DNA of 64,000 nt from an uncultured Chloroflexia bacterium (GCA_963797485.1 CAWCPF010000003.1:934552-998551), one strand, 5' to 3'. Counted from the stretch's first letter, positions 1 through 64,000 are shown. Notes: a model not told the origin generated them from the letters alone. A program made the numbers and translations.

Positions 1-110
1 AGCGGCTCCATCCGTGCCGTTGAAGACCGCCGCCCTTGGGCGCCGCAAGTCCACTCAATCCGCCACACCCTCTTGTCGGACATTCGGCATCAGCCCAAGA
101 GGCGCGCCCA

Positions 111-437
111 TTGTCTGACCTTGTGGCCGTACGGTCGATTGTCGTTGAACACGCCATGGGATTGCATGCGCGGTCCGCAGTAGACTTCGTGCGGACCGCG
201 CAACGTTTTAAGGCGCGGGTCCGGGTGCGCAACGAACGCAGCGAACCCAACCAAGAAGATTGGGCCGACGCCGAGAGCATCCTCAGCATTCTCTCGCTGG
301 AGGTCCATCAGGGCACCCGCATCACGATCCGGGCGGACGGCCCGGATGCCACCAAAGCCCTGGATGCCTTGTGTGATCTCGTGGCCAGCAACTTTGCAAA
401 GGGGGTGAGTGGAGAGCATGATCGCCACAACCGGTAG
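111..437 (+). CDS. ptsH: HPr family phosphocarrier protein
   Basis: GLHARSA (His15 motif) and DAESILSILSL (Ser46 region); TTG start at 111 after AAGAGG. Confidence 0.88.
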   Translation: MSDLVAVRSIVVEHAMGLHARSAVDFVRTAQRFKARVRVRNERSEPNQEDWADAESILSILSLEVHQGTRITIRADGPDATKALDALCDLVASNFAKGVSGEHDRHNR

Positions 438-1217
438 CCGCTTGAAGGCCCTTGAGATATTCAACCTCGATCCGAACAGCATCACGCCGCACTATCAACA
501 GTTGGTGGACCAAATCTTGGACGCCGTCACCGATGGAGACTTGAAGCCCGGCCAACCGCTGCCGTCCGAGCGCGAGCTTTCCAAAGCGCTGGGCATCAGC
601 CGCATGACGGTGCGCCGAGCGCTCACCGATCTCGAAGCCCGCGGCCGTCTGCAGAGCCAGGTGGGTCGGGGATGGTTCGTAAGCAAGGCCAAGATTGAGC
701 AGCGCTTGGAGCAGCTCAGCGGGTTCAGCGCCGACATGCGCGCCAAGCACCTGACCGTCGAGTCGCAGGTGCTGGTCTTTAAGGTCGAGCCGGCCGGGGC
801 CACGCTGGCCGATTGGCTGCATCTCAGTTTGGGCGAGCCGGTCTATCGGCTTGACCGAATCCAACTCGTGAATGGTGAGCCGGTCGGCCTTGAATACCCG
901 CGCCTCCCGGAGAAGTTCTGTCCCGGACTGGACCGTTTTGACTTCAACCGCGACTCGCTCTATCGCGTGCTGCGCGACGAATACCATCTTGTTCTTCATA
1001 ACGCCCTTCAGACGATCGAGGCCCTCGCTGGTCGATTGGCACGAGGCCAACCTGCTGAAGGTAGATCCCGGTGCGCCGGCTTTGCGCGGCCGGCGGACGG
1101 TGTTCGATCCGGAGGGGGTGGTCCTCGAGTTCGAGCACCGGCATTTATCGCGGCGATCGCTACCGCTATCAACTTGAACTTTATGGCGACAGCAAGGCAG
1201 AGGGAGTCCTTCTATGA
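418..1217 (+). CDS. GntR (HutC/UTRA) transcriptional regulator, two apparent frameshifts
   Basis: LPSERELSKALGISRMTVRRAL wHTH. The UTRA domain continues in other frames (LVDWHEANLLKVDPGAPAL..., then IYRGDRYRYQLEL). Its stop overlaps the EIIA ATG (ATGA at 1214-1217). Confidence 0.8.
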
Positions 1218-1651
1218 GCCCGGTGGGATTGGTTCTGGCAGCCCATGGTGGCCTGGCCGGCGAGCTGGTCAAAAGCGCCCGCATGATCGTCGGCGATCAG
1301 GTGCCGGTTCAGACCGTCCACCTGGACATGGACACCAACCTTGAGGCATTGTGCAGCCGCATGCTGGATGCGGTGGATGCTGCCGAGCAGGGCGCCGGGG
1401 TGCTGATCCTGATCGACTTGTTCGGCGGGACGCCGAGCAACGCCGCCGCCATGTGCTTGCAGCAGCGGCCCTGCGGTGTGGTGTCTGGAGTCAACCTGCC
1501 CATGCTGTTGGAAGTCCTGCTGGGAATCGAACAGGGCCAGGCGCTGGATGAACTGGCTCAAACGGCCGTCCGGGCCGGCTTGTCCGGCATTCTCGATGTG
1601 CGCGAACGCCATCAATCGCAGATTTCAAAGGAGCAGAATGGCGATGAGTAA
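1214..1651 (+). CDS. PTS mannose/fructose/sorbose-family EIIA
   Basis: LVLAAHGGLA (phospho-His), DLFGGTPSN, SGVNLPMLLE. Confidence 0.93.
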   Translation: MSPVGLVLAAHGGLAGELVKSARMIVGDQVPVQTVHLDMDTNLEALCSRMLDAVDAAEQGAGVLILIDLFGGTPSNAAAMCLQQRPCGVVSGVNLPMLLEVLLGIEQGQALDELAQTAVRAGLSGILDVRERHQSQISKEQNGDE

Positions 1652-2693
1652 ATCTGCCAACGGCACCATGCGGCAATCGGTCATCAAAGGGCCGAAGACG
1701 CTCGAGATTCAATCCATCCCCATACCAGAACCTGAGCCGGATCAGGTGCTGGTCAAGGTGCATTCGTGTGCGTTGTGCACCTGGGAGCAGCGCATGTACA
1801 CAGGTGATGAGCCGCACTATCCCATCACCGGCGGGCACGAGGTGGCCGGGGTGGTGGTCAAGACCGGGGAGCGCGTGTTCAGTGTCCAGGCGGGTGATCA
1901 TGTGACTGTGTCGGGGCTGGTCCGCTGCGAACAGTGCCAGTCCTGCCGGCGTGGCCTGAACAACATTTGTGAAAACATGTATAAGATCCGCGACGCGCAA
2001 CCGACCCCCGGGCCGGCCGGGCTGGGAGAGTATGTCCTGCGTTTGGGCGCCGACTGCTACAAGGTCGACCCATCCGTGCCGCTTGAACAGGCCGCGTTGA
2101 CCGAGCCCTTGTCATGTGTGCTGCGCAGCGTCAAACACGCCGCGCTGGGGGCGGGCGAGCCTGTGGTGATCATCGGCGCCGGGATCATGGGGATGCTCCA
2201 CCTGCTCCTGGCCAAGCGCGCCGGGGCGATCGTCTACCTGAGCGAACCCGATGCCGGTCGACGGAAAAAGGCGATGGAGCTCGGCGCCGCCGGAGCCTTT
2301 AACCCACTTGAAGAAGACTATGTGGAGAAGGTCCGTTCGCTGACCGGCGGTCATGGCGCGGCGGCGACGTTTGTCTGCGTGGCGCGTGCCTCGACCATCG
2401 AGCCGGCCGTGAACGCTTCGGCGCCAGGCGGGCGGGTGATGTTGTACTCGAGTTTCTTCCCCAAGGGGGAGAAGATCCAGCTCGATCCGAATGTCTTTCA
2501 CAAGATCGAGATCGTGCTGACGGGGACCATGAGCCAGAGCCGCCAGGACTTCTTCGAGGCGGCGGAGATGATCTCCAACCGGGAGCTCGATCTGGAGCCG
2601 CTGGTGAGCGCTCGCTTCAGCCTTGACCAGCTGGAGCAGGCCTTTGAGGCGGCCTTGCAGGTCAACACGTACCGTGTGATCGTCAATCCGTGA
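1638..2693 (+). CDS. Zn-dependent (MDR) sugar/polyol-phosphate dehydrogenase
   Basis: GHEVAG, CEQCQSCRRGLNNIC structural Zn site, IIGAGIMG NAD motif; AAAGGAG RBS. Confidence 0.9.
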   Translation: MAMSKSANGTMRQSVIKGPKTLEIQSIPIPEPEPDQVLVKVHSCALCTWEQRMYTGDEPHYPITGGHEVAGVVVKTGERVFSVQAGDHVTVSGLVRCEQCQSCRRGLNNICENMYKIRDAQPTPGPAGLGEYVLRLGADCYKVDPSVPLEQAALTEPLSCVLRSVKHAALGAGEPVVIIGAGIMGMLHLLLAKRAGAIVYLSEPDAGRRKKAMELGAAGAFNPLEEDYVEKVRSLTGGHGAAATFVCVARASTIEPAVNASAPGGRVMLYSSFFPKGEKIQLDPNVFHKIEIVLTGTMSQSRQDFFEAAEMISNRELDLEPLVSARFSLDQLEQAFEAALQVNTYRVIVNP

Positions 2694-2729
2694 TCGGCTG
2701 CCCGAAGGCCAGAAGGGAGGCCCTGACCC

Positions 2730-3212
2730 ATGCAGATTGCTCTGGCCCGCATCGATGACCGGCTGATCCATGGGCAGGTGGTCACCGCCTGGCTGCAAAC
2801 CATCGGACCGTGCGACGAGATTCTGGTCTGCGACGACAGAGCCAGCAAGGACCAGTTACTCCAGCAGGTGCTGATGATGAGCAAGCCGCCCGACAAGAGT
2901 CTGCGCGTGCTGTCGACAGACGAAACAATCGCCGAATTCAAATCCAACGCCGACGATCCCCGGCGGGTGCTCTTGATCACCCGCGGGCCCGAGGCGATGC
3001 TCAACCTGGTTCAAAACGGTGTGACGATCGACCACCTCAACGTGGGAGGCATGGGGGGTGGTTCGGCGCGCAAGAAGCTGCATCGAAACGTCTCGGCCAC
3101 GGATGAGGAGGTGGAAACCCTACGACAAATCCAGGCGCTGGGGGTGAGAGTTGAATTGAAGATGCTTCCGAGCAATTCTGCCGTGGATCTTGCCAGCATC
3201 GAGGGAAGGTGA
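2730..3212 (+). CDS. PTS mannose/sorbose-family EIIB
   Basis: RIDDRLIHGQV phospho-His motif, LNVGGM. Confidence 0.95.
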   Translation: MQIALARIDDRLIHGQVVTAWLQTIGPCDEILVCDDRASKDQLLQQVLMMSKPPDKSLRVLSTDETIAEFKSNADDPRRVLLITRGPEAMLNLVQNGVTIDHLNVGGMGGGSARKKLHRNVSATDEEVETLRQIQALGVRVELKMLPSNSAVDLASIEGR

Positions 3213-3284
3213 GCGGAGAGACTTGTTGACCCAGAAAGGACGTCCCGAGTTATACAGCCTTAAGGCCAGTCGGAGGACGGATCC

Positions 3285-4199
3285 ATGAAATTGTCACTTA
3301 AGAAGGCGTTTGCGGTCTTAGGCTTGGTGTGGTTGGCGGCCTTGCTGTTCCAGGTTTCGGCCTGGGCGGCGGCGTCACCCGGCTACGCGGTGGCCCAAGC
3401 CGCCGGCAGCCGTCTGACCTTGCTCCAAGCCATCCTGGTCGCAGCCGGGTACTGGTGGACAAATAGCGCCTTCACCCCCAATCTAGGTTTCAACTTCACC
3501 CGCTGGCCGATCATCGGCGGCACCTTTGTCGGACTGATCATGGGCAATCTGGAGCAGGGCATTCTGCTCGGCGCCAGCATCAACTTGGTCTTCCTGGGCG
3601 TTATCTCCGCCGGTGGTTCGACCCCGGCCGATCCCTCGTTGGCCGGCTGGCTGGGCACTGCCCTGGCCATGTCCGCTGGCCTGGGGACCGAGCAAGCGAT
3701 CGCCATCGCCGCACCGCTCGGGGCGCTGGGCACGATCGCGTTCTACAGCCGCATGAGCGTCGATGTCGGCTTTGTGCGTTGGGCAAACGAAGCCGCCGAG
3801 CGTGGAGACATTGATGGGGTCGCCTTGATGAACTGGCTGCCGGGACAGATCTTCGTCTTTGTTACAACCTTCATCCCGGTGCTCATCCTGGCGCTGGTTG
3901 GCTCGTCTGCGTTGAACGCCCTGTTCGACGCTATCGACCCATTCCGCGGCGGTTCGGCGGATTGGCGCTGGATCCGTGACTGGTTCATCATCGCCGGTTC
4001 CGTGCTCCCTGCCGTCGGCATCGCGCTCAACTTGAGCCTGATCTTCAACCGCGCCGTGCTGGCTTACCTGCTGATCTTCTTCACGGTTGCTGCCATGGCG
4101 CACACGAACATCATCGCCATCGCCGTGATCGCTGCAGGCTTGGCACTCGTGCACGTCATGCTCAGCCGAGGGAGGGAGCAGCATGCACACACAAGCTGA
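3285..4199 (+). CDS. PTS mannose-family EIIC
   Basis: PIIGGTFVGLIMGNLEQGILLGASINLVFLGVISAGGSTPADP, LPAVGIA; hydrophobic. Confidence 0.9.
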   Translation: MKLSLKKAFAVLGLVWLAALLFQVSAWAAASPGYAVAQAAGSRLTLLQAILVAAGYWWTNSAFTPNLGFNFTRWPIIGGTFVGLIMGNLEQGILLGASINLVFLGVISAGGSTPADPSLAGWLGTALAMSAGLGTEQAIAIAAPLGALGTIAFYSRMSVDVGFVRWANEAAERGDIDGVALMNWLPGQIFVFVTTFIPVLILALVGSSALNALFDAIDPFRGGSADWRWIRDWFIIAGSVLPAVGIALNLSLIFNRAVLAYLLIFFTVAAMAHTNIIAIAVIAAGLALVHVMLSRGREQHAHTS

Positions 4200-5286
4200 C
4201 ATAGGCCCCAAGAAACTCATCACCCGGGGTGACGTCTTTGCTTCCTGGCTCCGCTGGTTGTTCTTCGCTCACGCGAACTACAACTGGGAGGTCTATCAGG
4301 GCACGGGATTTGCCCATGCCATGGCCCCCATCATCCGCAAGCTCTACAAGAATCCAGAGGACATCAAGGCGGCCCTCAAGCGGCACCTGGTGTTCTTCAA
4401 CACCGAGCCCGATACGGGCGGCGTGATCCACGGCATGACCATCGCCCTGGAGGAGCAGCGGGCTCTGGGCAACACCGAGATCGACGACGAGACCATCACC
4501 AACGTCAAGTCCGGCCTGATGGGGCCCTTTGCCGGGCTAGGCGATACGCTTAAGCAGGGCACGTGGTTCCCCGTGTGGCAGTCGATCGCCATCGGTGTGG
4601 CTTTGGCTGCCAATGGAGCCGCTTCCGGCATCCTTGGCCCGATCATCTACTTCATCGCCGCGTGCGCTTACACGTTCGCCTTCGGCTGGTGGCTGTACTA
4701 CGAAGGTTATCGGCAGGGTCAGGCACTGGTCACGCAGCTCCTTCAAACCGGACTGCTGGACGACGTCCGCATCGGCGCCTCGGTGCTCGGCGCCGCCGTC
4801 CTGGGCGCGCTGGCCGCCCAGTTCGTCACGGTCTCAACCGGGATCAAGTGGAACGTGATCGCTGGCACCGGCGACCAGGCCGTTACGCAGACGTTTTCTC
4901 TGCAAACCGACGTCTTTGACAAGCTGTATCCCTCCCTGCTGCCTTTGCTCCTGCTCTTGCTGGTGATCTGGCTGCTGAGACGGGGCGCCTCCGTCATCGA
5001 TGTCATCCTGTATCTGTTTGGCACCACGCTCGCCGCAGCGCTCATAGAATCGGTATCTCGATTTGCAGTCCAAACACACAAAGCCTTCGGGGTCTTCAGC
5101 CAAAATGGCGTTCCATCCCTGATCGGGATCGCCCTGCTGATCATCTTTGCCCTGTTCTTCGGCCAGCGCCGTGGCAACATCCGCGCTGCTGTGAATTTCG
5201 TGGTCGGCTTCCTGGTGGTGGCCGTGGTCTTCGGCCTGCTGTCAGTGAATGCCGCCGAGCCGCTGCAGTTGTTATCTCACTTCTAG
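4183..5286 (+). CDS. PTS mannose-family EIID with C-terminal membrane extension
   Basis: NYNWEVYQGTGF, RHLVFFNTEP, KSGLMGPFAGLGD. Confidence 0.92.
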   Translation: MHTQADIGPKKLITRGDVFASWLRWLFFAHANYNWEVYQGTGFAHAMAPIIRKLYKNPEDIKAALKRHLVFFNTEPDTGGVIHGMTIALEEQRALGNTEIDDETITNVKSGLMGPFAGLGDTLKQGTWFPVWQSIAIGVALAANGAASGILGPIIYFIAACAYTFAFGWWLYYEGYRQGQALVTQLLQTGLLDDVRIGASVLGAAVLGALAAQFVTVSTGIKWNVIAGTGDQAVTQTFSLQTDVFDKLYPSLLPLLLLLLVIWLLRRGASVIDVILYLFGTTLAAALIESVSRFAVQTHKAFGVFSQNGVPSLIGIALLIIFALFFGQRRGNIRAAVNFVVGFLVVAVVFGLLSVNAAEPLQLLSHF

Positions 5287-5431
5287 TCGGTCGGTAAGGA
5301 CGTTGGGTAGATCGCTCATGCACGCATGATCGACAAGGCGGCCAGCTTTGGGCCGAGCACCTGAACGTGGCCGCCGCCATCATTTTGAATTGAACGCATC
5401 CCACCCAACCGCTGCAGGATATGGAGTTGAA

Positions 5432-6211
5432 ATGTTCGCAAAACGTAGAATGAACCGGATCTTCAGAGCCGATGGGCGCTCGCTGATCGTGGCCATGGAC
5501 CACGTTGGCTTCATGAACACGCCTTTGGAAGGCTTGATCCAACCCAAACCGACTGTGGCCGCCTGTGTGGCAGGCGGGGCCGACGCCATCATGACCACCG
5601 CCGGGACGGCCGAGGCCTGCCGCGACGAGATTGCCGCCGCGGGCTTGATACTGACCATCCCGTCCGCCGCCAAACCAGCCACCGACGGTGCCGTCGAATA
5701 CGCCCTGCGCATCGGCGCCGATGCCGTCAAAGTCCTCGTGTACCCGTTCCAGGCTAATCCTGAGCCGACCATCCTGGCTCAAATCGCCCTGGGACAGGAA
5801 TGCGCTGCGTGGGGCATGCCACTCCTCTCGGAGACCATCCCTGGCGGCTGGGAAGGTGGCGCCGACATGCGCACCCCCGAAGCCATCGCCGCAGGCGCTC
5901 GCGTGGGCGCCGAGGCCGGAGCGGACTTCGTCAAGACGCTTCCAACCGCCGACCTGACCCAATTCGACATCGTGGCCGAAAACTGCCCGGTGCCGGTGGT
6001 CATCCTGGGCGGGGCCAAGGCCGACTCGGACCGTGACCTGCTCGAATCGGTCAAGGTCGCCCTCGACCATGGTGCATCGGGTGTGGCCATCGGCCGAAAC
6101 ATCTTCAGCCACCCTGAGCCCGGTCGTCTCGTGGCCGCTCTGGCGGCCCTTATCCACGAGAGCGCCAGCGTGGACGAGGCGCTTAAGGAAATGGGCCGCG
6201 TGCCCGCCTGA
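5432..6211 (+). CDS. Class I aldolase (DhnA/LsrF-like)
   Basis: [17 protein letters not shown] (Schiff-base Lys), [16 protein letters not shown]. Confidence 0.9.
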
Positions 6212-6309
6212 TGCAATTGGACGGACAACCTCGAAAACGCGCTCGCCGAGTCGCATTTGGACCCGGCGAGCTGCGGCGTCGGCCAGAGCCTTCGGGACGA
6301 ACGAAGAGT

Positions 6310-6677
6310 CCGTCCAGGCGGCCGGCGCGGCGAGCCCCCTCGGCCACGCGCTCGACGGCGCGTCGAATGTAGTCCACGGACACGACGTAGTTGAGCACGA
6401 CGCCATCGGCTATTTCGCCCGCCAGTTCCCACATGGTGCTCCAGGTGGCGGCAATCACCGCAGGGTTGCGGGTACATACCGGCAGGACCCCTGATCCGAT
6501 GCGCAGGCTGCGCGTCGTGGCCAGAAAGGCGCTCATCAGCACCACGCAATCGCACGCCACGCGAGTGTCCGCCTGCCATATTTCGGAAAACCCGTGGGCT
6601 TCAGCATAACGCGTCATCTCGAGCTCGCAGGCGATCGGGTGGCGATCCTGCATATACAAGGCCATGCGTTGGGGCAT
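6310..6677 (-). pseudogene. LLM-class (luciferase-like/F420-type) oxidoreductase remnant with internal deletion
   Basis: [15 protein letters not shown]...[18 protein letters not shown] is joined directly to [11 protein letters not shown]; C-terminal half absent. Confidence 0.7.
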
Positions 6678-6840
6678 AATAGGGACAGGCCCCCCGGGTT
6701 GAGGTGCAAGCTGGCCGAAGGTGGCCGGTGAGGCGATCGGATGACCGATTCTAGCCTCGGCCCGAGACGGGTCCAAGACCGGCGCCATGCGCCGGGACTT
6801 GCCAGGCGGGATGGTGGTGAACACCGGACAAGGAGCGGGC

Positions 6841-7692
6841 ATGAACACTTCAACGGATGAAATCCTGCGCCCCAAGACGCCGGAAGAGGCCGGGGCTCTG
6901 CTGGAAAAGTTGGGCGACCGGGCGGGGCTGCTGTGGTGGGGGGCCCGCGTTGAAATCCCCGCGGCCTGGTCCCGCCCGACGATGATCGACCTGTCGGACC
7001 TGGACCTGCGGGGCATCCAGCTCCGCGAAGGCTGGCTGGCCATCGGCGGGCTGACCCGGCTGCAGGACCTGGTGGAATCGAGCGAGCTCCAGAGCCGCTT
7101 TGGGGGCATTGTGCATGCGGCCGCCCGGCGGATGGCCCACTACGGAATGCGCAATCTGGCCACGCTGGGGGGCGCGCTGTTCAGCCCGGGCGGCCCGCCC
7201 GAGCTGAGCCTGGCTTTGCTGGTCGTGGGCGGCGAAGTGGTTTTCGCCGGGGAGACCGAAAAGGTCGCCAAGCTGGAGACCGTTCTGACGGCTCCGGCCG
7301 GAACCGTGCGTGGTCTGGTCAAGGAGGTTAGGCTCCCGGTGGTCCCCGAGACCGGGACTGGTTGGGGCCTGGAGTGGGTGGCGCGATCGCCCATGGACAT
7401 GGCGATAGCCGCCGCCGCGGCGATGGTCTCGCAAAGTTCGGGTCATGTGGCTGAGGTTCGGCTGGCGGTGGGCAGCCTTGGGCTTGCCCCGCGCCGGATC
7501 GAGTTGGGCGAAGCGGCCCTGGCGGGACAACCCTTGAAGAGCCTCGATTTGTCGGCCGTGACGTCGGCGGTCAAGGCCGCCGTCGCCCCGGAGGCGGATT
7601 TCCGGGCCACGGCTGAGTACCAGAGAGAGATGATGGCCCAGTTGGCGGCTCGCGCCGTCGCCTCGGCGCTGGAAAAGGCAGGTGCGGAATGA
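6841..7692 (+). CDS. FAD-binding subunit of xanthine/CO dehydrogenase family (CoxM/YgfM-like)
   Basis: [20 protein letters not shown]; coupled to the downstream Mo subunit. Confidence 0.85.
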
Positions 7693-10613
7693 AGATACGA
7701 TTCTCTCTCAACGGCCAGCCGGTCGAGGCTGAGGTCCTACCCGATGAGAAGCTGATGGACGCCCTGCGCCGGCTACAGGTGTGGAGCGTGAAGCATGGAT
7801 GTGAGACCGGCGACTGCGGCGCTTGCAGCATCCTGCTGGACGGACGATTAACGCCGACCTGCATCGTGTTCGCCGCTCAGGCCGATGGTCGTGAAATCGA
7901 GACCGTGGAGGGCCTGTCCGACCGACACGAACTGCACCCAATCCAGCAGGCTTTTGTGGACACCGGGGCGATTCAATGCGGCTACTGCACGCCGGCCATG
8001 GTGCTGGCTACCCAGGACCTGCTCTCTCGCGTGCCTGATCCCAGTGAGGACGAATGCCGGGAGGCCCTCAGCGGCGTGCTGTGCCGCTGCACGGGCTATG
8101 TCAAGCCGGTGGAGGCCATGCTGCGGGCGGCGGCCGTACTGCGCGGCGAAGCTGTGGCCCCGATCGAAAGCGAGGGCATTCCCCTGATCTTCGATCCCGG
8201 ACCGGGCATGTCGGCCGGCGAGGACCGGGCCCAGGTGGGCATCGGCGGGACCCAGGTGGCCGTCAAGCCACAAATCGACCTGCGCGCCACGTCCACGCGC
8301 CAGAACACGCAGGTCGTGGCCCACCCCGAGCCCAAGGTCGATGCCGTCAAGCTGGTGAAAGGCCGTCCGGTGTTCACCGACGATATGGACATGCCCGGGC
8401 TGCTTCACGGGGCGCTGTTGACCAGCCCACACGCGCATGCGCGTATCCGGTCGATCGACGTCTCCAAAGCCAAGGCCCTGCCGGGGGTCGAAGCGGTGCT
8501 CACCTACAAAGATGTCCCCCGGGTGCCATATGCCTCGGGGGGGCAGTCATATCCCAACCCGCACCCGTGGGACCAGGTCAGCCTGGACTCGAAAGTACGC
8601 TACGTGGGCGATCGTGTGGCTTTGGTGGCCGCCGAAACGCCGAACATCGCCCGCCGGGCTCTGAGCCTGATCGAGGTGGACTACGAAGTGCTGCCGGCGG
8701 TTTTCGACCCGATCACGGCCATGCAGGACGGCGCACCGGTGATCCACGATGAGACCGACTCGCCCGGCATCGAAGACGCCGCGCACAACCTGGCGGTCAA
8801 ACTGACCACGAATGTCGGCGACGTCGAGCAGGCCCTGAGCGAGTTGGACGTGGTCATGGAGCGCACCTATCGCGTGCACCAGGTGCAGCAGGCCTCGATC
8901 GAGCCGCATGTGGTCATGACCTACTGGGACGAGGACGACCGGCTGGTGATCCGGACCAGCACCCAGGTGCCCTTCCACGTCCGGCGAATGGTGGCCCCGC
9001 TGCTGGGGCTGTCGGTCAAGCAGATTCGGGTGGTCAAGCCGCGCATCGGTGGCGGCTTTGGCGGCAAACAGGAAATGCTCATCGAGGACCTGTGTGCCCA
9101 CCTGACCCTGGCGACCGGGCGCCCGGTGCGCCTGGAGTACACGCGCGAGCTCGAGTTCACCAGTTCCCGGTCGCGCCATGCGCAGATCCTGACCTACCGC
9201 GCCGGGGCCATGTCGGATGGGACGCTCAAGGCGCTGGACCTGCATGTGGTCGAAGACACCGGCGCGTTCGGCACGCACGGCATGACGGTGTGCGGCGTGA
9301 CCGGCCAGCGTGGTCTGGCCACCTACCGCTGCGATGATCTGCGCTTTGTGGGCGATATCGTCTACACCAACAAACCGGTCGCCGGCGCATTCCGAGGATA
9401 CGGGGCGCCGCAGGCAGAATTCGCCCTCGAGTGTCTGATGGAGGAGATGGCCGCCGAGTTGGGGTTTGACCCGGTCGAATTCCGGCTCAAGAACTCGCTT
9501 CGGGTGGGGGATCCCATCCCCATCACGGCCGCGCTGGGCGAAGGCGGTCACGTGACGGCGCAGAAGGTCACCAGCAGCACGCTGGCCGAGTGCGTGTCCC
9601 AGGGGGCAGCGGCCATCCATTGGGACCGGCGGTCGGATGCGTCGTGGCAGACCATCCCGGGCAAGCCCTATGTCCGGCGCGGCTTGGGGTTCGCCGTGGT
9701 CATGCACGGCACCGCCATCGCCGGCCTGGACATGGGGGCAGCCAGCCTGAAGATGAATGACGACGGCAGCTTCAACCTGCTGGTCGGGGCGACCGATCTT
9801 GGCACGGGCTCCGACACCGTCCTGGCTCAGATCGCCGCCGAAACCCTGGGCGTGCCGGTCGAGGACGTCCTGATCTACTCGTCGGACACGGATTTCACAC
9901 CCTTCGACACCGGCGCGTACGCCTCGAGCACGACCTACATCTCCGGCGGCGCCGTCCAAAAGGCCGCCGCCGACGTCCGGCAGCAGATCTTCAAGCGCGC
10001 CGCGATGATGCTCAAGACCGAGACCGCCGGCATGAGTTTGCAGGGCCGGCAGGTCGTCACGTCAGACGGCAGGCAGGTCAGCCTGGCCGCCGTGGCCCTG
10101 CACAGCCTGCACGTTGAGGACCAACAGCAGATCATGGCCACCGCCTCGCACATGTCGATGGTGTCGCCGCCACCGTTTGGAGCGCAGTTTGCCGAGGTCG
10201 AAGTTGACATTGAGACGGGCGCCGTCACCGTCAAACGCCTGGTGATGGCGGTGGACTGCGGGACGCCCATCAATCCCCAGGGCGCCACCGGGCAGATCGA
10301 AGGCGGGCTGGTTCAGGCACTCGGCTATGCCGTGTCCGAGGAGATGGCTTACGACCAGAACGGCTCGATCCAGACCCGGCGCTTTGGCGATTACCGCATC
10401 TTCCAGGCGGACGAGGTCCCCGAGATCCAGGCCATCCTGGTGCCGTCTTACGAGCCCAACGGGCCTTACGGCGCCAAGGCGGTCGCCGAAATCCCGATGG
10501 ATGGCGTGGCGCCGGCGGTGGCTAATGCCGTCCGGCATGCCATCGGGATTCAGATTCGGGAGCTGCCGCTGCTCCCCGAAAAGGTCTGGCGGGCCATCCA
10601 GGCGCGTGCGTGA
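7689..10613 (+). CDS. Molybdopterin oxidoreductase, xanthine dehydrogenase family, fused 2Fe-2S + Mo domains (XdhD-like)
   Basis: GCETGDCGAC, QCGYCTP, CRCTGY, IGGGFGGK, AFRGYG, GAKAVAE. Confidence 0.92.
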   Translation: MKIRFSLNGQPVEAEVLPDEKLMDALRRLQVWSVKHGCETGDCGACSILLDGRLTPTCIVFAAQADGREIETVEGLSDRHELHPIQQAFVDTGAIQCGYCTPAMVLATQDLLSRVPDPSEDECREALSGVLCRCTGYVKPVEAMLRAAAVLRGEAVAPIESEGIPLIFDPGPGMSAGEDRAQVGIGGTQVAVKPQIDLRATSTRQNTQVVAHPEPKVDAVKLVKGRPVFTDDMDMPGLLHGALLTSPHAHARIRSIDVSKAKALPGVEAVLTYKDVPRVPYASGGQSYPNPHPWDQVSLDSKVRYVGDRVALVAAETPNIARRALSLIEVDYEVLPAVFDPITAMQDGAPVIHDETDSPGIEDAAHNLAVKLTTNVGDVEQALSELDVVMERTYRVHQVQQASIEPHVVMTYWDEDDRLVIRTSTQVPFHVRRMVAPLLGLSVKQIRVVKPRIGGGFGGKQEMLIEDLCAHLTLATGRPVRLEYTRELEFTSSRSRHAQILTYRAGAMSDGTLKALDLHVVEDTGAFGTHGMTVCGVTGQRGLATYRCDDLRFVGDIVYTNKPVAGAFRGYGAPQAEFALECLMEEMAAELGFDPVEFRLKNSLRVGDPIPITAALGEGGHVTAQKVTSSTLAECVSQGAAAIHWDRRSDASWQTIPGKPYVRRGLGFAVVMHGTAIAGLDMGAASLKMNDDGSFNLLVGATDLGTGSDTVLAQIAAETLGVPVEDVLIYSSDTDFTPFDTGAYASSTTYISGGAVQKAAADVRQQIFKRAAMMLKTETAGMSLQGRQVVTSDGRQVSLAAVALHSLHVEDQQQIMATASHMSMVSPPPFGAQFAEVEVDIETGAVTVKRLVMAVDCGTPINPQGATGQIEGGLVQALGYAVSEEMAYDQNGSIQTRRFGDYRIFQADEVPEIQAILVPSYEPNGPYGAKAVAEIPMDGVAPAVANAVRHAIGIQIRELPLLPEKVWRAIQARA

Positions 10614-10631
10614 CGGGGAGTTGATCCCGGC

Positions 10632-10721
10632 ATGACCGAAAACGGTCCGGGCATGCTGATCCTGCCCGATTATCTGATCGACCGGCCCGGGGAACTCGTG
10701 CGGCGGGGCTGGGGCGGTTGA
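10632..10721 (+). pseudogene. 29-codon ORF, possible N-terminal stub of an amidohydrolase
   Basis: GGGGAG RBS, then MTENGPGMLILPDYLIDRPGELVRRGWG*; stops 4 bp before the convergent hypE stop. Confidence 0.35.
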
Positions 10722-10725
10722 GGGT

Positions 10726-11838
10726 TCAGCAGATGCGGGGTAACAGCTCGCTGGACAACACATCCACCACCCGGCGCGCGCCCAGGCCGGTGCGCATGAG
10801 CACCCGGCCGGCCGGCTCGGGCATGACCTGGCCGATGCGGCAGGCGTTTTGCCCATGGGGCGCCGCTCGCATGGCGTTCAACACCGCCTCGGCCTGCGCC
10901 CCGGGCACGATGGCCACCAGCTTGCCTTCGTTGGCCACGTAAAGCGGATCGAAACCCAGCATCTCGCAGGCCGCTTCCACAGCCGGGCCGATAGGTAGGC
11001 TGTGCTCATCGATTTCGATCCCGACCTGACTTTGGACGGCGATCTCGTTCAGGGTGGTGGCCAGACCGCCGCGGGTCGGATCTCGCAGCACATGCAGCTC
11101 GGCCCCGGAGGCGTGCATCGCCTCGACCAGGGCGGTCAACGGAGCCACGTCCGAGCGGACCTCGGCCTCGAATTCCAATTCGCCTCGGGCCGCCAGCACG
11201 GCGATCCCGTGGTCCCCCAGGCTGCCGGAAACCAGCACGGCATCCCCCGGCTTGGCGCCGGCGCCGCTGATAGCGCGGCCCTCGGGCACCACGCCCACGC
11301 CGCTGGTGTTGATGAACAGGGCGTCGCCTTTGCCGCGCGGCACGACCTTGGTGTCCCCGGCGACAATCTGAATCCCGGCCTCATCGGCGGCGGCGCGCAT
11401 GGAAGCCGCCACTTGCTGGAGCGTCGAGAGCGCCAGGCCCTCCTCGAGAATGAAACCGGCGGTGAGCCACAGCGGACGCGCCCCGACCATGAGCAGGTCA
11501 TTGACCGTGCCGGAGACCGCCAGCCGGCCGATATCCCCGCCGGGGAAGAAGAGCGGAGTGACGATGTGCGAGTTGGTCGAGAAGGCCAGCCGGCCGCCGC
11601 CCGGCCAATCCATGACCGCCGAGTCATCCCCCTGGCGCAGAAACGGGTTGTCAAACGGCGGATAGAACATCCGGGCAATCAGGTTCTGGGTCAGTTTGCC
11701 GCCGCTGCCATGGCCGAGCACCACCTGATCGTCGTGGCGCAGCGGCATCGGGCAGGCGGCGCCTTCGAACCCGCCGGCCGGCTGCTGGCTGGCGTCGGCG
11801 TCTTGAAGACGGGCCGGGCGGCCGGTAGTCTGGCTCAT
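10726..11838 (-). CDS. hypE: Hydrogenase maturation carbamoyl dehydratase HypE
   Basis: GHGSGGK, GDTKVV, RDPTRGG, C-terminal PRIC. Confidence 0.97.
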
Positions 11839-12953
11839 GCGTCGGCCGCCTTCTCGGACATCGGTTCAGCGAAACGGCCGTACTGATAGTAGGCCGCGCA
11901 GGCCCCTTCGGAGGAGACCATGGTCGCCCCCAGCGGGTGTTCGGGCGTGCACAGCGTGCCAAACGCCGGACAATCGACCGGGCGCTTCAAGCCCTGCAGA
12001 ATTTGGCCGGCGATGCAAAGCGGCGACTCGGCCGGCTGGATGTGTCCGACATCGAACCGCTGCTCGGCATCGAACGCCGCATACTCCGGCCGCAGGCACC
12101 AGCCGCTCTGTGGGATCAGGCCCACGCCGCGCCACTTGCGATCGCACGACATGAAGACCCTGTCAATGATGGCCTGGCCGGGCAAGTTGCCATCGAAGGT
12201 CACGGCCCGAGCGTAGGCATTGCTCACCTCGGCCCGTCCGGCTTCGAGCAGGCGCACGGTCTCCCGGATCCCCTGCACGATATCCAGCGGTTCGAAGCCG
12301 GTCACCACGATCGGCACGCCGTATTTCTCGGCCAGGGGCGGGTACTCCCAATAACCCATCACGGCGCACACGTGGCCGGCGGCAAGGAATCCCTGCACCC
12401 GGTTCTGAGGCGAGCCGAGGATGGCGTGCATGGCCGGCGGGACGCGCACGTGTGAAACCAGAACGGAGAAGTTGGTCAGCCCGAACGCCTCGGCCTGGAT
12501 GACACTCATGGCGTTGGCCGGTGCGGTGGTCTCGAACCCGATGGCGAAGAACACGACCTGTTTATCGGGGTTTTGGCGCGCGATTTTGACCGCGTCCAAA
12601 GGTGAGTAGACCGTGCGAACGTCGGCGCCCTGGGCGCGCACCGAGAACAGGTCCCGGCCGCTGCCGGGAACGCGCAGCATGTCGCCGTACGAGGTGAAGA
12701 TGACATCCGGCCGAGAGGCGATCGCCAGGGCCTTGTCGATCAGCTCGAGTGGGGTGACGCACACCGGGCAGCCGGGTCCGTGCACCAGCTCGATCTCGGG
12801 TGGCAGGAGCTGGTCGATGCCGTGGCGCACAATGGCATGCGTTTGTCCGCCGCAGATCTCCATCAATACCCAGGGCTGGGTGACCTGCCGGCGGATATCG
12901 GCCAGCACCTTGGAGACTTTTTCTGCGTCGCGGTACTCGGTCACGTACTTCAT
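11835..12953 (-). CDS. hypD: Hydrogenase maturation protein HypD
   Basis: [36 protein letters not shown]. Confidence 0.97.
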
Positions 12954-13210
12954 GGCGACTGGGGGTCCGGGCCCAACTCGGCCGACAAATCGGCGATCTC
13001 GTTGAGGGTCTCGAGCGAGGCCTTGGCCTCCTCCTCGCTCAGCCGGCTGATGGCAAAGCCGACATGGATCACGGTGTAATCGCCCAGTTTAGCCTCAGGA
13101 ACGTACTCAAGGCAGGCTTCGCGAACGACCCCCCCAAAGTCCACCTTGCCCATGCGCAGCCCGCCGGCGGAATAAATCTCGATGATCTTCCCAGGCACAG
13201 CCAGACACAT
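12950..13210 (-). CDS. hypC: Hydrogenase chaperone HypC
   Basis: MCLAVPGK N-terminus, IHVGFAI. Confidence 0.97.
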
Positions 13211-13215
13211 GTTGC

Positions 13216-15564
13216 TTACCTCCCGATTTCCGGCACCAGTCCGGCGGCGGCCCGCGCGCCGGCAATGACCGCCTGGCCCAAAGCCAGGCCTCCGTCATTG
13301 GCCGGCACCTGCCGATGGACCACGACGTTAAATCCAGCCCCATCCAGACCCAGCCGGACGGCCTCCAGCAGGGTCAGGTTCTGCCACACGCCTCCGCTCA
13401 AGGCAATCGTTTCAATGGCGTGCGTTACTCGGACCCGCCGGCAGACTTCAATCACCATGGCTGCCGCCCCGCGGTGGAATCGGGCCGAGATGCGCGCCGG
13501 AGACGCACCGCGGCGCACATCGTGAAGAACGGAGGCGATCACGGGTGCCGGGTCCACCACGCCACCGGCTGTGAGCTCGAAATCGTAGGCACCGGTTTCG
13601 GCGGGATCGGCCAGCGCCTCGAGCTCGATGGCCGCCTGGCCTTCATAGTTGACCCGGTGGCACACCCCGGCCAGGGACGACACGCCGTCGAACAGTCGGC
13701 CGAAGCTGGTGGTCAACGGGCTGTTCAGCCCTTGATCAAGCTGCCGGGCCACAAGGCTCCGAGTCCGTTCCTCGGCTTGGGCCACCGACGGCAAGTCCGG
13801 GTCCCATGCCAACCCTGCCTGCCGCAACAGGCTGAGGGCCAAGCGCCAAGGCTCACGGACGGCGGCGTCGCCGCCGGGCATGGGGAAGGGAGCCAGATGG
13901 TACAGGCGATCGAAGGACAGGTAGTCGGCCGCCAGGAATTCCCCGCCCCAGATCAGCCCGTCGGTGCCATATCCCGTCCCATCGAATGCGACCCCCAGCA
14001 CCGGGACCGACCCGTCCAGACCGGCATCGGCCATGGCGGCGGCGATGTGGGCGTGGTGATGTTGGATGCCAACCGCCGGCAGGCCGGCTTCGGCTTGGGC
14101 CAGCGCGTAACGCGTCGCCAGGTAGTCCGGATGCAGGTCGTACGCGACCAGCTCGGGCTTGATGCGAAACAGCCGGCGATAGTGCTCAATACCGCTCTCG
14201 TAGGCCTGAAGGGTCTCGTAATTTTCGAGATCTCCAATATGGTGGCTCAGGAACGCGTTGCGGTCGCGAGTGAGGCAGAAGGTGTTCTTGAGCTCCGCCC
14301 CGGTGGCCAGCACAGGCGGCATGTCGAACGGCAGCCGGATGGGGGCCGGCGCGTACCCGCGAGCCCGGCGGATGGGATAGACGCTTTCATGGACAACCCG
14401 CACCACCGAGTCATCGCAGCGGGTCTGGATGTCGCGGTCGTGCATCAGGAAGCCATCCGCCAGAGACTTCAACCGCTGCGTGGCGTCGTGATTGTCGGTG
14501 GCGATCGGCTCCTCACTCAGATTGCCGCTGGTCATCACCAGCGCGTCAGGGAAGCCGGCGGCCGGCTCGAGCAGCAGCACATGCAGGGGCGTGTAAGGCA
14601 GCATGACGCCGACCGTGGCCTGCCTGGGAGCCACCGCCTCGGCCAGTTCGGATTCGGGCCGGCGTTGGAGGATCACAACCGGGTGTTCCGGCGACTCCAG
14701 CAAACGCGCTTCGGCAGGGCTGAGGAAACAATGCCGGCGGATGGCATCCAGATCGGGCATCATCAAGGCGAAGGGCTTGTCGACGCGGCCCTTGCGTTCC
14801 CGCAGGGTTTGCAGCGCGGACGGACTGGCGGCGTTGCAGGCGAGGTGGAAGCCCCCCAGCCCTTTGACGGCCAGGATGTGGCCGCCTGCCAATAAGGCCC
14901 TGGCCGCCCGCAGCCCAGCCTCGTGTTCGGCGCGCAGCTGTAAGTCGATCTCGAACCAGACGTGCGGTCCGCACGCGGGGCAGGCCACCGGCTGGGCGTG
15001 AAAACGCCGGTCGAGAGGGTCGTCGTATTCGGCCTGACACGCCGGGCACAGGTCGAATGCAGCCATGGTGGTCAACGGCCGATCATAGGGGATGTCCCGG
15101 ATGATAGTGAAACGCGGCCCGCAGTTGGTGCAGTTGATGAAGGGGTAGCGGTAGCGGCGATCGTCAGGGTCAAGCAGCTCGCGCCGGCAGTCCGGACACA
15201 GGGCGACGTCGGGTGAAATCGGCTGATAGGCCGCTTCGACGGCCTGGGAAGCGATGATCTCGAAGGATCGGCAGCCATTGGGAGACAGCGGCCCGACAGT
15301 GAGAGCCTCGACGCGAGCCAGAGGAGGGGCTTCCTGCCGCAGGGCGTCCACAAAAGCCTGTAAGGCCGCCTCCGGGCCTTCAACCTCAACATCGACTCCG
15401 GCCGAGGTGTTGCGGACCCATCCATGCAGGTCCAGGCGCTTCGCCAGGCTGTACACGAACGGACGAAAGCCGACGCCCTGGACAATTCCGTCCACGTGAA
15501 TGTGGACGGCCTGGTCATGGCTTGAATCCCTGGCCTCGAGGGCTGCGATCTGCGCGTCCATCAT
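13216..15564 (-). CDS. hypF: Carbamoyltransferase HypF
   Basis: GIVQGVGFRPF acylphosphatase domain, CxxC zinc fingers, QHHHAH, PANDGGLALGQ. Confidence 0.97.
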   Translation of the reverse strand: MMDAQIAALEARDSSHDQAVHIHVDGIVQGVGFRPFVYSLAKRLDLHGWVRNTSAGVDVEVEGPEAALQAFVDALRQEAPPLARVEALTVGPLSPNGCRSFEIIASQAVEAAYQPISPDVALCPDCRRELLDPDDRRYRYPFINCTNCGPRFTIIRDIPYDRPLTTMAAFDLCPACQAEYDDPLDRRFHAQPVACPACGPHVWFEIDLQLRAEHEAGLRAARALLAGGHILAVKGLGGFHLACNAASPSALQTLRERKGRVDKPFALMMPDLDAIRRHCFLSPAEARLLESPEHPVVILQRRPESELAEAVAPRQATVGVMLPYTPLHVLLLEPAAGFPDALVMTSGNLSEEPIATDNHDATQRLKSLADGFLMHDRDIQTRCDDSVVRVVHESVYPIRRARGYAPAPIRLPFDMPPVLATGAELKNTFCLTRDRNAFLSHHIGDLENYETLQAYESGIEHYRRLFRIKPELVAYDLHPDYLATRYALAQAEAGLPAVGIQHHHAHIAAAMADAGLDGSVPVLGVAFDGTGYGTDGLIWGGEFLAADYLSFDRLYHLAPFPMPGGDAAVREPWRLALSLLRQAGLAWDPDLPSVAQAEERTRSLVARQLDQGLNSPLTTSFGRLFDGVSSLAGVCHRVNYEGQAAIELEALADPAETGAYDFELTAGGVVDPAPVIASVLHDVRRGASPARISARFHRGAAAMVIEVCRRVRVTHAIETIALSGGVWQNLTLLEAVRLGLDGAGFNVVVHRQVPANDGGLALGQAVIAGARAAAGLVPEIGR

Positions 15565-15573
15565 CGCTTGGGC

Positions 15574-16239
15574 TCAGCCGGCCGTGCGTACGGCCAGCAG
15601 CCCCTCCAGCCATTCGATCCAGGCCGGCAGACCTTCCCCGGTCCGACAGGAGAGCGGGAAGGTTGTCAGGCCCGGATTGAGAATCTCGACCCCGGTCTGG
15701 AAACGGCCCATATCGAACTCCACGTATGGTGCCAGGTCGATCTTGTTGATCACCAGCGCGTCGACGCCGCGGTACATCCCCGGATACTTGTACGGTTTGT
15801 CGTCACCTTCGGGCACCGAGGCCACCAGCACGCTTCGGTGCGTGCCGAGCTGAAATCCAGCCGGGCAGATGAGGTTGCCGACGTTTTCGACAATCAGCAG
15901 GTGCAGCGCTTGGAGGTCGAGTTCGTTCAACCCGCCGTTCAGCATGACGGCGTCCAGGTGGCATTCGCCCCCGGTGTTGATCTGGACCGCCGTAGCCCCC
16001 GCGGCGGCGGCGCGGTCGGCGTCGATGCTGGTGGCCACGTCCCCGTCGATCACCCCGATACGCCACTTGCGGTCGAGCCCCGCCAGCGTGCGCTCGATCA
16101 AGGACGTCTTGCCCGCCCCGGGTGAGGCCATGATGTTGATGCCAAACACGTGCGCCTCGTCCAGCCGGCGGCGGTTCTGCTCGGCCAGACGATCGTTGGC
16201 GCTGAGGATCTTCTCAACCACGGCTACACGTTGGCTCAT
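15574..16239 (-). CDS. hypB: Hydrogenase nickel-insertion GTPase HypB
   Basis: SPGAGKT, TGGECHLDA, ENVGNLICPA, NKID; real start MSQRVAVVEK at 16239. Confidence 0.96.
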   Translation of the reverse strand: MSQRVAVVEKILSANDRLAEQNRRRLDEAHVFGINIMASPGAGKTSLIERTLAGLDRKWRIGVIDGDVATSIDADRAAAAGATAVQINTGGECHLDAVMLNGGLNELDLQALHLLIVENVGNLICPAGFQLGTHRSVLVASVPEGDDKPYKYPGMYRGVDALVINKIDLAPYVEFDMGRFQTGVEILNPGLTTFPLSCRTGEGLPAWIEWLEGLLAVRTAG

Positions 16240-16620
16240 GTCGACTCTTCCGCCTGGATCGGGAGCTCGGCCCCCTCGGTCTCGATATCGATGGCCTCCA
16301 GCCTGAACTCGTCCCCGGCCACCACCTTGACTTTGGACCCCCCGCACTCGGGGCAGTCGAAGCTCGTATCCGACATTCTGAAGCGCGTGCTGCAATCAAG
16401 GCACACAAGCTCAGCCGGCACGCGCTCGAAGTGCAGCTGAGCGCCCTCAGCGAGCGTGCCCTGGCTGATGACATCCCAATAGAACTGGATCGAAATCGTC
16501 GACGAAGCTCGAAAGCTGGCCGAGGACCAGGTATAGGTGGGTGATGCGCGAGGCATGCGCCTGGCGCGCCTGGCGCTGGGCGATTTCGAGGATGCTCTCA
16601 GCCACGGGCAGTTCGTGCAT
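16236..16620 (-). CDS. hypA: Hydrogenase nickel chaperone HypA (one apparent frameshift near 16495)
   Basis: MHELPVAESIL N-terminus read at 16620; CLDC...CPECG in the downstream frame; span is 385 bp (3n+1). Confidence 0.9.
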
Positions 16621-16673
16621 CTCCGACCTCTCGACCCACCCTAAAGGATAGGCGGGCGTGCCCGGCCGGTGGA

Positions 16674-16731
16674 GTGGGTTAAGTCATGCTTCCGTCATGA
16701 ACTGATTCATGGCGGGAATGACGTTCGTCAG
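16674..16731. promoter_or_regulatory. Three spaced 14-bp imperfect palindromes upstream of hypA
   Basis: GTGGGTTAAGTCAT (16674), ATGAACTGATTCAT (16697), ATGACGTTCGTCAG (16718). Confidence 0.4.
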
Positions 16732-16835
16732 GCGATCATCGCCTCGGCACAGCGGCGCGGGGCTTCGGGGCCGCTGGTCAGGGTGATGAGGATCTCGTCA
16801 TCCAGGAACCTTAAGCCCTTTCCAGCCGAACGGCC

Positions 16836-17312
16836 CTAGAACGACAACGTGATGGCGTTCTGTGACGCGAATTCAAGGAAGGTGGCCGCACCGCCGATTT
16901 CGATGTCGGTGATCAGGTCCTCGCGCTTGATGCCCATCACGTCCATGGTCATCTGGCAGGCGATCAGGCGCACCTTCATCTCGATGGCCACCTCGAGCAG
17001 TTCGCTCAGCTTGGCGACATTAGCCTTGTGCATCATGTCGTTCATCATGTAGGTGGCCATGGCGGTCATCCCCGGCAGGACACCGACCACATTGGGGACC
17101 GGCATGGGCATGGCCGGGTTGGCCAGAGGGGCAACCTGCAGCGAGTCGATGTGGCCCTCTTTGAGGATGTTCAGACCATAGAAGGTGAAGAAGATGGCCG
17201 CTTCCATATCCATGGCGGCGGCTGCGGTCGCCAGGATGAAGGGCGGGTAAGCCAGGTCCAGAGTTCCATGGGCGGCGATGATCGCCAATCGTTTGTCGCT
17301 TCCTTCTGACAT
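16836..17312 (-). CDS. DsrE/DsrF-like (DsrE2-type) sulfur-relay protein
   Basis: YPPFILATAAAAM, FFTFYGL, IACQMTMDVMG. Confidence 0.9.
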   Translation of the reverse strand: MSEGSDKRLAIIAAHGTLDLAYPPFILATAAAAMDMEAAIFFTFYGLNILKEGHIDSLQVAPLANPAMPMPVPNVVGVLPGMTAMATYMMNDMMHKANVAKLSELLEVAIEMKVRLIACQMTMDVMGIKREDLITDIEIGGAATFLEFASQNAITLSF

Positions 17313-17436
17313 TGCTGCCTCCTCGGCGGTCGTATGCCGCCGGTCTATGCCTTCGAGTCGGGGCTGGTCATGAGAATTGAGCCGTCGGGCCGGGCTGCCG
17401 TCCTGCCGGATCTTTTGGGCGAGGCGCCCGGCGGTT

Positions 17437-17673
17437 CTACTTAGCCTTCTTGATGTAGAAAATATGTTTGGACTCTTCTTCTTCGTGTCCAAGCAGTTCA
17501 TGGCCGGTCTTGGCCGTCCAGGCGCTGATGTCCGGAACCGCTCCCGGATCGGTGGCGATCATTTTGAGCACCTGGCCGATTTGCATCGCATCCACGGCCT
17601 TTTTGGTCTTGAGGATCGGCATCGGGCACGACAGCCCGCTGCAGTCCAGGGTTTGATCAGCTTGCATACTCAT
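17437..17673 (-). CDS. tusA: TusA-family sulfur carrier
   Basis: LDCSGLSCPMP, ATDPGAVPDI. Confidence 0.92.
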   Translation of the reverse strand: MSMQADQTLDCSGLSCPMPILKTKKAVDAMQIGQVLKMIATDPGAVPDISAWTAKTGHELLGHEEEESKHIFYIKKAK

Positions 17674-17721
17674 GGTGGGGTGTCCTCCTGGGGGATTTGG
17701 GGTGGGTTAGAAGGCCGGGGT

Positions 17722-18048
17722 TCAGGCCAATTCAAGGTTGGCGCGCTGCTGGTTGACATCGCGCACGACGCCCCGCAACAGGTCCAGGGCTTCGATCATG
17801 CGCCGGTCTCGCAAGGCATAGATCACGCTGGTCCCCTCGCGTTCGGTCGTCACCAGATCGCGGTCGCGGAGCACTTTGAGATGGCGCGAGGCCGTGGGCT
17901 GCGGGATGCCCAGGCTCTTGGACATCTCGGTTACGTTGCACGACCGCTCGGCGAGGCAATACAACATGCGGATGCGGGTGGGGTCGGCCAGGGCGCTGCA
18001 GACTCCACTGTGGAGCAAGGAAATCTCCTGCTCGAGCCTGTTGTCCAT
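17722..18048 (-). CDS. ArsR/SmtB-family repressor
   Basis: ALADPTRIRML, QPTASRHLKVLR, REGTSVIY; three Cys in the N-terminal half. Confidence 0.92.
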   Translation of the reverse strand: MDNRLEQEISLLHSGVCSALADPTRIRMLYCLAERSCNVTEMSKSLGIPQPTASRHLKVLRDRDLVTTEREGTSVIYALRDRRMIEALDLLRGVVRDVNQQRANLELA

Positions 18049-18061
18049 GCGCACATCCCTA

Positions 18062-18079
18062 TATTCGGATAAGCGAATA
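18062..18079. promoter_or_regulatory. ArsR-family operator (ATTC-N8-GAAT)
   Basis: TATTCG-GATAAG-CGAATA inverted repeat immediately upstream of the arsR gene. Confidence 0.65.
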
Positions 18080-18082
18080 GAT

Positions 18083-18100
18083 TTGTGAAAAATGTAACAA
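18083..18100. promoter_or_regulatory. Putative Rex operator
   Basis: TTGTGAAAAATGTAACAA compared with Rex consensus TTGTGAA-N4-TTCACAA. Confidence 0.6.
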
Positions 18101-18238
18101 TCTCTGGCCATCCGCGTCACTGCATGCTGTCACATTTGCGGAAGAAGAATGTCATGGGGAAAGGCGCGAACCAGGGCACGCAGCCTGGCGTGCCCTGGTA
18201 GTTTCATGCTCAAGGGCCCGCCAGCCTGGCGGGGTGTT

Positions 18239-19420
18239 TTAGCCGGTGGGGATGGCGCCTTTCAAAGAGGCCGGGTCCACCGGGCCCGGCTCGGCGATCA
18301 AGGCGCGGGCGGCGTCGACCTGGCCCCACACGTCCCAGAGCAGGACGCCGCGCACCCGGCCGGCCTCGAGGTAGTACACGGCGCCTTTCTTGAACGGCGT
18401 GTGCCAATCGGCCACGGTTTGCAGGCGGCTGTCCAGCTTGCCCACGGCTTCATAGCCCAGTTCGAACAGGTCGGAGTAGAAGAAGGGCAGGTGATCGTAT
18501 TGGACGGCTTCGCCGGCCATGGCGCGGCCGGCCATTTGGCCCATCGTGTTGGCATTGTCCTCGTGCTCGACGCGCAGGCGCTCGCCCAGCGCCGGGTTGA
18601 AGAACGCGGCCACGTCGCCGGCGGCGAACACCTCGGGCTGGCTGGTTTGCAGGCCGGAGTCGACGACGATGCCGTTGTCCACAACCAACCCGGCCGCTTC
18701 GGCCATACCGGTGTTCGGGGTGATGCCGATGCCGGCCACCACGGCCTGCGTCTCGATGGCTTCGCCGAACTCGAGTTTGACGGACATGGCCCCCGGCTCG
18801 CCGGCCACATCGACCACATTGGCGCCCGATCGCACGTCCACCCCTTTGTCCCTGAAGAAGCCGGTGACCGACTTGGACAGGTCCGCCGGGTAGGCGCGCG
18901 CACCGATGCCTGGCTCCGGGAAAAGCATCGTGACCTGCCGGCCGTTCATCTGCAGTGCGGCGGCCAGCTCGGATCCTATGAAGCCGCCTCCGATGACGAC
19001 GAATCGCTCCAGCTCGCCGGACAGACTGCGCAATCGGCGGTAGTCCCGCAGGCTTCGGAAGTAGACGATTGAATCCCCGCCGAACGCGAAGCGGCGCGGC
19101 CGTCCGCCGGTGGCCAGCAGGAGCTTCTGGTAGCCATAGGCGGTCCCTTGCTTGTCGAGCACACGCTGGTTCTTGAATTGAAGTTCGGTGACCGTGGTGC
19201 CCAGGTGCATGTCAACCTTGCGCTCGTCCGTCCGCCGCCAGATGGTGTCAAGGTCCTTACCTTTCCACAGGGCTTTGGTCAGGGGCGGACGGTTGTAAGG
19301 GGGGTCGGGTTCGGCTGAGACCAGCCCAATGCTCCCGTCCGAATCCAGCTCGCGGATCCCGCGCACGGCGGCGTCGGCCGCCATGCCCCCGCCGACGATC
19401 AGGTATTGGTAGTCCGGCAT
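18239..19420 (-). CDS. FAD-dependent pyridine nucleotide oxidoreductase (ferredoxin-reductase/AIF-like)
   Basis: IVGGGMAA, PYNRPPLTK, LLATGG, IGGGFIGSE, FAAGDVA, RVEHED. Confidence 0.92.
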   Translation of the reverse strand: MPDYQYLIVGGGMAADAAVRGIRELDSDGSIGLVSAEPDPPYNRPPLTKALWKGKDLDTIWRRTDERKVDMHLGTTVTELQFKNQRVLDKQGTAYGYQKLLLATGGRPRRFAFGGDSIVYFRSLRDYRRLRSLSGELERFVVIGGGFIGSELAAALQMNGRQVTMLFPEPGIGARAYPADLSKSVTGFFRDKGVDVRSGANVVDVAGEPGAMSVKLEFGEAIETQAVVAGIGITPNTGMAEAAGLVVDNGIVVDSGLQTSQPEVFAAGDVAAFFNPALGERLRVEHEDNANTMGQMAGRAMAGEAVQYDHLPFFYSDLFELGYEAVGKLDSRLQTVADWHTPFKKGAVYYLEAGRVRGVLLWDVWGQVDAARALIAEPGPVDPASLKGAIPTG

Positions 19421-19504
19421 CCTGGTCTCCTTGGCAGTCCGGTCACCCCAAAAACTCTACCACGCCCGGCCGTGGCCGGATGGCTGGTCCGAGGCTTGGT
19501 TGGC

Positions 19505-19533
19505 TTGATTTAGCCTGGGGGTTCCTTTAGAAT
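19505..19533 (+). promoter_or_regulatory. Sigma70-type promoter of the tRNA gene
   Basis: TTGATT-17bp-TAGAAT upstream of the tRNA at 19570. Confidence 0.65.
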
Positions 19534-19569
19534 ACCGTCGCCTGGTTTGAACCCAACGGCCAACGATTT

Positions 19570-19641
19570 GGCGACGTAGCTCAGTGGTAGAGCAGGGAAC
19601 TCATAAGCCCTTGGTCACTGGTTCGAATCCAGTCGTCGCCA
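19570..19641 (+). tRNA. tRNA with CAT anticodon (probably elongator Met), copy 1, no encoded CCA
   Basis: GGCGACG/CGTCGCC acceptor stem, TAGCTCAGTGGTAGAGC D-arm, CTCATAA loop, GGTTCGAATCC T-arm. Confidence 0.9.
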
Positions 19642-19646
19642 CAGAT

Positions 19647-19676
19647 CAGGCCCCGGATTGTCGGGGTCTGTTGTTT
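19647..19676 (+). terminator. Intrinsic terminator after tRNA copy 1
   Basis: CAGGCCCCGG-ATTG-TCGGGGTCTG followed by TTGTTT. Confidence 0.7.
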
Positions 19677-20109
19677 GACTATCCCCTCGTTTGGCGTGAT
19701 GTACGATTGGTTGGCCCCACCCACATCTCAGGATCGTGCCCAATATTCCACCCATTCGGAGGCCCGACATGTCGCGCCCCCACGCTGTCGGACTTCGCCC
19801 CCAGGAGTCGGCTGCCAGCGAACCGTGTCTATGAGGAAGCAAAGCATGGACACCCTGGCGAGAAGAGGACATGGGTAAACTATCCAGGGACTGGTTCTGA
19901 CAGCTTTCGAGGACTGAGCGACGACATGGCTAGGCGCTCACTCTGCACAATGGTTGAGCGCAAAGCAATTCTGGATCCGGAAGGCAAGGGCTCGCCTCGA
20001 CGCTGCAGAACATGCGCGCGACTGATGGGCTACGGGGACATTGCCACCGCCTCCGCGACCTGAGGGGGACAGGCCGGGGAGGCGGCGGGACGGATTGTTG
20101 CCCGCCGGA

Positions 20110-20493
20110 CTAGTGGACTTTCTCCCGAACACGGCTAATTCGATGCTGCGAGTGCTCTTGAGCAACTCGTGCCTGTTCAACAACGTGTTTCAGTTGGATA
20201 ACTAGCCAAGAATTGAGGCTCATCTGAGCTTCCATTGCGTGTAAGAACGCCTCCTTGTGCAGCTCGCTGCCCATTCGTAAATTCAAGACGCCAGAGAACG
20301 GTCGCTCAGGCTCTTCTCCCCTTTCCGAACAGAAGTCAAGATAATCTTCCACCGAATCGTGAAACGCCTGTACCAGTTCAGATGGATTTTCTGCCTCGAA
20401 CGTTATGACATCGCGGGTATTCGCCACGCTGCCGTGCAGAATACCGGCGTCTTCGTCTAGTTCAACGGTAGCCAGATAGCCCTTGTATTCCAT
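20110..20493 (-). CDS. hicB: HicB-family antitoxin
   Basis: MEYKGY..., RDVITFE, FHDSVEDYLDFC, PERPFSGVLNLR, SLNSW (RHH). Confidence 0.93.
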   Translation of the reverse strand: MEYKGYLATVELDEDAGILHGSVANTRDVITFEAENPSELVQAFHDSVEDYLDFCSERGEEPERPFSGVLNLRMGSELHKEAFLHAMEAQMSLNSWLVIQLKHVVEQARVAQEHSQHRISRVREKVH

Positions 20494-20497
20494 GCTG

Positions 20498-20752
20498 CTA
20501 CTCCTCTACCCCTGCTTCCTCTACAAACCTACGAATGTCTCTCACGGTGCTCCTTGAAATCTCCTTCTCAGGGTGGGGCTTGTGGAAGGTTGCCCGCACC
20601 CCATTCAGGGCAAACCGGACCCTGGAGCCTCTCCCCTGAGATGTTTCGGCGCCGAGCGCCATCAAAAGGGCTTCAACGTCATCCCATCGTAAGTTCGACG
20701 GCGCCGGTTCAGTCTGTATGGCATCAAGAAGCTTCCTGTGCTTGCGCCTCAC
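20498..20752 (-). CDS. hicA: HicA-family mRNA interferase toxin
   Basis: LRWDDVEALL, GRGSRVRF, FHKPHP. Confidence 0.93.
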   Translation of the reverse strand: MRRKHRKLLDAIQTEPAPSNLRWDDVEALLMALGAETSQGRGSRVRFALNGVRATFHKPHPEKEISRSTVRDIRRFVEEAGVEE

Positions 20753-20758
20753 TTTTGG

Positions 20759-20788
20759 ATAGTACTACTTGATGGTACTAAATGTCAA
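20759..20788 (-). promoter_or_regulatory. hicAB promoter with overlapping operator palindrome
   Basis: Minus strand TTGACA-18bp-TACTAT, 6 nt before the GTG start; TAGTAC-N9-GTACTA inverted repeat at 20760-20780. Confidence 0.7.
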
Positions 20789-20934
20789 CAGGCAATTTCG
20801 GCGTGCTCAAGGTCCAAGTTCATAAGCTGCCAAGCGCAGGAGGGTCGGCAAGCGTTACTTGCCTTTTTACGCAACATCCGGCAAAGTAACCCACAGGCTC
20901 GCGCCGCCACATGCCTGCAGCGAAGCGAAAACTT

Positions 20935-21009
20935 GGCGACGTAGCTCAGTGGTAGAGCAGGGGACTCATAAGCCCTTGGTCACTGGTTCGAATCCAGTCG
21001 TCGCCACCA
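20935..21009 (+). tRNA. tRNA with CAT anticodon (probably elongator Met), copy 2, with CCA
   Basis: Identical to 19570-19641 except GGGGA vs GGGAA in the anticodon stem; ends ACCA. Confidence 0.92.
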
Positions 21010-21011
21010 TG

Positions 21012-21042
21012 CAGACCCCGGTCGGACCGGGGTTTGTTGTTT
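21012..21042 (+). terminator. Intrinsic terminator after tRNA copy 2
   Basis: CAGACCCCGGT-CGG-ACCGGGGTTTG followed by TTGTTT. Confidence 0.72.
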
Positions 21043-21253
21043 CTGGAACCCGTCCGCCGGCGCTATTGACGCTTACCCGTCCAACCGCTGTGCGTGCTCA
21101 TCTTCCCACATGGCCTGCGAACAGCTTGATACCAGGGCTTCCTGAACGGCGCGGGCCGAGTTCAAACCATGGTCCCACCCGCCGGGGGACCGAGCAGAGG
21201 ACGGTGATGAGATTCTCACGTCGATTGTCCGGGTTTGGCCGGCGGGGAAGACA

Positions 21254-21286
21254 AGCCAGAAGCCCCCGATCCGGGGGCTTCTGGCT
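21254..21286 (-). terminator. Hairpin terminator downstream of pfk
   Basis: AGCCAGAAGCCCCCG-ATC-CGGGGGCTTCTGGCT perfect 15-bp stem. Confidence 0.7.
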
Positions 21287-21316
21287 GAGTGGCCTTGCCT
21301 CGCAGTGGGGGACGGT

Positions 21317-22480
21317 CTACTGCAGGAACATCGGCATCCCCAACGCCTGATCGATCCTGGGGACATAGTTCTCGGAATCGTAGAGCAGATCCAGGTTGGC
21401 ATGCCTAGGGCTCTTCTCCACCAGCTCGAGCGGCACGTGCGTGTAGCGGCCCTCCTGGATGGCCATCATGCGACCGAACTCACCTTTCTCAAGCAGCACG
21501 ATGGCGTTGCGGGCGAAGTTCTTGGCCACCATCAGGTCCAGCGTGTCGGGCTCGCCCGACCGCATCATGTACGACACCTGGTAGTAGGCCGTCCGGTGCC
21601 CCGTCAGCATTTCCAGTTTCTCGGCCACCAATGAGCCCACGCCTCCCAGACGTTTGTGGCCGTAAGGGTCTTCGATGGTGCGCTCGGTTTGCACCATCTC
21701 GCCCTCGATTTCGTGGGCGCTCTCAGAGATGGTCATGATCGCGTACCGGCTGGGGTTGGAGCGCAGGTCGCCCGTCAACAAGTCAGCCAGATGCTGCATA
21801 CTGAAAGGGACTTCGGCCAGCAGGGCGCGGTCGGCGTCAGCCAGGTAGGCTGAGAAGAGTGCGGTCTCACCCGAATATCGGCCGAAGAGCTCAATGATGC
21901 CAAAGCGCTCATGCGAACCGATGGTCGAGCGCAGCTTCTGGATGGCGTCCACCGAGCGAGTGATGGCGGTCGAGAAGCCAATGCAGTAGTCCGTGCCGTA
22001 GACGTCATTGTCCATCGTTTTGGGGATGCCCAGGATGGGGAACCCCCGGCGGTGAAGCTGGCTGGCGTAACCGAGCGTGTCATCGCCACCGATCACCACC
22101 AATCCATCGATCTGAAGGTGCTGCAGATTGGCCAGGACCTCGTCTGTGAAGTCGAGGCGTGCATCCTCCTGCCCATCGTACGCCGACTGCAGAAACACGG
22201 GCGCGCCCGACCGCTTCACTTTGGCCGGGTTGACCCGGGATGTATGCAAGAAGGTGCCGCCGGTTCGGTCCACGGTTCGAACATCGTCCGGCTTGAGCGG
22301 CCGGATGTACTCACGCTCCGTGTTCGGATCGTCCGGATTGTAGAAAAGCAGTCCCTCCCAGCCGCGACGAATCCCGATAGTTTGCATACCCATCGCGTCC
22401 AGGCGGCGGACAAGCGTCTTGAGGCCGGCGTTGAGCCCTGGAACATCTCCACCGCCCGTCAGAATTCCTATGCGTTTCAT
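21317..22480 (-). CDS. pfkA: 6-phosphofructokinase family protein (PfkA family, ATP/PPi)
   Basis: GILTGGGDVPGLN, GGTFLHTSR, IGGDDT, IPKTMDND, ELFGR. Confidence 0.88.
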   Translation of the reverse strand: MKRIGILTGGGDVPGLNAGLKTLVRRLDAMGMQTIGIRRGWEGLLFYNPDDPNTEREYIRPLKPDDVRTVDRTGGTFLHTSRVNPAKVKRSGAPVFLQSAYDGQEDARLDFTDEVLANLQHLQIDGLVVIGGDDTLGYASQLHRRGFPILGIPKTMDNDVYGTDYCIGFSTAITRSVDAIQKLRSTIGSHERFGIIELFGRYSGETALFSAYLADADRALLAEVPFSMQHLADLLTGDLRSNPSRYAIMTISESAHEIEGEMVQTERTIEDPYGHKRLGGVGSLVAEKLEMLTGHRTAYYQVSYMMRSGEPDTLDLMVAKNFARNAIVLLEKGEFGRMMAIQEGRYTHVPLELVEKSPRHANLDLLYDSENYVPRIDQALGMPMFLQ

Positions 22481-22644
22481 GGCGCTTCCTATTTTTGAAC
22501 TGAGCTGGGCACCGGGGTCAAGCCGCCGCCCCAGATCGGCGGGACCCACGAAGGTTACGCCGGGCCCACGTTATGCTCGATGTCGACCTCGCCGGCTGGC
22601 GAGCCCACCCCCAAAAGTTATCACACTTCAACCACTTTGGCGTC

Positions 22645-24054
22645 TCACTGGTGCCAGTAGGTCTCCCAGCCCAGGTAGGTGGTAAAGGCCTCGTTCAGGA
22701 CCGCAGCCACCGGAGCAGCGGTCATGGCGGTGTGATGTTCGAATCCGTGCTTGCAAATGTATCGCAACAGCTCCTGCATGCGCGGCAGTTCAAGGACGGC
22801 CCGGGTGCCAAACGTGTCCAACGGATCATCCGTGAGCCTGCCCTGGCTCACGTAGGTTTTGATCCTCCCGTGGCGGTCGTCGGTGGTGATGCGGGCGACC
22901 GTGACCGGAGACGCCTTGGCCATCCCCGCCACGGTTCCGTAGGTGTGATCCTTGCCCAGGACTGTGGCCAGGATTTCGGCGTTGGCCATCTTGGACTCGT
23001 CCAAGAAGCTTGTGGCCCAGTTTCCGCAGTGGAACAGGACGCACTTGTCCGGTTCGTCGCCGTAATTGTTGTTCCAATCCACCAGAGCGGACGGTTTGCC
23101 CGAGGCCAGCTGCAGGGCGTACATGGCCAGCGCGCCGGCCATATCGACCTCGCACGCCGTGGGGATCAGGCTCTCGCTCATCATGGACATCAGCGTGCAG
23201 GCATTGACGCCGTAGTTCTTCTGGACCGACGTCCAGCACTGGAAGGACATCGCATCGACTTCGTTCTCGGCCGCCCAATCGTTCAGCACCACGCCGAGTT
23301 TGGCCATGCGGATGAGCGCCTCGCCTGGGGCGGCCGTGGTGTCGATGTAGGCCTGGATGGCTTCCAGCTGCCGGGCGACCTTGGGATCCTCGTTGCCCAG
23401 CTTGCCGGCGGCCGAGAAGATATCAGACAGGTCGACCGTGTTGACGGTGATGCCGGCTGCCTCGAACAGCTTCTCGCTGTAGCGCACGGTGTTGAAGATG
23501 GTCGGCCGCGCCCCGATGGCGCCCAGACGCGCCCTTTTCAGGCCGGCGACCACCCGGCAGACGGCCACAAACTGGGCCAGCTCCTGCTTGAACTTCGGGT
23601 GGGTGGGCGCAACGGTGTGGTCCTCAGTCACGCTGAACGGAATGCCGTACTGGTACAGGTTGTTGCACACCGAGAACTTGCCGCAGAAGGCGTCCCGGCG
23701 GAGCTCGACGTTGAGCTTGGCGGGATCGTCCGGATAGGCTTGAACCAGCACCGGAACGTTCAGGTCGCTTAAGCGGATGCTGTCGGCGATGGCGCGTTCG
23801 GGGCCGAAGACCGGCAGCATGACCAGAATCCCGATCATCTCGTCGCGGTGTTTTCGGAACAGGTCGGCGCAAATCTTCGCCTCCTGCCAGGTCTCAACCG
23901 CCCCCAGATGCGTGTCGGCCTGATCCAGTACAATGGCGCGGATCCCCATGCCTTCCAACAGGCTGAGGATTTCGCGCCGGGCATCTTGCACTGGATCGGC
24001 GGGGAAGAAGTCTCTGGCCCCCATCAAGAGTCCCAGCGTGGCTGGCTTGTCCAT
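22645..24054 (-). CDS. L-fucose/L-arabinose isomerase-like protein
   Basis: RRDAFCGK, ACEVD, FHCGN, FGTRAV, GFEHH. Confidence 0.85.
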   Translation of the reverse strand: MDKPATLGLLMGARDFFPADPVQDARREILSLLEGMGIRAIVLDQADTHLGAVETWQEAKICADLFRKHRDEMIGILVMLPVFGPERAIADSIRLSDLNVPVLVQAYPDDPAKLNVELRRDAFCGKFSVCNNLYQYGIPFSVTEDHTVAPTHPKFKQELAQFVAVCRVVAGLKRARLGAIGARPTIFNTVRYSEKLFEAAGITVNTVDLSDIFSAAGKLGNEDPKVARQLEAIQAYIDTTAAPGEALIRMAKLGVVLNDWAAENEVDAMSFQCWTSVQKNYGVNACTLMSMMSESLIPTACEVDMAGALAMYALQLASGKPSALVDWNNNYGDEPDKCVLFHCGNWATSFLDESKMANAEILATVLGKDHTYGTVAGMAKASPVTVARITTDDRHGRIKTYVSQGRLTDDPLDTFGTRAVLELPRMQELLRYICKHGFEHHTAMTAAPVAAVLNEAFTTYLGWETYWHQ

Positions 24055-24172
24055 CAGCTCACCTCCGTCGGTGGAGAGCAAGGTCGATGTCGGATCCCGG
24101 CGCCTACACCACGGGCGGATGGCTTCGGGGCGCGGAGTCCGGCGCGGGAAAGGTCACGCTTCAAGATATCCT

Positions 24173-24197
24173 AACATTATAATATTATGATAATGGT
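24173..24197. promoter_or_regulatory. AT-rich putative GntR operator in divergent promoter
   Basis: AACATTATAATATTATGATAATGGT; shares ACATTATAA with the palindrome at 37866. Confidence 0.55.
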
Positions 24198-24284
24198 GCG
24201 TCAACGAAACATCCGGGAAAGCAGCCGGCTGATCGGGACGCGACTAGGATCGATCATAGCGGGTCCGGGCCGCAAGGCGGAACG

Positions 24285-25019
24285 ATGGACGTCATCAATC
24301 GGAACAGCAATCTTCCTCTTTATCAGCAGCTTTATCAGATCCTCAAGCATGACATCGTGCGCGGCGAGTATGCCCCGGGGACCTTGGTCCCGGCCAAGTC
24401 CGAGCTGATGGCGCACTACTCGGTCAGCCGAAGCACCGTCCGCAGTGTGATGGACATGCTGGTCAATGAGGGCCTGATCTATCGGGAACGGGGTCGCGGG
24501 ACCTTTGTCGCCCGCCCCCGCCTCGAGCAGGGGCTGACCCGGATTGTCAGTTTCACCGAGGACATGCTTCAGCGCGGCATCCGACCCAGCTCGAGAGTGC
24601 TGGAGTCGACCCTGCTCCCGGCTCCCACGGATATCGCCGAGCGTTTGGAGGTCGGCGCGGGTGAAGAACTCGGCCTGCTCAAACGGCTCCGCATGGGCAA
24701 TGGGGAAGCGATCAGCCTGGAAGAGTCCTATCTGGTTCACCGTTATTGCCCCGGCTTTTTGTCCAGGGTCGACTACAGCACCACGCCGCTGAGGCGGGCT
24801 TTGGAAGACGAATATGGGATTCGCTGGTCGCATGCCAAACAGGTGATCGATGCCGTCAACGCCGATCGCAGCCTGGCCGAGCTGCTCGGGGTCCCACCAA
24901 GAAGCGCGCTGCTGCGCCTCGAACGCGTGACCTGGTCGGACCGAAATGTGCCCGTGGAGTTCCTGAGGACGACCTATCGGGGGGACCGTTATTCCCTGTA
25001 CGCCGAACTGATCGCCTGA
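24285..25019 (+). CDS. GntR (HutC/UTRA) transcriptional regulator
   Basis: LPLYQQLY, YSVSRSTVR, RGRGTFV, YRGDRY. Confidence 0.93.
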   Translation: MDVINRNSNLPLYQQLYQILKHDIVRGEYAPGTLVPAKSELMAHYSVSRSTVRSVMDMLVNEGLIYRERGRGTFVARPRLEQGLTRIVSFTEDMLQRGIRPSSRVLESTLLPAPTDIAERLEVGAGEELGLLKRLRMGNGEAISLEESYLVHRYCPGFLSRVDYSTTPLRRALEDEYGIRWSHAKQVIDAVNADRSLAELLGVPPRSALLRLERVTWSDRNVPVEFLRTTYRGDRYSLYAELIA

Positions 25020-25029
25020 GCTCTGCGGG

Positions 25030-25215
25030 CTACGGGCGGTTGGAAGCCCGCGGCGTGATGTGCGAGACCACGATATAGGCCAGCGTGCTGTAGAAGGCCA
25101 GCAAGAACCCGGGTTTGAACAGGTCCAGTGAGAAGGGCTGGATCATCCCCAACATCCCCAGGACCATCCCGGTCACAATTAGGCGCATCAGCAGGGTATG
25201 CACACGGCTGTTCAT
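25030..25215 (-). CDS. Small two-TM membrane protein ending the ABC operon
   Basis: 61 aa with two hydrophobic segments; ATGA overlap with the ATPase stop. Confidence 0.65.
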   Translation of the reverse strand: MNSRVHTLLMRLIVTGMVLGMLGMIQPFSLDLFKPGFLLAFYSTLAYIVVSHITPRASNRP

Positions 25216-26312
25216 GAGGCTGTCCCCAGCGCCAGCCCCGTCTCGGCGTCGAAGGCGTGCTCGCGGCGAACGTTTAGTTCGAGCCAGATGGGCTGCCCAA
25301 TGTCTCCCCTGAAGGTGGGTGGAGATTTGATCTTCACCCGGTGTTCACCCACCAGGGCGTCGACGATGGTTCGATCTCCAAGCATCTCGACCACGAAGAT
25401 GCGGCCGGACAGGCGCTCGGGGCCGGCCTGCGTGTGCAAGGTGATGTCCTCGGGACGGATGCCCAGTGTGAAGTGCTTGGCCGAGGCGCCCGCCAGCCGC
25501 TGAGCTCGCGCTTCATTCAAAGGCAGTTGCTGCGGGGCCTCGGCGCTGGTAAGGGCGATCTGGTGATTGGCGGCCAGCTCAAAGGGTAGGAAGTTCATGC
25601 CTGGGAAGCCCAGAAACGCGGCCACCATCTGGTTGAGCGGCCGGTCGTAGACCTCGCGCGGCGTTCCGACCTGCTGCAGGCGGCCATGATCCAGCACGGC
25701 GATCCGGTCGGCCATGGTCATGGCTTCGACTTGATCGTTGGTGACATAGAAAAACGTGTATTCCAATTCATTGTGCAGGCGCTTGAGCTCGGTGCGCATT
25801 TCCACGCGCAGCTTGAAGTCCAGATTGGTCAGCGGTTCATCCATGAGAAACACATTTGCTCGGCGCACCAGTGCCCTGCCCAGGGCCACCCGCTGCTGTT
25901 CGCCTCCTGACAGCTGGGCGGGCCGGCGCTTGAGCAGGTGACCGATGTGCAGCAGGTCAGCCACTCGCCCGACCTCCGGCCGAATCACCGAACTGGACTG
26001 CCGACGTGCCCGCAGCGGTGAGGCCATGTTCTCAAATACGTTCCTGCGTGGATAGAGCGCATAGTTCTGGAAGACGAAGGCGACATTTCGTTCGGCGGTC
26101 GGTCGATCCGTCAAATCCGTGTCGCCGCAAACCACCCTGCCGGAGTCCGGCTTTTCCAGGCCGGCTACGCACCTCAAAGTCGTGGTCTTGCCGGCTCCAT
26201 TAGGCCCCAGCATGACCAGGAATTCCCCGTCTTTGATCTCGAGCGAAACATCCTGAATGGCTGTGACCGATCCGAAATGCTTGGTCAAACCTGCCAGTTG
26301 CACTCTAGCCAT
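25212..26312 (-). CDS. Sugar ABC transporter ATPase (MalK-like)
   Basis: GPNGAGKT, LSGGEQQR, DEPLTNLD. Confidence 0.95.
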   Translation of the reverse strand: MARVQLAGLTKHFGSVTAIQDVSLEIKDGEFLVMLGPNGAGKTTTLRCVAGLEKPDSGRVVCGDTDLTDRPTAERNVAFVFQNYALYPRRNVFENMASPLRARRQSSSVIRPEVGRVADLLHIGHLLKRRPAQLSGGEQQRVALGRALVRRANVFLMDEPLTNLDFKLRVEMRTELKRLHNELEYTFFYVTNDQVEAMTMADRIAVLDHGRLQQVGTPREVYDRPLNQMVAAFLGFPGMNFLPFELAANHQIALTSAEAPQQLPLNEARAQRLAGASAKHFTLGIRPEDITLHTQAGPERLSGRIFVVEMLGDRTIVDALVGEHRVKIKSPPTFRGDIGQPIWLELNVRREHAFDAETGLALGTAS

Positions 26313-26315
26313 GCC

Positions 26316-27401
26316 TCACCTCAACGCTCGGCCGCTGTCGACATCGAACACATGCATCCTTGACGGATCGAACTCCAGGCTAACGGGTGTGGACGCGGGC
26401 AGTTCGAGACTCGGTGGCGCCTTGGCCAGGATCACCTGACCACCGGGGATGCTCAAGCCGTAGATGATCTCGTCGCCCATGGGCTCGGCCACCGTGATCT
26501 CGGCCGGCGGTTCATTGGGCTGCGGGTTCGGATGGATGTGGACGTCCTCGGATCGGATGCCCAGTCTCAATGCGGCCTTGGCTTTGATGGCGCTGGCCAT
26601 GGCCGGGGTGATGGGGACTCTGAACCCGGTGCCGTCAGCGGCCAGAGACGGCCCATCCGCCAGGCGGACATCGATGAAGTTCATCGGCGGAGAACCGATG
26701 AACCCGGCCACGAACAGAGTGGCCGGGTGGTCGTAGATTTCCAGCGGCGATCCGACCTGTTCGAGCTTCCCCATATTCATGACGGCGACCCGATGCCCCA
26801 GCGACATAGCTTCGGTCTGGTCGTGGGTAACGTACAGCGTGGTGGTTTGGATATCGGCATGCAGGCGCTTGAGTTCAGCGCGCATATCAACCCGCAGCGT
26901 GGCGTCCAGATTGGTGAGCGGCTCGTCCAGCAAAAAGACCTGGGGGCGCCGGATGATGGCCCGGCCCAGCGCCACCCGCTGCTGTTCACCCGCCGAAAGG
27001 CGCGTGGGCTTGTTGGCCAGCAGCGGGCGGATCTTGAGCAAGTCGGCCACTTGTGCGACCCGGGATTTGATTTCGTCTCTTTCCACGCCGGCGGCCTTGA
27101 GCGGAAAGGCAATGTTGTCGAAGGCTGAGAGATGCGGATACAGCGCGTAGAACTGGAACACGAACGCGATGTCCCGGTCCGCCGGCGGCAGGCTGTTGAC
27201 CAATCGATCGCCGATATAGATGTCCCCAGACGTCTGCTGTTCGAGCCCGGCGACCGATCGCAGGGTCGTGGTCTTGCCGCACCCGGACGGACCCAGCAGA
27301 ACCAGCAGCTCTCCGTCGGTGACATCCAGGCTGACGTCATCCACGGCCAGGGTGCCGCCTGGGAAAATCTTGACCAGATGTTGGATCCGGATGCCGGCCA
27401 T
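26316..27401 (-). CDS. Sugar ABC transporter ATPase (MalK-like), second subunit
   Basis: GPSGCGKT, LSAGEQQR, VTHDQ; real start MAGIRIQ at 27401. Confidence 0.95.
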   Translation of the reverse strand: MAGIRIQHLVKIFPGGTLAVDDVSLDVTDGELLVLLGPSGCGKTTTLRSVAGLEQQTSGDIYIGDRLVNSLPPADRDIAFVFQFYALYPHLSAFDNIAFPLKAAGVERDEIKSRVAQVADLLKIRPLLANKPTRLSAGEQQRVALGRAIIRRPQVFLLDEPLTNLDATLRVDMRAELKRLHADIQTTTLYVTHDQTEAMSLGHRVAVMNMGKLEQVGSPLEIYDHPATLFVAGFIGSPPMNFIDVRLADGPSLAADGTGFRVPITPAMASAIKAKAALRLGIRSEDVHIHPNPQPNEPPAEITVAEPMGDEIIYGLSIPGGQVILAKAPPSLELPASTPVSLEFDPSRMHVFDVDSGRALR

Positions 27402-28276
27402 CAGCGCCTCACCGCCCCGAAAGTCACTCCGCGGAGCAGATAATTGCGCACCACGAAGGTGAAGATCACAATCGGCAGAATGAAGATCATTGACGAAGCC
27501 GCCATGCGGGCCCACTCCACCCGCCCGAAGCCGATGATCTGGTACAAGAAGGGCGGCGTCGTCTTCCAACTCTCTGAATTCAGCAGCGTCACAAACACGA
27601 ATTCATTCCAGGCGGTGATCAGGACGAAGACCGCCGTGGCAAGCATGGCCGGAAGCGCTTCCGGCAGCACCACCCTGGCGACCGCCTCGATGCGCGAATA
27701 CCCATCCACCATGGCAGCCTCTTCGTATTCCTTGGGAATCTCATCGAAGAACCCCTTCATCATCCAGACCACGAACGGCAGGCCCATGGTGATGTACAAA
27801 AACGTGACCCCGATGAAGCTGTTACGCAGCCCCAAGCCGCTGAGCATGAGGAAGATCGGGATGATGACCACGACCGGCGGCAGCATGCGAGTGCTCAGGA
27901 TGAAGAACAGCCAGTCGCCTTCGCCTCGGATCTTGAATTGTGAAAAAGCGTAGGCCGCCAGTGTGCCCAGCAAGACCGCCGTGCCGGTGGCGGCGCTGGA
28001 GATCACAATCGAGTTGAACAGTGCCTCCGGGAAGGATTGGCGTGCCCCCATGGCAGTCGTCGACAGAACGTCGCGATAGTTCGAGAGCGTGGGCTGGAAC
28101 TGCAGGAAGGGGATGAATTTCGGCGGGACGCTGGTCACATCCCCCGGAATCTTGAGCGACGACACGAACAGCCAAAAAAGCGGGAACAGGAAAAAGAACA
28201 ATACGGCCGACAGGGCCAGCCAGAAAAGCACCCGCTTGAGCCATACCATCAATGAACCTCGCGGATTCGAATTCAT
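27401..28276 (-). CDS. Carbohydrate ABC permease (MalG-like)
   Basis: EEAAMVDG EAA motif, AWNEF. Confidence 0.95.
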   Translation of the reverse strand: MNSNPRGSLMVWLKRVLFWLALSAVLFFFLFPLFWLFVSSLKIPGDVTSVPPKFIPFLQFQPTLSNYRDVLSTTAMGARQSFPEALFNSIVISSAATGTAVLLGTLAAYAFSQFKIRGEGDWLFFILSTRMLPPVVVIIPIFLMLSGLGLRNSFIGVTFLYITMGLPFVVWMMKGFFDEIPKEYEEAAMVDGYSRIEAVARVVLPEALPAMLATAVFVLITAWNEFVFVTLLNSESWKTTPPFLYQIIGFGRVEWARMAASSMIFILPIVIFTFVVRNYLLRGVTFGAVRR

Positions 28277-28295
28277 GGGCTGGATTCCCTTATGC

Positions 28296-29244
28296 TTAAT
28301 GGGTTGGATCTGACTTCATTTGATTGAGCATCCGGATCAGCAAGTTCGACAGAGCGATGATTACGATGAGCATGATGTAGCCGACCGCCGAAGCCCTGCC
28401 TGTGTTGAACTCGCCGAAGGCCATCCTGTACAGGTAGAGCGGCAAGACCTTGGTGAAGTCTCCCGGTCCGCCGCCGGTCAGGACCCATGCGAGTTCGAAG
28501 AGCTTGTAGGTGTCCATGAGCCGAAACAGGATCCCGATCAGGAGCAGCGGCGAGACCATCGGCAGGGTGATGTTCCAAAACTTGAACCAGCCTGACGCCC
28601 GGTCCACATCCGCCGCCTCGTACAAGTACTTGGGCACCGCCGTTAGACCGGCCAGCGAAATCAGCATGATGAAGGGCGTCCACTGCCAGGCATCCACCAG
28701 GATCAGGGACACCACCGCCCAATGGCGATCCGTCAGCCACGTGATGGTGCTGCCCGCCATCACGTCCCGGATGAAGTAGTTCACGATGCCGATGTCGGCC
28801 TGGAGCATGAACCGCCAGAACAAGGCCACCACCACCGGCGTGAGCATCATGGGGATCAGGATCAACGTGGACAGCAACCCGCGCCCTCGCCGGAGCCGGT
28901 TCAGGAGCAGGGCCACACAGAAGCCCAACAAGAACTCGACCACGACGGTAGGGATAACAAAGCTAGCGGACAGCTGAAACCGGGACCACAGCTCATGGCT
29001 GGCCAGCAAGTTGTTGTAGTTGGCCAGCCCGATCCACTTCGCGTCCAGCCAGGTGGGATAGGCATTGACCGAATAGTCGGTGAAACTCAAGTAGAGCGAC
29101 CAGACCATTGGGAAGAGGGTGATCAGGAGCAGGAGCACAATCGTCGGCATCAGGAAGAGCCTGGAAAGTCCCCGGTCACTGAGCCAGCCAAAGCGCGGCC
29201 GAACCGAGTCAAGAAGGAGACGAGCGAGTCACAGAGTTGGCCAT
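28296..29244 (-). CDS. Carbohydrate ABC permease (MalF-like); N-terminus apparently frameshifted
   Basis: DAWQWTPF, YEAADVD, LTGGGPG; likely start MANSVTR at 29244 lies in another frame. Confidence 0.88.
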
Positions 29245-29366
29245 GCGGTCCATCCTGATTGCCTTTGATCAACCTCTACCGTGCCAAGTTCCACGTTCGA
29301 CGAGCCAGATAAGTCCGGGAGGGGGGCTGGGGACCAGCCCCCCTCGAAGTTCAGATTGAACGGAGC

Positions 29367-30707
29367 CTACTGTGACGGCGGGCCGTTGGGATAGGCTTCG
29401 TCGATGATCGCCTGCTGATCCTGGGCGAGCTTGTCCAGGGCTTCCTGCGGCGTCATCTGGCCCGTCACGGCCAGGTTCAGATACTCGCCTTGCTTGGTCA
29501 TCAACCCATAGTACTCGGGCAGATTGTAGAAGTCCTTGACCAGCGGATAGGCTTCGGCGAACACGCCGTTGAACGGCGCGGCGTTCTTGAAGGCATCGGA
29601 CGCCAGGACCTTGTTCTCGGCGCTGTAGCCGCCCATCGACACCCACTTGATTTGGGTGTCATAGGACTCCAGCCACTTGAGGAAAGCCAGGGCTGCCGGC
29701 TGATCCTCAGTGTAGGCGCTCACATTAATGCCCATGCCGCCGAGCTGCAGGATGTGCGCAGCCGGTCCGGCAGGGGGCACCATGAAGCCCATGTTCGGGA
29801 ACTCAGTGCAGTTCGCCGGGTCGGTCCAGCCGGCCATGACGCCCACCCAAAGTGAGGTCATTGCCGCCTTGCCGTTGCACATGGCGTCCGAGATCTCGCC
29901 GTACGACCAGTTGCCCGCGCCCTCGGGGCCGGCCAGGTACAGGTCGCGCGCCAGTTGCAGCGCTTCAACGTTCTGGGGGCTATTGACCACACCCTCGAAT
30001 GTGTAGGTCGCCGGATCCCACAGATCGCCGCCATACGACCAGGCGAGCTCGTTCCACGCCGACTGGATCTGGTCACCACTGCCGATCCAGAACCACGCGA
30101 AACCGTCGTACTTGCCGCCGGCCTTGATCGTCTGAGCGGCCTCGAGCAGCGCCGCCCAGGTGGTCAGGGTCGTCGGGTCGATGTTGTACTCGGCCAGGAT
30201 GTTCTTGTTGAAAGCCACTTCCTGGACGTCGGCCATGATCGGGGCCCCGTAGTAGCGGCCGCTGTCTGGCGGATACTCGCCGTAGGCCTTCAGGGCGAGC
30301 GGGACATAGTCATCGAACGGGGTTTCCGTCTTGAGGAAATCGGTCAGGTCGATGATGTGCCCACCCTTCACCGCCTCGCCGGTCCACTGGCTGTCGACGA
30401 TCGGGAGATCGACGCCGCCCTTGGCCGCAAAGTCGGTGAAGATTGAGTCATGCCACTGCTCATAGGGGACGCAGTTGACGCTGACATTCGCATCCGGGTA
30501 ATCGGTCACCAGCTTGGCCAGCGCGTCGCACGGCGGCCAGGCGAACCAGGTGATTGACAGCTCGGGCTTGGCGGCGGGGGGTTGCGTGGGTTGGGTGGCG
30601 CCCGTCCCGCCGGGGGCCGGGGTTGCCGCCTGGCCGCACGCCGCCAGGAGCATGGACAGCAGCATCAAAATGCTGGCCGCCGTGATCAGGTTACGATTTC
30701 TAGGCAT
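29367..30707 (-). CDS. Sugar ABC substrate-binding lipoprotein
   Basis: Signal peptide with LAAC lipobox, Pro/Thr-rich linker, DSQWTGE, family-1 SBP size. Confidence 0.92.
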   Translation of the reverse strand: MPRNRNLITAASILMLLSMLLAACGQAATPAPGGTGATQPTQPPAAKPELSITWFAWPPCDALAKLVTDYPDANVSVNCVPYEQWHDSIFTDFAAKGGVDLPIVDSQWTGEAVKGGHIIDLTDFLKTETPFDDYVPLALKAYGEYPPDSGRYYGAPIMADVQEVAFNKNILAEYNIDPTTLTTWAALLEAAQTIKAGGKYDGFAWFWIGSGDQIQSAWNELAWSYGGDLWDPATYTFEGVVNSPQNVEALQLARDLYLAGPEGAGNWSYGEISDAMCNGKAAMTSLWVGVMAGWTDPANCTEFPNMGFMVPPAGPAAHILQLGGMGINVSAYTEDQPAALAFLKWLESYDTQIKWVSMGGYSAENKVLASDAFKNAAPFNGVFAEAYPLVKDFYNLPEYYGLMTKQGEYLNLAVTGQMTPQEALDKLAQDQQAIIDEAYPNGPPSQ

Positions 30708-30860
30708 TGTATTCTCCTCCTGTTTTCACAGGACTGAGCGCTTTGCGCAGGGCGTCGCTCGGTTGGCACTTGCCCTGGCGCAGCTTGGCGGATCGGTACG
30801 ATGGACTGAATAGGGTTGGACCGCCGGTCTTTCACCTCCTCCCTGCTGATGGGCTGGGTC

Positions 30861-31823
30861 TCATGCCCAGAACATCTCTCCAGGCGGCTCCAAAGCCACC
30901 GCCTCCTGCAAAGCTGCCAGTCCCTTGCGCAGCCCTTCGTCAAAGGACAACAGACCGTCCTCGTGTTCGATGGAAATGACGTGGTCATAGCCAACCACAC
31001 GCAGGGCGCTCACGATGTCTTTCCAGACCTTGATGTCGTGCCCATATCCGATTGTGCGGAAAGTCCAGGCCCGATCCGGGATGCGAGTGTACGGTTTGCC
31101 ATCGTTGCAGCCATTGACCTGGATGTTCAGCGGATCCAGGTAGCAGTCCTTGCCGTGCACGTGGACGATCGCCGATCCCAGCTTGCGGATGGCGGCCACC
31201 GGATCGACCCCGTTCCAAAACAGATGGCTGGGGTCGAAATTGCAGCCCAGGGCGTCGCCGCAAACCTCGCGCATACGCAGCAGGGTCTCCACGTTGTAGA
31301 TCAGCATCCCTGGATGCATCTCGACCCCTATCTGGACCGCGTGCGCGCCGGCGTATTCGGCGGCTGAACGCCAGTAGGGGATGCCCACCTTCGTCCACTG
31401 GTAATCGAGGATCTCGAGGAAGTGCGGGGGCCAAGGACAGGTGACCCAGTTGGGGCGTGAATCTCCCGGCCCTCCGGCGGGCAGACCGGAGAGCACGTTG
31501 ATGGCCGGGACGCCCAGCTTGGCGGCCAGGTCGACCGTCTTTCTAAACAAAACATCGCTCGGTCCGGCGATGGTCCGGTCCGGGCTGAGCGGGTCCCAAT
31601 GACAGCTCAGCGCGCTGATGATCAGGCCGCGGCTTTCCACAGTCTTCAGATAGGCCTTGCGCTTTTCTGGGCTGGCGAGCAGGCCCTCCAAATCGCAGTG
31701 GTGGCTGCCGGGGTACCCGCCGGTGCCGATCTCGACGGCGGTCGCACCGGCGGCAGCGATCCGATCCAGGGCGTCTTCGAAGCCCAAGTCCTGGTACAAG
31801 ACGGAGAACACACCTATCCGCAT
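30861..31823 (-). CDS. Xylose-isomerase-like TIM-barrel enzyme (sugar phosphate isomerase/epimerase or 3-keto-sugar hydratase type)
   Basis: VEIGTGGYPG, EMHPG, NFDPSH, HVHGKD, SIEHED. Confidence 0.88.
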   Translation of the reverse strand: MRIGVFSVLYQDLGFEDALDRIAAAGATAVEIGTGGYPGSHHCDLEGLLASPEKRKAYLKTVESRGLIISALSCHWDPLSPDRTIAGPSDVLFRKTVDLAAKLGVPAINVLSGLPAGGPGDSRPNWVTCPWPPHFLEILDYQWTKVGIPYWRSAAEYAGAHAVQIGVEMHPGMLIYNVETLLRMREVCGDALGCNFDPSHLFWNGVDPVAAIRKLGSAIVHVHGKDCYLDPLNIQVNGCNDGKPYTRIPDRAWTFRTIGYGHDIKVWKDIVSALRVVGYDHVISIEHEDGLLSFDEGLRKGLAALQEAVALEPPGEMFWA

Positions 31824-31837
31824 CGGAGGCTCCTTCC

Positions 31838-33123
31838 TTACAGCAGGTCCTGCTGGCGTCTCAACTGGACGACGGTTTGGCCTTCGTTAAGGGCGACATC
31901 TTCCCAGGTCAGCACCTGGCCCTGTGGGACGGGGTTGACCAGCTTGGCCCCGGGCGCCAACCCGACCGGCAGCGCGTTCAGCTGCATGGCTGTCTGGGCA
32001 TTATCGAGGCTGCCATGGAAGGTGTAGCCTCCAAAGGCGTCGAGAGTTCTCACCGGCTTTCAGATCGCGCTTGGCGACGGTCAGGACTTCGGCCACCGGC
32101 CGGTCGAGGGGCACCAGAGTGGTCTGGCGGTGAATGAATGCCCGGGCGACCGACAAGGGCGCTTCAATGAACCACAAGTGGTAGGGGCGGAAGAAGGTGA
32201 AGTAGTGTCCGCTCCCGACTTTGAGGTAGGCCAGGTCGGCGCTCAAACGCGGATCGTCGATGCGAACCGTGATGAAGACCCCGCCTGACATGGCCGGCCC
32301 TTGCACAAAATCCACCGTGCCTGGCGAGCGGATCAGGCCCCCATCCGACTCAAGGGCGAACAACTGAGATACCGTGTTCAGATCGGCCTGCGGCCCGATC
32401 ATGCCGCGTTGTTGGGGCAGACAACCGGTGGCGTTGGCCGAGCAGGCCATTTCGAACATGGTCTTGGTGCCGTCGACATATGAAGCCACCTGGAAGGCAT
32501 CTTTGTCGGCGCGCCGGGCCGATTTCGGCCACATCGTCGGGTGTGGCCAGCGGGTTGAGCGGATTGTTCTTCCCCTTGCCGATGACGATGGGTTCGAATC
32601 CCAGACTGGTGACGAAATCCCACAGCTCCATCAAGCAGCCCGGTTCATCGCCGGACGAGACTGTATAGAGCACGCCGGCCCGCTCTGCCAGATGTTTCAA
32701 GATGCGCCCGACGGTCACATCGGCTTCGATGTTGACCATCACCACGTCTTTGCCGTGCTCGATGCAGCCCATGGCAGTTTCGGCCCCCGAGTCCGGCGAA
32801 GGGGTGACATCGGCCACGATGTCCACCGCCGGAACCTCGGCCGCCAGGCGGTACGAGCCCGTCACGACGCGCCGGCCCTGGCCGATGGCATCGGCTGCGG
32901 CGTCGCTGGATTCGGTTTCGACGATCTTTTCGGCAGGCACACCGCAGGCCTCGAAGGCCCGGCGAGCCAGGGCGATGTCAGGGTCGGCCAGGATGTCGAC
33001 GCGCATGCCGGGCATACGTTCCACCTGGTACACGAAACCGCTGCCGATCCACCCGGCGCCGCTCACACCCAACCTGATGGGCATACCCTGGGCTTCGCGT
33101 TGAGAAAGCTCTTCGTGCAGCAT
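31838..33123 (-). CDS. NAD(P)-dependent oxidoreductase with C-terminal SAF domain (homoserine-dehydrogenase-like, COG4091 type); two apparent frameshifts
   Basis: GVSGAGWIG, NIEADVTVG, GDEPG, GKGKNNP, YVDGTKTMFEM, FFRPYHL, AKRDL, spread over ORFs 32350-33150, 32001-32534 and 31838-32053. Confidence 0.85.
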
Positions 33124-33124
33124 G

Positions 33125-34102
33125 TCAGCTCGCAACCTGCTTGCCGGCATGGATATCGAGGCAGGCGTCGAAGATGTCTTGGGACGTTAAGTGGTACTTG
33201 ACGAGCAGCTCATTCGGGTCGCCCGATTCGGCGTAACCGTCGGCGAGCCCGACAAAGCGCATGGGAACCGGATGCCGGCCGGCGACGATGCGGGCAACGT
33301 TGCTGCCCATGCCGCCAGTCAACAAGTGCTCCTCGGCGCACACGATGGCACCCGTCTCACGCGCCGCCGCCACCAGGGCGGCCTCATCGATCGGACGCAG
33401 GCTGTACAGATCGATCACCCGAGCCTGAATGGAGCGCTCCGCCAGCATGGCGGCGGCGTCCATGGCGGCCGGGACCATCAACCCGCAGGCGACGATGGTG
33501 AGATCGTCCCCTGGGCGGACGGTGTGGCTTCCGCCGAGGTGAAACTCCGGCCCGGGCTCAGGGTAAATTTCCGGCATCGGCGCGCGGCTGGAACGCAGCC
33601 AGACCGGTCCGACATGATCGGTGGCGGCTTTGACCAGGGCGTGCATGGAGGTCCGATCGCATGGCACCAGCATGGCTACCGTCGGCAGGCCGCCGACGAG
33701 GGCCAGGTCTTCAATCCCCATCTGGGTCACCCCGTCTTTGCCCAGGGTGATGCCACCGTGGCTGCCGAGGATCTTGGCGTTGACGTTCGAGATGGCGATC
33801 GAAAGACGGATCTGGTCGTAAGCATTGCACAACAAGAACGACGAGAAACTGGTGATCCACGGGATCAGCCCGCACGAGGCCATGCCGGCACCGATGGACG
33901 CCAGATTGCTCTCGGCGATGCCGATGTTGAAGAAACGGTCCGGAAACGCTTTGCGGACACTCTCGGCCTTGGTGGAGTTCCCCAGATCACCGTCCAGCAC
34001 CACCACGCGCGGATTGTCGGTGGTCACCTTGAGCAACGCCTCGCCAAAGGCGTCCCGCAGCTGGCCGCCCGGTTTCAGGCCGGCGGCTTGTCCTAGTTCC
34101 AT
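33125..34102 (-). CDS. Transketolase, C-terminal subunit
   Basis: NIGIAESN, GITLGKDGVTQM, AEEH. Confidence 0.92.
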   Translation of the reverse strand: MELGQAAGLKPGGQLRDAFGEALLKVTTDNPRVVVLDGDLGNSTKAESVRKAFPDRFFNIGIAESNLASIGAGMASCGLIPWITSFSSFLLCNAYDQIRLSIAISNVNAKILGSHGGITLGKDGVTQMGIEDLALVGGLPTVAMLVPCDRTSMHALVKAATDHVGPVWLRSSRAPMPEIYPEPGPEFHLGGSHTVRPGDDLTIVACGLMVPAAMDAAAMLAERSIQARVIDLYSLRPIDEAALVAAARETGAIVCAEEHLLTGGMGSNVARIVAGRHPVPMRFVGLADGYAESGDPNELLVKYHLTSQDIFDACLDIHAGKQVAS

Positions 34103-34938
34103 GCCAGCTCCTTCCGGGCTTCCTCAGCCTGCACAGGGGTCAGGGCCCGCCCATGAAATGTGAAATCCTGCTCGACAAAACTGACGCCTTTGCCCTTGAC
34201 CGTGTGGGCGATCAAGATCTGGGGCTTGCCCGAGATGGTCTGAAGGGTGGTGAGCTTGGCTATGAGCTGTTCGGTTGAGTGCCCATCGCACTCATCGACG
34301 TGCCAGCCGAACGCCCGCCACTTGTCTGCCAGCGGCTCGAGCCCCATTTCGCGGCTGATGGGCCCGGTCTCCTGATAGCCGTTGTAGTCGAGGATAGCGG
34401 TCAGCCGGTCGCACTTGAAATGCGCCGCCGCCATGGCAGCCTCCCAAACCTGGCCGGCTTCGCACTCGCCGTCGCCAATCAGGACGTAAACGCGGTAGTC
34501 CTGTTGGTTGAGCCGCCCCGCCAGTACGTGACCAATCCCCAGGGAGAGACCCTGGCCGAGGGATCCCGAAGTGCACTCGACGCCCGGCATACATCCTTGA
34601 ATTGGATGGCCCTGCATGGGGCTGCCGATTTTGCGCAGCTCCCCCAGCATCTCGAGGCTGAAGTAGCCTGCGCGGGCGAGGATGGCGTACAGCAGAGGCG
34701 CGGCATGACCCTTGCTCATCAGGAACCGATCACGCTCGGGCCACCAGGGATCCTCGGGTCGATAGCGGAGCAAGCCCCCAAAGTACAGCGCCACCATGAT
34801 TTCGACGGCCGACCACGAGCTGGACGGATGACCGGAAGCGGCCCGAGTGGTGCTTTCCAGGATATCCAGCCGGATGGTATGGGCCAATTCATTGAGTTGT
34901 TTGAGATCAAGGGTTTTCGGATAATGCTCAGACATCAT
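34093..34938 (-). CDS. Transketolase, N-terminal (TPP-binding) subunit
   Basis: SGHP, SKGHA, GSLGQG, GDGECEAGQVWEA, TVKGKG. Confidence 0.94.
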   Translation of the reverse strand: MMSEHYPKTLDLKQLNELAHTIRLDILESTTRAASGHPSSSWSAVEIMVALYFGGLLRYRPEDPWWPERDRFLMSKGHAAPLLYAILARAGYFSLEMLGELRKIGSPMQGHPIQGCMPGVECTSGSLGQGLSLGIGHVLAGRLNQQDYRVYVLIGDGECEAGQVWEAAMAAAHFKCDRLTAILDYNGYQETGPISREMGLEPLADKWRAFGWHVDECDGHSTEQLIAKLTTLQTISGKPQILIAHTVKGKGVSFVEQDFTFHGRALTPVQAEEARKELAWN

Positions 34939-35893
34939 GACTCCCCAGAAAGGTTTGGACCTGTTCCAAAGTCGGCAGGGCCGGGATGACGCCCTGCCTT
35001 AACGCGGTCAGGGCGGCGACGGCGTTGGCGTAGCGCATATGGCCCGTCAGGCGCTCGGGGTCCAGCTCGGCGCGCCAATTCGATCCGGAGACTAATCGAC
35101 ACAGCAATCCCGCCATGAATGCATCCCCGCAGCCCGTGGCGTCAACGGTCTCGACCGGGTAAGCCGGAACCAGCCCGGCGCCTTGCGGGCTGAAGAACTG
35201 GCTCCCACCAGAGCCCCGCGTGAGCACCACCACGCTGGGGCCCAACTCAAAGAGCATGGCGGCGGTCGTCTCCGGCTTTTGCCCTCGGCCCAGTAGCTCC
35301 ATCTCGGTTTCATTGACCTTGACCAGGTCGGAGCGGGCGGCGAACTCGAGCGCCATGCTTCTAGCGGCGGCGGGCGACGGCCAAAAAGTCGGGCGGTAGT
35401 TCACGTCGTATGAAATCAGGCTGCCTGCTTGGCGGGCTATTTCGATGGCGCTGGAGGTGGCGCTGCGGCTCGGTTCGTCGGTCAGGCTGAGCGAACCGAA
35501 ATGGAATACCCGGGCGGAGTGGATCAATGATGAATCCAGCTCGGCGGGCTCAAGGCGAGTATCCGCGCCCGGGTTGCGATAAAAAACGCATTCATATGAG
35601 TTGGGGTCCGGCTGCGACAGCAACACCATGGTGGTTCGAGCATCGGGATCGAAACGCAGGCCCTGCACGTTGACGCCTTCATGCACAAGGATGGATTCGA
35701 GCCAGTGTCCATACGGATCGTCGCCGACCTTGCCTATGAACGCGCTCGAATAACCCAATCTGGAGGCGGCTACGGCCGCGTTGGCCATGGCCCCGCCCGG
35801 AGTCGGCTTCAGGGCGGTCACCTCGGTCAGAGGACGGCCGATCTCGACCGGAAACATGTCAACCAGCAGTTCACCCAGACAGATGAGGTCCAT
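34928..35893 (-). CDS. PfkB-family carbohydrate kinase
   Basis: GGAMANAA, GKVGDD, DVNYRP, DATGCGDAF. Confidence 0.94.
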   Translation of the reverse strand: MDLICLGELLVDMFPVEIGRPLTEVTALKPTPGGAMANAAVAASRLGYSSAFIGKVGDDPYGHWLESILVHEGVNVQGLRFDPDARTTMVLLSQPDPNSYECVFYRNPGADTRLEPAELDSSLIHSARVFHFGSLSLTDEPSRSATSSAIEIARQAGSLISYDVNYRPTFWPSPAAARSMALEFAARSDLVKVNETEMELLGRGQKPETTAAMLFELGPSVVVLTRGSGGSQFFSPQGAGLVPAYPVETVDATGCGDAFMAGLLCRLVSGSNWRAELDPERLTGHMRYANAVAALTALRQGVIPALPTLEQVQTFLGSHDV

Positions 35894-35899
35894 GCCAGC

Positions 35900-36632
35900 T
35901 CACTCGCGCACTTCCCCATACAAGGCGTACCGGTCCCCGCGGTAGTAAATGCGCAGGAACTCCGATGGGGCATTGGTTTGGGAATAGGAGACACGCTCGA
36001 CGAACAGCAGGGGCGACCGGCTTGGTATGCCCAGCATTTTGGCCTGCGGCCGGGACGAGATGACGGCCCGGATGGTTTGATGGGCGCGCACAAACCGCAG
36101 TCCATACCTTTGAGTGAGCACGGACTTGAGGGACGCCTTCTCGAGATCCACCTCTAGGAGCCCAGGGCAGAGTTCGTGGACCAGGTGGGAATTCCTCGAT
36201 GCTCATGGGTTCCCCATCCGCCAGCCTGAGGCGGTCAATGCGCGCCAGCGTGGTTCCGTCGGCAATCTGCAGGCGCTCGGCGATCTCATGCGGCGCCGGG
36301 ATGAGGTCGGCGAACAGGACCTGCGTGGTAGGCGTGAAGCCGCGCTGGGTCATGTCTTCGGTGAAGCTCAGGATTCGGCTCAAGGCGTGTTCGAGGGTAT
36401 GTTTGGACACAAAGGTGCCCCGGCCTTGCTGCCGGTAGATCAGGCCCTCGTTCACCAGCCGGTGCAGCACCTGCCGCACCACGATTCGACTGACTTTGTA
36501 TTCCGCGGTGAGCTCAGATTCGGGCGGAATCATGCCCCCCTCGACCCATTGGCGGCTGAGAATCTTGCCGCGCAATATGTCGTAAAGCTGTTGGTGAAGG
36601 GGCAGTCTGCTCAGGCGGTTGACGGCGTCCAT
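35900..36632 (-). CDS. GntR (HutC/UTRA) regulator, apparent frameshift near 36190
   Basis: MDAVNRLSRLPLHQQL, PPESEL, QGRGTFV; C-terminal YRGDRY in ORF 35900-36151; close paralog of 24285-25019. Confidence 0.85.
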
Positions 36633-36675
36633 GGGGCCCCAGTCAGATTGATTCCGAGACGAATGGCAAACACTC

Positions 36676-37800
36676 TTACCCGGACGGCAGATCGATCCAC
36701 CGGCCGGCGGCGGCGGACTGACCAACCGCATCCAGGACCTGCTGGCACTTCCAGCCATCGCGGAAATCCGGCATGACGGACGTGTGGCCGTCGATGGCGA
36801 CCAGCAAGTCGTAGATTTCGTGAATAAACGTGTGCTCCCAGCCGATGATGTGCCCCGGCGGCCACCAGGCGCTGAGATATGGATGTGAGTGCTCGGTGAC
36901 CATGATGGTATGGAAGCCCTGGACTTCGGGCGGATCTTCGGTGGAGAAGAACTCCAGCTCATTCATCCGCTCCAGGTTGAACACCAGGCCGCCCTTGCTC
37001 CCGAACAGTTCGAAGCGCAAGAAATTCTTGCGACCCGTCGCCAAACGCGTGGCCAAGAACGCTCCCTGGGCTCCGTTGACAAACCGCGCCAGAAAGGCTG
37101 TGGCGTCATCGGCGGTGACCTTTCCTTTTGAGCCGTCGGACTTGGTGCGCTCCTTGATGAACACCTCTTGGACACCATTCACGGCCTCAATGTCCCCGAC
37201 CAGATATCGGGCCAGGTCAACCGTGTGGGCGTTCATGTCTCCGTGGGCGCCCGAGCCGGCTTCGGCGATGTCGTTCCGCCAGACGTAAGGGAAGGCGGGA
37301 TCGAGGAGCCAATCCTGGTAGTACACGGCATTGAAGTGGTACACCGTGCCGATGCGTCCCTGATCGATGAGCTGCTTGGCGAGCACGATGGCGGGCACGC
37401 GGCGGTAGTTGAAAGCCACCATGTGGGTCACGCCGGCGGCTTCGGCGGCTTCATACATTTGGCGCGCCTCGTCGGCGTTCATGGCGATCGGTTTTTCGCA
37501 CAAGATGTGCTTGCCACGCTTGGCGGCGTCCAGGGCCATCGGGAGATGGGTGGAATTGGAGGTGCAGATGTCGACCAGATCAATGTCGTCCCGGGCGGTG
37601 AGCCGCTCCCACGAGGTCTCGGTCGACTGATAGCCGAACTGCCCGGCGAAGCGGGCCAGCTGGGCCTGGTCCCGGCCGCAGGCGGCTGTCAGCACGGGGC
37701 GCAGGGGGGAAGGAAAAAAATAGCCCACATCGATGTAGGCATTCGAATGCGCCCGCCCCATAAAACGCGTGCCGATCATCCCGACCCGGATGTCCGTCAT
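36676..37800 (-). CDS. Gfo/Idh/MocA oxidoreductase (levoglucosan-dehydrogenase-like subfamily)
   Basis: GMIGTRFMGRAHS, CEKP, AFNYRR, QDW, AGSGAHGD, WWPPGHIIGWEHTF. Confidence 0.92.
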   Translation of the reverse strand: MTDIRVGMIGTRFMGRAHSNAYIDVGYFFPSPLRPVLTAACGRDQAQLARFAGQFGYQSTETSWERLTARDDIDLVDICTSNSTHLPMALDAAKRGKHILCEKPIAMNADEARQMYEAAEAAGVTHMVAFNYRRVPAIVLAKQLIDQGRIGTVYHFNAVYYQDWLLDPAFPYVWRNDIAEAGSGAHGDMNAHTVDLARYLVGDIEAVNGVQEVFIKERTKSDGSKGKVTADDATAFLARFVNGAQGAFLATRLATGRKNFLRFELFGSKGGLVFNLERMNELEFFSTEDPPEVQGFHTIMVTEHSHPYLSAWWPPGHIIGWEHTFIHEIYDLLVAIDGHTSVMPDFRDGWKCQQVLDAVGQSAAAGRWIDLPSG

Positions 37801-37865
37801 AAGGCCTCCGCGAGTGAGCCAGGAAGCCGAGCGTTGTCGCGCCCCGGCAGGCCGCACATTGCAAG

Positions 37866-37895
37866 GACATTATAACGTTATAACGTTATAATGTC
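37866..37895. promoter_or_regulatory. Perfect 30-bp palindrome, putative GntR operator
   Basis: GACATTATAACGTTATAACGTTATAATGTC equals its own reverse complement; internal 8-bp period. Confidence 0.7.
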
Positions 37896-37992
37896 GATCG
37901 GCAGGGCCTCGACAGTGCCTTGACAGTGCCTTGGCGGGGCCTCGGCGAGGCTGACGGCCGTGTGCCGCCGCGACCAGGGCTAGAATGGTGCT

Positions 37993-39204
37993 ATGGCGTA
38001 TGGACTGTACCTGCACATCCCCTTCTGCCGGCATCGCTGTGCCTACTGCGACTTCAATACGTATGCCGGGCTGGAGGACCTGATTCCGGCCTACACCCGG
38101 GCTCTGGGCGCGGAAATCCGGGGGGTCGGAGCGCAGGCGCGCCAGGGGGACAAGCCCGCCCAAGTAAGTACGGTCTTTTTCGGAGGCGGAACGCCGTCGC
38201 TTCTCCCCCCGACAACCGTCGGCGCGCTCCTGGACCACGTCCGCGCCAGCTTCCAACTTGCCGAAGCGGCCGAAATCACCCTGGAAGCCAATCCTGGCAC
38301 GGTCCAGGCCGATCAATTCGAGGCCTTGCGGCGAGCCGGGGTCAATCGGCTTTCGTTTGGCATGCAATCCAGCCACCCGGATGAGCTGCGCCTGCTCGAG
38401 CGCCAGCACGGCATGGCCGAAGTGAGCCAGGCCGTGCGCTGGGCGCGTGAGGCCGGATTCGGTCAGGTCAACCTGGACTTGATCTATGGCCTTCCCAATC
38501 AGCCTATCGCCGCCTGGCAATCCAGCCTGCGAGCGGCGCTCGATTTGGAGCCGGACCATGTGTCTTTATATGCCCTGAGCCTCGAGTTTGGAACCCCGAT
38601 GCGCAAATGGGTCGAGACCGGCACTTTGCCGGAACCCGATCCGGATTTGGCAGCCGACATGTACGAATGGGCATCTGAGACCCTGTCCGGCGGGGGTTTT
38701 CTGCAATACGAGCTCTCGAACTGGGCGCGCTCGGCGCCGGAAGGCGGTCCGCTCGCCTGCCAACACAATCTGCATGTTTGGCGTCACGGGGAGTATTTCG
38801 GGCTGGGCGCCGGCGCACACGGCTTTGCCAACGGATGGCGCGTCTCGGATGTTCGCTCACCCCGCGCCTACATTCAACGCTTGGATGGAGCTGCGTGGGA
38901 TGGCCGACTCCCCTTTTCACCCGCGACGGAGTGGGCGGAAAAGCAGGACGCGGCCCGGCTCAAGAGCGACCGGATGATTCTGGGACTGAGGCTGACCTCG
39001 GAAGGGGTGTCCGAGGCTGGCTACGCCCAGTCCTTCGGCGCCGCCGTCGACACCGATTTCGGAGGCGCCATCGACCGGCTGTCTGAAGACGGATTGTTGA
39101 CCCGGTCTGCCGGGCGAATATGTCTGACGCCTCGGGGCCGGCTGCTGGGTAACCGGGTGTTTGAGGCACTGCTCTCGCCGCAATCGGATCTGGCCCCGAG
39201 CTGA
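37993..39204 (+). CDS. hemW: Radical SAM heme chaperone HemW
   Basis: LYLHIPFCRHRCAYCDF, FFGGGTPS, EANP, YELSNW, HN; TAGAAT 6 nt upstream. Confidence 0.92.
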   Translation: MAYGLYLHIPFCRHRCAYCDFNTYAGLEDLIPAYTRALGAEIRGVGAQARQGDKPAQVSTVFFGGGTPSLLPPTTVGALLDHVRASFQLAEAAEITLEANPGTVQADQFEALRRAGVNRLSFGMQSSHPDELRLLERQHGMAEVSQAVRWAREAGFGQVNLDLIYGLPNQPIAAWQSSLRAALDLEPDHVSLYALSLEFGTPMRKWVETGTLPEPDPDLAADMYEWASETLSGGGFLQYELSNWARSAPEGGPLACQHNLHVWRHGEYFGLGAGAHGFANGWRVSDVRSPRAYIQRLDGAAWDGRLPFSPATEWAEKQDAARLKSDRMILGLRLTSEGVSEAGYAQSFGAAVDTDFGGAIDRLSEDGLLTRSAGRICLTPRGRLLGNRVFEALLSPQSDLAPS

Positions 39205-39226
39205 GGTTGCCGTCGAGGCTCAGGCG

Positions 39227-40531
39227 TCAGTTCCGGGCTGGTCGGTCCGGACCGGCCAGGGCCTCGGGCATCTCCAAAAGGCGATGCAGGTCGTCCAGAA
39301 ACCGGGCCGCCATGGCGCCGTCCAGCACACGATGATCCACCGACAAGCTGAGCGTGCACATAGTCCGGACGACGATCTCATCGCCGGTGTCGGACGCCGG
39401 GATCGCCCGGCGAGCGAGGCGGCCGACGGCCAGGATGGCGCTCTCGGGCGGATTGATGATGGCCGAGAAGCGGTCGATCCCGTACATCCCCAGGTTGGAG
39501 ATCGTAAAGGTGCCGCCCGATAAATCGTGCTGGCCCAGGCGACCCTGGCGCGCCCGCTCGGTGAGCTGGCGGAGCTCGCCGGCAATCGCCTGTAGGCTCT
39601 TGTCCTGCACCCTGTGGATGACCGGCACCACCAGTCCGTCCTGCAGGGCGACGGCCACGCCGACGTGAATCTCGGGATGCAATTGAATGACGTTTCCCTC
39701 GAGGCTGGCGTTGACCTCAGGGTGCCCGGCCAGCGCGGAGGCGACCGCTTTGACCAAGATGGCGGTCGCAGATATGCGCTCTGAACCCTCTTGGTTCAGC
39801 CTCTGCCGCAGCGCCTCCATGCGGGTGGCGTCTACGTCCACCTGAAGAGTGAAGTGCGGGGCGGTCCGGGCGCTGAAGGCCATTCGCTCAGCGATGGCCG
39901 CCCGCATGCCGACCAGCGGGATGGATTGGGCGCCTTCGGTCGCAAGACCTGGGTCCGTGGCAGACAAGACATCTTCGGCCTGGACGCGTCCCCGCGGCCC
40001 CGACCCGGAAAGGTCGCTCAAAGCGACATGGCGCTCGCCAGCCAGCCGGCGAGCAGCCGGCGTGGCCGCAATCCGGCTTGTGAGCGCCTGGCGGACGGCC
40101 TCAACGTCCCTGCGTGTGATCCGCCCGCCGGGTCCCGTTCCGGACAGCCGGTTCAGGTCGAGCCCGCGCTGGCCCGCTATTCTGGCTGCCAGGGGTGTGG
40201 CGCGTGCAGGCTTAGGTGAAGCCGGGTGCGGCCCGAGATGCGGCTCCGGAGCCGCCGGTTCTTTGGGCACCGGCGCGGACGGCGGCTCTTCGCCGGGTTG
40301 GACGACATAGGCCAGAATCTCGGTCGTGGCCAGCGTGTCCCCCTCGCGGGCCCGCAGGCCGGCCAGGATGCCGTCTTCAGGCGCCTCGACTTCCATGTTG
40401 ATCTTATCGGTGGTGACCTCGACCACCGGCTCACCCTTCTCCACTCGATCGCCCTCATGCTTAAGCCAGCGGGCGATTTGGGATTGCTCGTGGGTGAACC
40501 CGAATTTCGGGAGGATGATCTCGGTGGCCAC
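39227..40531 (-). CDS. Dihydrolipoamide acyltransferase (E2)
   Basis: EVTTDKINME lipoyl motif, two E3-binding repeats (ATPLAARIA, ATPAARRLA), TISNLG, DHRVLDG. Confidence 0.93.
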   Translation of the reverse strand: MATEIILPKFGFTHEQSQIARWLKHEGDRVEKGEPVVEVTTDKINMEVEAPEDGILAGLRAREGDTLATTEILAYVVQPGEEPPSAPVPKEPAAPEPHLGPHPASPKPARATPLAARIAGQRGLDLNRLSGTGPGGRITRRDVEAVRQALTSRIAATPAARRLAGERHVALSDLSGSGPRGRVQAEDVLSATDPGLATEGAQSIPLVGMRAAIAERMAFSARTAPHFTLQVDVDATRMEALRQRLNQEGSERISATAILVKAVASALAGHPEVNASLEGNVIQLHPEIHVGVAVALQDGLVVPVIHRVQDKSLQAIAGELRQLTERARQGRLGQHDLSGGTFTISNLGMYGIDRFSAIINPPESAILAVGRLARRAIPASDTGDEIVVRTMCTLSLSVDHRVLDGAMAARFLDDLHRLLEMPEALAGPDRPARN

Positions 40532-40619
40532 GTCAATATCGTCCTGAGTTTGCAAGTCGGCGGGAGGGGCAGGGCCGGGCCGGAGTCATCCGGCCCATCG
40601 GCTGCGAGACGATCACCGG

Positions 40620-41618
40620 CTAGACATCTCCCTGGACCATATGGCGCGCCACCCGGACCATGTCCTCGACCTGAGGCACGGCGTGCGCCTCCAACAGGCG
40701 GTTATACGGAATGGGGATGTCCAGACCTCCCAGCCTGCGAATAGGGGCGTCCAGGTAGTCGAACGCCTGGCTGGCGGCAAGCCGGGCGACCACCTCACCC
40801 CCAAAACCGCCGGTTTGAACGGCTTCATGAACCACGAGCGCGCGTCCCGTCTTGATCACCAATTCGATGATCGGTTGCTCGTCCAAAGGCTGGAGCGTGC
40901 GCGGATCGATGACCTCGAGCTCGATTCCCTCAGACGCCAGCTGTTGGGCGGCTTCGAGCGCGCGGGAGACCATCAGCGAGGTGGCGATGACGGTCAGGTC
41001 TCGCCCAGGGCGAACGATCTTGGTTTGAGAAAGCGGTACCAGATAGCGGCCTTCGGGGACCTCGGACTTCGTCTTATACAGAAGCTTGTGCTCGATGAAG
41101 ACGACCGGATTGTCGTCGTCGATAGCGGCCAGCAGCAGACCCTTGGCGTCGTAGGCATTGCTGGGCATGACGACTTTCAGGCCGGGGACATGGACGAACC
41201 AGTTCTCCAGGCTCTCGGAGTGCTGGGCGGCGGCGCCGGTGCCGGAGCCGCCAGGCATCCGCAGCACGAATGGGACGGTGGCCTTACCCCCAAACATGAA
41301 GCGCACCTTGGCGGCCTGGAGCACAAGTTGTTCCATCGATAGGGTGACAAAATCCATGAACTGGATCTCGCCGACCGGGCGCATGCCGGTCAGCGATGCC
41401 CCCAGGCAGGCGCCGGCGATGGCGGCTTCAGAGATGGGTGTGTCTCGAGGACGCGACGATCGCCAAACTCGTCGATCAGCCCGGCGGTCACACCGAAGGC
41501 GCCGCCGTACACCCCGATGTCTTCGCCGATGAGGAACACACGCGGGTCTTCGTTCATCGCCAAGCTGGAGCGCTTCGCGCAGGGCCTCGGCGTAGGTCAG
41601 TTCCCGGTCCTCAGGCAT
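40620..41618 (-). CDS. TPP-dependent dehydrogenase E1 beta (acetoin/2-oxoacid type); compensating frameshift pair near the N-terminus
   Basis: [39 protein letters not shown]. Confidence 0.88.
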
Positions 41619-42629
41619 AGACACCGTCCATGATGGTGGCCACGTCCGGGTCCGGGCTGGCTTCGGCGAATTCGACCGCGGCGGCGATAGCGGCCTCGGC
41701 GGCGAGTTTGTCATGTTCATTGTCGTCTGGGCCGATCAGTCCCTGTTTTTCCAGCAGGGCGGCAAAGCGCGGGATGGGATCCTTGGCCTGCCAGGCTTTG
41801 ACCTCATCGCGGGTCCGGTAGAGCTGGCGATCGCTCTTGGAGTGGCCTTTCCACCGGTAGGTGAGGCCTTCGATCAGGGTCGGCCCCTCGCCTTGGCGCG
41901 CCCGCTCGGCTGCAGTTCCGACCGCATCGAGAACCGCCAGCGGATCGTTGCCATCCACGGTTACGCCGGGGATGCCATAGGCGTCTGCGCGCCGGCTGAT
42001 GCGGTCGATGTTAAGGCTCGGCCGACGGGCATGGACATGGCGTACTGGTTGTTTTCGCAGTAGTAGACAATCGGCAGCTTCCAGATCGATGCCATGTTCA
42101 AGGCTTCATGGAAGGCGCCTTCGTTGGAGGCCCCATCGCCGAAGACGATCAGGCACACTTGGTCGGTTTCTCGGAGCTGGATGCTCAGACCGACCCCGAC
42201 CGAAATCGGCAGGCCGCCGGCCACAATGCCATTGGCGCCGAGGTTGTTGCTGGCCACATCGGCGATATGCATTGAACCGCCACGGCCGCGGCAGTAGCCG
42301 GTCTCTTTTCCCATGAACTCGGCCATCACGCGGTTGACGTCGGCGCCCCAGGCGAGCAGATGGCCGTGGCCGCGGTGGTGGTTGAGCAGATAGTCGTGCC
42401 CTCGACGCATGGCCCAGCAGGCGCCCACAGCGCTGCCCTCTTGGCCCACAGACAAGTGCATCGTTCCGTGGACCTTCCCTAAGCCGTACAGGGCCTCGGC
42501 CTTCTCTTCGAAGGTTCGAATCAGCCACATGGTCTCCAACATCTTGCGGGCATCGTCTGCCCCGAGATCTTCCAAAACCCTCAGGTCATTCGGGACCTGT
42601 TTAACCCTTTCGCCATTTTTGCTTGCCAT
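41611..42629 (-). CDS. TPP-dependent dehydrogenase E1 alpha (AcoA-like); apparent frameshift near 42000
   Basis: [41 protein letters not shown], then DGNDPLAV...TYRWKGHS. Confidence 0.88.
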
Positions 42630-42694
42630 CTCAAACTCCACACTCTTGGAAACGAACCATCCAAATCAAAATAGTCGGGTTGCCAAAGCGGGAA

Positions 42695-42982
42695 TCACTT
42701 CAACCCGGCATCTTGGCTAAAATTGCCTTCGACAAGATCTCTGAGAGCGTTCAAAGCCTGCTCGGCCTGTTCCCCCTCCGCCTGGACTGAGATGTCGTTG
42801 TCCTTCTGGACTCCGAGCAATAGCAGTTCGAGCGGGCTCTTCCCGTTAGAAGGCCCCTTGCCTGAGGTGAGATTTGTCACCCGGACATCGCACGGAAACT
42901 GTTTTGCAAGTTTGACAAACTGGGCCAAGGGTCGTGCATGAAGGCCAGCCTCGTGATGGATGGTGAGCTTGATTTCTGCCAT
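42695..42982 (-). CDS. ptsH: HPr family phosphocarrier protein (second copy)
   Basis: AGLHARP, NGKSPLELLLLG. Confidence 0.9.
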   Translation of the reverse strand: MAEIKLTIHHEAGLHARPLAQFVKLAKQFPCDVRVTNLTSGKGPSNGKSPLELLLLGVQKDNDISVQAEGEQAEQALNALRDLVEGNFSQDAGLK

Positions 42983-43108
42983 CGGCATCCCATTCACCTC
43001 TCCGGAAAATTCTCCCTGCGGCGATGGCCGCACGCTTCAAGGCTTATCAAGGAGGGCAGACCATGCCCGATCTTGAAGGTGCGCGCCCAACTCACGGCCA
43101 AGACCTCC

Positions 43109-44126
43109 TCAGTCCGCAGGCGCCGAAGCCAACCGGGCTTGGTTTGGATGGCTGAATTTGTCCGCTTCGGCACCATCCAAGTCCAAAATACGTTCGACGG
43201 CCAGACTATCGGTCACCAAGATGTCGATGTAGTGACCGCGGAGTGCGCCCAAAATGGCAGGTGCCTTTCCCGCGCCGCCTGCCACGCCGATCACAACGCA
43301 GTTCGGGCGGCTTATGGTCTCCAGGGATACACCGATGGCGCGCTGATTGATATCGATGTCGAGAATGCGACCGTCTTTGTCGTAATGGCAGGCGCAGATA
43401 TCCCCAATCGCGCCGGTCGCCTTGATGGCCATCATTTCTTTGGGCTGGGTATATCCAGCCCGAACCAGGCTTGAAATGTCGGGCTCGACGCTACCGATCC
43501 CCACCAGCGCCACGTCGGCCTGGCTGGCCAGCGCCAACGTCTCGCGAATGTTGCTTTCCTGCAGCAGAGCATGGCGGATGGAGGGGTCGTCAACGATCAG
43601 GGGGGCGTTGAGTGTGTAGTAGTCGGCGCCAAGGGTCTGGGCGAGACTGCGGGCGAGCTCCGGGCCATCAATGAGTGGGTCACCCCGCCCGGCCGCCCCG
43701 ATCATTTGAACGACGCGGACCTTGCTCCACTCACGTGCGCGCAAGGCGTTGGCTACCTCATAGATCGCCGTTCCCCATGAAATGCCGAGGATACTCTCTT
43801 CGGTCAGCACCTTGTCCAAACAGGCTGCACCTAAACGGCCCAACTGTCGCAGCGCGCGTTGATCGCTGGCCGTGCCCCTGGCGACCACATACGCCTCCCG
43901 AAGCCCGTAGCGGTCGCGGAACTTGCGTTCCAACTCGACGGCTCGGTTCAAAGGGAAGTGGATACGAATTTCAACGAATTCCTCGCTGGTGGGCTTCGAG
44001 GAGCAGCCGGGAAACCGCCGAACGCGAATAGCCAATCTCGCGTGCAATCTCAGCCTGGGTCATGTGCTGCTCGTAGTACATGTTCGCGATGTTGGCCAGG
44101 AGCTGCGCCCGCTCTTCGATTGCCAT
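43109..44126 (-). CDS. SorC/DeoR-family sugar-binding transcriptional regulator; apparent frameshift near 43975
   Basis: N-terminus ANMYYEQHMTQAEIAREIGYSRSAVSRLL read at 44126; GISWGT, ALVGIG, GAIGDIC, LVTD. Confidence 0.88.
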
Positions 44127-44220
44127 CGAGCCTCCTGCCGCCGGCGGCATGCAGAGGGGAGTTTCCCTTTAGATTTGTTATACACCCGCCTCCGCTCTTT
44201 GTGAACATTATTCCACCGAA

Positions 44221-44323
44221 GTCACAAATGTGCAATGACGACCTACTGCTCGTTCCTCCTATCCTTGCGCCAGGATGCCCCACAAAGGGTTGGTGGATAG
44301 ATGTCTGCCTTCACATATGTGAA
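44221..44323. promoter_or_regulatory. Two palindromic operators in the divergent SorC/PTS promoter region
   Basis: TTCACATATGTGAA (44310-44323, perfect) and GTCACAAATGTGCA (44221-44234). Confidence 0.55.
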
Positions 44324-44814
44324 ACTCTATTGCAAATGATACCTTTTGAGAAAATCGGGGTTATATATAGTGTAAGTGTTTCCGGTCGAGAAACTGGAAG
44401 GCGAAAAGGGCTCAGAGTGGAGCACTTGTCGCCCAAGGTGCAGATCCATCCGTGGCGCATTCCAAGTCTGAATCGGAGGCGGGCTAATGTGTATAGCCGC
44501 GCAGCCAAAACCAAGGCCATGAAACGGCCGGTGCCGCGTTTGTTATCGGCTCCTTCGCTCCCCTGTATTCGATTTTGGATTTGGGATATCAGAAGCATGC
44601 GTCGCGCCTCACTCGAATATGAACCGCCGTCCAGGAAGTTCTGGATGGAATGTATTCGAACCACGGGCTCATCGAAGGGAAGTCGGGACAGGTCGGGCCG
44701 AAAGACGGCCGACCTGTTTTGTTTTTTCCAACTCGGGCAAAGGGCTGCCGCGCTCCTAACCCGGGGACTCCACCCGAGCCGTGTTACCCATGTTCACGGG
44801 ATAGGTAGAACGCG

Positions 44815-45267
44815 ATGCAGTCTACGGCTACCGCCATCATATTTTGCTCGCGGGGGCATGGTTCCTTCAGTACTTCATGGCCTTCCTTCAGCTGCGGCGC
44901 TTCTACAAGCGGGTGGCTCAGCTCCATCGTCTGGGCAGTGTGTGGATCGGTGTGGAGGGATCCGCATGGAGGCGGCGGACGTATGCCATCCTGGTGGTGG
45001 ACAAGAAGGGGCGAGTGGCCAAAGTCGAACAGCTCTCCGGCTGGACGGTGTGGGCGAGCCCTAAACCCGTTCCCGGCCTGGAAGCCATTACGCTCGATAC
45101 GTTGATGAATGATTTCCATCGATTTGCCGGTCAATAAGAAGCTTCGCCTGGCGCTGCAGAATGCTGTGGGGCACATACGTGCCGCGGAACAGAGAAAGAA
45201 ATCGGAGTCCGTCCCCACAGATGAGACGACCTCAAACGAGGAGGTTCTGGGGGAGTCCGCCGGTTGA
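44815..45267 (+). CDS. gutM: GutM-like glucitol operon protein (apparent frameshifts)
   Basis: AWFLQYFMAFLQLRRFY..., LSGWTVWA; first gene of the srl-like operon. Confidence 0.7.
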
Positions 45268-45383
45268 GGTCATCGCCGCGGCCAAACAGCTGCCTTGGGA
45301 AGGAGGCGATATTCGAGAGAAATCCTATCTAAAGACAGGACTCGTAGTCGGAGCTTTTCTCATCTGTTAGGGAGGAACTACCT

Positions 45384-45944
45384 ATGGTCCAAGCAGCACT
45401 GTGGTTCATTGGCCTGTTCCAGGCTGGGGCCACCGTCTTCGTCGGCCTCGTCACGGGCATTATTCCGCTCGTGATCGTGCTGATGACGGCAGTCAACGCG
45501 CTGATCGCCCTCATTGGGCAGGAGCGCATTGAGGGCTTCGGCAAGTTCGCCGCCCGCCCGGGTTGGCTTTTCCTGCCCCTTCGATATCTGGCTCTGCCCG
45601 TTGTATCGGTGTTCTTCTTGCTGAACCCGATGGCCTACACGATGGGGCGGTTCTTGCCGGAGAAGTACAAGCCGGCGTTCTATGACGCGGCTGTCTCCTA
45701 TGTTCACCCTCCACTGGGGATCTTCCCGCATATCAACCCGGGCGAGCTCTTCGTCTGGTTGGGGATTGCCCAGGGCGTTCAGACCGGCTACGGCACCGAG
45801 GCGATGACGGCGCTGGCCGTGCGCTATCTGCTGGTCGGCCTGATCGTTATCCTCATCCGCGGCATCTTGACTGAGCGAATCACGGCCTTCATGTGGAACC
45901 CTGTGGACGCCGGCGAAGTCGAGCCCGCGGTTGAAATGGCCTAG
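45384..45944 (+). CDS. srlA: PTS glucitol/sorbitol-family EIIC
   Basis: WFIGLFQAG, TGIIP, NPMAYTMGRFLPEKYKP, FPHINPGELFVWLGIA. Confidence 0.93.
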   Translation: MVQAALWFIGLFQAGATVFVGLVTGIIPLVIVLMTAVNALIALIGQERIEGFGKFAARPGWLFLPLRYLALPVVSVFFLLNPMAYTMGRFLPEKYKPAFYDAAVSYVHPPLGIFPHINPGELFVWLGIAQGVQTGYGTEAMTALAVRYLLVGLIVILIRGILTERITAFMWNPVDAGEVEPAVEMA

Positions 45945-45954
45945 GAGGGATGAA

Positions 45955-46492
45955 ATGAATGCAATTGCTAAGCCCCTTGAAAGAATTGGCCGAGGCGTCG
46001 GGCAAGTCGTAGGCATCCTGTATCAGGCCGGCCGCGATTGGATCGACCAGGTCGTCGTCAACATCCTGCCCTTCATGGCCTTCATCGCCTTCGTCATCGG
46101 CATTATCAATGCCACTGGCGTCGGCAGCGCCCTTGCCAATTTGTTGAAGCCACTGGCGGGCAACGTAATCGGCATGGTTATCATGTCGCTGATTGTGGGC
46201 TTGCCCGTGCTGTCGCCCCTACTGGGCCCCGGCGCGGTCGTTGCCCAAATCATCGGAACCCTACTCGGTTCAACCTTTTTCGCCAACAAGATCCTGCCCC
46301 TGTCGATGGCCCTGCCGGCGCTCTTTGCCATCAACCCGCAGGTAGGGTGTGACTTCATCCCCGTCGGGTTGGCACTCGGCGAGGCGGAACCGTATACCGT
46401 CGAAATTGGTGTGCCGGCTGTGTTGTTCTTCGCAATTCGTCACCGGTCCGGTGGCGGTTGTCATCGCCTGGGCCTTGAGCTTCGGTCTGTAG
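45955..46492 (+). CDS. srlE: PTS glucitol-family EIIBC, C-terminal membrane domain as a stand-alone gene (frameshift near 46430)
   Basis: YQAGRD, NILPFMAF, LSPLLGPGAVVAQIIG, PALFAIN, CDFIPVGL; own AGGAGG RBS. Confidence 0.85.
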
Positions 46493-46537
46493 TCGTCTGA
46501 CGGCCCAGCAGGGTAGTCATGTGTGGGTTGAATTGAT

Positions 46538-46568
46538 CCTTGAGGGAGGGGCTGCCCCTCCCTCAAGG
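46538..46568. other. Intercistronic 14-bp stem-loop
   Basis: CCTTGAGGGAGGGG-CTG-CCCCTCCCTCAAGG. Confidence 0.6.
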
Positions 46569-46668
46569 TGGCATAATTGGGGAGATGCATCTTTTTTTCC
46601 CGACAGGTGCGGGGGCAAACGACCCGGTTCGTCCTTATCAGAACAAATTGAAAGGAGGTCAATTCCAG

Positions 46669-47049
46669 ATGGCAGAGAAGCAGTATCGCAAGGTCAAGGT
46701 TACTAAGGGACCCAAGGGGTGGGGTGGCCCGCTGGTGATCGAACCGAAACCCGGCAAGGACTTGATCTATTCGGTCACGGGAGGTGGAATTCACCCTTTG
46801 GCCCAGCACATCGCCGACCTGACCGGGGGAACCCCGTTCGATGGTTTCAAGTCGAAGGCGGCCTTCGAGGCCATCGCCTGCGCCGTGATTGACTGCGGCG
46901 GGACCGCCCGGGTGGGCGTGTACCCGATGAAGAAGGTGCCGACCATCGACATTTACCCAACCTCACCTTCGGGGCCGCTGTTCCGGTTCATCAAGGCCGA
47001 CATTTTTGTCTCGGGTGTCCGTCCGGAGGACGTCGAACTCATCGACTAG
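46669..47049 (+). CDS. srlE: PTS glucitol-family EIIB domain as a stand-alone gene
   Basis: KGPKGWGGPL, DGFK, VIDCGGTARVGVYP (phospho-Cys), SGPL, VSGV; AAAGGAGG RBS. Confidence 0.88.
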   Translation: MAEKQYRKVKVTKGPKGWGGPLVIEPKPGKDLIYSVTGGGIHPLAQHIADLTGGTPFDGFKSKAAFEAIACAVIDCGGTARVGVYPMKKVPTIDIYPTSPSGPLFRFIKADIFVSGVRPEDVELID

Positions 47050-47146
47050 CCGGGTGAACGGCGGCAAGCGCCGGTCCTGGCAAAGTTGGGGCGGTGCCTC
47101 CCCTTGAAGAGGGTGGATTTCGTGCCGCTCCTTGGAGCGAACTGCG

Positions 47147-47514
47147 GTGGTCAAATATTCAGCCCAAGTCACCCAGATTGGCCCGCTGGTGTCCGAGTTC
47201 ATCGAGCATGGGATTTCTGGTTCTCTTTGGCGCCGACGCGCCTGAGGAATTGGCGGAGTTCTCCGTGCTCCACGACGGCGAAACCCTGGTTGCACCGGTC
47301 GAGCCTGGGGATGAAGTCTCGTTAGGCAGTCACACTTTCGATGTTTTGGCGGTCGGCGATGTGGCCAACAGCAATTTGGGCAGCGCTAGGCCATCTCATT
47401 CTCAAATTCAATGGACAATCTACAGTCGAGATGCCGGGCGACGTATGCCTGGAGGCGAAGCCGCTGCCGCCGGTAGAGATCGGCATGCATCTAACCATCC
47501 AGAACGGCGCTTAG
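47147..47514 (+). CDS. srlB: PTS glucitol-family EIIA (two apparent frameshifts)
   Basis: Reconstructed VKYSAQVTQIG...LVLFGADAPEELAEFSVLH...AVGDVANSNL.SLGHLILKFNG...MPG. Confidence 0.8.
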
Positions 47515-47537
47515 AGACGCCAGGAGTCCAAACCAAC

Positions 47538-48852
47538 ATGTCGTTGAAAGAGCTTTTGTCTGAACATGAAAAGAAGACAGGATCACCGATCCGGGTCGGC
47601 CTGGTGGGGGCGGGGCAGATGGGGACGGGGCTCATCAGCCAGATCGAGAAAATGGTGGGCATGCGAGTGGTCGCCGTGGCGGACGTTTTGCCCGACCGTG
47701 CCAGGGCCGCCTACGTCGAGTCCGATGTGGATCCAATCCTCGTCGTACAAGAGGAGAGCGATCCGCAAGCTGCCGGGCGGCAGGTTCGGGACGGAAAGCG
47801 GGTCGCCAGTCATTCTTCCGAGCTGATCGCGCACATCCCCGACCTGGATGTGATCGTTGAATGTACCGGTATTCCCGAGGTCGGGGCGGTCGTGTGCAAG
47901 CATGCTATCTTGGCCCACAAGCACGTGGTCAACATGAACGTTGAAACGGACTGCACGGTCGGCTTTCGCCTGGCTGAGATGGCGCGTCAGGCTGGCGTCG
48001 TTTACACGCTGACTGCCGGCGATGAGCCCGGCACGATCAAAGAGATTTACGATTTCGCCGACGCGCTCGGCTTTGAGATCGTCACAATCGGCAAGGGGAA
48101 GAACAATCCGCTGGATCCCACCGCTACGCCGGAAACGGTTGCCGAAAAAGCCAAAGCTCAAAACATGAGCGCCAAGATGCTGGCCTCGTTCGTGGACGGC
48201 ACCAAGACCATGGTGGAGATGACGGCCGTCGGCAACGCCACAGGATTCCCCCCTGAAGTTAGGGGAGCCCACGGACCCACGGTCAAAGTCGACGAGCTGG
48301 CGAAAGTCTTCGTTCCGAAGGAAGATGGCGGCATCATGGAGGGGAAGGGCGCCGTGGATTACGCCCTAGGCTCGATCGCGCCAGGGGTGTTTGTGATCAT
48401 CACCACCGACCAGCCAAAGATCATCGCGGACCTCAAGTACCTGCACCTGAACGGTCACGGCCAGTATTGGGCCCTGTACCGTCCTTACCACCTGGCCAAT
48501 CTGGAAACGCCGATTGCCATTGCCAGGACGTGCCTTTACGAGGAAGCGACGATCAACACCCAGCGTCCACCGGTGGCTGAAACCCTGGCCATGGCCAAGC
48601 GGGATTTGAAAGCTGGAGAGAAGGTCGATGCCCTCGGCGGCTTCACCGTTTACGGTTGCATCGATCGGGCGGATGTGGCGAAGTCTGAAGGGATCGTGCC
48701 GCTGGGTATCTCGGTCGGGGCGACCCTCACCCGAGATGTAACGAAGGGTGAGCCGCTGCATTTCTCGGAGGTAGAACTGGACGAGAGTCTAAACCATCTT
48801 CAAACTGCGAATGGAGCAGGACGAGATGGTTGCCCCCGCGCAGCCGGCCTGA
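47538..48852 (+). CDS. NAD(P)-dependent oxidoreductase with SAF domain (COG4091 type), paralog of 31838-33123
   Basis: GLVGAGQMG, NVETDCTVG, GDEPG, GKGKNNP, FVDGTKTMVEM, YRPYHL, AKRDL; C-terminal frameshift near 48790. Confidence 0.88.
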
Positions 48853-48957
48853 CAAGTTGCAGGGGAAGCAGCCTGGCGGGGGAGCATGTTGGAGCCTGCC
48901 AGGCGATGATGGCGCAGAGCCGACCCACAAGGATCACAGTCCGTTCCGAGAGATCCG

Positions 48958-49602
48958 ATGAACGCCCTGAAAAGACTGGCGCGTCTTTCGACCGATATTG
49001 TCACGCTGGTCAATGGCCAACGGCACGTCGACGACAAGACCCGCCACACGCTCGTCCCCCCAGGAATTCGAAAGCCGCTGTTAGACGCCGCCCGTAAAGC
49101 ATCCGACCGCGGCCTTGTCGTCGCCCAGCTGTCGGAGATCAGCGCACGACTTCCCGGTGGAAGAATGGTCATCAATGGCGAAGGGACTTGGCTGGCTGAT
49201 CTTTCCGACAAGGATTTGGCCGTCGTGACCGGCGAGGGGAGCCGAAGCATGCTAGACCTGGGTCCCAGCCGGCACACGGCATGGCACCGGTGGATTTATG
49301 AGGGCACACAGGCCGTCGCCACGTTGCTATGCCAGCCTGCGGCCGCGATCCGCCTGGCTCAGGCCGGCGCCTCTCCCCGAGCCACGGCCTTGCCCGACGC
49401 TGCCAGCCTTATGGGCAAGATCGCGGTCATAGAAGCGGATGCGGTTCAAATCAAGGGCGCCCTGGCCGGCCGCCATGCCTTGCTCATCCGCGAGCATGGG
49501 CTGCTGGTGTGGGGTAAGTCACCGATGTCCGTGGTCAAAATGGCCGAGACCGCCACGGCTTGGTGTGTGGCCTCGCTCAGGGACGAGGACCCAAGGGAAT
49601 GA
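48958..49602 (+). CDS. Class II aldolase/adducin-like protein (degenerate metal site)
   Basis: EISARLPGGRMVI, PSRHTAWHRWIY, ALLIREHGLLVWG. Confidence 0.7.
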   Translation: MNALKRLARLSTDIVTLVNGQRHVDDKTRHTLVPPGIRKPLLDAARKASDRGLVVAQLSEISARLPGGRMVINGEGTWLADLSDKDLAVVTGEGSRSMLDLGPSRHTAWHRWIYEGTQAVATLLCQPAAAIRLAQAGASPRATALPDAASLMGKIAVIEADAVQIKGALAGRHALLIREHGLLVWGKSPMSVVKMAETATAWCVASLRDEDPRE

Positions 49603-49716
49603 AGGGGAACTCCTAACGGATAAGTAGGCGGTCGTGCCGGCCCGCGGCCGCCATCGGATGGGCGCAGGAGAGGCCGGCAGGGCACTCGACCGAACCATCG
49701 AGAACAGGAGGTCGCT

Positions 49717-51436
49717 ACGCGTCGCTTCAAAGGACTGCCCGTTTTCTCCGGGCCTGGCCATCGGGCCCGCCTGGATATACCATGCGGTCAAGGTCTCCGT
49801 GGTTGCGCATAAAATCACCGACCCCGAAAGCGAATGGATGCGGCTTCAATCGGCCGTCAATCTAGCCCGTGACCAACTTCAGGGGATCGAGGCCAAAGCC
49901 CGCAAGACGATTGGCGCCGACGAAGCTGATATCTTTGCTGCCCACCAGGCATTCTTGGATGACATTGAACTCATGGCCAAGGTCCGGACATCGATCCTCG
50001 ACGAACATACCAATGCCGAGGCTGCGATCAAGGCCGCTTATGACGAGTACTCGGACACGTTGGCCAACATGGACGACCCGTACTTCAAGGCGCGGGCACA
50101 GGACCTGACGGATGTGTCCGAACGTGTATTGCGGTGTCTGAAGGGGGAAGCCGACGAAAACTCGGTCTTCTTGACTCAACCGTCGGTCATCTGTGGCCAT
50201 GGACCTGACGCCGTCCGATACGGTGGGCTTCGATCGCGACAAGATCTTGGGGATCTGCATCGCCAAAGGAGGTCCTACCTCGCACACGGCGATCCTGGCC
50301 CGCAGCATTGGGGTCCCGGCCGTGGTGGGGGCTTCGTTCGAAATCGACGAACTTGAGAACGAAGTACTCACAGTCTTGGACGGGGGAGAGGGCTCGATCA
50401 TTTTTGGGCCGACCTCAACGAATTGGAACTGGCCAAGGAAAAGAAAGCGGCATGGGAGTCCGCCCGGGCTGGGCAGCTCGCCGAAGCCGACAAGCCGGCC
50501 ACGACGGTGGATGGCCGCAAGGTTGAGGTTGCCGCGAACATCGGCGGGGTCAGTGATGCGATCAAGGCCCTGGAGATGGGGGCTGAAGAAGTCGGTCTGT
50601 TCCGCACCGAGTTCCTCTACTTGGATCGAACTGAACTCCTCAACATCGAAGATCAAGTTTCGATTTACCACAATGTTTTCGATCTCATGGCGGGAAAACC
50701 TGTGGTGGTTCGAACCCTGGACATCGGGGGCGACAAAAACGTTCTTACTTGGGCCTTCGCCGAGGAGCAAATCCGTCTTGGGTTGGCGGGGGATGCTGGC
50801 ATGGTCCGGGAGCGGGCCGATATGATTCGAGAACCAGTTTCGGGCCCTTCTGTTGGCCGGAACCCAATGCGACCTGAGGATCATGCTTCCGATGGTCTCC
50901 GGTGTCGGGGAAGTCGCTCGGTCCCGTGAGATCTTTGATCAGGTGCGCCAGGAGCTTGAGTCGGAGGGCCGTCTCGGCGGTTCCAAGGTCGAATTTGGCA
51001 TCATGATCGAGGTCCCTTCCGCCGCTCTCTTGGCCGAGCATCTGGCCGAGCTTGTGGATTTCTTCAGCATCGGGACCAACAATTTAACTCAATACACGCT
51101 CGCGAGTGGACCGTACCAACGAACGCGTCGCCGTGCTCGCCAGCCCTTTCAACCCCGCGGTTTTGCGGCTAATCTCCATCACGATCGAGGCCGGCCACCG
51201 CCACGGGAAATGGGTTGGCATGTGTGGGGAGCTAGCTGGAGACCCAAAGGCGGTCCCGCTCCTGCTAGGGTTAGGGCTGGACGAATTCAGCATGGCGCCA
51301 AGCAGCATTCCAGAGGTCAAGCAGGCCATTCGAAGCTGGTCAATGGACGCGGTGCGAGAAGTGGCGCAGCGAGCCTTGGGCATGAGCGGATCGTCGGAAG
51401 TGATCCAGTATCTCGAAGAAAATTACGCCCGGCTAA
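49717..51436 (+). CDS. ptsI: PEP-protein phosphotransferase, PTS Enzyme I (multiple apparent frameshifts)
   Basis: [24 protein letters not shown] (phospho-His), [38 protein letters not shown] across five ORF pieces; AGGAGG RBS before an ACG codon. Confidence 0.85.
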
Positions 51437-51674
51437 GTCATCCGGCTCGTTCGTCCGAGGCCGACAACCTGCCTTGGGTCGTCCACCCCACCGCCGGGGA
51501 TGGGGTCTATTGGACGCGTCTTCTGACCCTTGATGGTGGCGGGATCGTCGCCCTTCCATTTGTGAAGAATGGCATAAGACTGAAGACGTGGCCTCACCGG
51601 TGGAATTTGCCCGACCTCGGCGGGGAGGCGGTCGCATCGGCTCGTCACGTCCGGGGAATCGCCCTCAAGTGGGC

Positions 51675-51709
51675 AGAAAAGAAAAGACCGCCTGGCATGC
51701 CAGGCGGTC
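51675..51709 (-). terminator. Intrinsic terminator of tRNA-Pro
   Basis: GACCGCCTGGC-AT-GCCAGGCGGTC followed by TTTTCTTTTCT on the minus strand. Confidence 0.8.
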
Positions 51710-51714
51710 GAAGG

Positions 51715-51789
51715 TCGGGGCGGGCGGATTTGAACCTCCGACCCCCTGCACCCCATGCAGGTGCGCTAGCCGGGCTGCGCCACGCCCCG
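51715..51789 (-). tRNA. tRNA-Pro(GGG)
   Basis: CGGGGCG acceptor stem, CCTGC-ATGGGGT-GCAGG anticodon arm, GGTTCAAATCC; TTGAGG-17-TATAAT promoter at 51829-51801. Confidence 0.93.
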
Positions 51790-51825
51790 ACGGTGGACGG
51801 ATTATAGCCGACGGAACGCCGGGCC

Positions 51826-53198
51826 TCAAGCCAATTCGTCTCCCGCGCCAAAGCGTTGCACGATACGGGCTGTGTGCCGCACCCCGCGCACGAACTCGCT
51901 CACCAGGATGTGCTCATTCGGCGCGTGTATTCGCGCGCCGGGATAGCCAATTCCGGCCGTGGCGATGGGCACGTGCAAATTGGCGATGAAGGTGTGGACG
52001 GGACCCGAGCCGCCGACCAGAGGCTCAATCAATTGCGGCTGGCCATACACCTCGCGGGCCGTCTCCACCACCATTTGAAGAAAGGGGTTATCGGGGGGCG
52101 TGCGACCCGGCGGCTCCCCCGCCAGCCGGTGCACCTGGACGTCCCCAAAGCCTTGCGCCTGCAAATGGGTCTCGAGCTGCTCGAAGACCTCGTCCGGGTC
52201 TTGATCCGGGACCAGCCGGAAGTCCACTTTGGCCCTGGCTTCTGCCGGCAAGACCGTCTTGGTCCCCACGCCCTGATACCCGGAGGTCAGGCCGCAGATG
52301 GTGCAGGTGGGGGTGAAGACTTCCTCCCGGTGCAGGTCGAGCCCGCCTTCCAAACCCTTGATGAAGTGTTCGACTCCGTAGGTCTGCTTGTATTCATGCG
52401 AGACCTCCGGGAGCAGCTCCAAGAGTTCAAGATCCCGCCGCGCTCGGGGGCACCACCCGATCGTAGAAACCGGGAATGCGAATGCGCTCGTCGGGGCCCT
52501 TCAAGCTGGCAAGTGCCCACGTCAGGCGCCAGGCGGAGTTGGGGAAGATACCACCGCCCAGACCGGAATGGGCATCGAGGTCGGCCGTGTGGCTGGTCAA
52601 CTCCACATACAGGATGCCGCGCAGCCCGGCAGACTGAACCGGCCGGCCGTCGTGATCGACGCCGCCGAATTCCCAGATGCACGCATCCGCCGCCAGCCGA
52701 CCGGCATGCGTCTCGATGAACTCAGGCAGGTTCGGGCTGCCGATCTCTTCTTCGCCCTCGACGATGAACTTGACGCGGCAGGGCAGCTCGGGTTGGATCG
52801 CCAGGATGGCGTCCAGGGCGGCCAGGCGGCACACCAGGTGGCCCTTGTCGTCGCTGACTCCCCGGGCGTAAAGTTTGCCGTCCCGCAGGCTGGGTTCAAA
52901 CGGGGGTGTCTCCCAAAGCTCCAATGGCTCGGGGGGTTGGACGTCATAGTGGTTGTAAAACAGCAATGTCCGTTCGGATGTGCCGGCCCGCTCAGCTACC
53001 ACCACCGGCTGCCCGAGGCTGGGAAGGATCTCAACCTGGAAGCCGCGCGCCCTCGAGCATCTTGCCGACGAGCTCGGCACACGCGGACATGCCCAAATTC
53101 TGGGCGGCGATGCTCGGCTGTGCGCACAGGCGCTTGAGGCTTTCGAGCTGAGCCGGGAGCTGGGAATCGATGGCGGCGTCCAGAGGGGCGTTATCCAT
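51826..53198 (-). CDS. M20 family metallopeptidase/deacylase (apparent frameshifts)
   Basis: YNHYDVQP, ARGVSDDKG, EGEEEIGS, DAHSG, IHAPNE; N-terminus MDNAPLDAAID at 53198. Confidence 0.88.
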
Positions 53199-53287
53199 TA
53201 CAGAAGCTCCAAAGGTGTCACGGGGAGAGGCGGGCCAAATTGCGCCAGGTTAATTCTAACGCTAAAATCCCGGCACTTGGAGACCGC

Positions 53288-53920
53288 ATGCGCATACACG
53301 ATATCTCCCTGAATGTGGAAGAGGGGCTGCCCCAGTGGCCGGGGGATCCGCCTTTGCGTGTTGAACGCTGGGCTTCGATCGCCAAGGGCCAGCCGGCCAA
53401 CGTCTCCAAGTTGTCGGCCTGCGTGCACCTCGGAACGCATGTGGATGCGCCGCTGCATTTCATCAAAGATGGCGTCCCGGTTGAGCGACTGTCCTTGAAA
53501 GACCTGAATGGTCGAGCCTACGTGGTCCATCTGCCGCAGGCCAGCGTGCTCGACGAGGCCACCCTGACCCAGGCCGGCATCCCCGCCCGAACGCGCCGGG
53601 TGTTGTTCAAGACCCGCAACTCGAAGCTCTGGGCCCGGCGGGAGAAGCAGTTTCAGAGGGATTTTGTGGCCCTCGACCGGAGCGGGGCGCGCTGGCTGGT
53701 CAAGCGCGGCGTTCGCCTGGTGGGGATCGACTATCTCTCCGTGGCCACGTGGGACGATGCGGCCGAAACACACCGCATCTTGCTCGGCGCCGGGGTGGTG
53801 ATCGTCGAGGGGCTCGACCTTTCGTCGGTGGGTCCAGGTCGTTATGAGCTGCACTGCCTGCCCCTCAAGCTGGTGGGATGCGAGGGTGCCCCTGCCCGGG
53901 CGATCCTGATTGGCGTGTGA
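53288..53920 (+). CDS. Cyclase family protein (kynurenine formamidase-like)
   Basis: HLGTHVDAPLH, GIDYLS, IVEGL, GAPARAIL. Confidence 0.92.
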   Translation: MRIHDISLNVEEGLPQWPGDPPLRVERWASIAKGQPANVSKLSACVHLGTHVDAPLHFIKDGVPVERLSLKDLNGRAYVVHLPQASVLDEATLTQAGIPARTRRVLFKTRNSKLWARREKQFQRDFVALDRSGARWLVKRGVRLVGIDYLSVATWDDAAETHRILLGAGVVIVEGLDLSSVGPGRYELHCLPLKLVGCEGAPARAILIGV

Positions 53921-54008
53921 TATTCACTCGCGAGAGGCGAGGCCATGCCGGCCCCACGAGGTCTGATCTCGAGTTATATCGAAGGCGGTTCGGAAAGGAA
54001 ACCAGACC

Positions 54009-54398
54009 ATGACCGCATCACAACTCACCGTCCTGGCCATTGCCTTGGGAGTCATCCTGGGCGTGGTCGTGTTGATCTGGGCCCTGGCCTCCACACGGCG
54101 TATGGCCAAAGAGGACCACGCCCCGCCTGAATCGCTCGAGGCGCTGAAGGATGCTCGCATCGACCCTGGCGAAAGAGTCGCCAGCCCGATCGGCGAGGAA
54201 ATCGAGTTGCTTGTCAACGCCGAGCTCAAGTCGCACCCGGATCTGGCCAACCATCAGGTTGATTTCGCCACCGCCGGGGACGAATCGCTGACGTTCTGGG
54301 TGGACGGTGTGGCATACCATCAACTCGCCGACATCCCGGACGAGCGCATTCGGAATGCCGTGCGAGCCAGCGTGGAGAAATTCAACAAATCCTCATGA
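54009..54398 (+). CDS. Hypothetical membrane-anchored protein
   Basis: N-terminal TM helix; AAAGGAA RBS; ATGA overlap with the next gene. Confidence 0.75.
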   Translation: MTASQLTVLAIALGVILGVVVLIWALASTRRMAKEDHAPPESLEALKDARIDPGERVASPIGEEIELLVNAELKSHPDLANHQVDFATAGDESLTFWVDGVAYHQLADIPDERIRNAVRASVEKFNKSS

Positions 54399-55303
54399 CC
54401 GCCGCCACCGGGGACCGGCTGCGGCTGGCAGGCATTTACCCGCCGATCCCAACTCCCTTTGACGAGGACGGCGAGCTGCATCTGAAGGCGCTCCAGGAGA
54501 ACCTGGCTCGATGGGGGGCGGAACCGCTTCAAGGTCATGTCGTGGGCGGTTCGAATGGGGAGTTTGTGCTGCTCTCCCCCGATGAGCGCCTGGCGGTCGT
54601 CGGGGTGGCCCGCGAGGCAATCCCCGCCGACCGGCTTTTGATTGCCGGCGCGGGGGCCGAGTTGACCCGGCTGACCCTCGAACTGGCCGAACGGATGGCG
54701 GCTCTCGGCGCGGACGCCCTGCTGGTGGTCACGCCCAGCTACTACAAGGGCCATATGACGGCCGGCGCGCTGGTCGAGCATTTCGTCCAGGTGGCTGACC
54801 GCTCGCCGGTGCCGGTCGTGCTCTACAACGTCCCGGCCAACACCGGACTTAACATACCCATCGAGGCGGTCGTGGAGCTGGCCGGCCACCCCAATATCGC
54901 CGGGCTGAAGGACAGCGGAGGCGACATCGTCCGCATCGCCAGCCTGATCGCTGAGGCGCCGGATGGTTTTCAAGTGCTGGCCGGATCGGCCAGCTTCTTT
55001 CTGCCGGCCTTGAGTGTCGGGGCGGTCGGCTGTGTGCCGGCCCTGGGCAACCTGGCGGCGGCTCAACTCGCTCAATTGCTGTCTCACTTTCGCGCCGGGG
55101 AAGAGGCGGAAGCGGCGGCCATCCAGCACCGGCTGATGGCCCCCAATCGCGCCGTCACCAGCCAGTACGGAGTGGCAGGGCTCAAAGCGGGTTTGGAAAT
55201 GCGCGGGTTCTATGGGGGACCGGTCCGGGGCCCGCTCCGGCCGCTCACTCCGCCGGAACGCGCCGACCTCGAACACACTCTGAGCCAAGCTGGTCTGATC
55301 TGA
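54395..55303 (+). CDS. DHDPS-family aldolase, 4-hydroxy-2-oxoglutarate aldolase (HOGA1)-like
   Basis: GIYPPIPTPF, GSNGEF, LYNVPANTG, GLKDSGGD, FQVLAGSA. Confidence 0.85.
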   Translation: MTAATGDRLRLAGIYPPIPTPFDEDGELHLKALQENLARWGAEPLQGHVVGGSNGEFVLLSPDERLAVVGVAREAIPADRLLIAGAGAELTRLTLELAERMAALGADALLVVTPSYYKGHMTAGALVEHFVQVADRSPVPVVLYNVPANTGLNIPIEAVVELAGHPNIAGLKDSGGDIVRIASLIAEAPDGFQVLAGSASFFLPALSVGAVGCVPALGNLAAAQLAQLLSHFRAGEEAEAAAIQHRLMAPNRAVTSQYGVAGLKAGLEMRGFYGGPVRGPLRPLTPPERADLEHTLSQAGLI

Positions 55304-55320
55304 ACCCCCCAGGGGGGGAT

Positions 55321-56700
55321 TCACAACTGGCCGGACCTCTCCCAGGTTTCCAGCAGAGTTAGATACTCAGGGTCCTGATAACGATCCGGCGAGAACCAGC
55401 CGGCATACTCCGGCAGCGGACTGCGAGTGACGTGGGCGGCCACCAGCTCGCCGGCGGCCGGGGAAGACATCATCCCGTACCCCGAAAGCGCGCCGATCAC
55501 GTACGCGCCCTCGACCGGCAGCGGGCCAGCCAGTAGCCGGTTCTCGGTCGTCTTCACATAATAGCCACCGTCGACGAACGGTCTGGGCATCTTGCCCACG
55601 TAACGCCTCAAGCCGGGGATCATGGTCGACAAACCGCGCAAAGTGACCTCCGGATACAGCACCTGATCGAAGGTCGGCGGAAATACCGGATGGACCGGAT
55701 CCAGGTCGTAGGTCCACAACATCAGCACGATGGGGCTGCCTGACGAACCCTCCGGGCGCATGTGGACACCGGCCGGCATCGTCTCCAGCAGCCACGCCGT
55801 CTCGGGGTCCTCCGCCAGCGCCTGGTGCTCCTCCGGCGTCCAATCCAGCCGCTGGGCGTCGCCCCAGATGACCAAGGGGGCGTGGCGCGGGATGACGCCC
55901 TGCGGATCGGCCATCGCGACTTTGGCGTGCAGCTCGCAATAAATGGGCAGGTCCAGGCCGAGCATCGCCCCGACCTGGCCGGCTTTGGGACCTGCGGCAA
56001 CCACGAAGCGCTCGGTGGACAGGGTGAGATCCTGGCCGCCGCCAATGTGCACGGCCTGGACGCGTGTGTCAATGTCGACGGATTCGACCCGGCCGCTCAC
56101 CAGGCGCGCCCCATGGGCACGCGCTTGTGCCAGGAGCCACGCCCCGAGCTGTTGGCCGCTGAACCAGCCGCACCGCCTGGCGTGCAGGACGGCGATGGTC
56201 GAAGGAGTCAGATAGGGGAAATGTGCCTGGATCAAACCAGGGTCGAGCATCAGATCGGCGCCCGTCATGTGAGCGGGGTAGCCTTCGGACGGCGCAGGCT
56301 CGTAGGTGGGATCGCCGGCCTGGCCGCGATAAATGCGGAGCGGTCCGGCACCGTGAGCCTCGGCGTCGCGGCTGATGGCCAGGTACTCGTCAGCCTTGGC
56401 TGGATCTGCGGTGGCGAACAAATAGCCGCGGCGGTTAAGCTGGATGGCGTTGCGGGTCTCATCGGCCCAGCCCTCCAGCAAATCGATGCTGCGGTTCATC
56501 AGCGCCACCATGCCGTCGCCCGGGCCCGGCCACCAGTTGCGGTAGCACTCGGTCGATTTGTCGCTGGTCAGGCTCATGGAAGGCAGCTCATCGACCAGGA
56601 CCACGTTCTTGACGCCGTGCCTGACGGTCAGGTGATACGCGGTGGAAATGCCGGCCATCCCGGCGCCGCAGATGACCACATCGGCCGATTCACGGCTCAT
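55321..56700 (-). CDS. FAD-dependent oxidoreductase (DAO/sarcosine oxidase beta-like)
   Basis: VICGAGMAG, VVAAGP, GGYY, ALSGYGMM. Confidence 0.88.
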   Translation of the reverse strand: MSRESADVVICGAGMAGISTAYHLTVRHGVKNVVLVDELPSMSLTSDKSTECYRNWWPGPGDGMVALMNRSIDLLEGWADETRNAIQLNRRGYLFATADPAKADEYLAISRDAEAHGAGPLRIYRGQAGDPTYEPAPSEGYPAHMTGADLMLDPGLIQAHFPYLTPSTIAVLHARRCGWFSGQQLGAWLLAQARAHGARLVSGRVESVDIDTRVQAVHIGGGQDLTLSTERFVVAAGPKAGQVGAMLGLDLPIYCELHAKVAMADPQGVIPRHAPLVIWGDAQRLDWTPEEHQALAEDPETAWLLETMPAGVHMRPEGSSGSPIVLMLWTYDLDPVHPVFPPTFDQVLYPEVTLRGLSTMIPGLRRYVGKMPRPFVDGGYYVKTTENRLLAGPLPVEGAYVIGALSGYGMMSSPAAGELVAAHVTRSPLPEYAGWFSPDRYQDPEYLTLLETWERSGQL

Positions 56701-56761
56701 GCGCTTGACCGATGGGGAGGCTCGAGCGCGCAAGCCGGGCCGGGAAGCGGTCGAGAAGGGG

Positions 56762-57283
56762 TCATGGCGCAGCCGTGTCCGAGGCAACCGCCTTGAGGGC
56801 CGCAGTCAGCTTGGGCCGCGGGGTGAGATCCGCCCCTCGTGCCAGGCGGCGGGCAATCGAGTCTAGCGGCTCTCCGGTCACCGGGTGGAGCGCTTCCGGG
56901 GCGGCCTCGGCTGCCACGACGGCCAGGTACGGTCGAAGAAGCAGGTCGGGATCCGGCAGGGGATGGGCGGGGTCATCTTCGATCACGGAATCCCATAGAC
57001 ACACGTCGAGATCGACCGTGCGCGGCGCGTACTCGTCATCGCCATGGCGCCGTCCAAGCCGGTCCTCAATAGCCCGCAAGGTTTGGCGCAGGTCGGCCAG
57101 GGCCAGGTCCGTCTCGAGCCTGATGGCGGCGTTGACGAAATTCGGCTGGCCCGACGGGCCGACGGCCGGATTCTCGTAGGCGGCCGACAGCCCGCGGATG
57201 CGACCCAGGTCGGCGAGCGCCTGGACGGCCAGGGGCAGATTGACCTCCGGCTCGACATTGGAGCCCAGGGCGATGATGGCCAT
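56762..57283 (-). CDS. folK: 2-amino-4-hydroxy-6-hydroxymethyldihydropteridine diphosphokinase
   Basis: IALGSN, PNFVNAA, IEDRLGR, APRTVDLD. Confidence 0.9.
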   Translation of the reverse strand: MAIIALGSNVEPEVNLPLAVQALADLGRIRGLSAAYENPAVGPSGQPNFVNAAIRLETDLALADLRQTLRAIEDRLGRRHGDDEYAPRTVDLDVCLWDSVIEDDPAHPLPDPDLLLRPYLAVVAAEAAPEALHPVTGEPLDSIARRLARGADLTPRPKLTAALKAVASDTAAP

Positions 57284-57284
57284 C

Positions 57285-57653
57285 TCACTCAAAGTCGCCC
57301 GCCTGGCGCTCGATTTCAACCCCCACCGAGCGCGCAAACCGCACCGCGCCGGGCTTCTCGGCGCGGACGCGCACGCGCCAGACACGTGGGAATCCCAGGC
57401 ACAATTGCGCAAGCTGGGCGGCCAGTGCCTCCAGGGTGAGAGGCTGGTGGTTCTTCACATGCTCAATGACCGCTTTAGCCACCGTCCGGTAGCTGACCGT
57501 GTCATCGATCTTGTCGCTGGCGCCGGCGGGTTTTAGGTCGGTGAACAGCGTCAGGTTGATGACGATGTTCTGTTCGATGTCGCGTTCCCAATCGTTGACG
57601 CCAATCACGCCGCGCACCAGCAGATCCACAATCTCGATTTTGTCTTCCGCCAT
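57285..57653 (-). CDS. folB: Dihydroneopterin aldolase
   Basis: GVIGVNDWER, DDTVSY, LEALA, EKPGA. Confidence 0.88.
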   Translation of the reverse strand: MAEDKIEIVDLLVRGVIGVNDWERDIEQNIVINLTLFTDLKPAGASDKIDDTVSYRTVAKAVIEHVKNHQPLTLEALAAQLAQLCLGFPRVWRVRVRAEKPGAVRFARSVGVEIERQAGDFE

Positions 57654-57666
57654 CCTGGGACGCTCC

Positions 57667-58410
57667 TTAGACGAGGTGCCGCCCGCCGTCGACATACACG
57701 ATTTGGCCGGTCATGTAGTCCGGTCCGGCGACCAAAAACATCAGCCCCTCGACGGCCTCAGCCACGCTGCCCCACCGGCCGGCGGGCACACCCTGGATGG
57801 GTTTGTCGGCTGCCTCCGGCCCGAGGTCGCTGGGAGGCAGAATGGCCCCCAGTGCCAACGCGTTGACGCGCAAGGAGGGAGCGTACGCCAGCGCCAGACT
57901 GCGCGTGGCGGCCGCCAGCCCGGCCTTGCTGATGGTGTAGGGCACGTGGTCCGCGCCGGGATGGAGCGCCCGCCAGTCGAGGACGTTGACCACTGAACCG
58001 GGACGGCCGGCCAGATGCCGGGCCAGGGCCTGGATCAGGAAGAAAGGCGCGGTCAGGTTGAGGCGCATGTGGCGCACCCAGGCGTCGAGGTCGGTGGTTT
58101 CGGCCGTGAGCGGCTCAAAGATCGAGGCGCTGTTGACCAGAATATCCAGGGCGTGCATCTCCCGGGCTACCCGGCTGATCAGGTCGATTGCCTGCTGGAC
58201 GTCCCCCAGGTCGGCTTGAAAAAGCTCGGCGCGCCGGCCCAGCGCGCGCGCCTGTGAGGCGGTCTGCTGCGCGCCGGAGTCCGAGCCATGGTAGTGGACT
58301 GCCAGATCGGCGCCGGACTGGGCCAATCCGAGCGCAAAGGCCTGACCGAGCCGGCGTCCCGAACCCGTCACCAGCGCCGTCCGCCCCGCCAGCGGTTTGT
58401 GATCGTCCAT
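57667..58410 (-). CDS. SDR, pteridine reductase/FolM-like
   Basis: TGSGRRLG, LVNSASIF, YTISK, VDGGRHL; located in the fol cluster. Confidence 0.85.
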   Translation of the reverse strand: MDDHKPLAGRTALVTGSGRRLGQAFALGLAQSGADLAVHYHGSDSGAQQTASQARALGRRAELFQADLGDVQQAIDLISRVAREMHALDILVNSASIFEPLTAETTDLDAWVRHMRLNLTAPFFLIQALARHLAGRPGSVVNVLDWRALHPGADHVPYTISKAGLAAATRSLALAYAPSLRVNALALGAILPPSDLGPEAADKPIQGVPAGRWGSVAEAVEGLMFLVAGPDYMTGQIVYVDGGRHLV

Positions 58411-58492
58411 AGGCTCCATTCTACAATCAACCGCCAGTCGTCGGCGGCAGCGCCTGTGGTAGGATGCGTGCACAAATTATCTGGAGGCCGGG

Positions 58493-59116
58493 ATGCACGA
58501 AATTGAAGCCGCCGCCGAACTCCTGGGCGGCATCGGGGTCGCCAAGAAAGAAATCGCCGACGCGGTCACCAGCCTCATCCAGGCCTTTGGCGAGGAGGTC
58601 ACTCGACCGGGGCTGGAAGACACGCCGCAGCGCGTGGCGCGCATGTATGACGAGCTGCTGGCCGGCTATCACGTCGATCCCAATGAGCTCATCAACGACG
58701 CCCTGTTCGACGTGGACTACTCCGATATGGTCGTGGTCAAGAATATCGAGTTCTACAGCCTGTGCGAGCATCACCTGATCCCGTTCATGGGGCGGGTCCA
58801 TGTGGCCTACATCCCATCCGACAAGATCATCGGCTTGTCGAAGATCCCCCGGGTGGTCGACTTGTTCAGCAAGCGGCTCCAGGTGCAGGAGCGCATGACC
58901 CGACAGATCGCCGACTTCCTGGACGCCGTTCTGAAGCCCATCGGGGTCGGGGTGGTGGTTGAAGCCTGGCACTTGTGCGCCGCCATGCGCGGCGTCAAGA
59001 AGGCCCACGCCGTCATGGTCACTAGTGCGTTATGCGGGACATTCCGCGAGAACTCGAAGACACGCCAGGAATTCCTGGAGCACGTCAGCCGGTCGGGCCC
59101 CGAGTTCTCGATCTAG
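58493..59116 (+). CDS. folE: GTP cyclohydrolase I
   Basis: TPQRVA, SLCEHHLIPF, GLSK, RLQVQER, HLCAAMRG. Confidence 0.96.
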   Translation: MHEIEAAAELLGGIGVAKKEIADAVTSLIQAFGEEVTRPGLEDTPQRVARMYDELLAGYHVDPNELINDALFDVDYSDMVVVKNIEFYSLCEHHLIPFMGRVHVAYIPSDKIIGLSKIPRVVDLFSKRLQVQERMTRQIADFLDAVLKPIGVGVVVEAWHLCAAMRGVKKAHAVMVTSALCGTFRENSKTRQEFLEHVSRSGPEFSI

Positions 59117-59196
59117 CCCGGGCCCCGCGCCCCCGGCCCCCGTCCCCATAGGTGACATTCGTTACTTGGCCGAGCAGAGCCCCCGGTCTACCCTGT

Positions 59197-59214
59197 TTGT
59201 GCCCTTTTTCACAA
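59197..59214. promoter_or_regulatory. Putative Rex operator upstream of cydA
   Basis: TTGTGCCCTTTTTCACAA; cydAB is a classical Rex target. Confidence 0.65.
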
Positions 59215-59257
59215 ATAGAGCCTGTTGCCCATCTCCGTCGGGCGGGGAGGATTCCGC

Positions 59258-60623
59258 ATGGATGCCCTCACACTGGCGCGCCTGCAGTTCGCCCTCACGG
59301 CCACCTTCCATTTCTTTTTGGTGCCACTTACGCTCGGCCTGTCGCTGCTGGTGGCGTTGATGGAGACCCTGTACGTCGCCAAGGGCGACGAGTTGTATCT
59401 GCGCATGACGCGCTTCTGGGGCAAGCTGTTCGTGATCAACTTCGCCGTCGGGGTGGTGACGGGAATCGTCCTCGAGTTCCAGTTCGGCATGAACTGGGCA
59501 GAGTACGCCCGGTTCATGGGCGACATCTTCGGGGCCCCCTTGGCGATCGAAGCCCTGCTGGCCTTCTTCCTGGAGTCCACATTTCTGGGCGTATGGATTT
59601 TCGGCTGGCAGCGGGTCTCCAAACGCGTCCACTTGATGTCGATCTGGCTTGTGGCCCTGGGATCGAATTTGTCGGCGTTGTGGATCCTGATCGCCAACTC
59701 CTTCATGCAGGAACCTGTCGGGTACGCGCTGCGGGGCGGCAGGGTCGAGATGGTGGATTTCTGGGCGCTGCTCACCAACCCCCATGTCTGGGTTCAGTTT
59801 CCACATGTCCTGGCGGCGGCTATGGCGACGGCCGCGTTTTTCGTCCTGGGCATCAGCGCCTATCACCTGTGGAAGCGGTCACCCCGGCTGGAAGTCTTCG
59901 ACCGATCCTTTCGCTGGGCCGCCGTCTACGCCGTGCTGGCCACCTGCCTGGTGATCATCATCGGACACAGCCAGGCGCAGCACATGGTCAAAACCCAGCC
60001 GATGAAGATGGCGGCCGCCGAGGCTCTCTGGGAGAGCCAGGACCCGGCCTCATTCTCACTCATCACGATTGGCAATGAGCCTGAGCTGCGGGACGTCTTC
60101 GCCATCCGCATCCCGGCGCTGCTTAGCATTTTGGCCTACAACCAGCCGGAGGGAGAAGTCAAAGGAATCCGCAATCTTCAGGCCGAGTACGCGGCGACGT
60201 ATGGCCCGGGCAACTACATCCCACCGGTGGCGGTCAGCTACTGGTCGTTCCGGCTGATGGCTGGAGCCGGGTTCTTGATGCTGGCGGCGGCCCTGTGGGC
60301 GCTGTCCCGAGTTCCTCCGGGGCAAGATGTCGGAACCCACCCGCTGGATGCGGTTCTTGTCGTTGGCCATCGCCTTGCCCTATCTGGCCAACACCATGGG
60401 CTGGATGTTCACCGAAGTGGCACGCCAGCCATGGATCGTGTTTGGGCTCCTTCGGACCGCCGATGGGGTGTCCAAGAGCGTGACCACCGGCGAGGTGCTG
60501 GTCTCGCTGGTCGTCTTCACCGGGATCTATCTGTCGCTCTTCGGAGCGGACGCCTTTCTGCTGGTCAAGTTTGCCCGGGCTGGCGCCGAGGCGGGGTCTC
60601 TCGCTGAGGCAGAGCCCGCGTAA
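59258..60623 (+). CDS. cydA: Cytochrome bd ubiquinol oxidase subunit I (frameshift near 60310)
   Basis: LARLQFA, FHFFLVP, EFQFGMNW, QPMKMAAAE, then GWMFTEVARQPW in the next frame. Confidence 0.93.
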
Positions 60624-60643
60624 GGCCCTCAAGGAGGCGTGGC

Positions 60644-61657
60644 ATGGACCTCAACACTGTCTGGTTCGTGTTGATTGCGGTGCTGTTCATTGGGTTCTTC
60701 TTCCTTGAAGGTTTCGACTATGGCGTCGGGATTCTGCTGCCCGTGCTCGGCCGGACCGATCGTGAGCGGCGGACGATTATCAACACCATCGGGCCGTTCT
60801 GGGATGCCAACGAAGTGTGGCTGATCACCGCCGGCGGAGCCATGTTTGCCGCCTTTCCCAATTGGTATGCCACCATGTTCAGCGGGTTCTATCTTCCGCT
60901 GGTGTTAATGCTGGCGGCGCTCATCGTTCGGGGGGCGGCCTTTGAGTTCAGGTCCAAGCATGAGACGGCGAGCTGGCGGGGCACGTGGGACAGCCTGATC
61001 TTCGCCGGCAGCCTGGTGCCGGCCATCTTGTGGGGCGTGGCGCTGGGAAACCTGCTCCTCGGGGTGCCGATAGACTCGAGCATGACCTACACCGGCGGCG
61101 TCTTCAACCTGCTCAACCCCTATGCCCTGGCCTGGGGCCTCACGACCCTGATCGTTTTCACACTTCAGGGCGCTATCTTCCTCAGTTTGCGGACCGACGG
61201 TGAGCTGGCGGAATCGGCCGCGAGCTGGGCGCAGAGAATCTGGCCGGCGGCGGTCGTGGTGGGCGCGGTTTCCGTCGGCGCGGGCTACTTCGTGACCGAT
61301 ATGTTCGCCCGCCTGGGCGTGGATCCGGGCGTGGTCCCGCTGGGCGCGGGAGCGGCCATGCTGGCGGCCGGCTGGCTAATTCGCAATCGTCACATGGGCT
61401 GGGCGTTCGGTATGACCGGGCTGTCGATCGTATTGTCCACCTTGACCATCTTCATCGGCCTGTATCCGCGAGTCATGGTTTCGAGCCTCGGGGCCGACCT
61501 CAGTCTTACCATCTACAATGCCGCCTCCAGCGCCTACACACTCAAAGTCATGTCCTGGGTGGCGCTTGGGTTGCTGCCTTTTGTGCTTCTGTACCAGGGC
61601 TGGTCGTATTGGACCTTTCGGCGGCGCCTGACGTCGGAGACGCCTCTCGAGTACTGA
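60644..61657 (+). CDS. cydB: Cytochrome bd ubiquinol oxidase subunit II
   Basis: LEGFDYGVG, PFWDANEVWL, AFEFR. Confidence 0.95.
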   Translation: MDLNTVWFVLIAVLFIGFFFLEGFDYGVGILLPVLGRTDRERRTIINTIGPFWDANEVWLITAGGAMFAAFPNWYATMFSGFYLPLVLMLAALIVRGAAFEFRSKHETASWRGTWDSLIFAGSLVPAILWGVALGNLLLGVPIDSSMTYTGGVFNLLNPYALAWGLTTLIVFTLQGAIFLSLRTDGELAESAASWAQRIWPAAVVVGAVSVGAGYFVTDMFARLGVDPGVVPLGAGAAMLAAGWLIRNRHMGWAFGMTGLSIVLSTLTIFIGLYPRVMVSSLGADLSLTIYNAASSAYTLKVMSWVALGLLPFVLLYQGWSYWTFRRRLTSETPLEY

Positions 61658-61821
61658 TCATCAGTTCTGGACGAGGATGCCCCGGGGTTTGGTGCAGCGG
61701 GCCGCCCACCCGGGGTGCTCCCCAACCATTGGTTCCGTCTCTCCTGCGGTTCTCCCGCGGGCAACCCATCTCTCCCATTCAGTTACCTGAGCCAAGTGTG
61801 CTAGTCTGCGGTCATTCGGGC

Positions 61822-61847
61822 TGTAACGAAGTGGAGCTGCCTTCGTT
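61822..61847 (+). promoter_or_regulatory. Putative ECF-type (autoregulatory) promoter
   Basis: TGTAAC-16bp-CGTT directly upstream of the ECF sigma gene; spacing to the ATG is unusually short. Confidence 0.4.
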
Positions 61848-61850
61848 CTC

Positions 61851-62403
61851 ATGAGTGACCAAGATCGCAGTGCGCAACCGGACGACGAGCTGGTCGCCCT
61901 GGCCAAGAAGGGTGATTGGCAGGCATTCGGGGTGCTTTACGAACGCTACGCGGATCAGCTCTACCGCTACGTGCGAACCCGCATCCAAGGCGATCAGGAC
62001 GCCGAGGACCTAACCGAAAACGTCTTCGTGCGCTCGTTTAAGTCATTGGGCTCGTATGAAGAGCGCGGTTGGCCCTACTCGGCTTTTCTGTACAAAGTGG
62101 CCCGCAATCTGCTGGTCGACTACTATCGACAGGCTGTGAACCAGGAGTTGATAGATGAGCAAGGCGAGATGCAGACGTCCGAGCCCGGGTTGGAGGAGAG
62201 GCTGACTGACAGGGAAGAAGGACTCCGGGCGCAGCGGGCGCTCTCCAGGCTGCCTGCTGACTATCAGGAGATCATTCGGTTGCGAGTGTTGATGGATCTG
62301 CCGACCAGCACAGTGGCAATGTGGATGAATTCGAAGCGAGGGCGCCGTCAGGGTGCTGCTTCATCGAGCCCTGAAGGCGCTGCGACAGGAATCTCAGTTA
62401 TGA
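61851..62403 (+). CDS. ECF sigma-70 factor (frameshift near 62330)
   Basis: AFGVLYERY, DAEDL, FLYKVARN, LSRLPADYQEII; region 4 ends SEGAVRVLLHRALKALR* in the shifted frame. Confidence 0.88.
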
Positions 62404-63363
62404 CTGCAGGGATGGACGAACTGCGGGCCGCGGCCGAGCTCGACCGGGTCCTGGGGGGCTCGGAACCCATAGCCGCAGGCTCCGCTATGGCGGAAGAGTT
62501 GGCGGCGCTGGTCGCCGCCGCGCAGAATGTTCGGACCCACTTGGCTCCGCCGCGACTTACCAAAGTCGCCGCGGCGCGGATGAGAGCCCGCGTGTTGGAC
62601 CGCGTCTCCGGTTCCCCTGCCAGTGCCGGGCGGCGCGTGGCACGCAGGCCCAGCTTCGTCCGTCAATACGCATTCGCGCTGGCGAGTGCAGTGCTGGTCG
62701 TGGCCGTGGCCGCAAGCGGTGTCGGCGTGGCTTACGCGGCCGGTCCGTCTCTGCCGGGCGACGCGCTGTACGGGGTCAAACTAGGCCTTGAATCTGCCCG
62801 ACTGGCGTTGACACTCGACCCCCATGCCAGGGGGGAGTATGTGCTGCAGTTGGCCGACCAGCGAGTGGGTGAAATCCAGGCTCTGATCGATACCGGCCGT
62901 AACCAGGATCTTGGTCCGGCCTACGACGGCTACCTCGGCGCCCTCTCGCAGGTCGAAGCTCTGGCCGCCGACGAAGATTTAACTGGGCGGGAACGGGCCC
63001 TGTCGGCCCTCCAGCATCATGTGGAGGTGCTGCAGTCGCTGATATCCCGCGTGCCCGAGTTCGGGCCTGACAGGCCTGCAAAACGCCCTCGAGCAATCCC
63101 AGCATGGCCTTCAGGTTCTGAACCAACTCGAGCAGGGACTGCCGCCCAATGAGATCGCGCCTGGCCAGCTTAACAAGACTCCCGGCCCCGACGATCAGGG
63201 TCAGAACCCCGGCCAGGGCAATGGCCACGGCCCGCCCCAGGGTACCCCCGGGCAAGGGAACAAGCCGGACACGCCTCCCGGACAGGGCGGAGGCTCTCCC
63301 GGACCCCCCGATGGGCATGGAAACGGCGCCTCGGGCGATCACCCAGGTAAGGGTGGATACTGA
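62400..63363 (+). CDS. Putative membrane-anchored anti-sigma (DUF5667-like) with Gly/Pro-rich tail; frameshift near 63060
   Basis: TM segment, then SLPGDALYGVKLGLE, LADQRVGE; tail PGQGNGHGPPQGTPGQGNK. Confidence 0.72.
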
Positions 63364-63431
63364 CGGTCTGACCTTTGCTGCACGCGTCATCAGGACCGTG
63401 TTGCCCGTGAGCGTGTGTTAGCATCCCATGT

Positions 63432-63788
63432 GTGGCAGCCAATGAGCCTTCGGCGATTATCGCCCGCGAGTACGAGCTCGCTTGGGCAGCCCGGCGCGCC
63501 GGGAATGAGGGCCGGGCACGGGTGTGCGCCCGACGCGCCGCCGGCTGGGCCGTGAGGCTCTCCACCGACGGCCGTTCTCCGGGGCGAGTCTCCGGGAATG
63601 TGCTGCGCAGGCTTGAGGCATTCTCCCGAGATCCGGAGGCGGCCATCGAGCTTCGCCAGGCTGCGGCGCGCCTGACCACCCGCCTCAGCCCTGATCACCA
63701 ACTCCCCCATTTGCAGGACCCGCTTGAGGATGCCCGCCTGATCATCGAGGCCTGCCTGCCCGGGGCGATACCCCCGGCCGCGGCATAG
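63432..63788 (+). CDS. Hypothetical protein
   Basis: GNEGRARVCARRAAG motif; fits between neighbouring same-strand genes. Confidence 0.6.
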   Translation: MAANEPSAIIAREYELAWAARRAGNEGRARVCARRAAGWAVRLSTDGRSPGRVSGNVLRRLEAFSRDPEAAIELRQAAARLTTRLSPDHQLPHLQDPLEDARLIIEACLPGAIPPAAA

Positions 63789-63792
63789 GGCC

Positions 63793-64000
63793 ATGGCGGA
63801 TCCTCGCCAATCGATGGACCCCGAGGAGTTCTTCGATCCCGTCTCGGGGATGACCTATCGGGTGCGGCCGGCGGCGATGGCCGCGCGCCCGGGGGACGTC
63901 CTGCTGCATGGCTACGGCGGGGACGAGAAGGTCCTGTGGGTGATCGAGTTGGCGCTGGTTTCAGGCGGCGTGGTGGCGGCCCCGCGCGGGCCGTTCCCGG
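63793..64000 (+). CDS. Alpha/beta hydrolase (phospholipase/carboxylesterase-like), truncated by window edge
   Basis: LLHGYGGDE...APRGP. Confidence 0.6.
   Translation, partial: MADPRQSMDPEEFFDPVSGMTYRVRPAAMAARPGDVLLHGYGGDEKVLWVIELALVSGGVVAAPRGPFP

Follow-up and report, generated by a model that had tools for sequence, protein, structure and literature searches.

A conserved glucitol-type PTS locus coupled to a DXR-II-type enzyme and an E1/E2 complex: a candidate module for 2-C-methyl-D-erythritol catabolism

The window analysed here, a 64,000-nucleotide stretch of DNA from an uncultured Chloroflexia bacterium, contains at positions 39227-51436 a glucitol-type phosphotransferase system (PTS) beside genes for a lipoate-dependent E1/E2 complex, and so raises the question of which polyol the locus serves and what the complex does there. 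In E. coli and Salmonella the glucitol operon has the layout srlAEBD-gutM-srlR-gutQ (PTS Gut family, TC 4.A.4). The window locus shares homologs of SrlA, SrlE and SrlB as well as GutM, but it lacks SrlD, has SrlE split with the halves swapped, and adds its own EI and HPr, a SorC regulator, a DXR-II-type enzyme and E1/E2. Its two divergent arms comprise E2, E1 beta, E1 alpha, HPr and SorC on the minus strand and GutM to PtsI on the plus strand (Table 1). Pfam searches placed every gene named in an earlier sequence-only reading, including the locus's own EI and HPr, where that reading had put it. A second, intact ptsI lies in the same genome just upstream of the window. The combined ORF and Pfam survey detected neither an SDR nor a kinase within 39227-51436, as had been claimed, the closest SDR being at 57670-58476 amid folate genes; in particular there is no adh_short ORF that could be the SDR-type sorbitol-6-P dehydrogenase SrlD, in agreement with the view that this is not a sorbitol operon of the SrlD kind.

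Table 1. Features of the divergent locus and its downstream boundary, in window coordinates (frame shifts are of one base).
Feature	Position	Strand	Pfam evidence and remarks
E2 dihydrolipoamide acyltransferase	39227..40555	-	lipoyl + E3_binding + 2-oxoacid_dh (PF00198) 269 bits; intact
E1 beta	40620..41720	-	Transket_pyr (PF02779) + Transketolase_C (PF02780); frame shifts near 41446, 41564
E1 alpha, TPP-binding	41611..42641	-	E1_dh (PF00676) in two pieces, profile 2-179 + 193-299; frame shift near 42014
HPr phosphocarrier	42695..43033	-	PTS-HPr 82.6 bits; intact
SorC/DeoR-type sugar-binding regulator	43109..44150	-	Sugar-bind 232 bits; shift near 43976; HTH at 43971-44150, in a reading frame different from that of the Sugar-bind part
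GutM-like activator	about 44844..45267	+	one surplus base at 45113/45114
SrlA, EIIC1 of Gut PTS	45384..45944	+	EII-GUT (PF03608) 232.6 bits, profile 2-165/167; intact
SrlE membrane half, EIIC2	45931..46500	+	EIIBC-GUT_C; shift near 46429
SrlE soluble EIIB half	46540..47049	+	EIIBC-GUT_N positions 1-118; intact; likely start further in, about 46669
SrlB, EIIA-Gut (PF03829)	about 47094..47535	+	PTSIIA_gutA positions 18-77/113; shifts near 47216, 47379
DXR-II/DRL-type NAD(P) reductoisomerase with SAF domain (predicted)	47538..48852	+	DRL_cat 215.9 bits; PDB 3UPY/3UPL E 1.6e-94; 1-nt shift near 48792 alters final ~18 residues
Class II aldolase-fold protein without zinc ligands	48958..49602	+	Aldolase_II 71.9 bits
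PtsI (Enzyme I)	about 49693..51436	+	PEP-utilisers_N, PEP-utilizers, PEP-utilizers_C pieces; at least 4 reading frames, 7 shifts
tRNA-Pro(GGG)	51713..51789	-	downstream boundary of locus

Frameshift-aware alignment with the intact orthologs of three loci (L004, L012 and L010) located 16 one-base frame shifts in 12.2 kb, reproducible with all three references and affecting eight of the 13 genes: PtsI carries seven, E1 beta (E1b) and SrlB two each, and E1 alpha (E1a), SorC, GutM, the membrane half of SrlE (SrlE-C) and the DXR-II/DRL gene (DRL) one each. HPr, SrlA, the EIIB half of SrlE (SrlE-B) and E2 are unshifted, E2 being free of shifts against two of the references and showing against the third a single one, confined to its divergent N-terminus; the aldolase-like ORF is open, and diverges too far for frame shifts to be judged. 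The partial profile match of SrlB is due to the shifts, and its orthologs are matched at full length (for example positions 3-113 of 113 in L070). The earlier reading was silent on the broken ORFs. The number and reproducibility of the shifts, set against full-length Pfam matches for most other genes of the window, would suit a decaying pseudogene cluster that is no longer functional in this genome, but such decay is unlikely. None of the 16 lesions is a nonsense substitution, no in-frame stop codon having been found by alignment with the three references; within frames, protein identity to the orthologs is undiminished; and other patches of the assembly (four contigs, 81% complete) are far poorer in long-ORF cover, for example C3:1,074,000-1,131,000. 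Two shift sites, 45113 in GutM and 47382 in SrlB, lie in T- and G-runs and are covered by short reads of at least 99% identity, of which the one over the GutM site is near-identical and the one over the SrlB site otherwise identical to the assembly, each having 1 nt fewer there. Because the reads at both covered sites are without the extra base, consensus indel errors are most probably the source of the shifts, rather than decay.

Conservation of the gene neighbourhood had been set beforehand as the test of the earlier reading, and it was borne out, in other phyla too. A scan of genome contigs gave 80 related loci, 38 of them with at least 9 kb on both flanks. SrlA, both SrlE halves and SrlB adjoin DRL in 36 of these 38; E1a, E1b and E2 are present in 27, together with the PTS-DRL set in 26, and with PtsI, HPr and SorC as well in 20. 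Ten of the 38 pair the PTS with DRL while E1/E2 is missing from the surrounding 9-10 kb, and in four of five examined genomes with such a locus an E1b of 62-72% identity is encoded elsewhere. The order on a Rhizobium plasmid is GutM-IIC-IIB-IIA-EI-SorC-DRL-E1a-E1b-E2, and on a Priestia plasmid GutM/SrlA is followed by E1a-E1b-E2-E3-SorC-MFS-SorC-DRL-FGGY kinase. On S. fredii pNGR234b, SorC-DRL-E1a-E1b-E2-E3 is transcribed divergently from PfkB and an ABC importer, and on an Aminobacter plasmid DRL-E1a-E1b-E2 is accompanied by an RpiR regulator and a PotD-like ABC system; in both of these, as in locus L068, the adjacency of DRL, E1a, E1b and E2 is kept without any PTS. The oxidoreductase and E1/E2 genes are thus genetically coupled across phyla.

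The transporter proteins score above or close to the thresholds of the NCBIfam glucitol models; the SrlA ortholog of L004, for instance, scores 225.9 bits, over the 150-bit cut-off of PTSGlctlSorbSrlA. SrlE is not the single EIIB+EIIC2 polypeptide but two genes, EIIC2 half first, whose orthologs align to SrlE positions 158-329 and 1-121, respectively; the arrangement is a conserved one, both halves being found in 36 of the 38 loci. The aldolase-like gene is accessory (21 of the 38 loci), and its protein was rightly called degenerate: in 28 aligned orthologs the HxH zinc ligands, whose positions we take from FucA, are replaced by a conserved LLCQP, and the third His is missing.

The oxidoreductase had been regarded as an anonymous polyol-phosphate dehydrogenase of the COG4091 type. 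From end to end it can be aligned with Brucella abortus DRL (Table 1), and it comprises an N-terminal NAD-binding domain (PF03447), the DRL catalytic domain (PF21135) and a C-terminal SAF domain (PF08666). Of the 21 positions named as DXR-II-specific or as substrate or dimer contacts by Carretero-Paulet et al. 2013 (PMC3847144), 19 are identical to the Brucella enzyme and two, 346 and 413, differ. None of the 84 aligned orthologs departs from K191, K193 and T229, the residues that anchor fosmidomycin; the DXR-II-specific residues are variable in DLO1 and DLO2 (PMC3847144). This signature discriminates weakly, since a broken DRL paralog in the window, in another gene context, retains most of its residues and the comparison included no DLO1 or DLO2 as a negative control. 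Taken with the full-length similarity, it identifies the SAF oxidoreductase as a reductoisomerase of the DXR-II/DRL clade, of predicted activity. The unnamed dehydrogenase of the earlier reading gives way to a member of this clade, whose documented activity is DXP to MEP only (PMC3847144). The Listeria and S. fredii NGR234 DXR-II members listed in PMC3847144 lie in a similar module. Membership of the clade would make 1-deoxy-D-xylulose-5-P (DXP) the likeliest ketose phosphate, 2-C-methyl-D-erythritol (ME) the likeliest polyol, and acetyl-CoA, instead of the glycolyl-CoA suggested earlier, the likeliest acyl product.

In which direction would such an enzyme act? Six genomes were examined, the window's own (81% complete) and five others bearing the operon. 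DXR-I and IspG were found in none of the six and IspH in none of five, and HMG-CoA reductase was found in all six. Whereas Brucella DXR-II is described as a biosynthetic DXR, the hosts examined here are without the MEP pathway, and a reverse, catabolic role is proposed for this reason; to judge from host gene content, the DXR-II of the locus is not biosynthetic. A Chloroflexus DXR-II complements a dxr mutant even though the organism is MVA-only (PMC3847144). No true DXS was found in the window's own genome, the best PF13292 match (35.7 bits) falling on a transketolase/E1, and on the Rhizobium plasmid thiC-thiO-thiS-thiG lies about 2 kb from the module. Both observations would fit a salvage role, in which DXS-less organisms import ME and convert it to DXP for thiamine and pyridoxal synthesis, with E1/E2 incidental. 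We consider this very improbable: a flux at cofactor level would hardly call for a whole PTS with dedicated EI and HPr together with a lipoate complex, and the Rhizobium, Sinorhizobium and Priestia modules sit on plasmids by sugar importers and kinases.

The E1/E2 genes specify a TPP-dependent E1 of the alpha/beta heterotetramer type and an E2 with a lipoyl domain, as do those of pyruvate dehydrogenase (PDH) and of the acetoin dehydrogenase enzyme system AcoA/AcoB/AcoC(/AcoL). The reaction proposed here also resembles that of acetoin dehydrogenase, an alpha-hydroxy ketone being split to an acetyl unit and an aldehyde, but the substrate would be a phosphorylated 1-deoxy-ketose. The window locus differs from both systems in having no E3 lipoamide dehydrogenase, for which there is a candidate elsewhere in the genome (C3:431925-433316), and in that its E1b group is tied to SorC regulators and sugar importers; E3 adjoins the complex in Priestia, pNGR234b, L104 and L118. 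Source names and NCBIfam leave E1/E2 as PDH-like or acetoin-like. When the intact L004 orthologs (E1b 67% identical to that of the window) were scored against NCBIfam, E1a and E2 fell below the PDH equivalog cut-offs (372.5 vs 393.85 and 383.3 vs 445), and E1b passed a subfamily model alone. Four further E1b paralogs in the same genome (38-48% identity) fall outside a clade of 93 rows that unites the DRL-linked E1b of all phyla (SH-aLRT 93 in a quick tree). The E1/E2 of the locus is thus distinct from the housekeeping complex.

These results bear on a second alternative, namely that the locus is an ordinary operon for sorbitol whose DRL-type enzyme does the work of SrlD (sorbitol-6-P to fructose-6-P) and whose E1/E2 is a PDH or acetoin dehydrogenase present for other reasons, such as oxidising the pyruvate from PEP-dependent transport. 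The near-glucitol scores of the PTS parts are consistent with it, as are the JGI names for E1a (mostly 'pyruvate dehydrogenase E1'), the ten loci without adjoining E1/E2, to which can be added Listeria (SorC-DRL-GutM-IIC-IIB-IIA), and the L. salivarius module, where fsa and tkt stand in the place of E1/E2. The persistence of DRL-E1a-E1b-E2 in PTS-free loci, the separate E1b orthogroup and the E1a score below the PDH cut-off all argue against it, and we regard it as distinctly unlikely. The sorbitol PTS itself is reportedly, to go by the title of a 2004 study by Testa and co-workers, able to take ME into Salmonella.

DXS makes DXP via hydroxyethyl-TPP and glyceraldehyde-3-P. The proposed E1 step concerns the bond that DXS forms and shares its TPP intermediate, but would run in the opposite direction, with the hydroxyethyl group oxidised onto lipoate rather than derived from pyruvate, and in a protein of different architecture. 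Point mutants of aceE (PDH E1) are described as producing DXP in vivo (PMC3424233). We propose that ME would be imported and phosphorylated to MEP by the Gut-family PTS (SrlA, split SrlE and SrlB) with its own EI and HPr; that DXR-II/DRL, working against its biosynthetic direction, would convert MEP and NAD(P)+ to DXP; that the AcoAB/PDH-like E1 would split the C2-C3 bond of DXP, a methyl-ketone acyloin and thus a phosphorylated analogue of acetoin, on TPP with release of glyceraldehyde-3-P; and that E2, through its lipoate, would transfer the acetyl group to CoA, giving acetyl-CoA, with E3 supplied from elsewhere in the genome. We are evenly balanced on whether the locus, under the control of SorC and GutM, serves the catabolism of ME, with frame shifts that are most probably consensus errors. 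The new polyol pathway of the earlier reading survives as a conserved, non-SrlD system with its own EI/HPr and a coupled E1/E2, but with its enzyme and proposed substrates redefined.

The same genomic coupling would fit a different, non-methylated polyol, oxidised by the DRL-type enzyme as a plain polyol-phosphate dehydrogenase to an ordinary 2-ketose phosphate, which E1/E2 would turn into glycolyl-CoA and an aldose phosphate. His250 of DXR-II, which is His in 42 and Tyr in 35 of the 84 orthologs, is not conserved in half of them, and locus L119, with E1/E2, SorC, an ABC importer, Zn-ADH and an FGGY kinase, suits a ketose phosphate such as pentulose-5-P; its layout resembles an ordinary route from polyol through ketose to ketose phosphate, and counts against the ME reading in that E1 could take another ketose phosphate. 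Also counting against ME are the E1/E2-free loci, fsa/tkt in L. salivarius, the variability of His250, the wide occurrence of the E1b group without DRL and the PDH-like or acetoin-like names of E1/E2. The non-methylated polyol is nonetheless rather unlikely, for the sole documented activity of the clade is on DXP, the residues that anchor fosmidomycin, a substrate analogue, are invariant, and common ketose phosphates reach central metabolism without a lipoate complex.

The E1b group itself extends beyond DRL. In a class sample of 201 genomes it occurs in 91 (E<=1e-115) and a close DRL in just eight, so that the group also works without DRL; among 45 E1b-group loci from this sample the neighbours include a DRL homolog in nine, a Gat-family PTS in 14, SorC in 26 and PtsI in 12. 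It is tempting to suggest, tentatively and with less confidence than the ME assignment itself, that E1/E2 is a new DXP dehydrogenase (acetyl-transferring), the hub of a SorC-controlled module family in which Gut-PTS, ABC or MFS/kinase importers and DXR-II would feed in methylerythritol, while a Gat-family PTS or an ABC importer with an FGGY kinase, without DXR-II, would feed in 1-deoxy-D-xylulose directly; DXR-II would then have arisen and persisted mainly as a catabolic enzyme, its use as an alternative DXR being secondary. A literature search found no paper on such a methylerythritol-catabolic gene set. The set spans several phyla, and methylerythritol is a plant and bacterial polyol; if the hub proposal is true, the scattered distribution of DXR-II and its presence in MEP-free bacteria would be explained.

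The divergent locus between E2 and the tRNA-Pro gene had been described, in a sequence-only reading, as a polyol phosphotransferase (PTS) system without an SDR or a kinase. Each gene named there is borne out by Pfam, and neither an SDR nor a kinase was found inside the locus. The class II aldolase-fold protein had rightly been called degenerate: its zinc ligands are missing, LLCQP occupying the place of the HxH motif (a position that we take from FucA) in 28 of 28 aligned orthologs. A repeat search of the intergenic region 44100-44900 gave short two-copy matches only and no convincing operator. Enzyme I is encoded twice in this genome: immediately upstream of the window (G000:C3:932495-934156, on contig C3 of the source genome) there is another ptsI, intact and with 48% identity to the operon type. 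Elsewhere, the window houses a mannose-family PTS (EIIA, IIB, IIC, IID), accompanied by a Zn-ADH and a DeoC/LacD aldolase, at 1178-6208; and, at 6745-16395, a molybdenum hydroxylase (FAD subunit and fused 998-aa Fe-S/MoCo subunit) followed by the hydrogenase maturation genes hypE, hypD, hypC, hypF and hypB, each of which Pfam shows to be intact.

Features of the locus and of the second sugar cluster (window positions)
Feature	Position	Strand	Basis or remark
E2	39227-40555	minus	Pfam
E1 beta (E1b)	40620-41720	minus	Pfam
E1 alpha (E1a)	41611-42641	minus	Pfam
HPr	42695-43033	minus	Pfam
SorC regulator	43109-44150	minus	Pfam
GutM	about 44844-45267	plus	Pfam
SrlA	45384-45944	plus	Pfam
SrlE membrane half	45931-46500	plus	Pfam
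SrlE EIIB half	46540-47049	plus	Pfam
SrlB	about 47094-47535	plus	Pfam
DRL_cat/SAF oxidoreductase (DRL)	47538-48852	plus	Pfam
Class II aldolase-fold protein	48958-49602	plus	Pfam
PtsI	about 49693-51436	plus	Pfam
tRNA-Pro	51713-51789		edge marker closing the locus
Frame-shifted DRL paralog	about 31823-33186		37-44% identical to operon DRL, tblastn pieces
Split transketolase	33128-34998		in second sugar cluster

Many of these genes are interrupted. With our own protein-to-DNA aligner, which tolerates frame shifts, and intact orthologs from three related loci (L004, L012, L010) as references, 16 one-base shifts were located, each reproduced with all three references, at approximately 41446, 41564, 42014, 43976, 45114, 46429, 47216, 47379, 48792, 50192, 50420, 50740, 50776, 50796, 50828 and 51105. 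They affect eight of the 13 genes; intact genes are E2, HPr, SrlA and that for the EIIB half of SrlE. The same alignments revealed no in-frame stop in any gene of the locus, and in place of an apparent stop in E1a at 41961-41963 they put a 1-nt deletion near 42014. Of 51 coding-like ORFs in the rest of the window, 45 have Pfam matches, mostly full length (for example the 998-aa molybdenum hydroxylase and the 785-aa HypF), with three further split genes: the DRL paralog, a GntR regulator and an M20 peptidase (51829-53197, minus strand), whose two frames match Pfam profile positions 1-104 and 112-205, probably through another indel. Pieces of the locus occurred in one public run, a soil metagenome in which 5% of the sampled words were present, with depth in 14 of 30 bins. 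Four of its 151-nt records match the window at 99-100% identity, and in both of those that cross a predicted shift a single base is missing at that very place, 45113 (a T run) and 47382 (a G run); near-identical records cover two of the 16 sites. The source genome (4 contigs, 81% complete) has other patches with far poorer cover by long coding-like ORFs, 0-25% against a genome median of 72% (C3:1,074,000-1,131,000; C3:1,431,000-1,446,000; C2:633,000-639,000; C4:96,000-102,000), which may be error-rich assembly patches or non-coding or repeat regions. Since nonsense codons are lacking, two shift sites do not appear in reads and the pattern is patchy, the shifts in the locus, two of 16 being read-checked, are probably consensus indel errors rather than pseudogene decay.

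The whole of the oxidoreductase can be aligned with Brucella DRL/DXR-II (PDB 3UPY, 3UPL; E 1.6e-94). In Carretero-Paulet et al. 2013 (PMC3847144), true DXR-II, a family including Listeria and S. fredii NGR234 members, is set apart from two uncharacterised sister families, and DXR-II-only conserved positions, fosmidomycin anchors and dimer contacts are given. The window protein agrees with Brucella at 19 of 21 such positions, as scored without DLO sequences as negative controls, and the window's own DRL paralog retains most signature sites, which weakens this residue test. Nine positions, including K191, K193, T229, F291 and R320, are invariant in all 84 operon-type sequences. A further weakness of the residue test is position 250, where 42 of these sequences have His and 35 have Tyr.

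Pathway markers surveyed in this genome and five other operon-bearing genomes speak against a biosynthetic role in these hosts: DXR-I and IspG were found in none of the six, IspH in none of five, and a true DXS was not found in this genome, while HMG-CoA reductase is present in all six. According to PMC3847144, Chloroflexus has an active DXR-II yet only the mevalonate pathway, noted there and left unexplained, and Finegoldia has DXR-II and neither isoprenoid pathway; a 2026 review still reports no pattern in Dxr-II distribution (PMC13001223).

Thousands of homologs match the oxidoreductase of the window, mostly from Anaerolineae MAGs, the nearest being 91% identical. When a single genome from each species was scanned, 321 relatives emerged, and among the best 80 loci of these 321, the 38 flanked by 9 kb or more on each side were searched by tblastn with intact operon proteins. 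Beside DRL, all four PTS genes, GutM and SorC were each found at 36 of the 38 loci, E1a, E1b and E2 at 27, HPr at 27, PtsI at 22 and the aldolase-like gene at 21; PTS genes and E1/E2 occur together at 26, and the complete set (PTS, E1/E2, PtsI, HPr, SorC) at 20. The commonest layout among relatives is a single co-directional operon. Ten of the 38 have PTS and DRL with no E1/E2 nearby, and E1b at 62-72% identity was found elsewhere in four of five such genomes checked; at one locus (L068) DRL-E1-E2 stands beside an ABC importer, PTS genes being absent. On these counts, and with the distant E1b copies, the combination pointed out in the sequence-only reading is conserved across genomes. Overall, we consider it very likely that this is a conserved catabolic module in which DRL and E1/E2 are functionally coupled.

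The association extends to plasmids and other phyla, a tblastn search of a plasmid collection returning 93 records. A Rhizobium sp. plasmid carries GutM-IIC-IIB-IIA-EI-SorC-DRL-E1a-E1b-E2 as abutting genes; S. fredii pNGR234b has SorC-DRL-E1a-E1b-E2-E3 divergent from a PfkB kinase and a sugar ABC importer; in Aminobacter pMET1 an RpiR regulator and a PotD-like ABC system adjoin DRL-E1a-E1b-E2; and a Priestia plasmid bears GutM/SrlA, then E1a-E1b-E2-E3-SorC-MFS-SorC-DRL-FGGY kinase. Listeria monocytogenes has SorC-DRL-GutM-IIC-IIB-IIA adjoining an lmo0549-family internalin, and L. salivarius a Gut PTS with DRL, then fsa and tkt. From these annotated contexts, the DRL-E1-E2 triad accompanies at least three kinds of importer. 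The PTS-less variants (L068, 4723-9869; L100, 14626-18692) have a PotD/SBP_bac_6-8-type ABC importer and no kinase gene, which hints that they import an already phosphorylated substrate; AfuA is a precedent for sugar-phosphate import.

Whether the E1/E2 is a dedicated complex was approached through E1b. The genome holds four other E1 sets, 38-48% identical to the operon type. In a quick, midpoint-rooted IQ-TREE tree of 98 sequences, with the own-genome paralogs as outgroups on long branches, a 93-sequence clade (SH-aLRT 93) excludes these four sets and unites Chloroflexota DRL-linked E1b with copies from Rhizobium, Aminobacter, Sinorhizobium and Priestia. NCBIfam and source names for E1 are mixed ('PDH', 'acetoin:DCPIP oxidoreductase', generic TPP-dependent E1) and do not discriminate. 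Operon-type E1b is not confined to DRL genomes: of 201 class genomes sampled, 91 carry it (E<=1e-115), as against eight with DRL (at least 57% identity).

Every locus whose E1b reaches 66% identity, 45 in total, was inspected. SorC is adjacent at 26 and PtsI at 12; 23, many on short contigs, have none of DRL, Gut or Gat. Nine adjoin a DRL homolog, five of them with Gut PTS genes and three with a 40-45% DRL; two of these three lie beside AP_endonuc_2, one also having a split transketolase and PfkB. Fourteen adjoin a Gat-family PTS (EIIC-GAT, IIB, EIIA_2), 13 of them without DRL. Because of these SorC and importer neighbourhoods, the operon-type E1/E2 is a SorC-regulated partner of sugar importers and not a housekeeping PDH. 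One further locus (L119) combines an ABC importer, Zn-ADH, FGGY kinase, SorC and E1/E2, and L003/L112 carries both PTS types. In the DRL-less Anaerolineae loci (L103-L105, L108, L115, L118, L129, L130, L132, L136, L138, L143, L145) the E1/E2 orthogroup stands with a PTS of the galactitol/ascorbate (Gat) family and SorC, often with PtsI, and no other catabolic enzyme lies in between; at L103, Gat-PTS, SorC, HPr and PtsI are all present by tblastn. Direct delivery of a phospho-ketose would fit these variants, either DXP, the 5-phosphate of 1-deoxy-D-xylulose, made from that sugar, or another ketose phosphate. They are compatible with a non-DXP substrate and may deliver one, so the version in the sequence-only reading, with cleavage of another ketose phosphate to glycolyl-CoA, is still alive.

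The window's second sugar cluster (25215-37869), which includes the DRL paralog and the split transketolase, comprises two MalK-type ATPases, two permeases, a binding protein, an AP_endonuc_2 TIM barrel, a PfkB kinase, a broken GntR/UTRA regulator and a Gfo/Idh/MocA oxidoreductase; a locus in another genome (L125) has the same set plus E1/E2. It resembles the apiose/apulose transketolase route, and its substrate may be a different branched or deoxy sugar.

For the main locus, the earlier proposal of a polyol phosphorylated on import and cleaved as a ketose phosphate to an acyl-CoA holds in part, in the conserved coupling of DRL to E1/E2, and its substrate can be refined toward 2-C-methyl-D-erythritol (ME), its phosphate (MEP) and DXP. 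ME would enter as MEP through the PTS. DRL would then convert MEP into DXP, the reverse of the sole activity documented for its clade, and E1 would split DXP, a step proposed on chemical grounds: DXP is CH3-CO-CHOH-R, the motif cleaved by acetoin dehydrogenase E1, and the cleavage would amount to the second half-reaction of DXS run backwards. With acetyl transfer to CoA by E2, the net products would be acetyl-CoA and glyceraldehyde-3-phosphate. E3 would be borrowed from elsewhere in the genome, a candidate at C3:431925-433316 being 62% identical to an operon-adjacent E3. We judge this specific route from ME to acetyl-CoA and glyceraldehyde-3-phosphate about equally likely to be right or wrong. 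Suggestive of a tie to DXP, though possibly coincidental, are thiC, a thiO-like gene, thiS and thiG (15780-19215) about 2 kb downstream of the module on the Rhizobium sp. B230/85 plasmid (L099); ThiG consumes DXP. According to PMC11192765, ME is a polyol from plants that is also released from bacterial MEcDP. In the full-text literature, with subscription journals largely outside, we found no description of methylerythritol catabolism and no paper linking DXR-II to a PTS or an E1/E2 complex.

The presence of the module on plasmids of cultured Rhizobium, Sinorhizobium and Priestia strains makes the hypothesis directly testable there. Should it hold, a catabolic route for methylerythritol or MEP would have been described for the first time, and the 2-oxoacid/acetoin dehydrogenase superfamily would gain a new reaction, in which DXP is cleaved oxidatively into acetyl-CoA and glyceraldehyde-3-phosphate. 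It would also explain the scattered distribution of DXR-II, its redundancy with DXR-I and its occurrence without the MEP pathway, a question open since 2010-2013.
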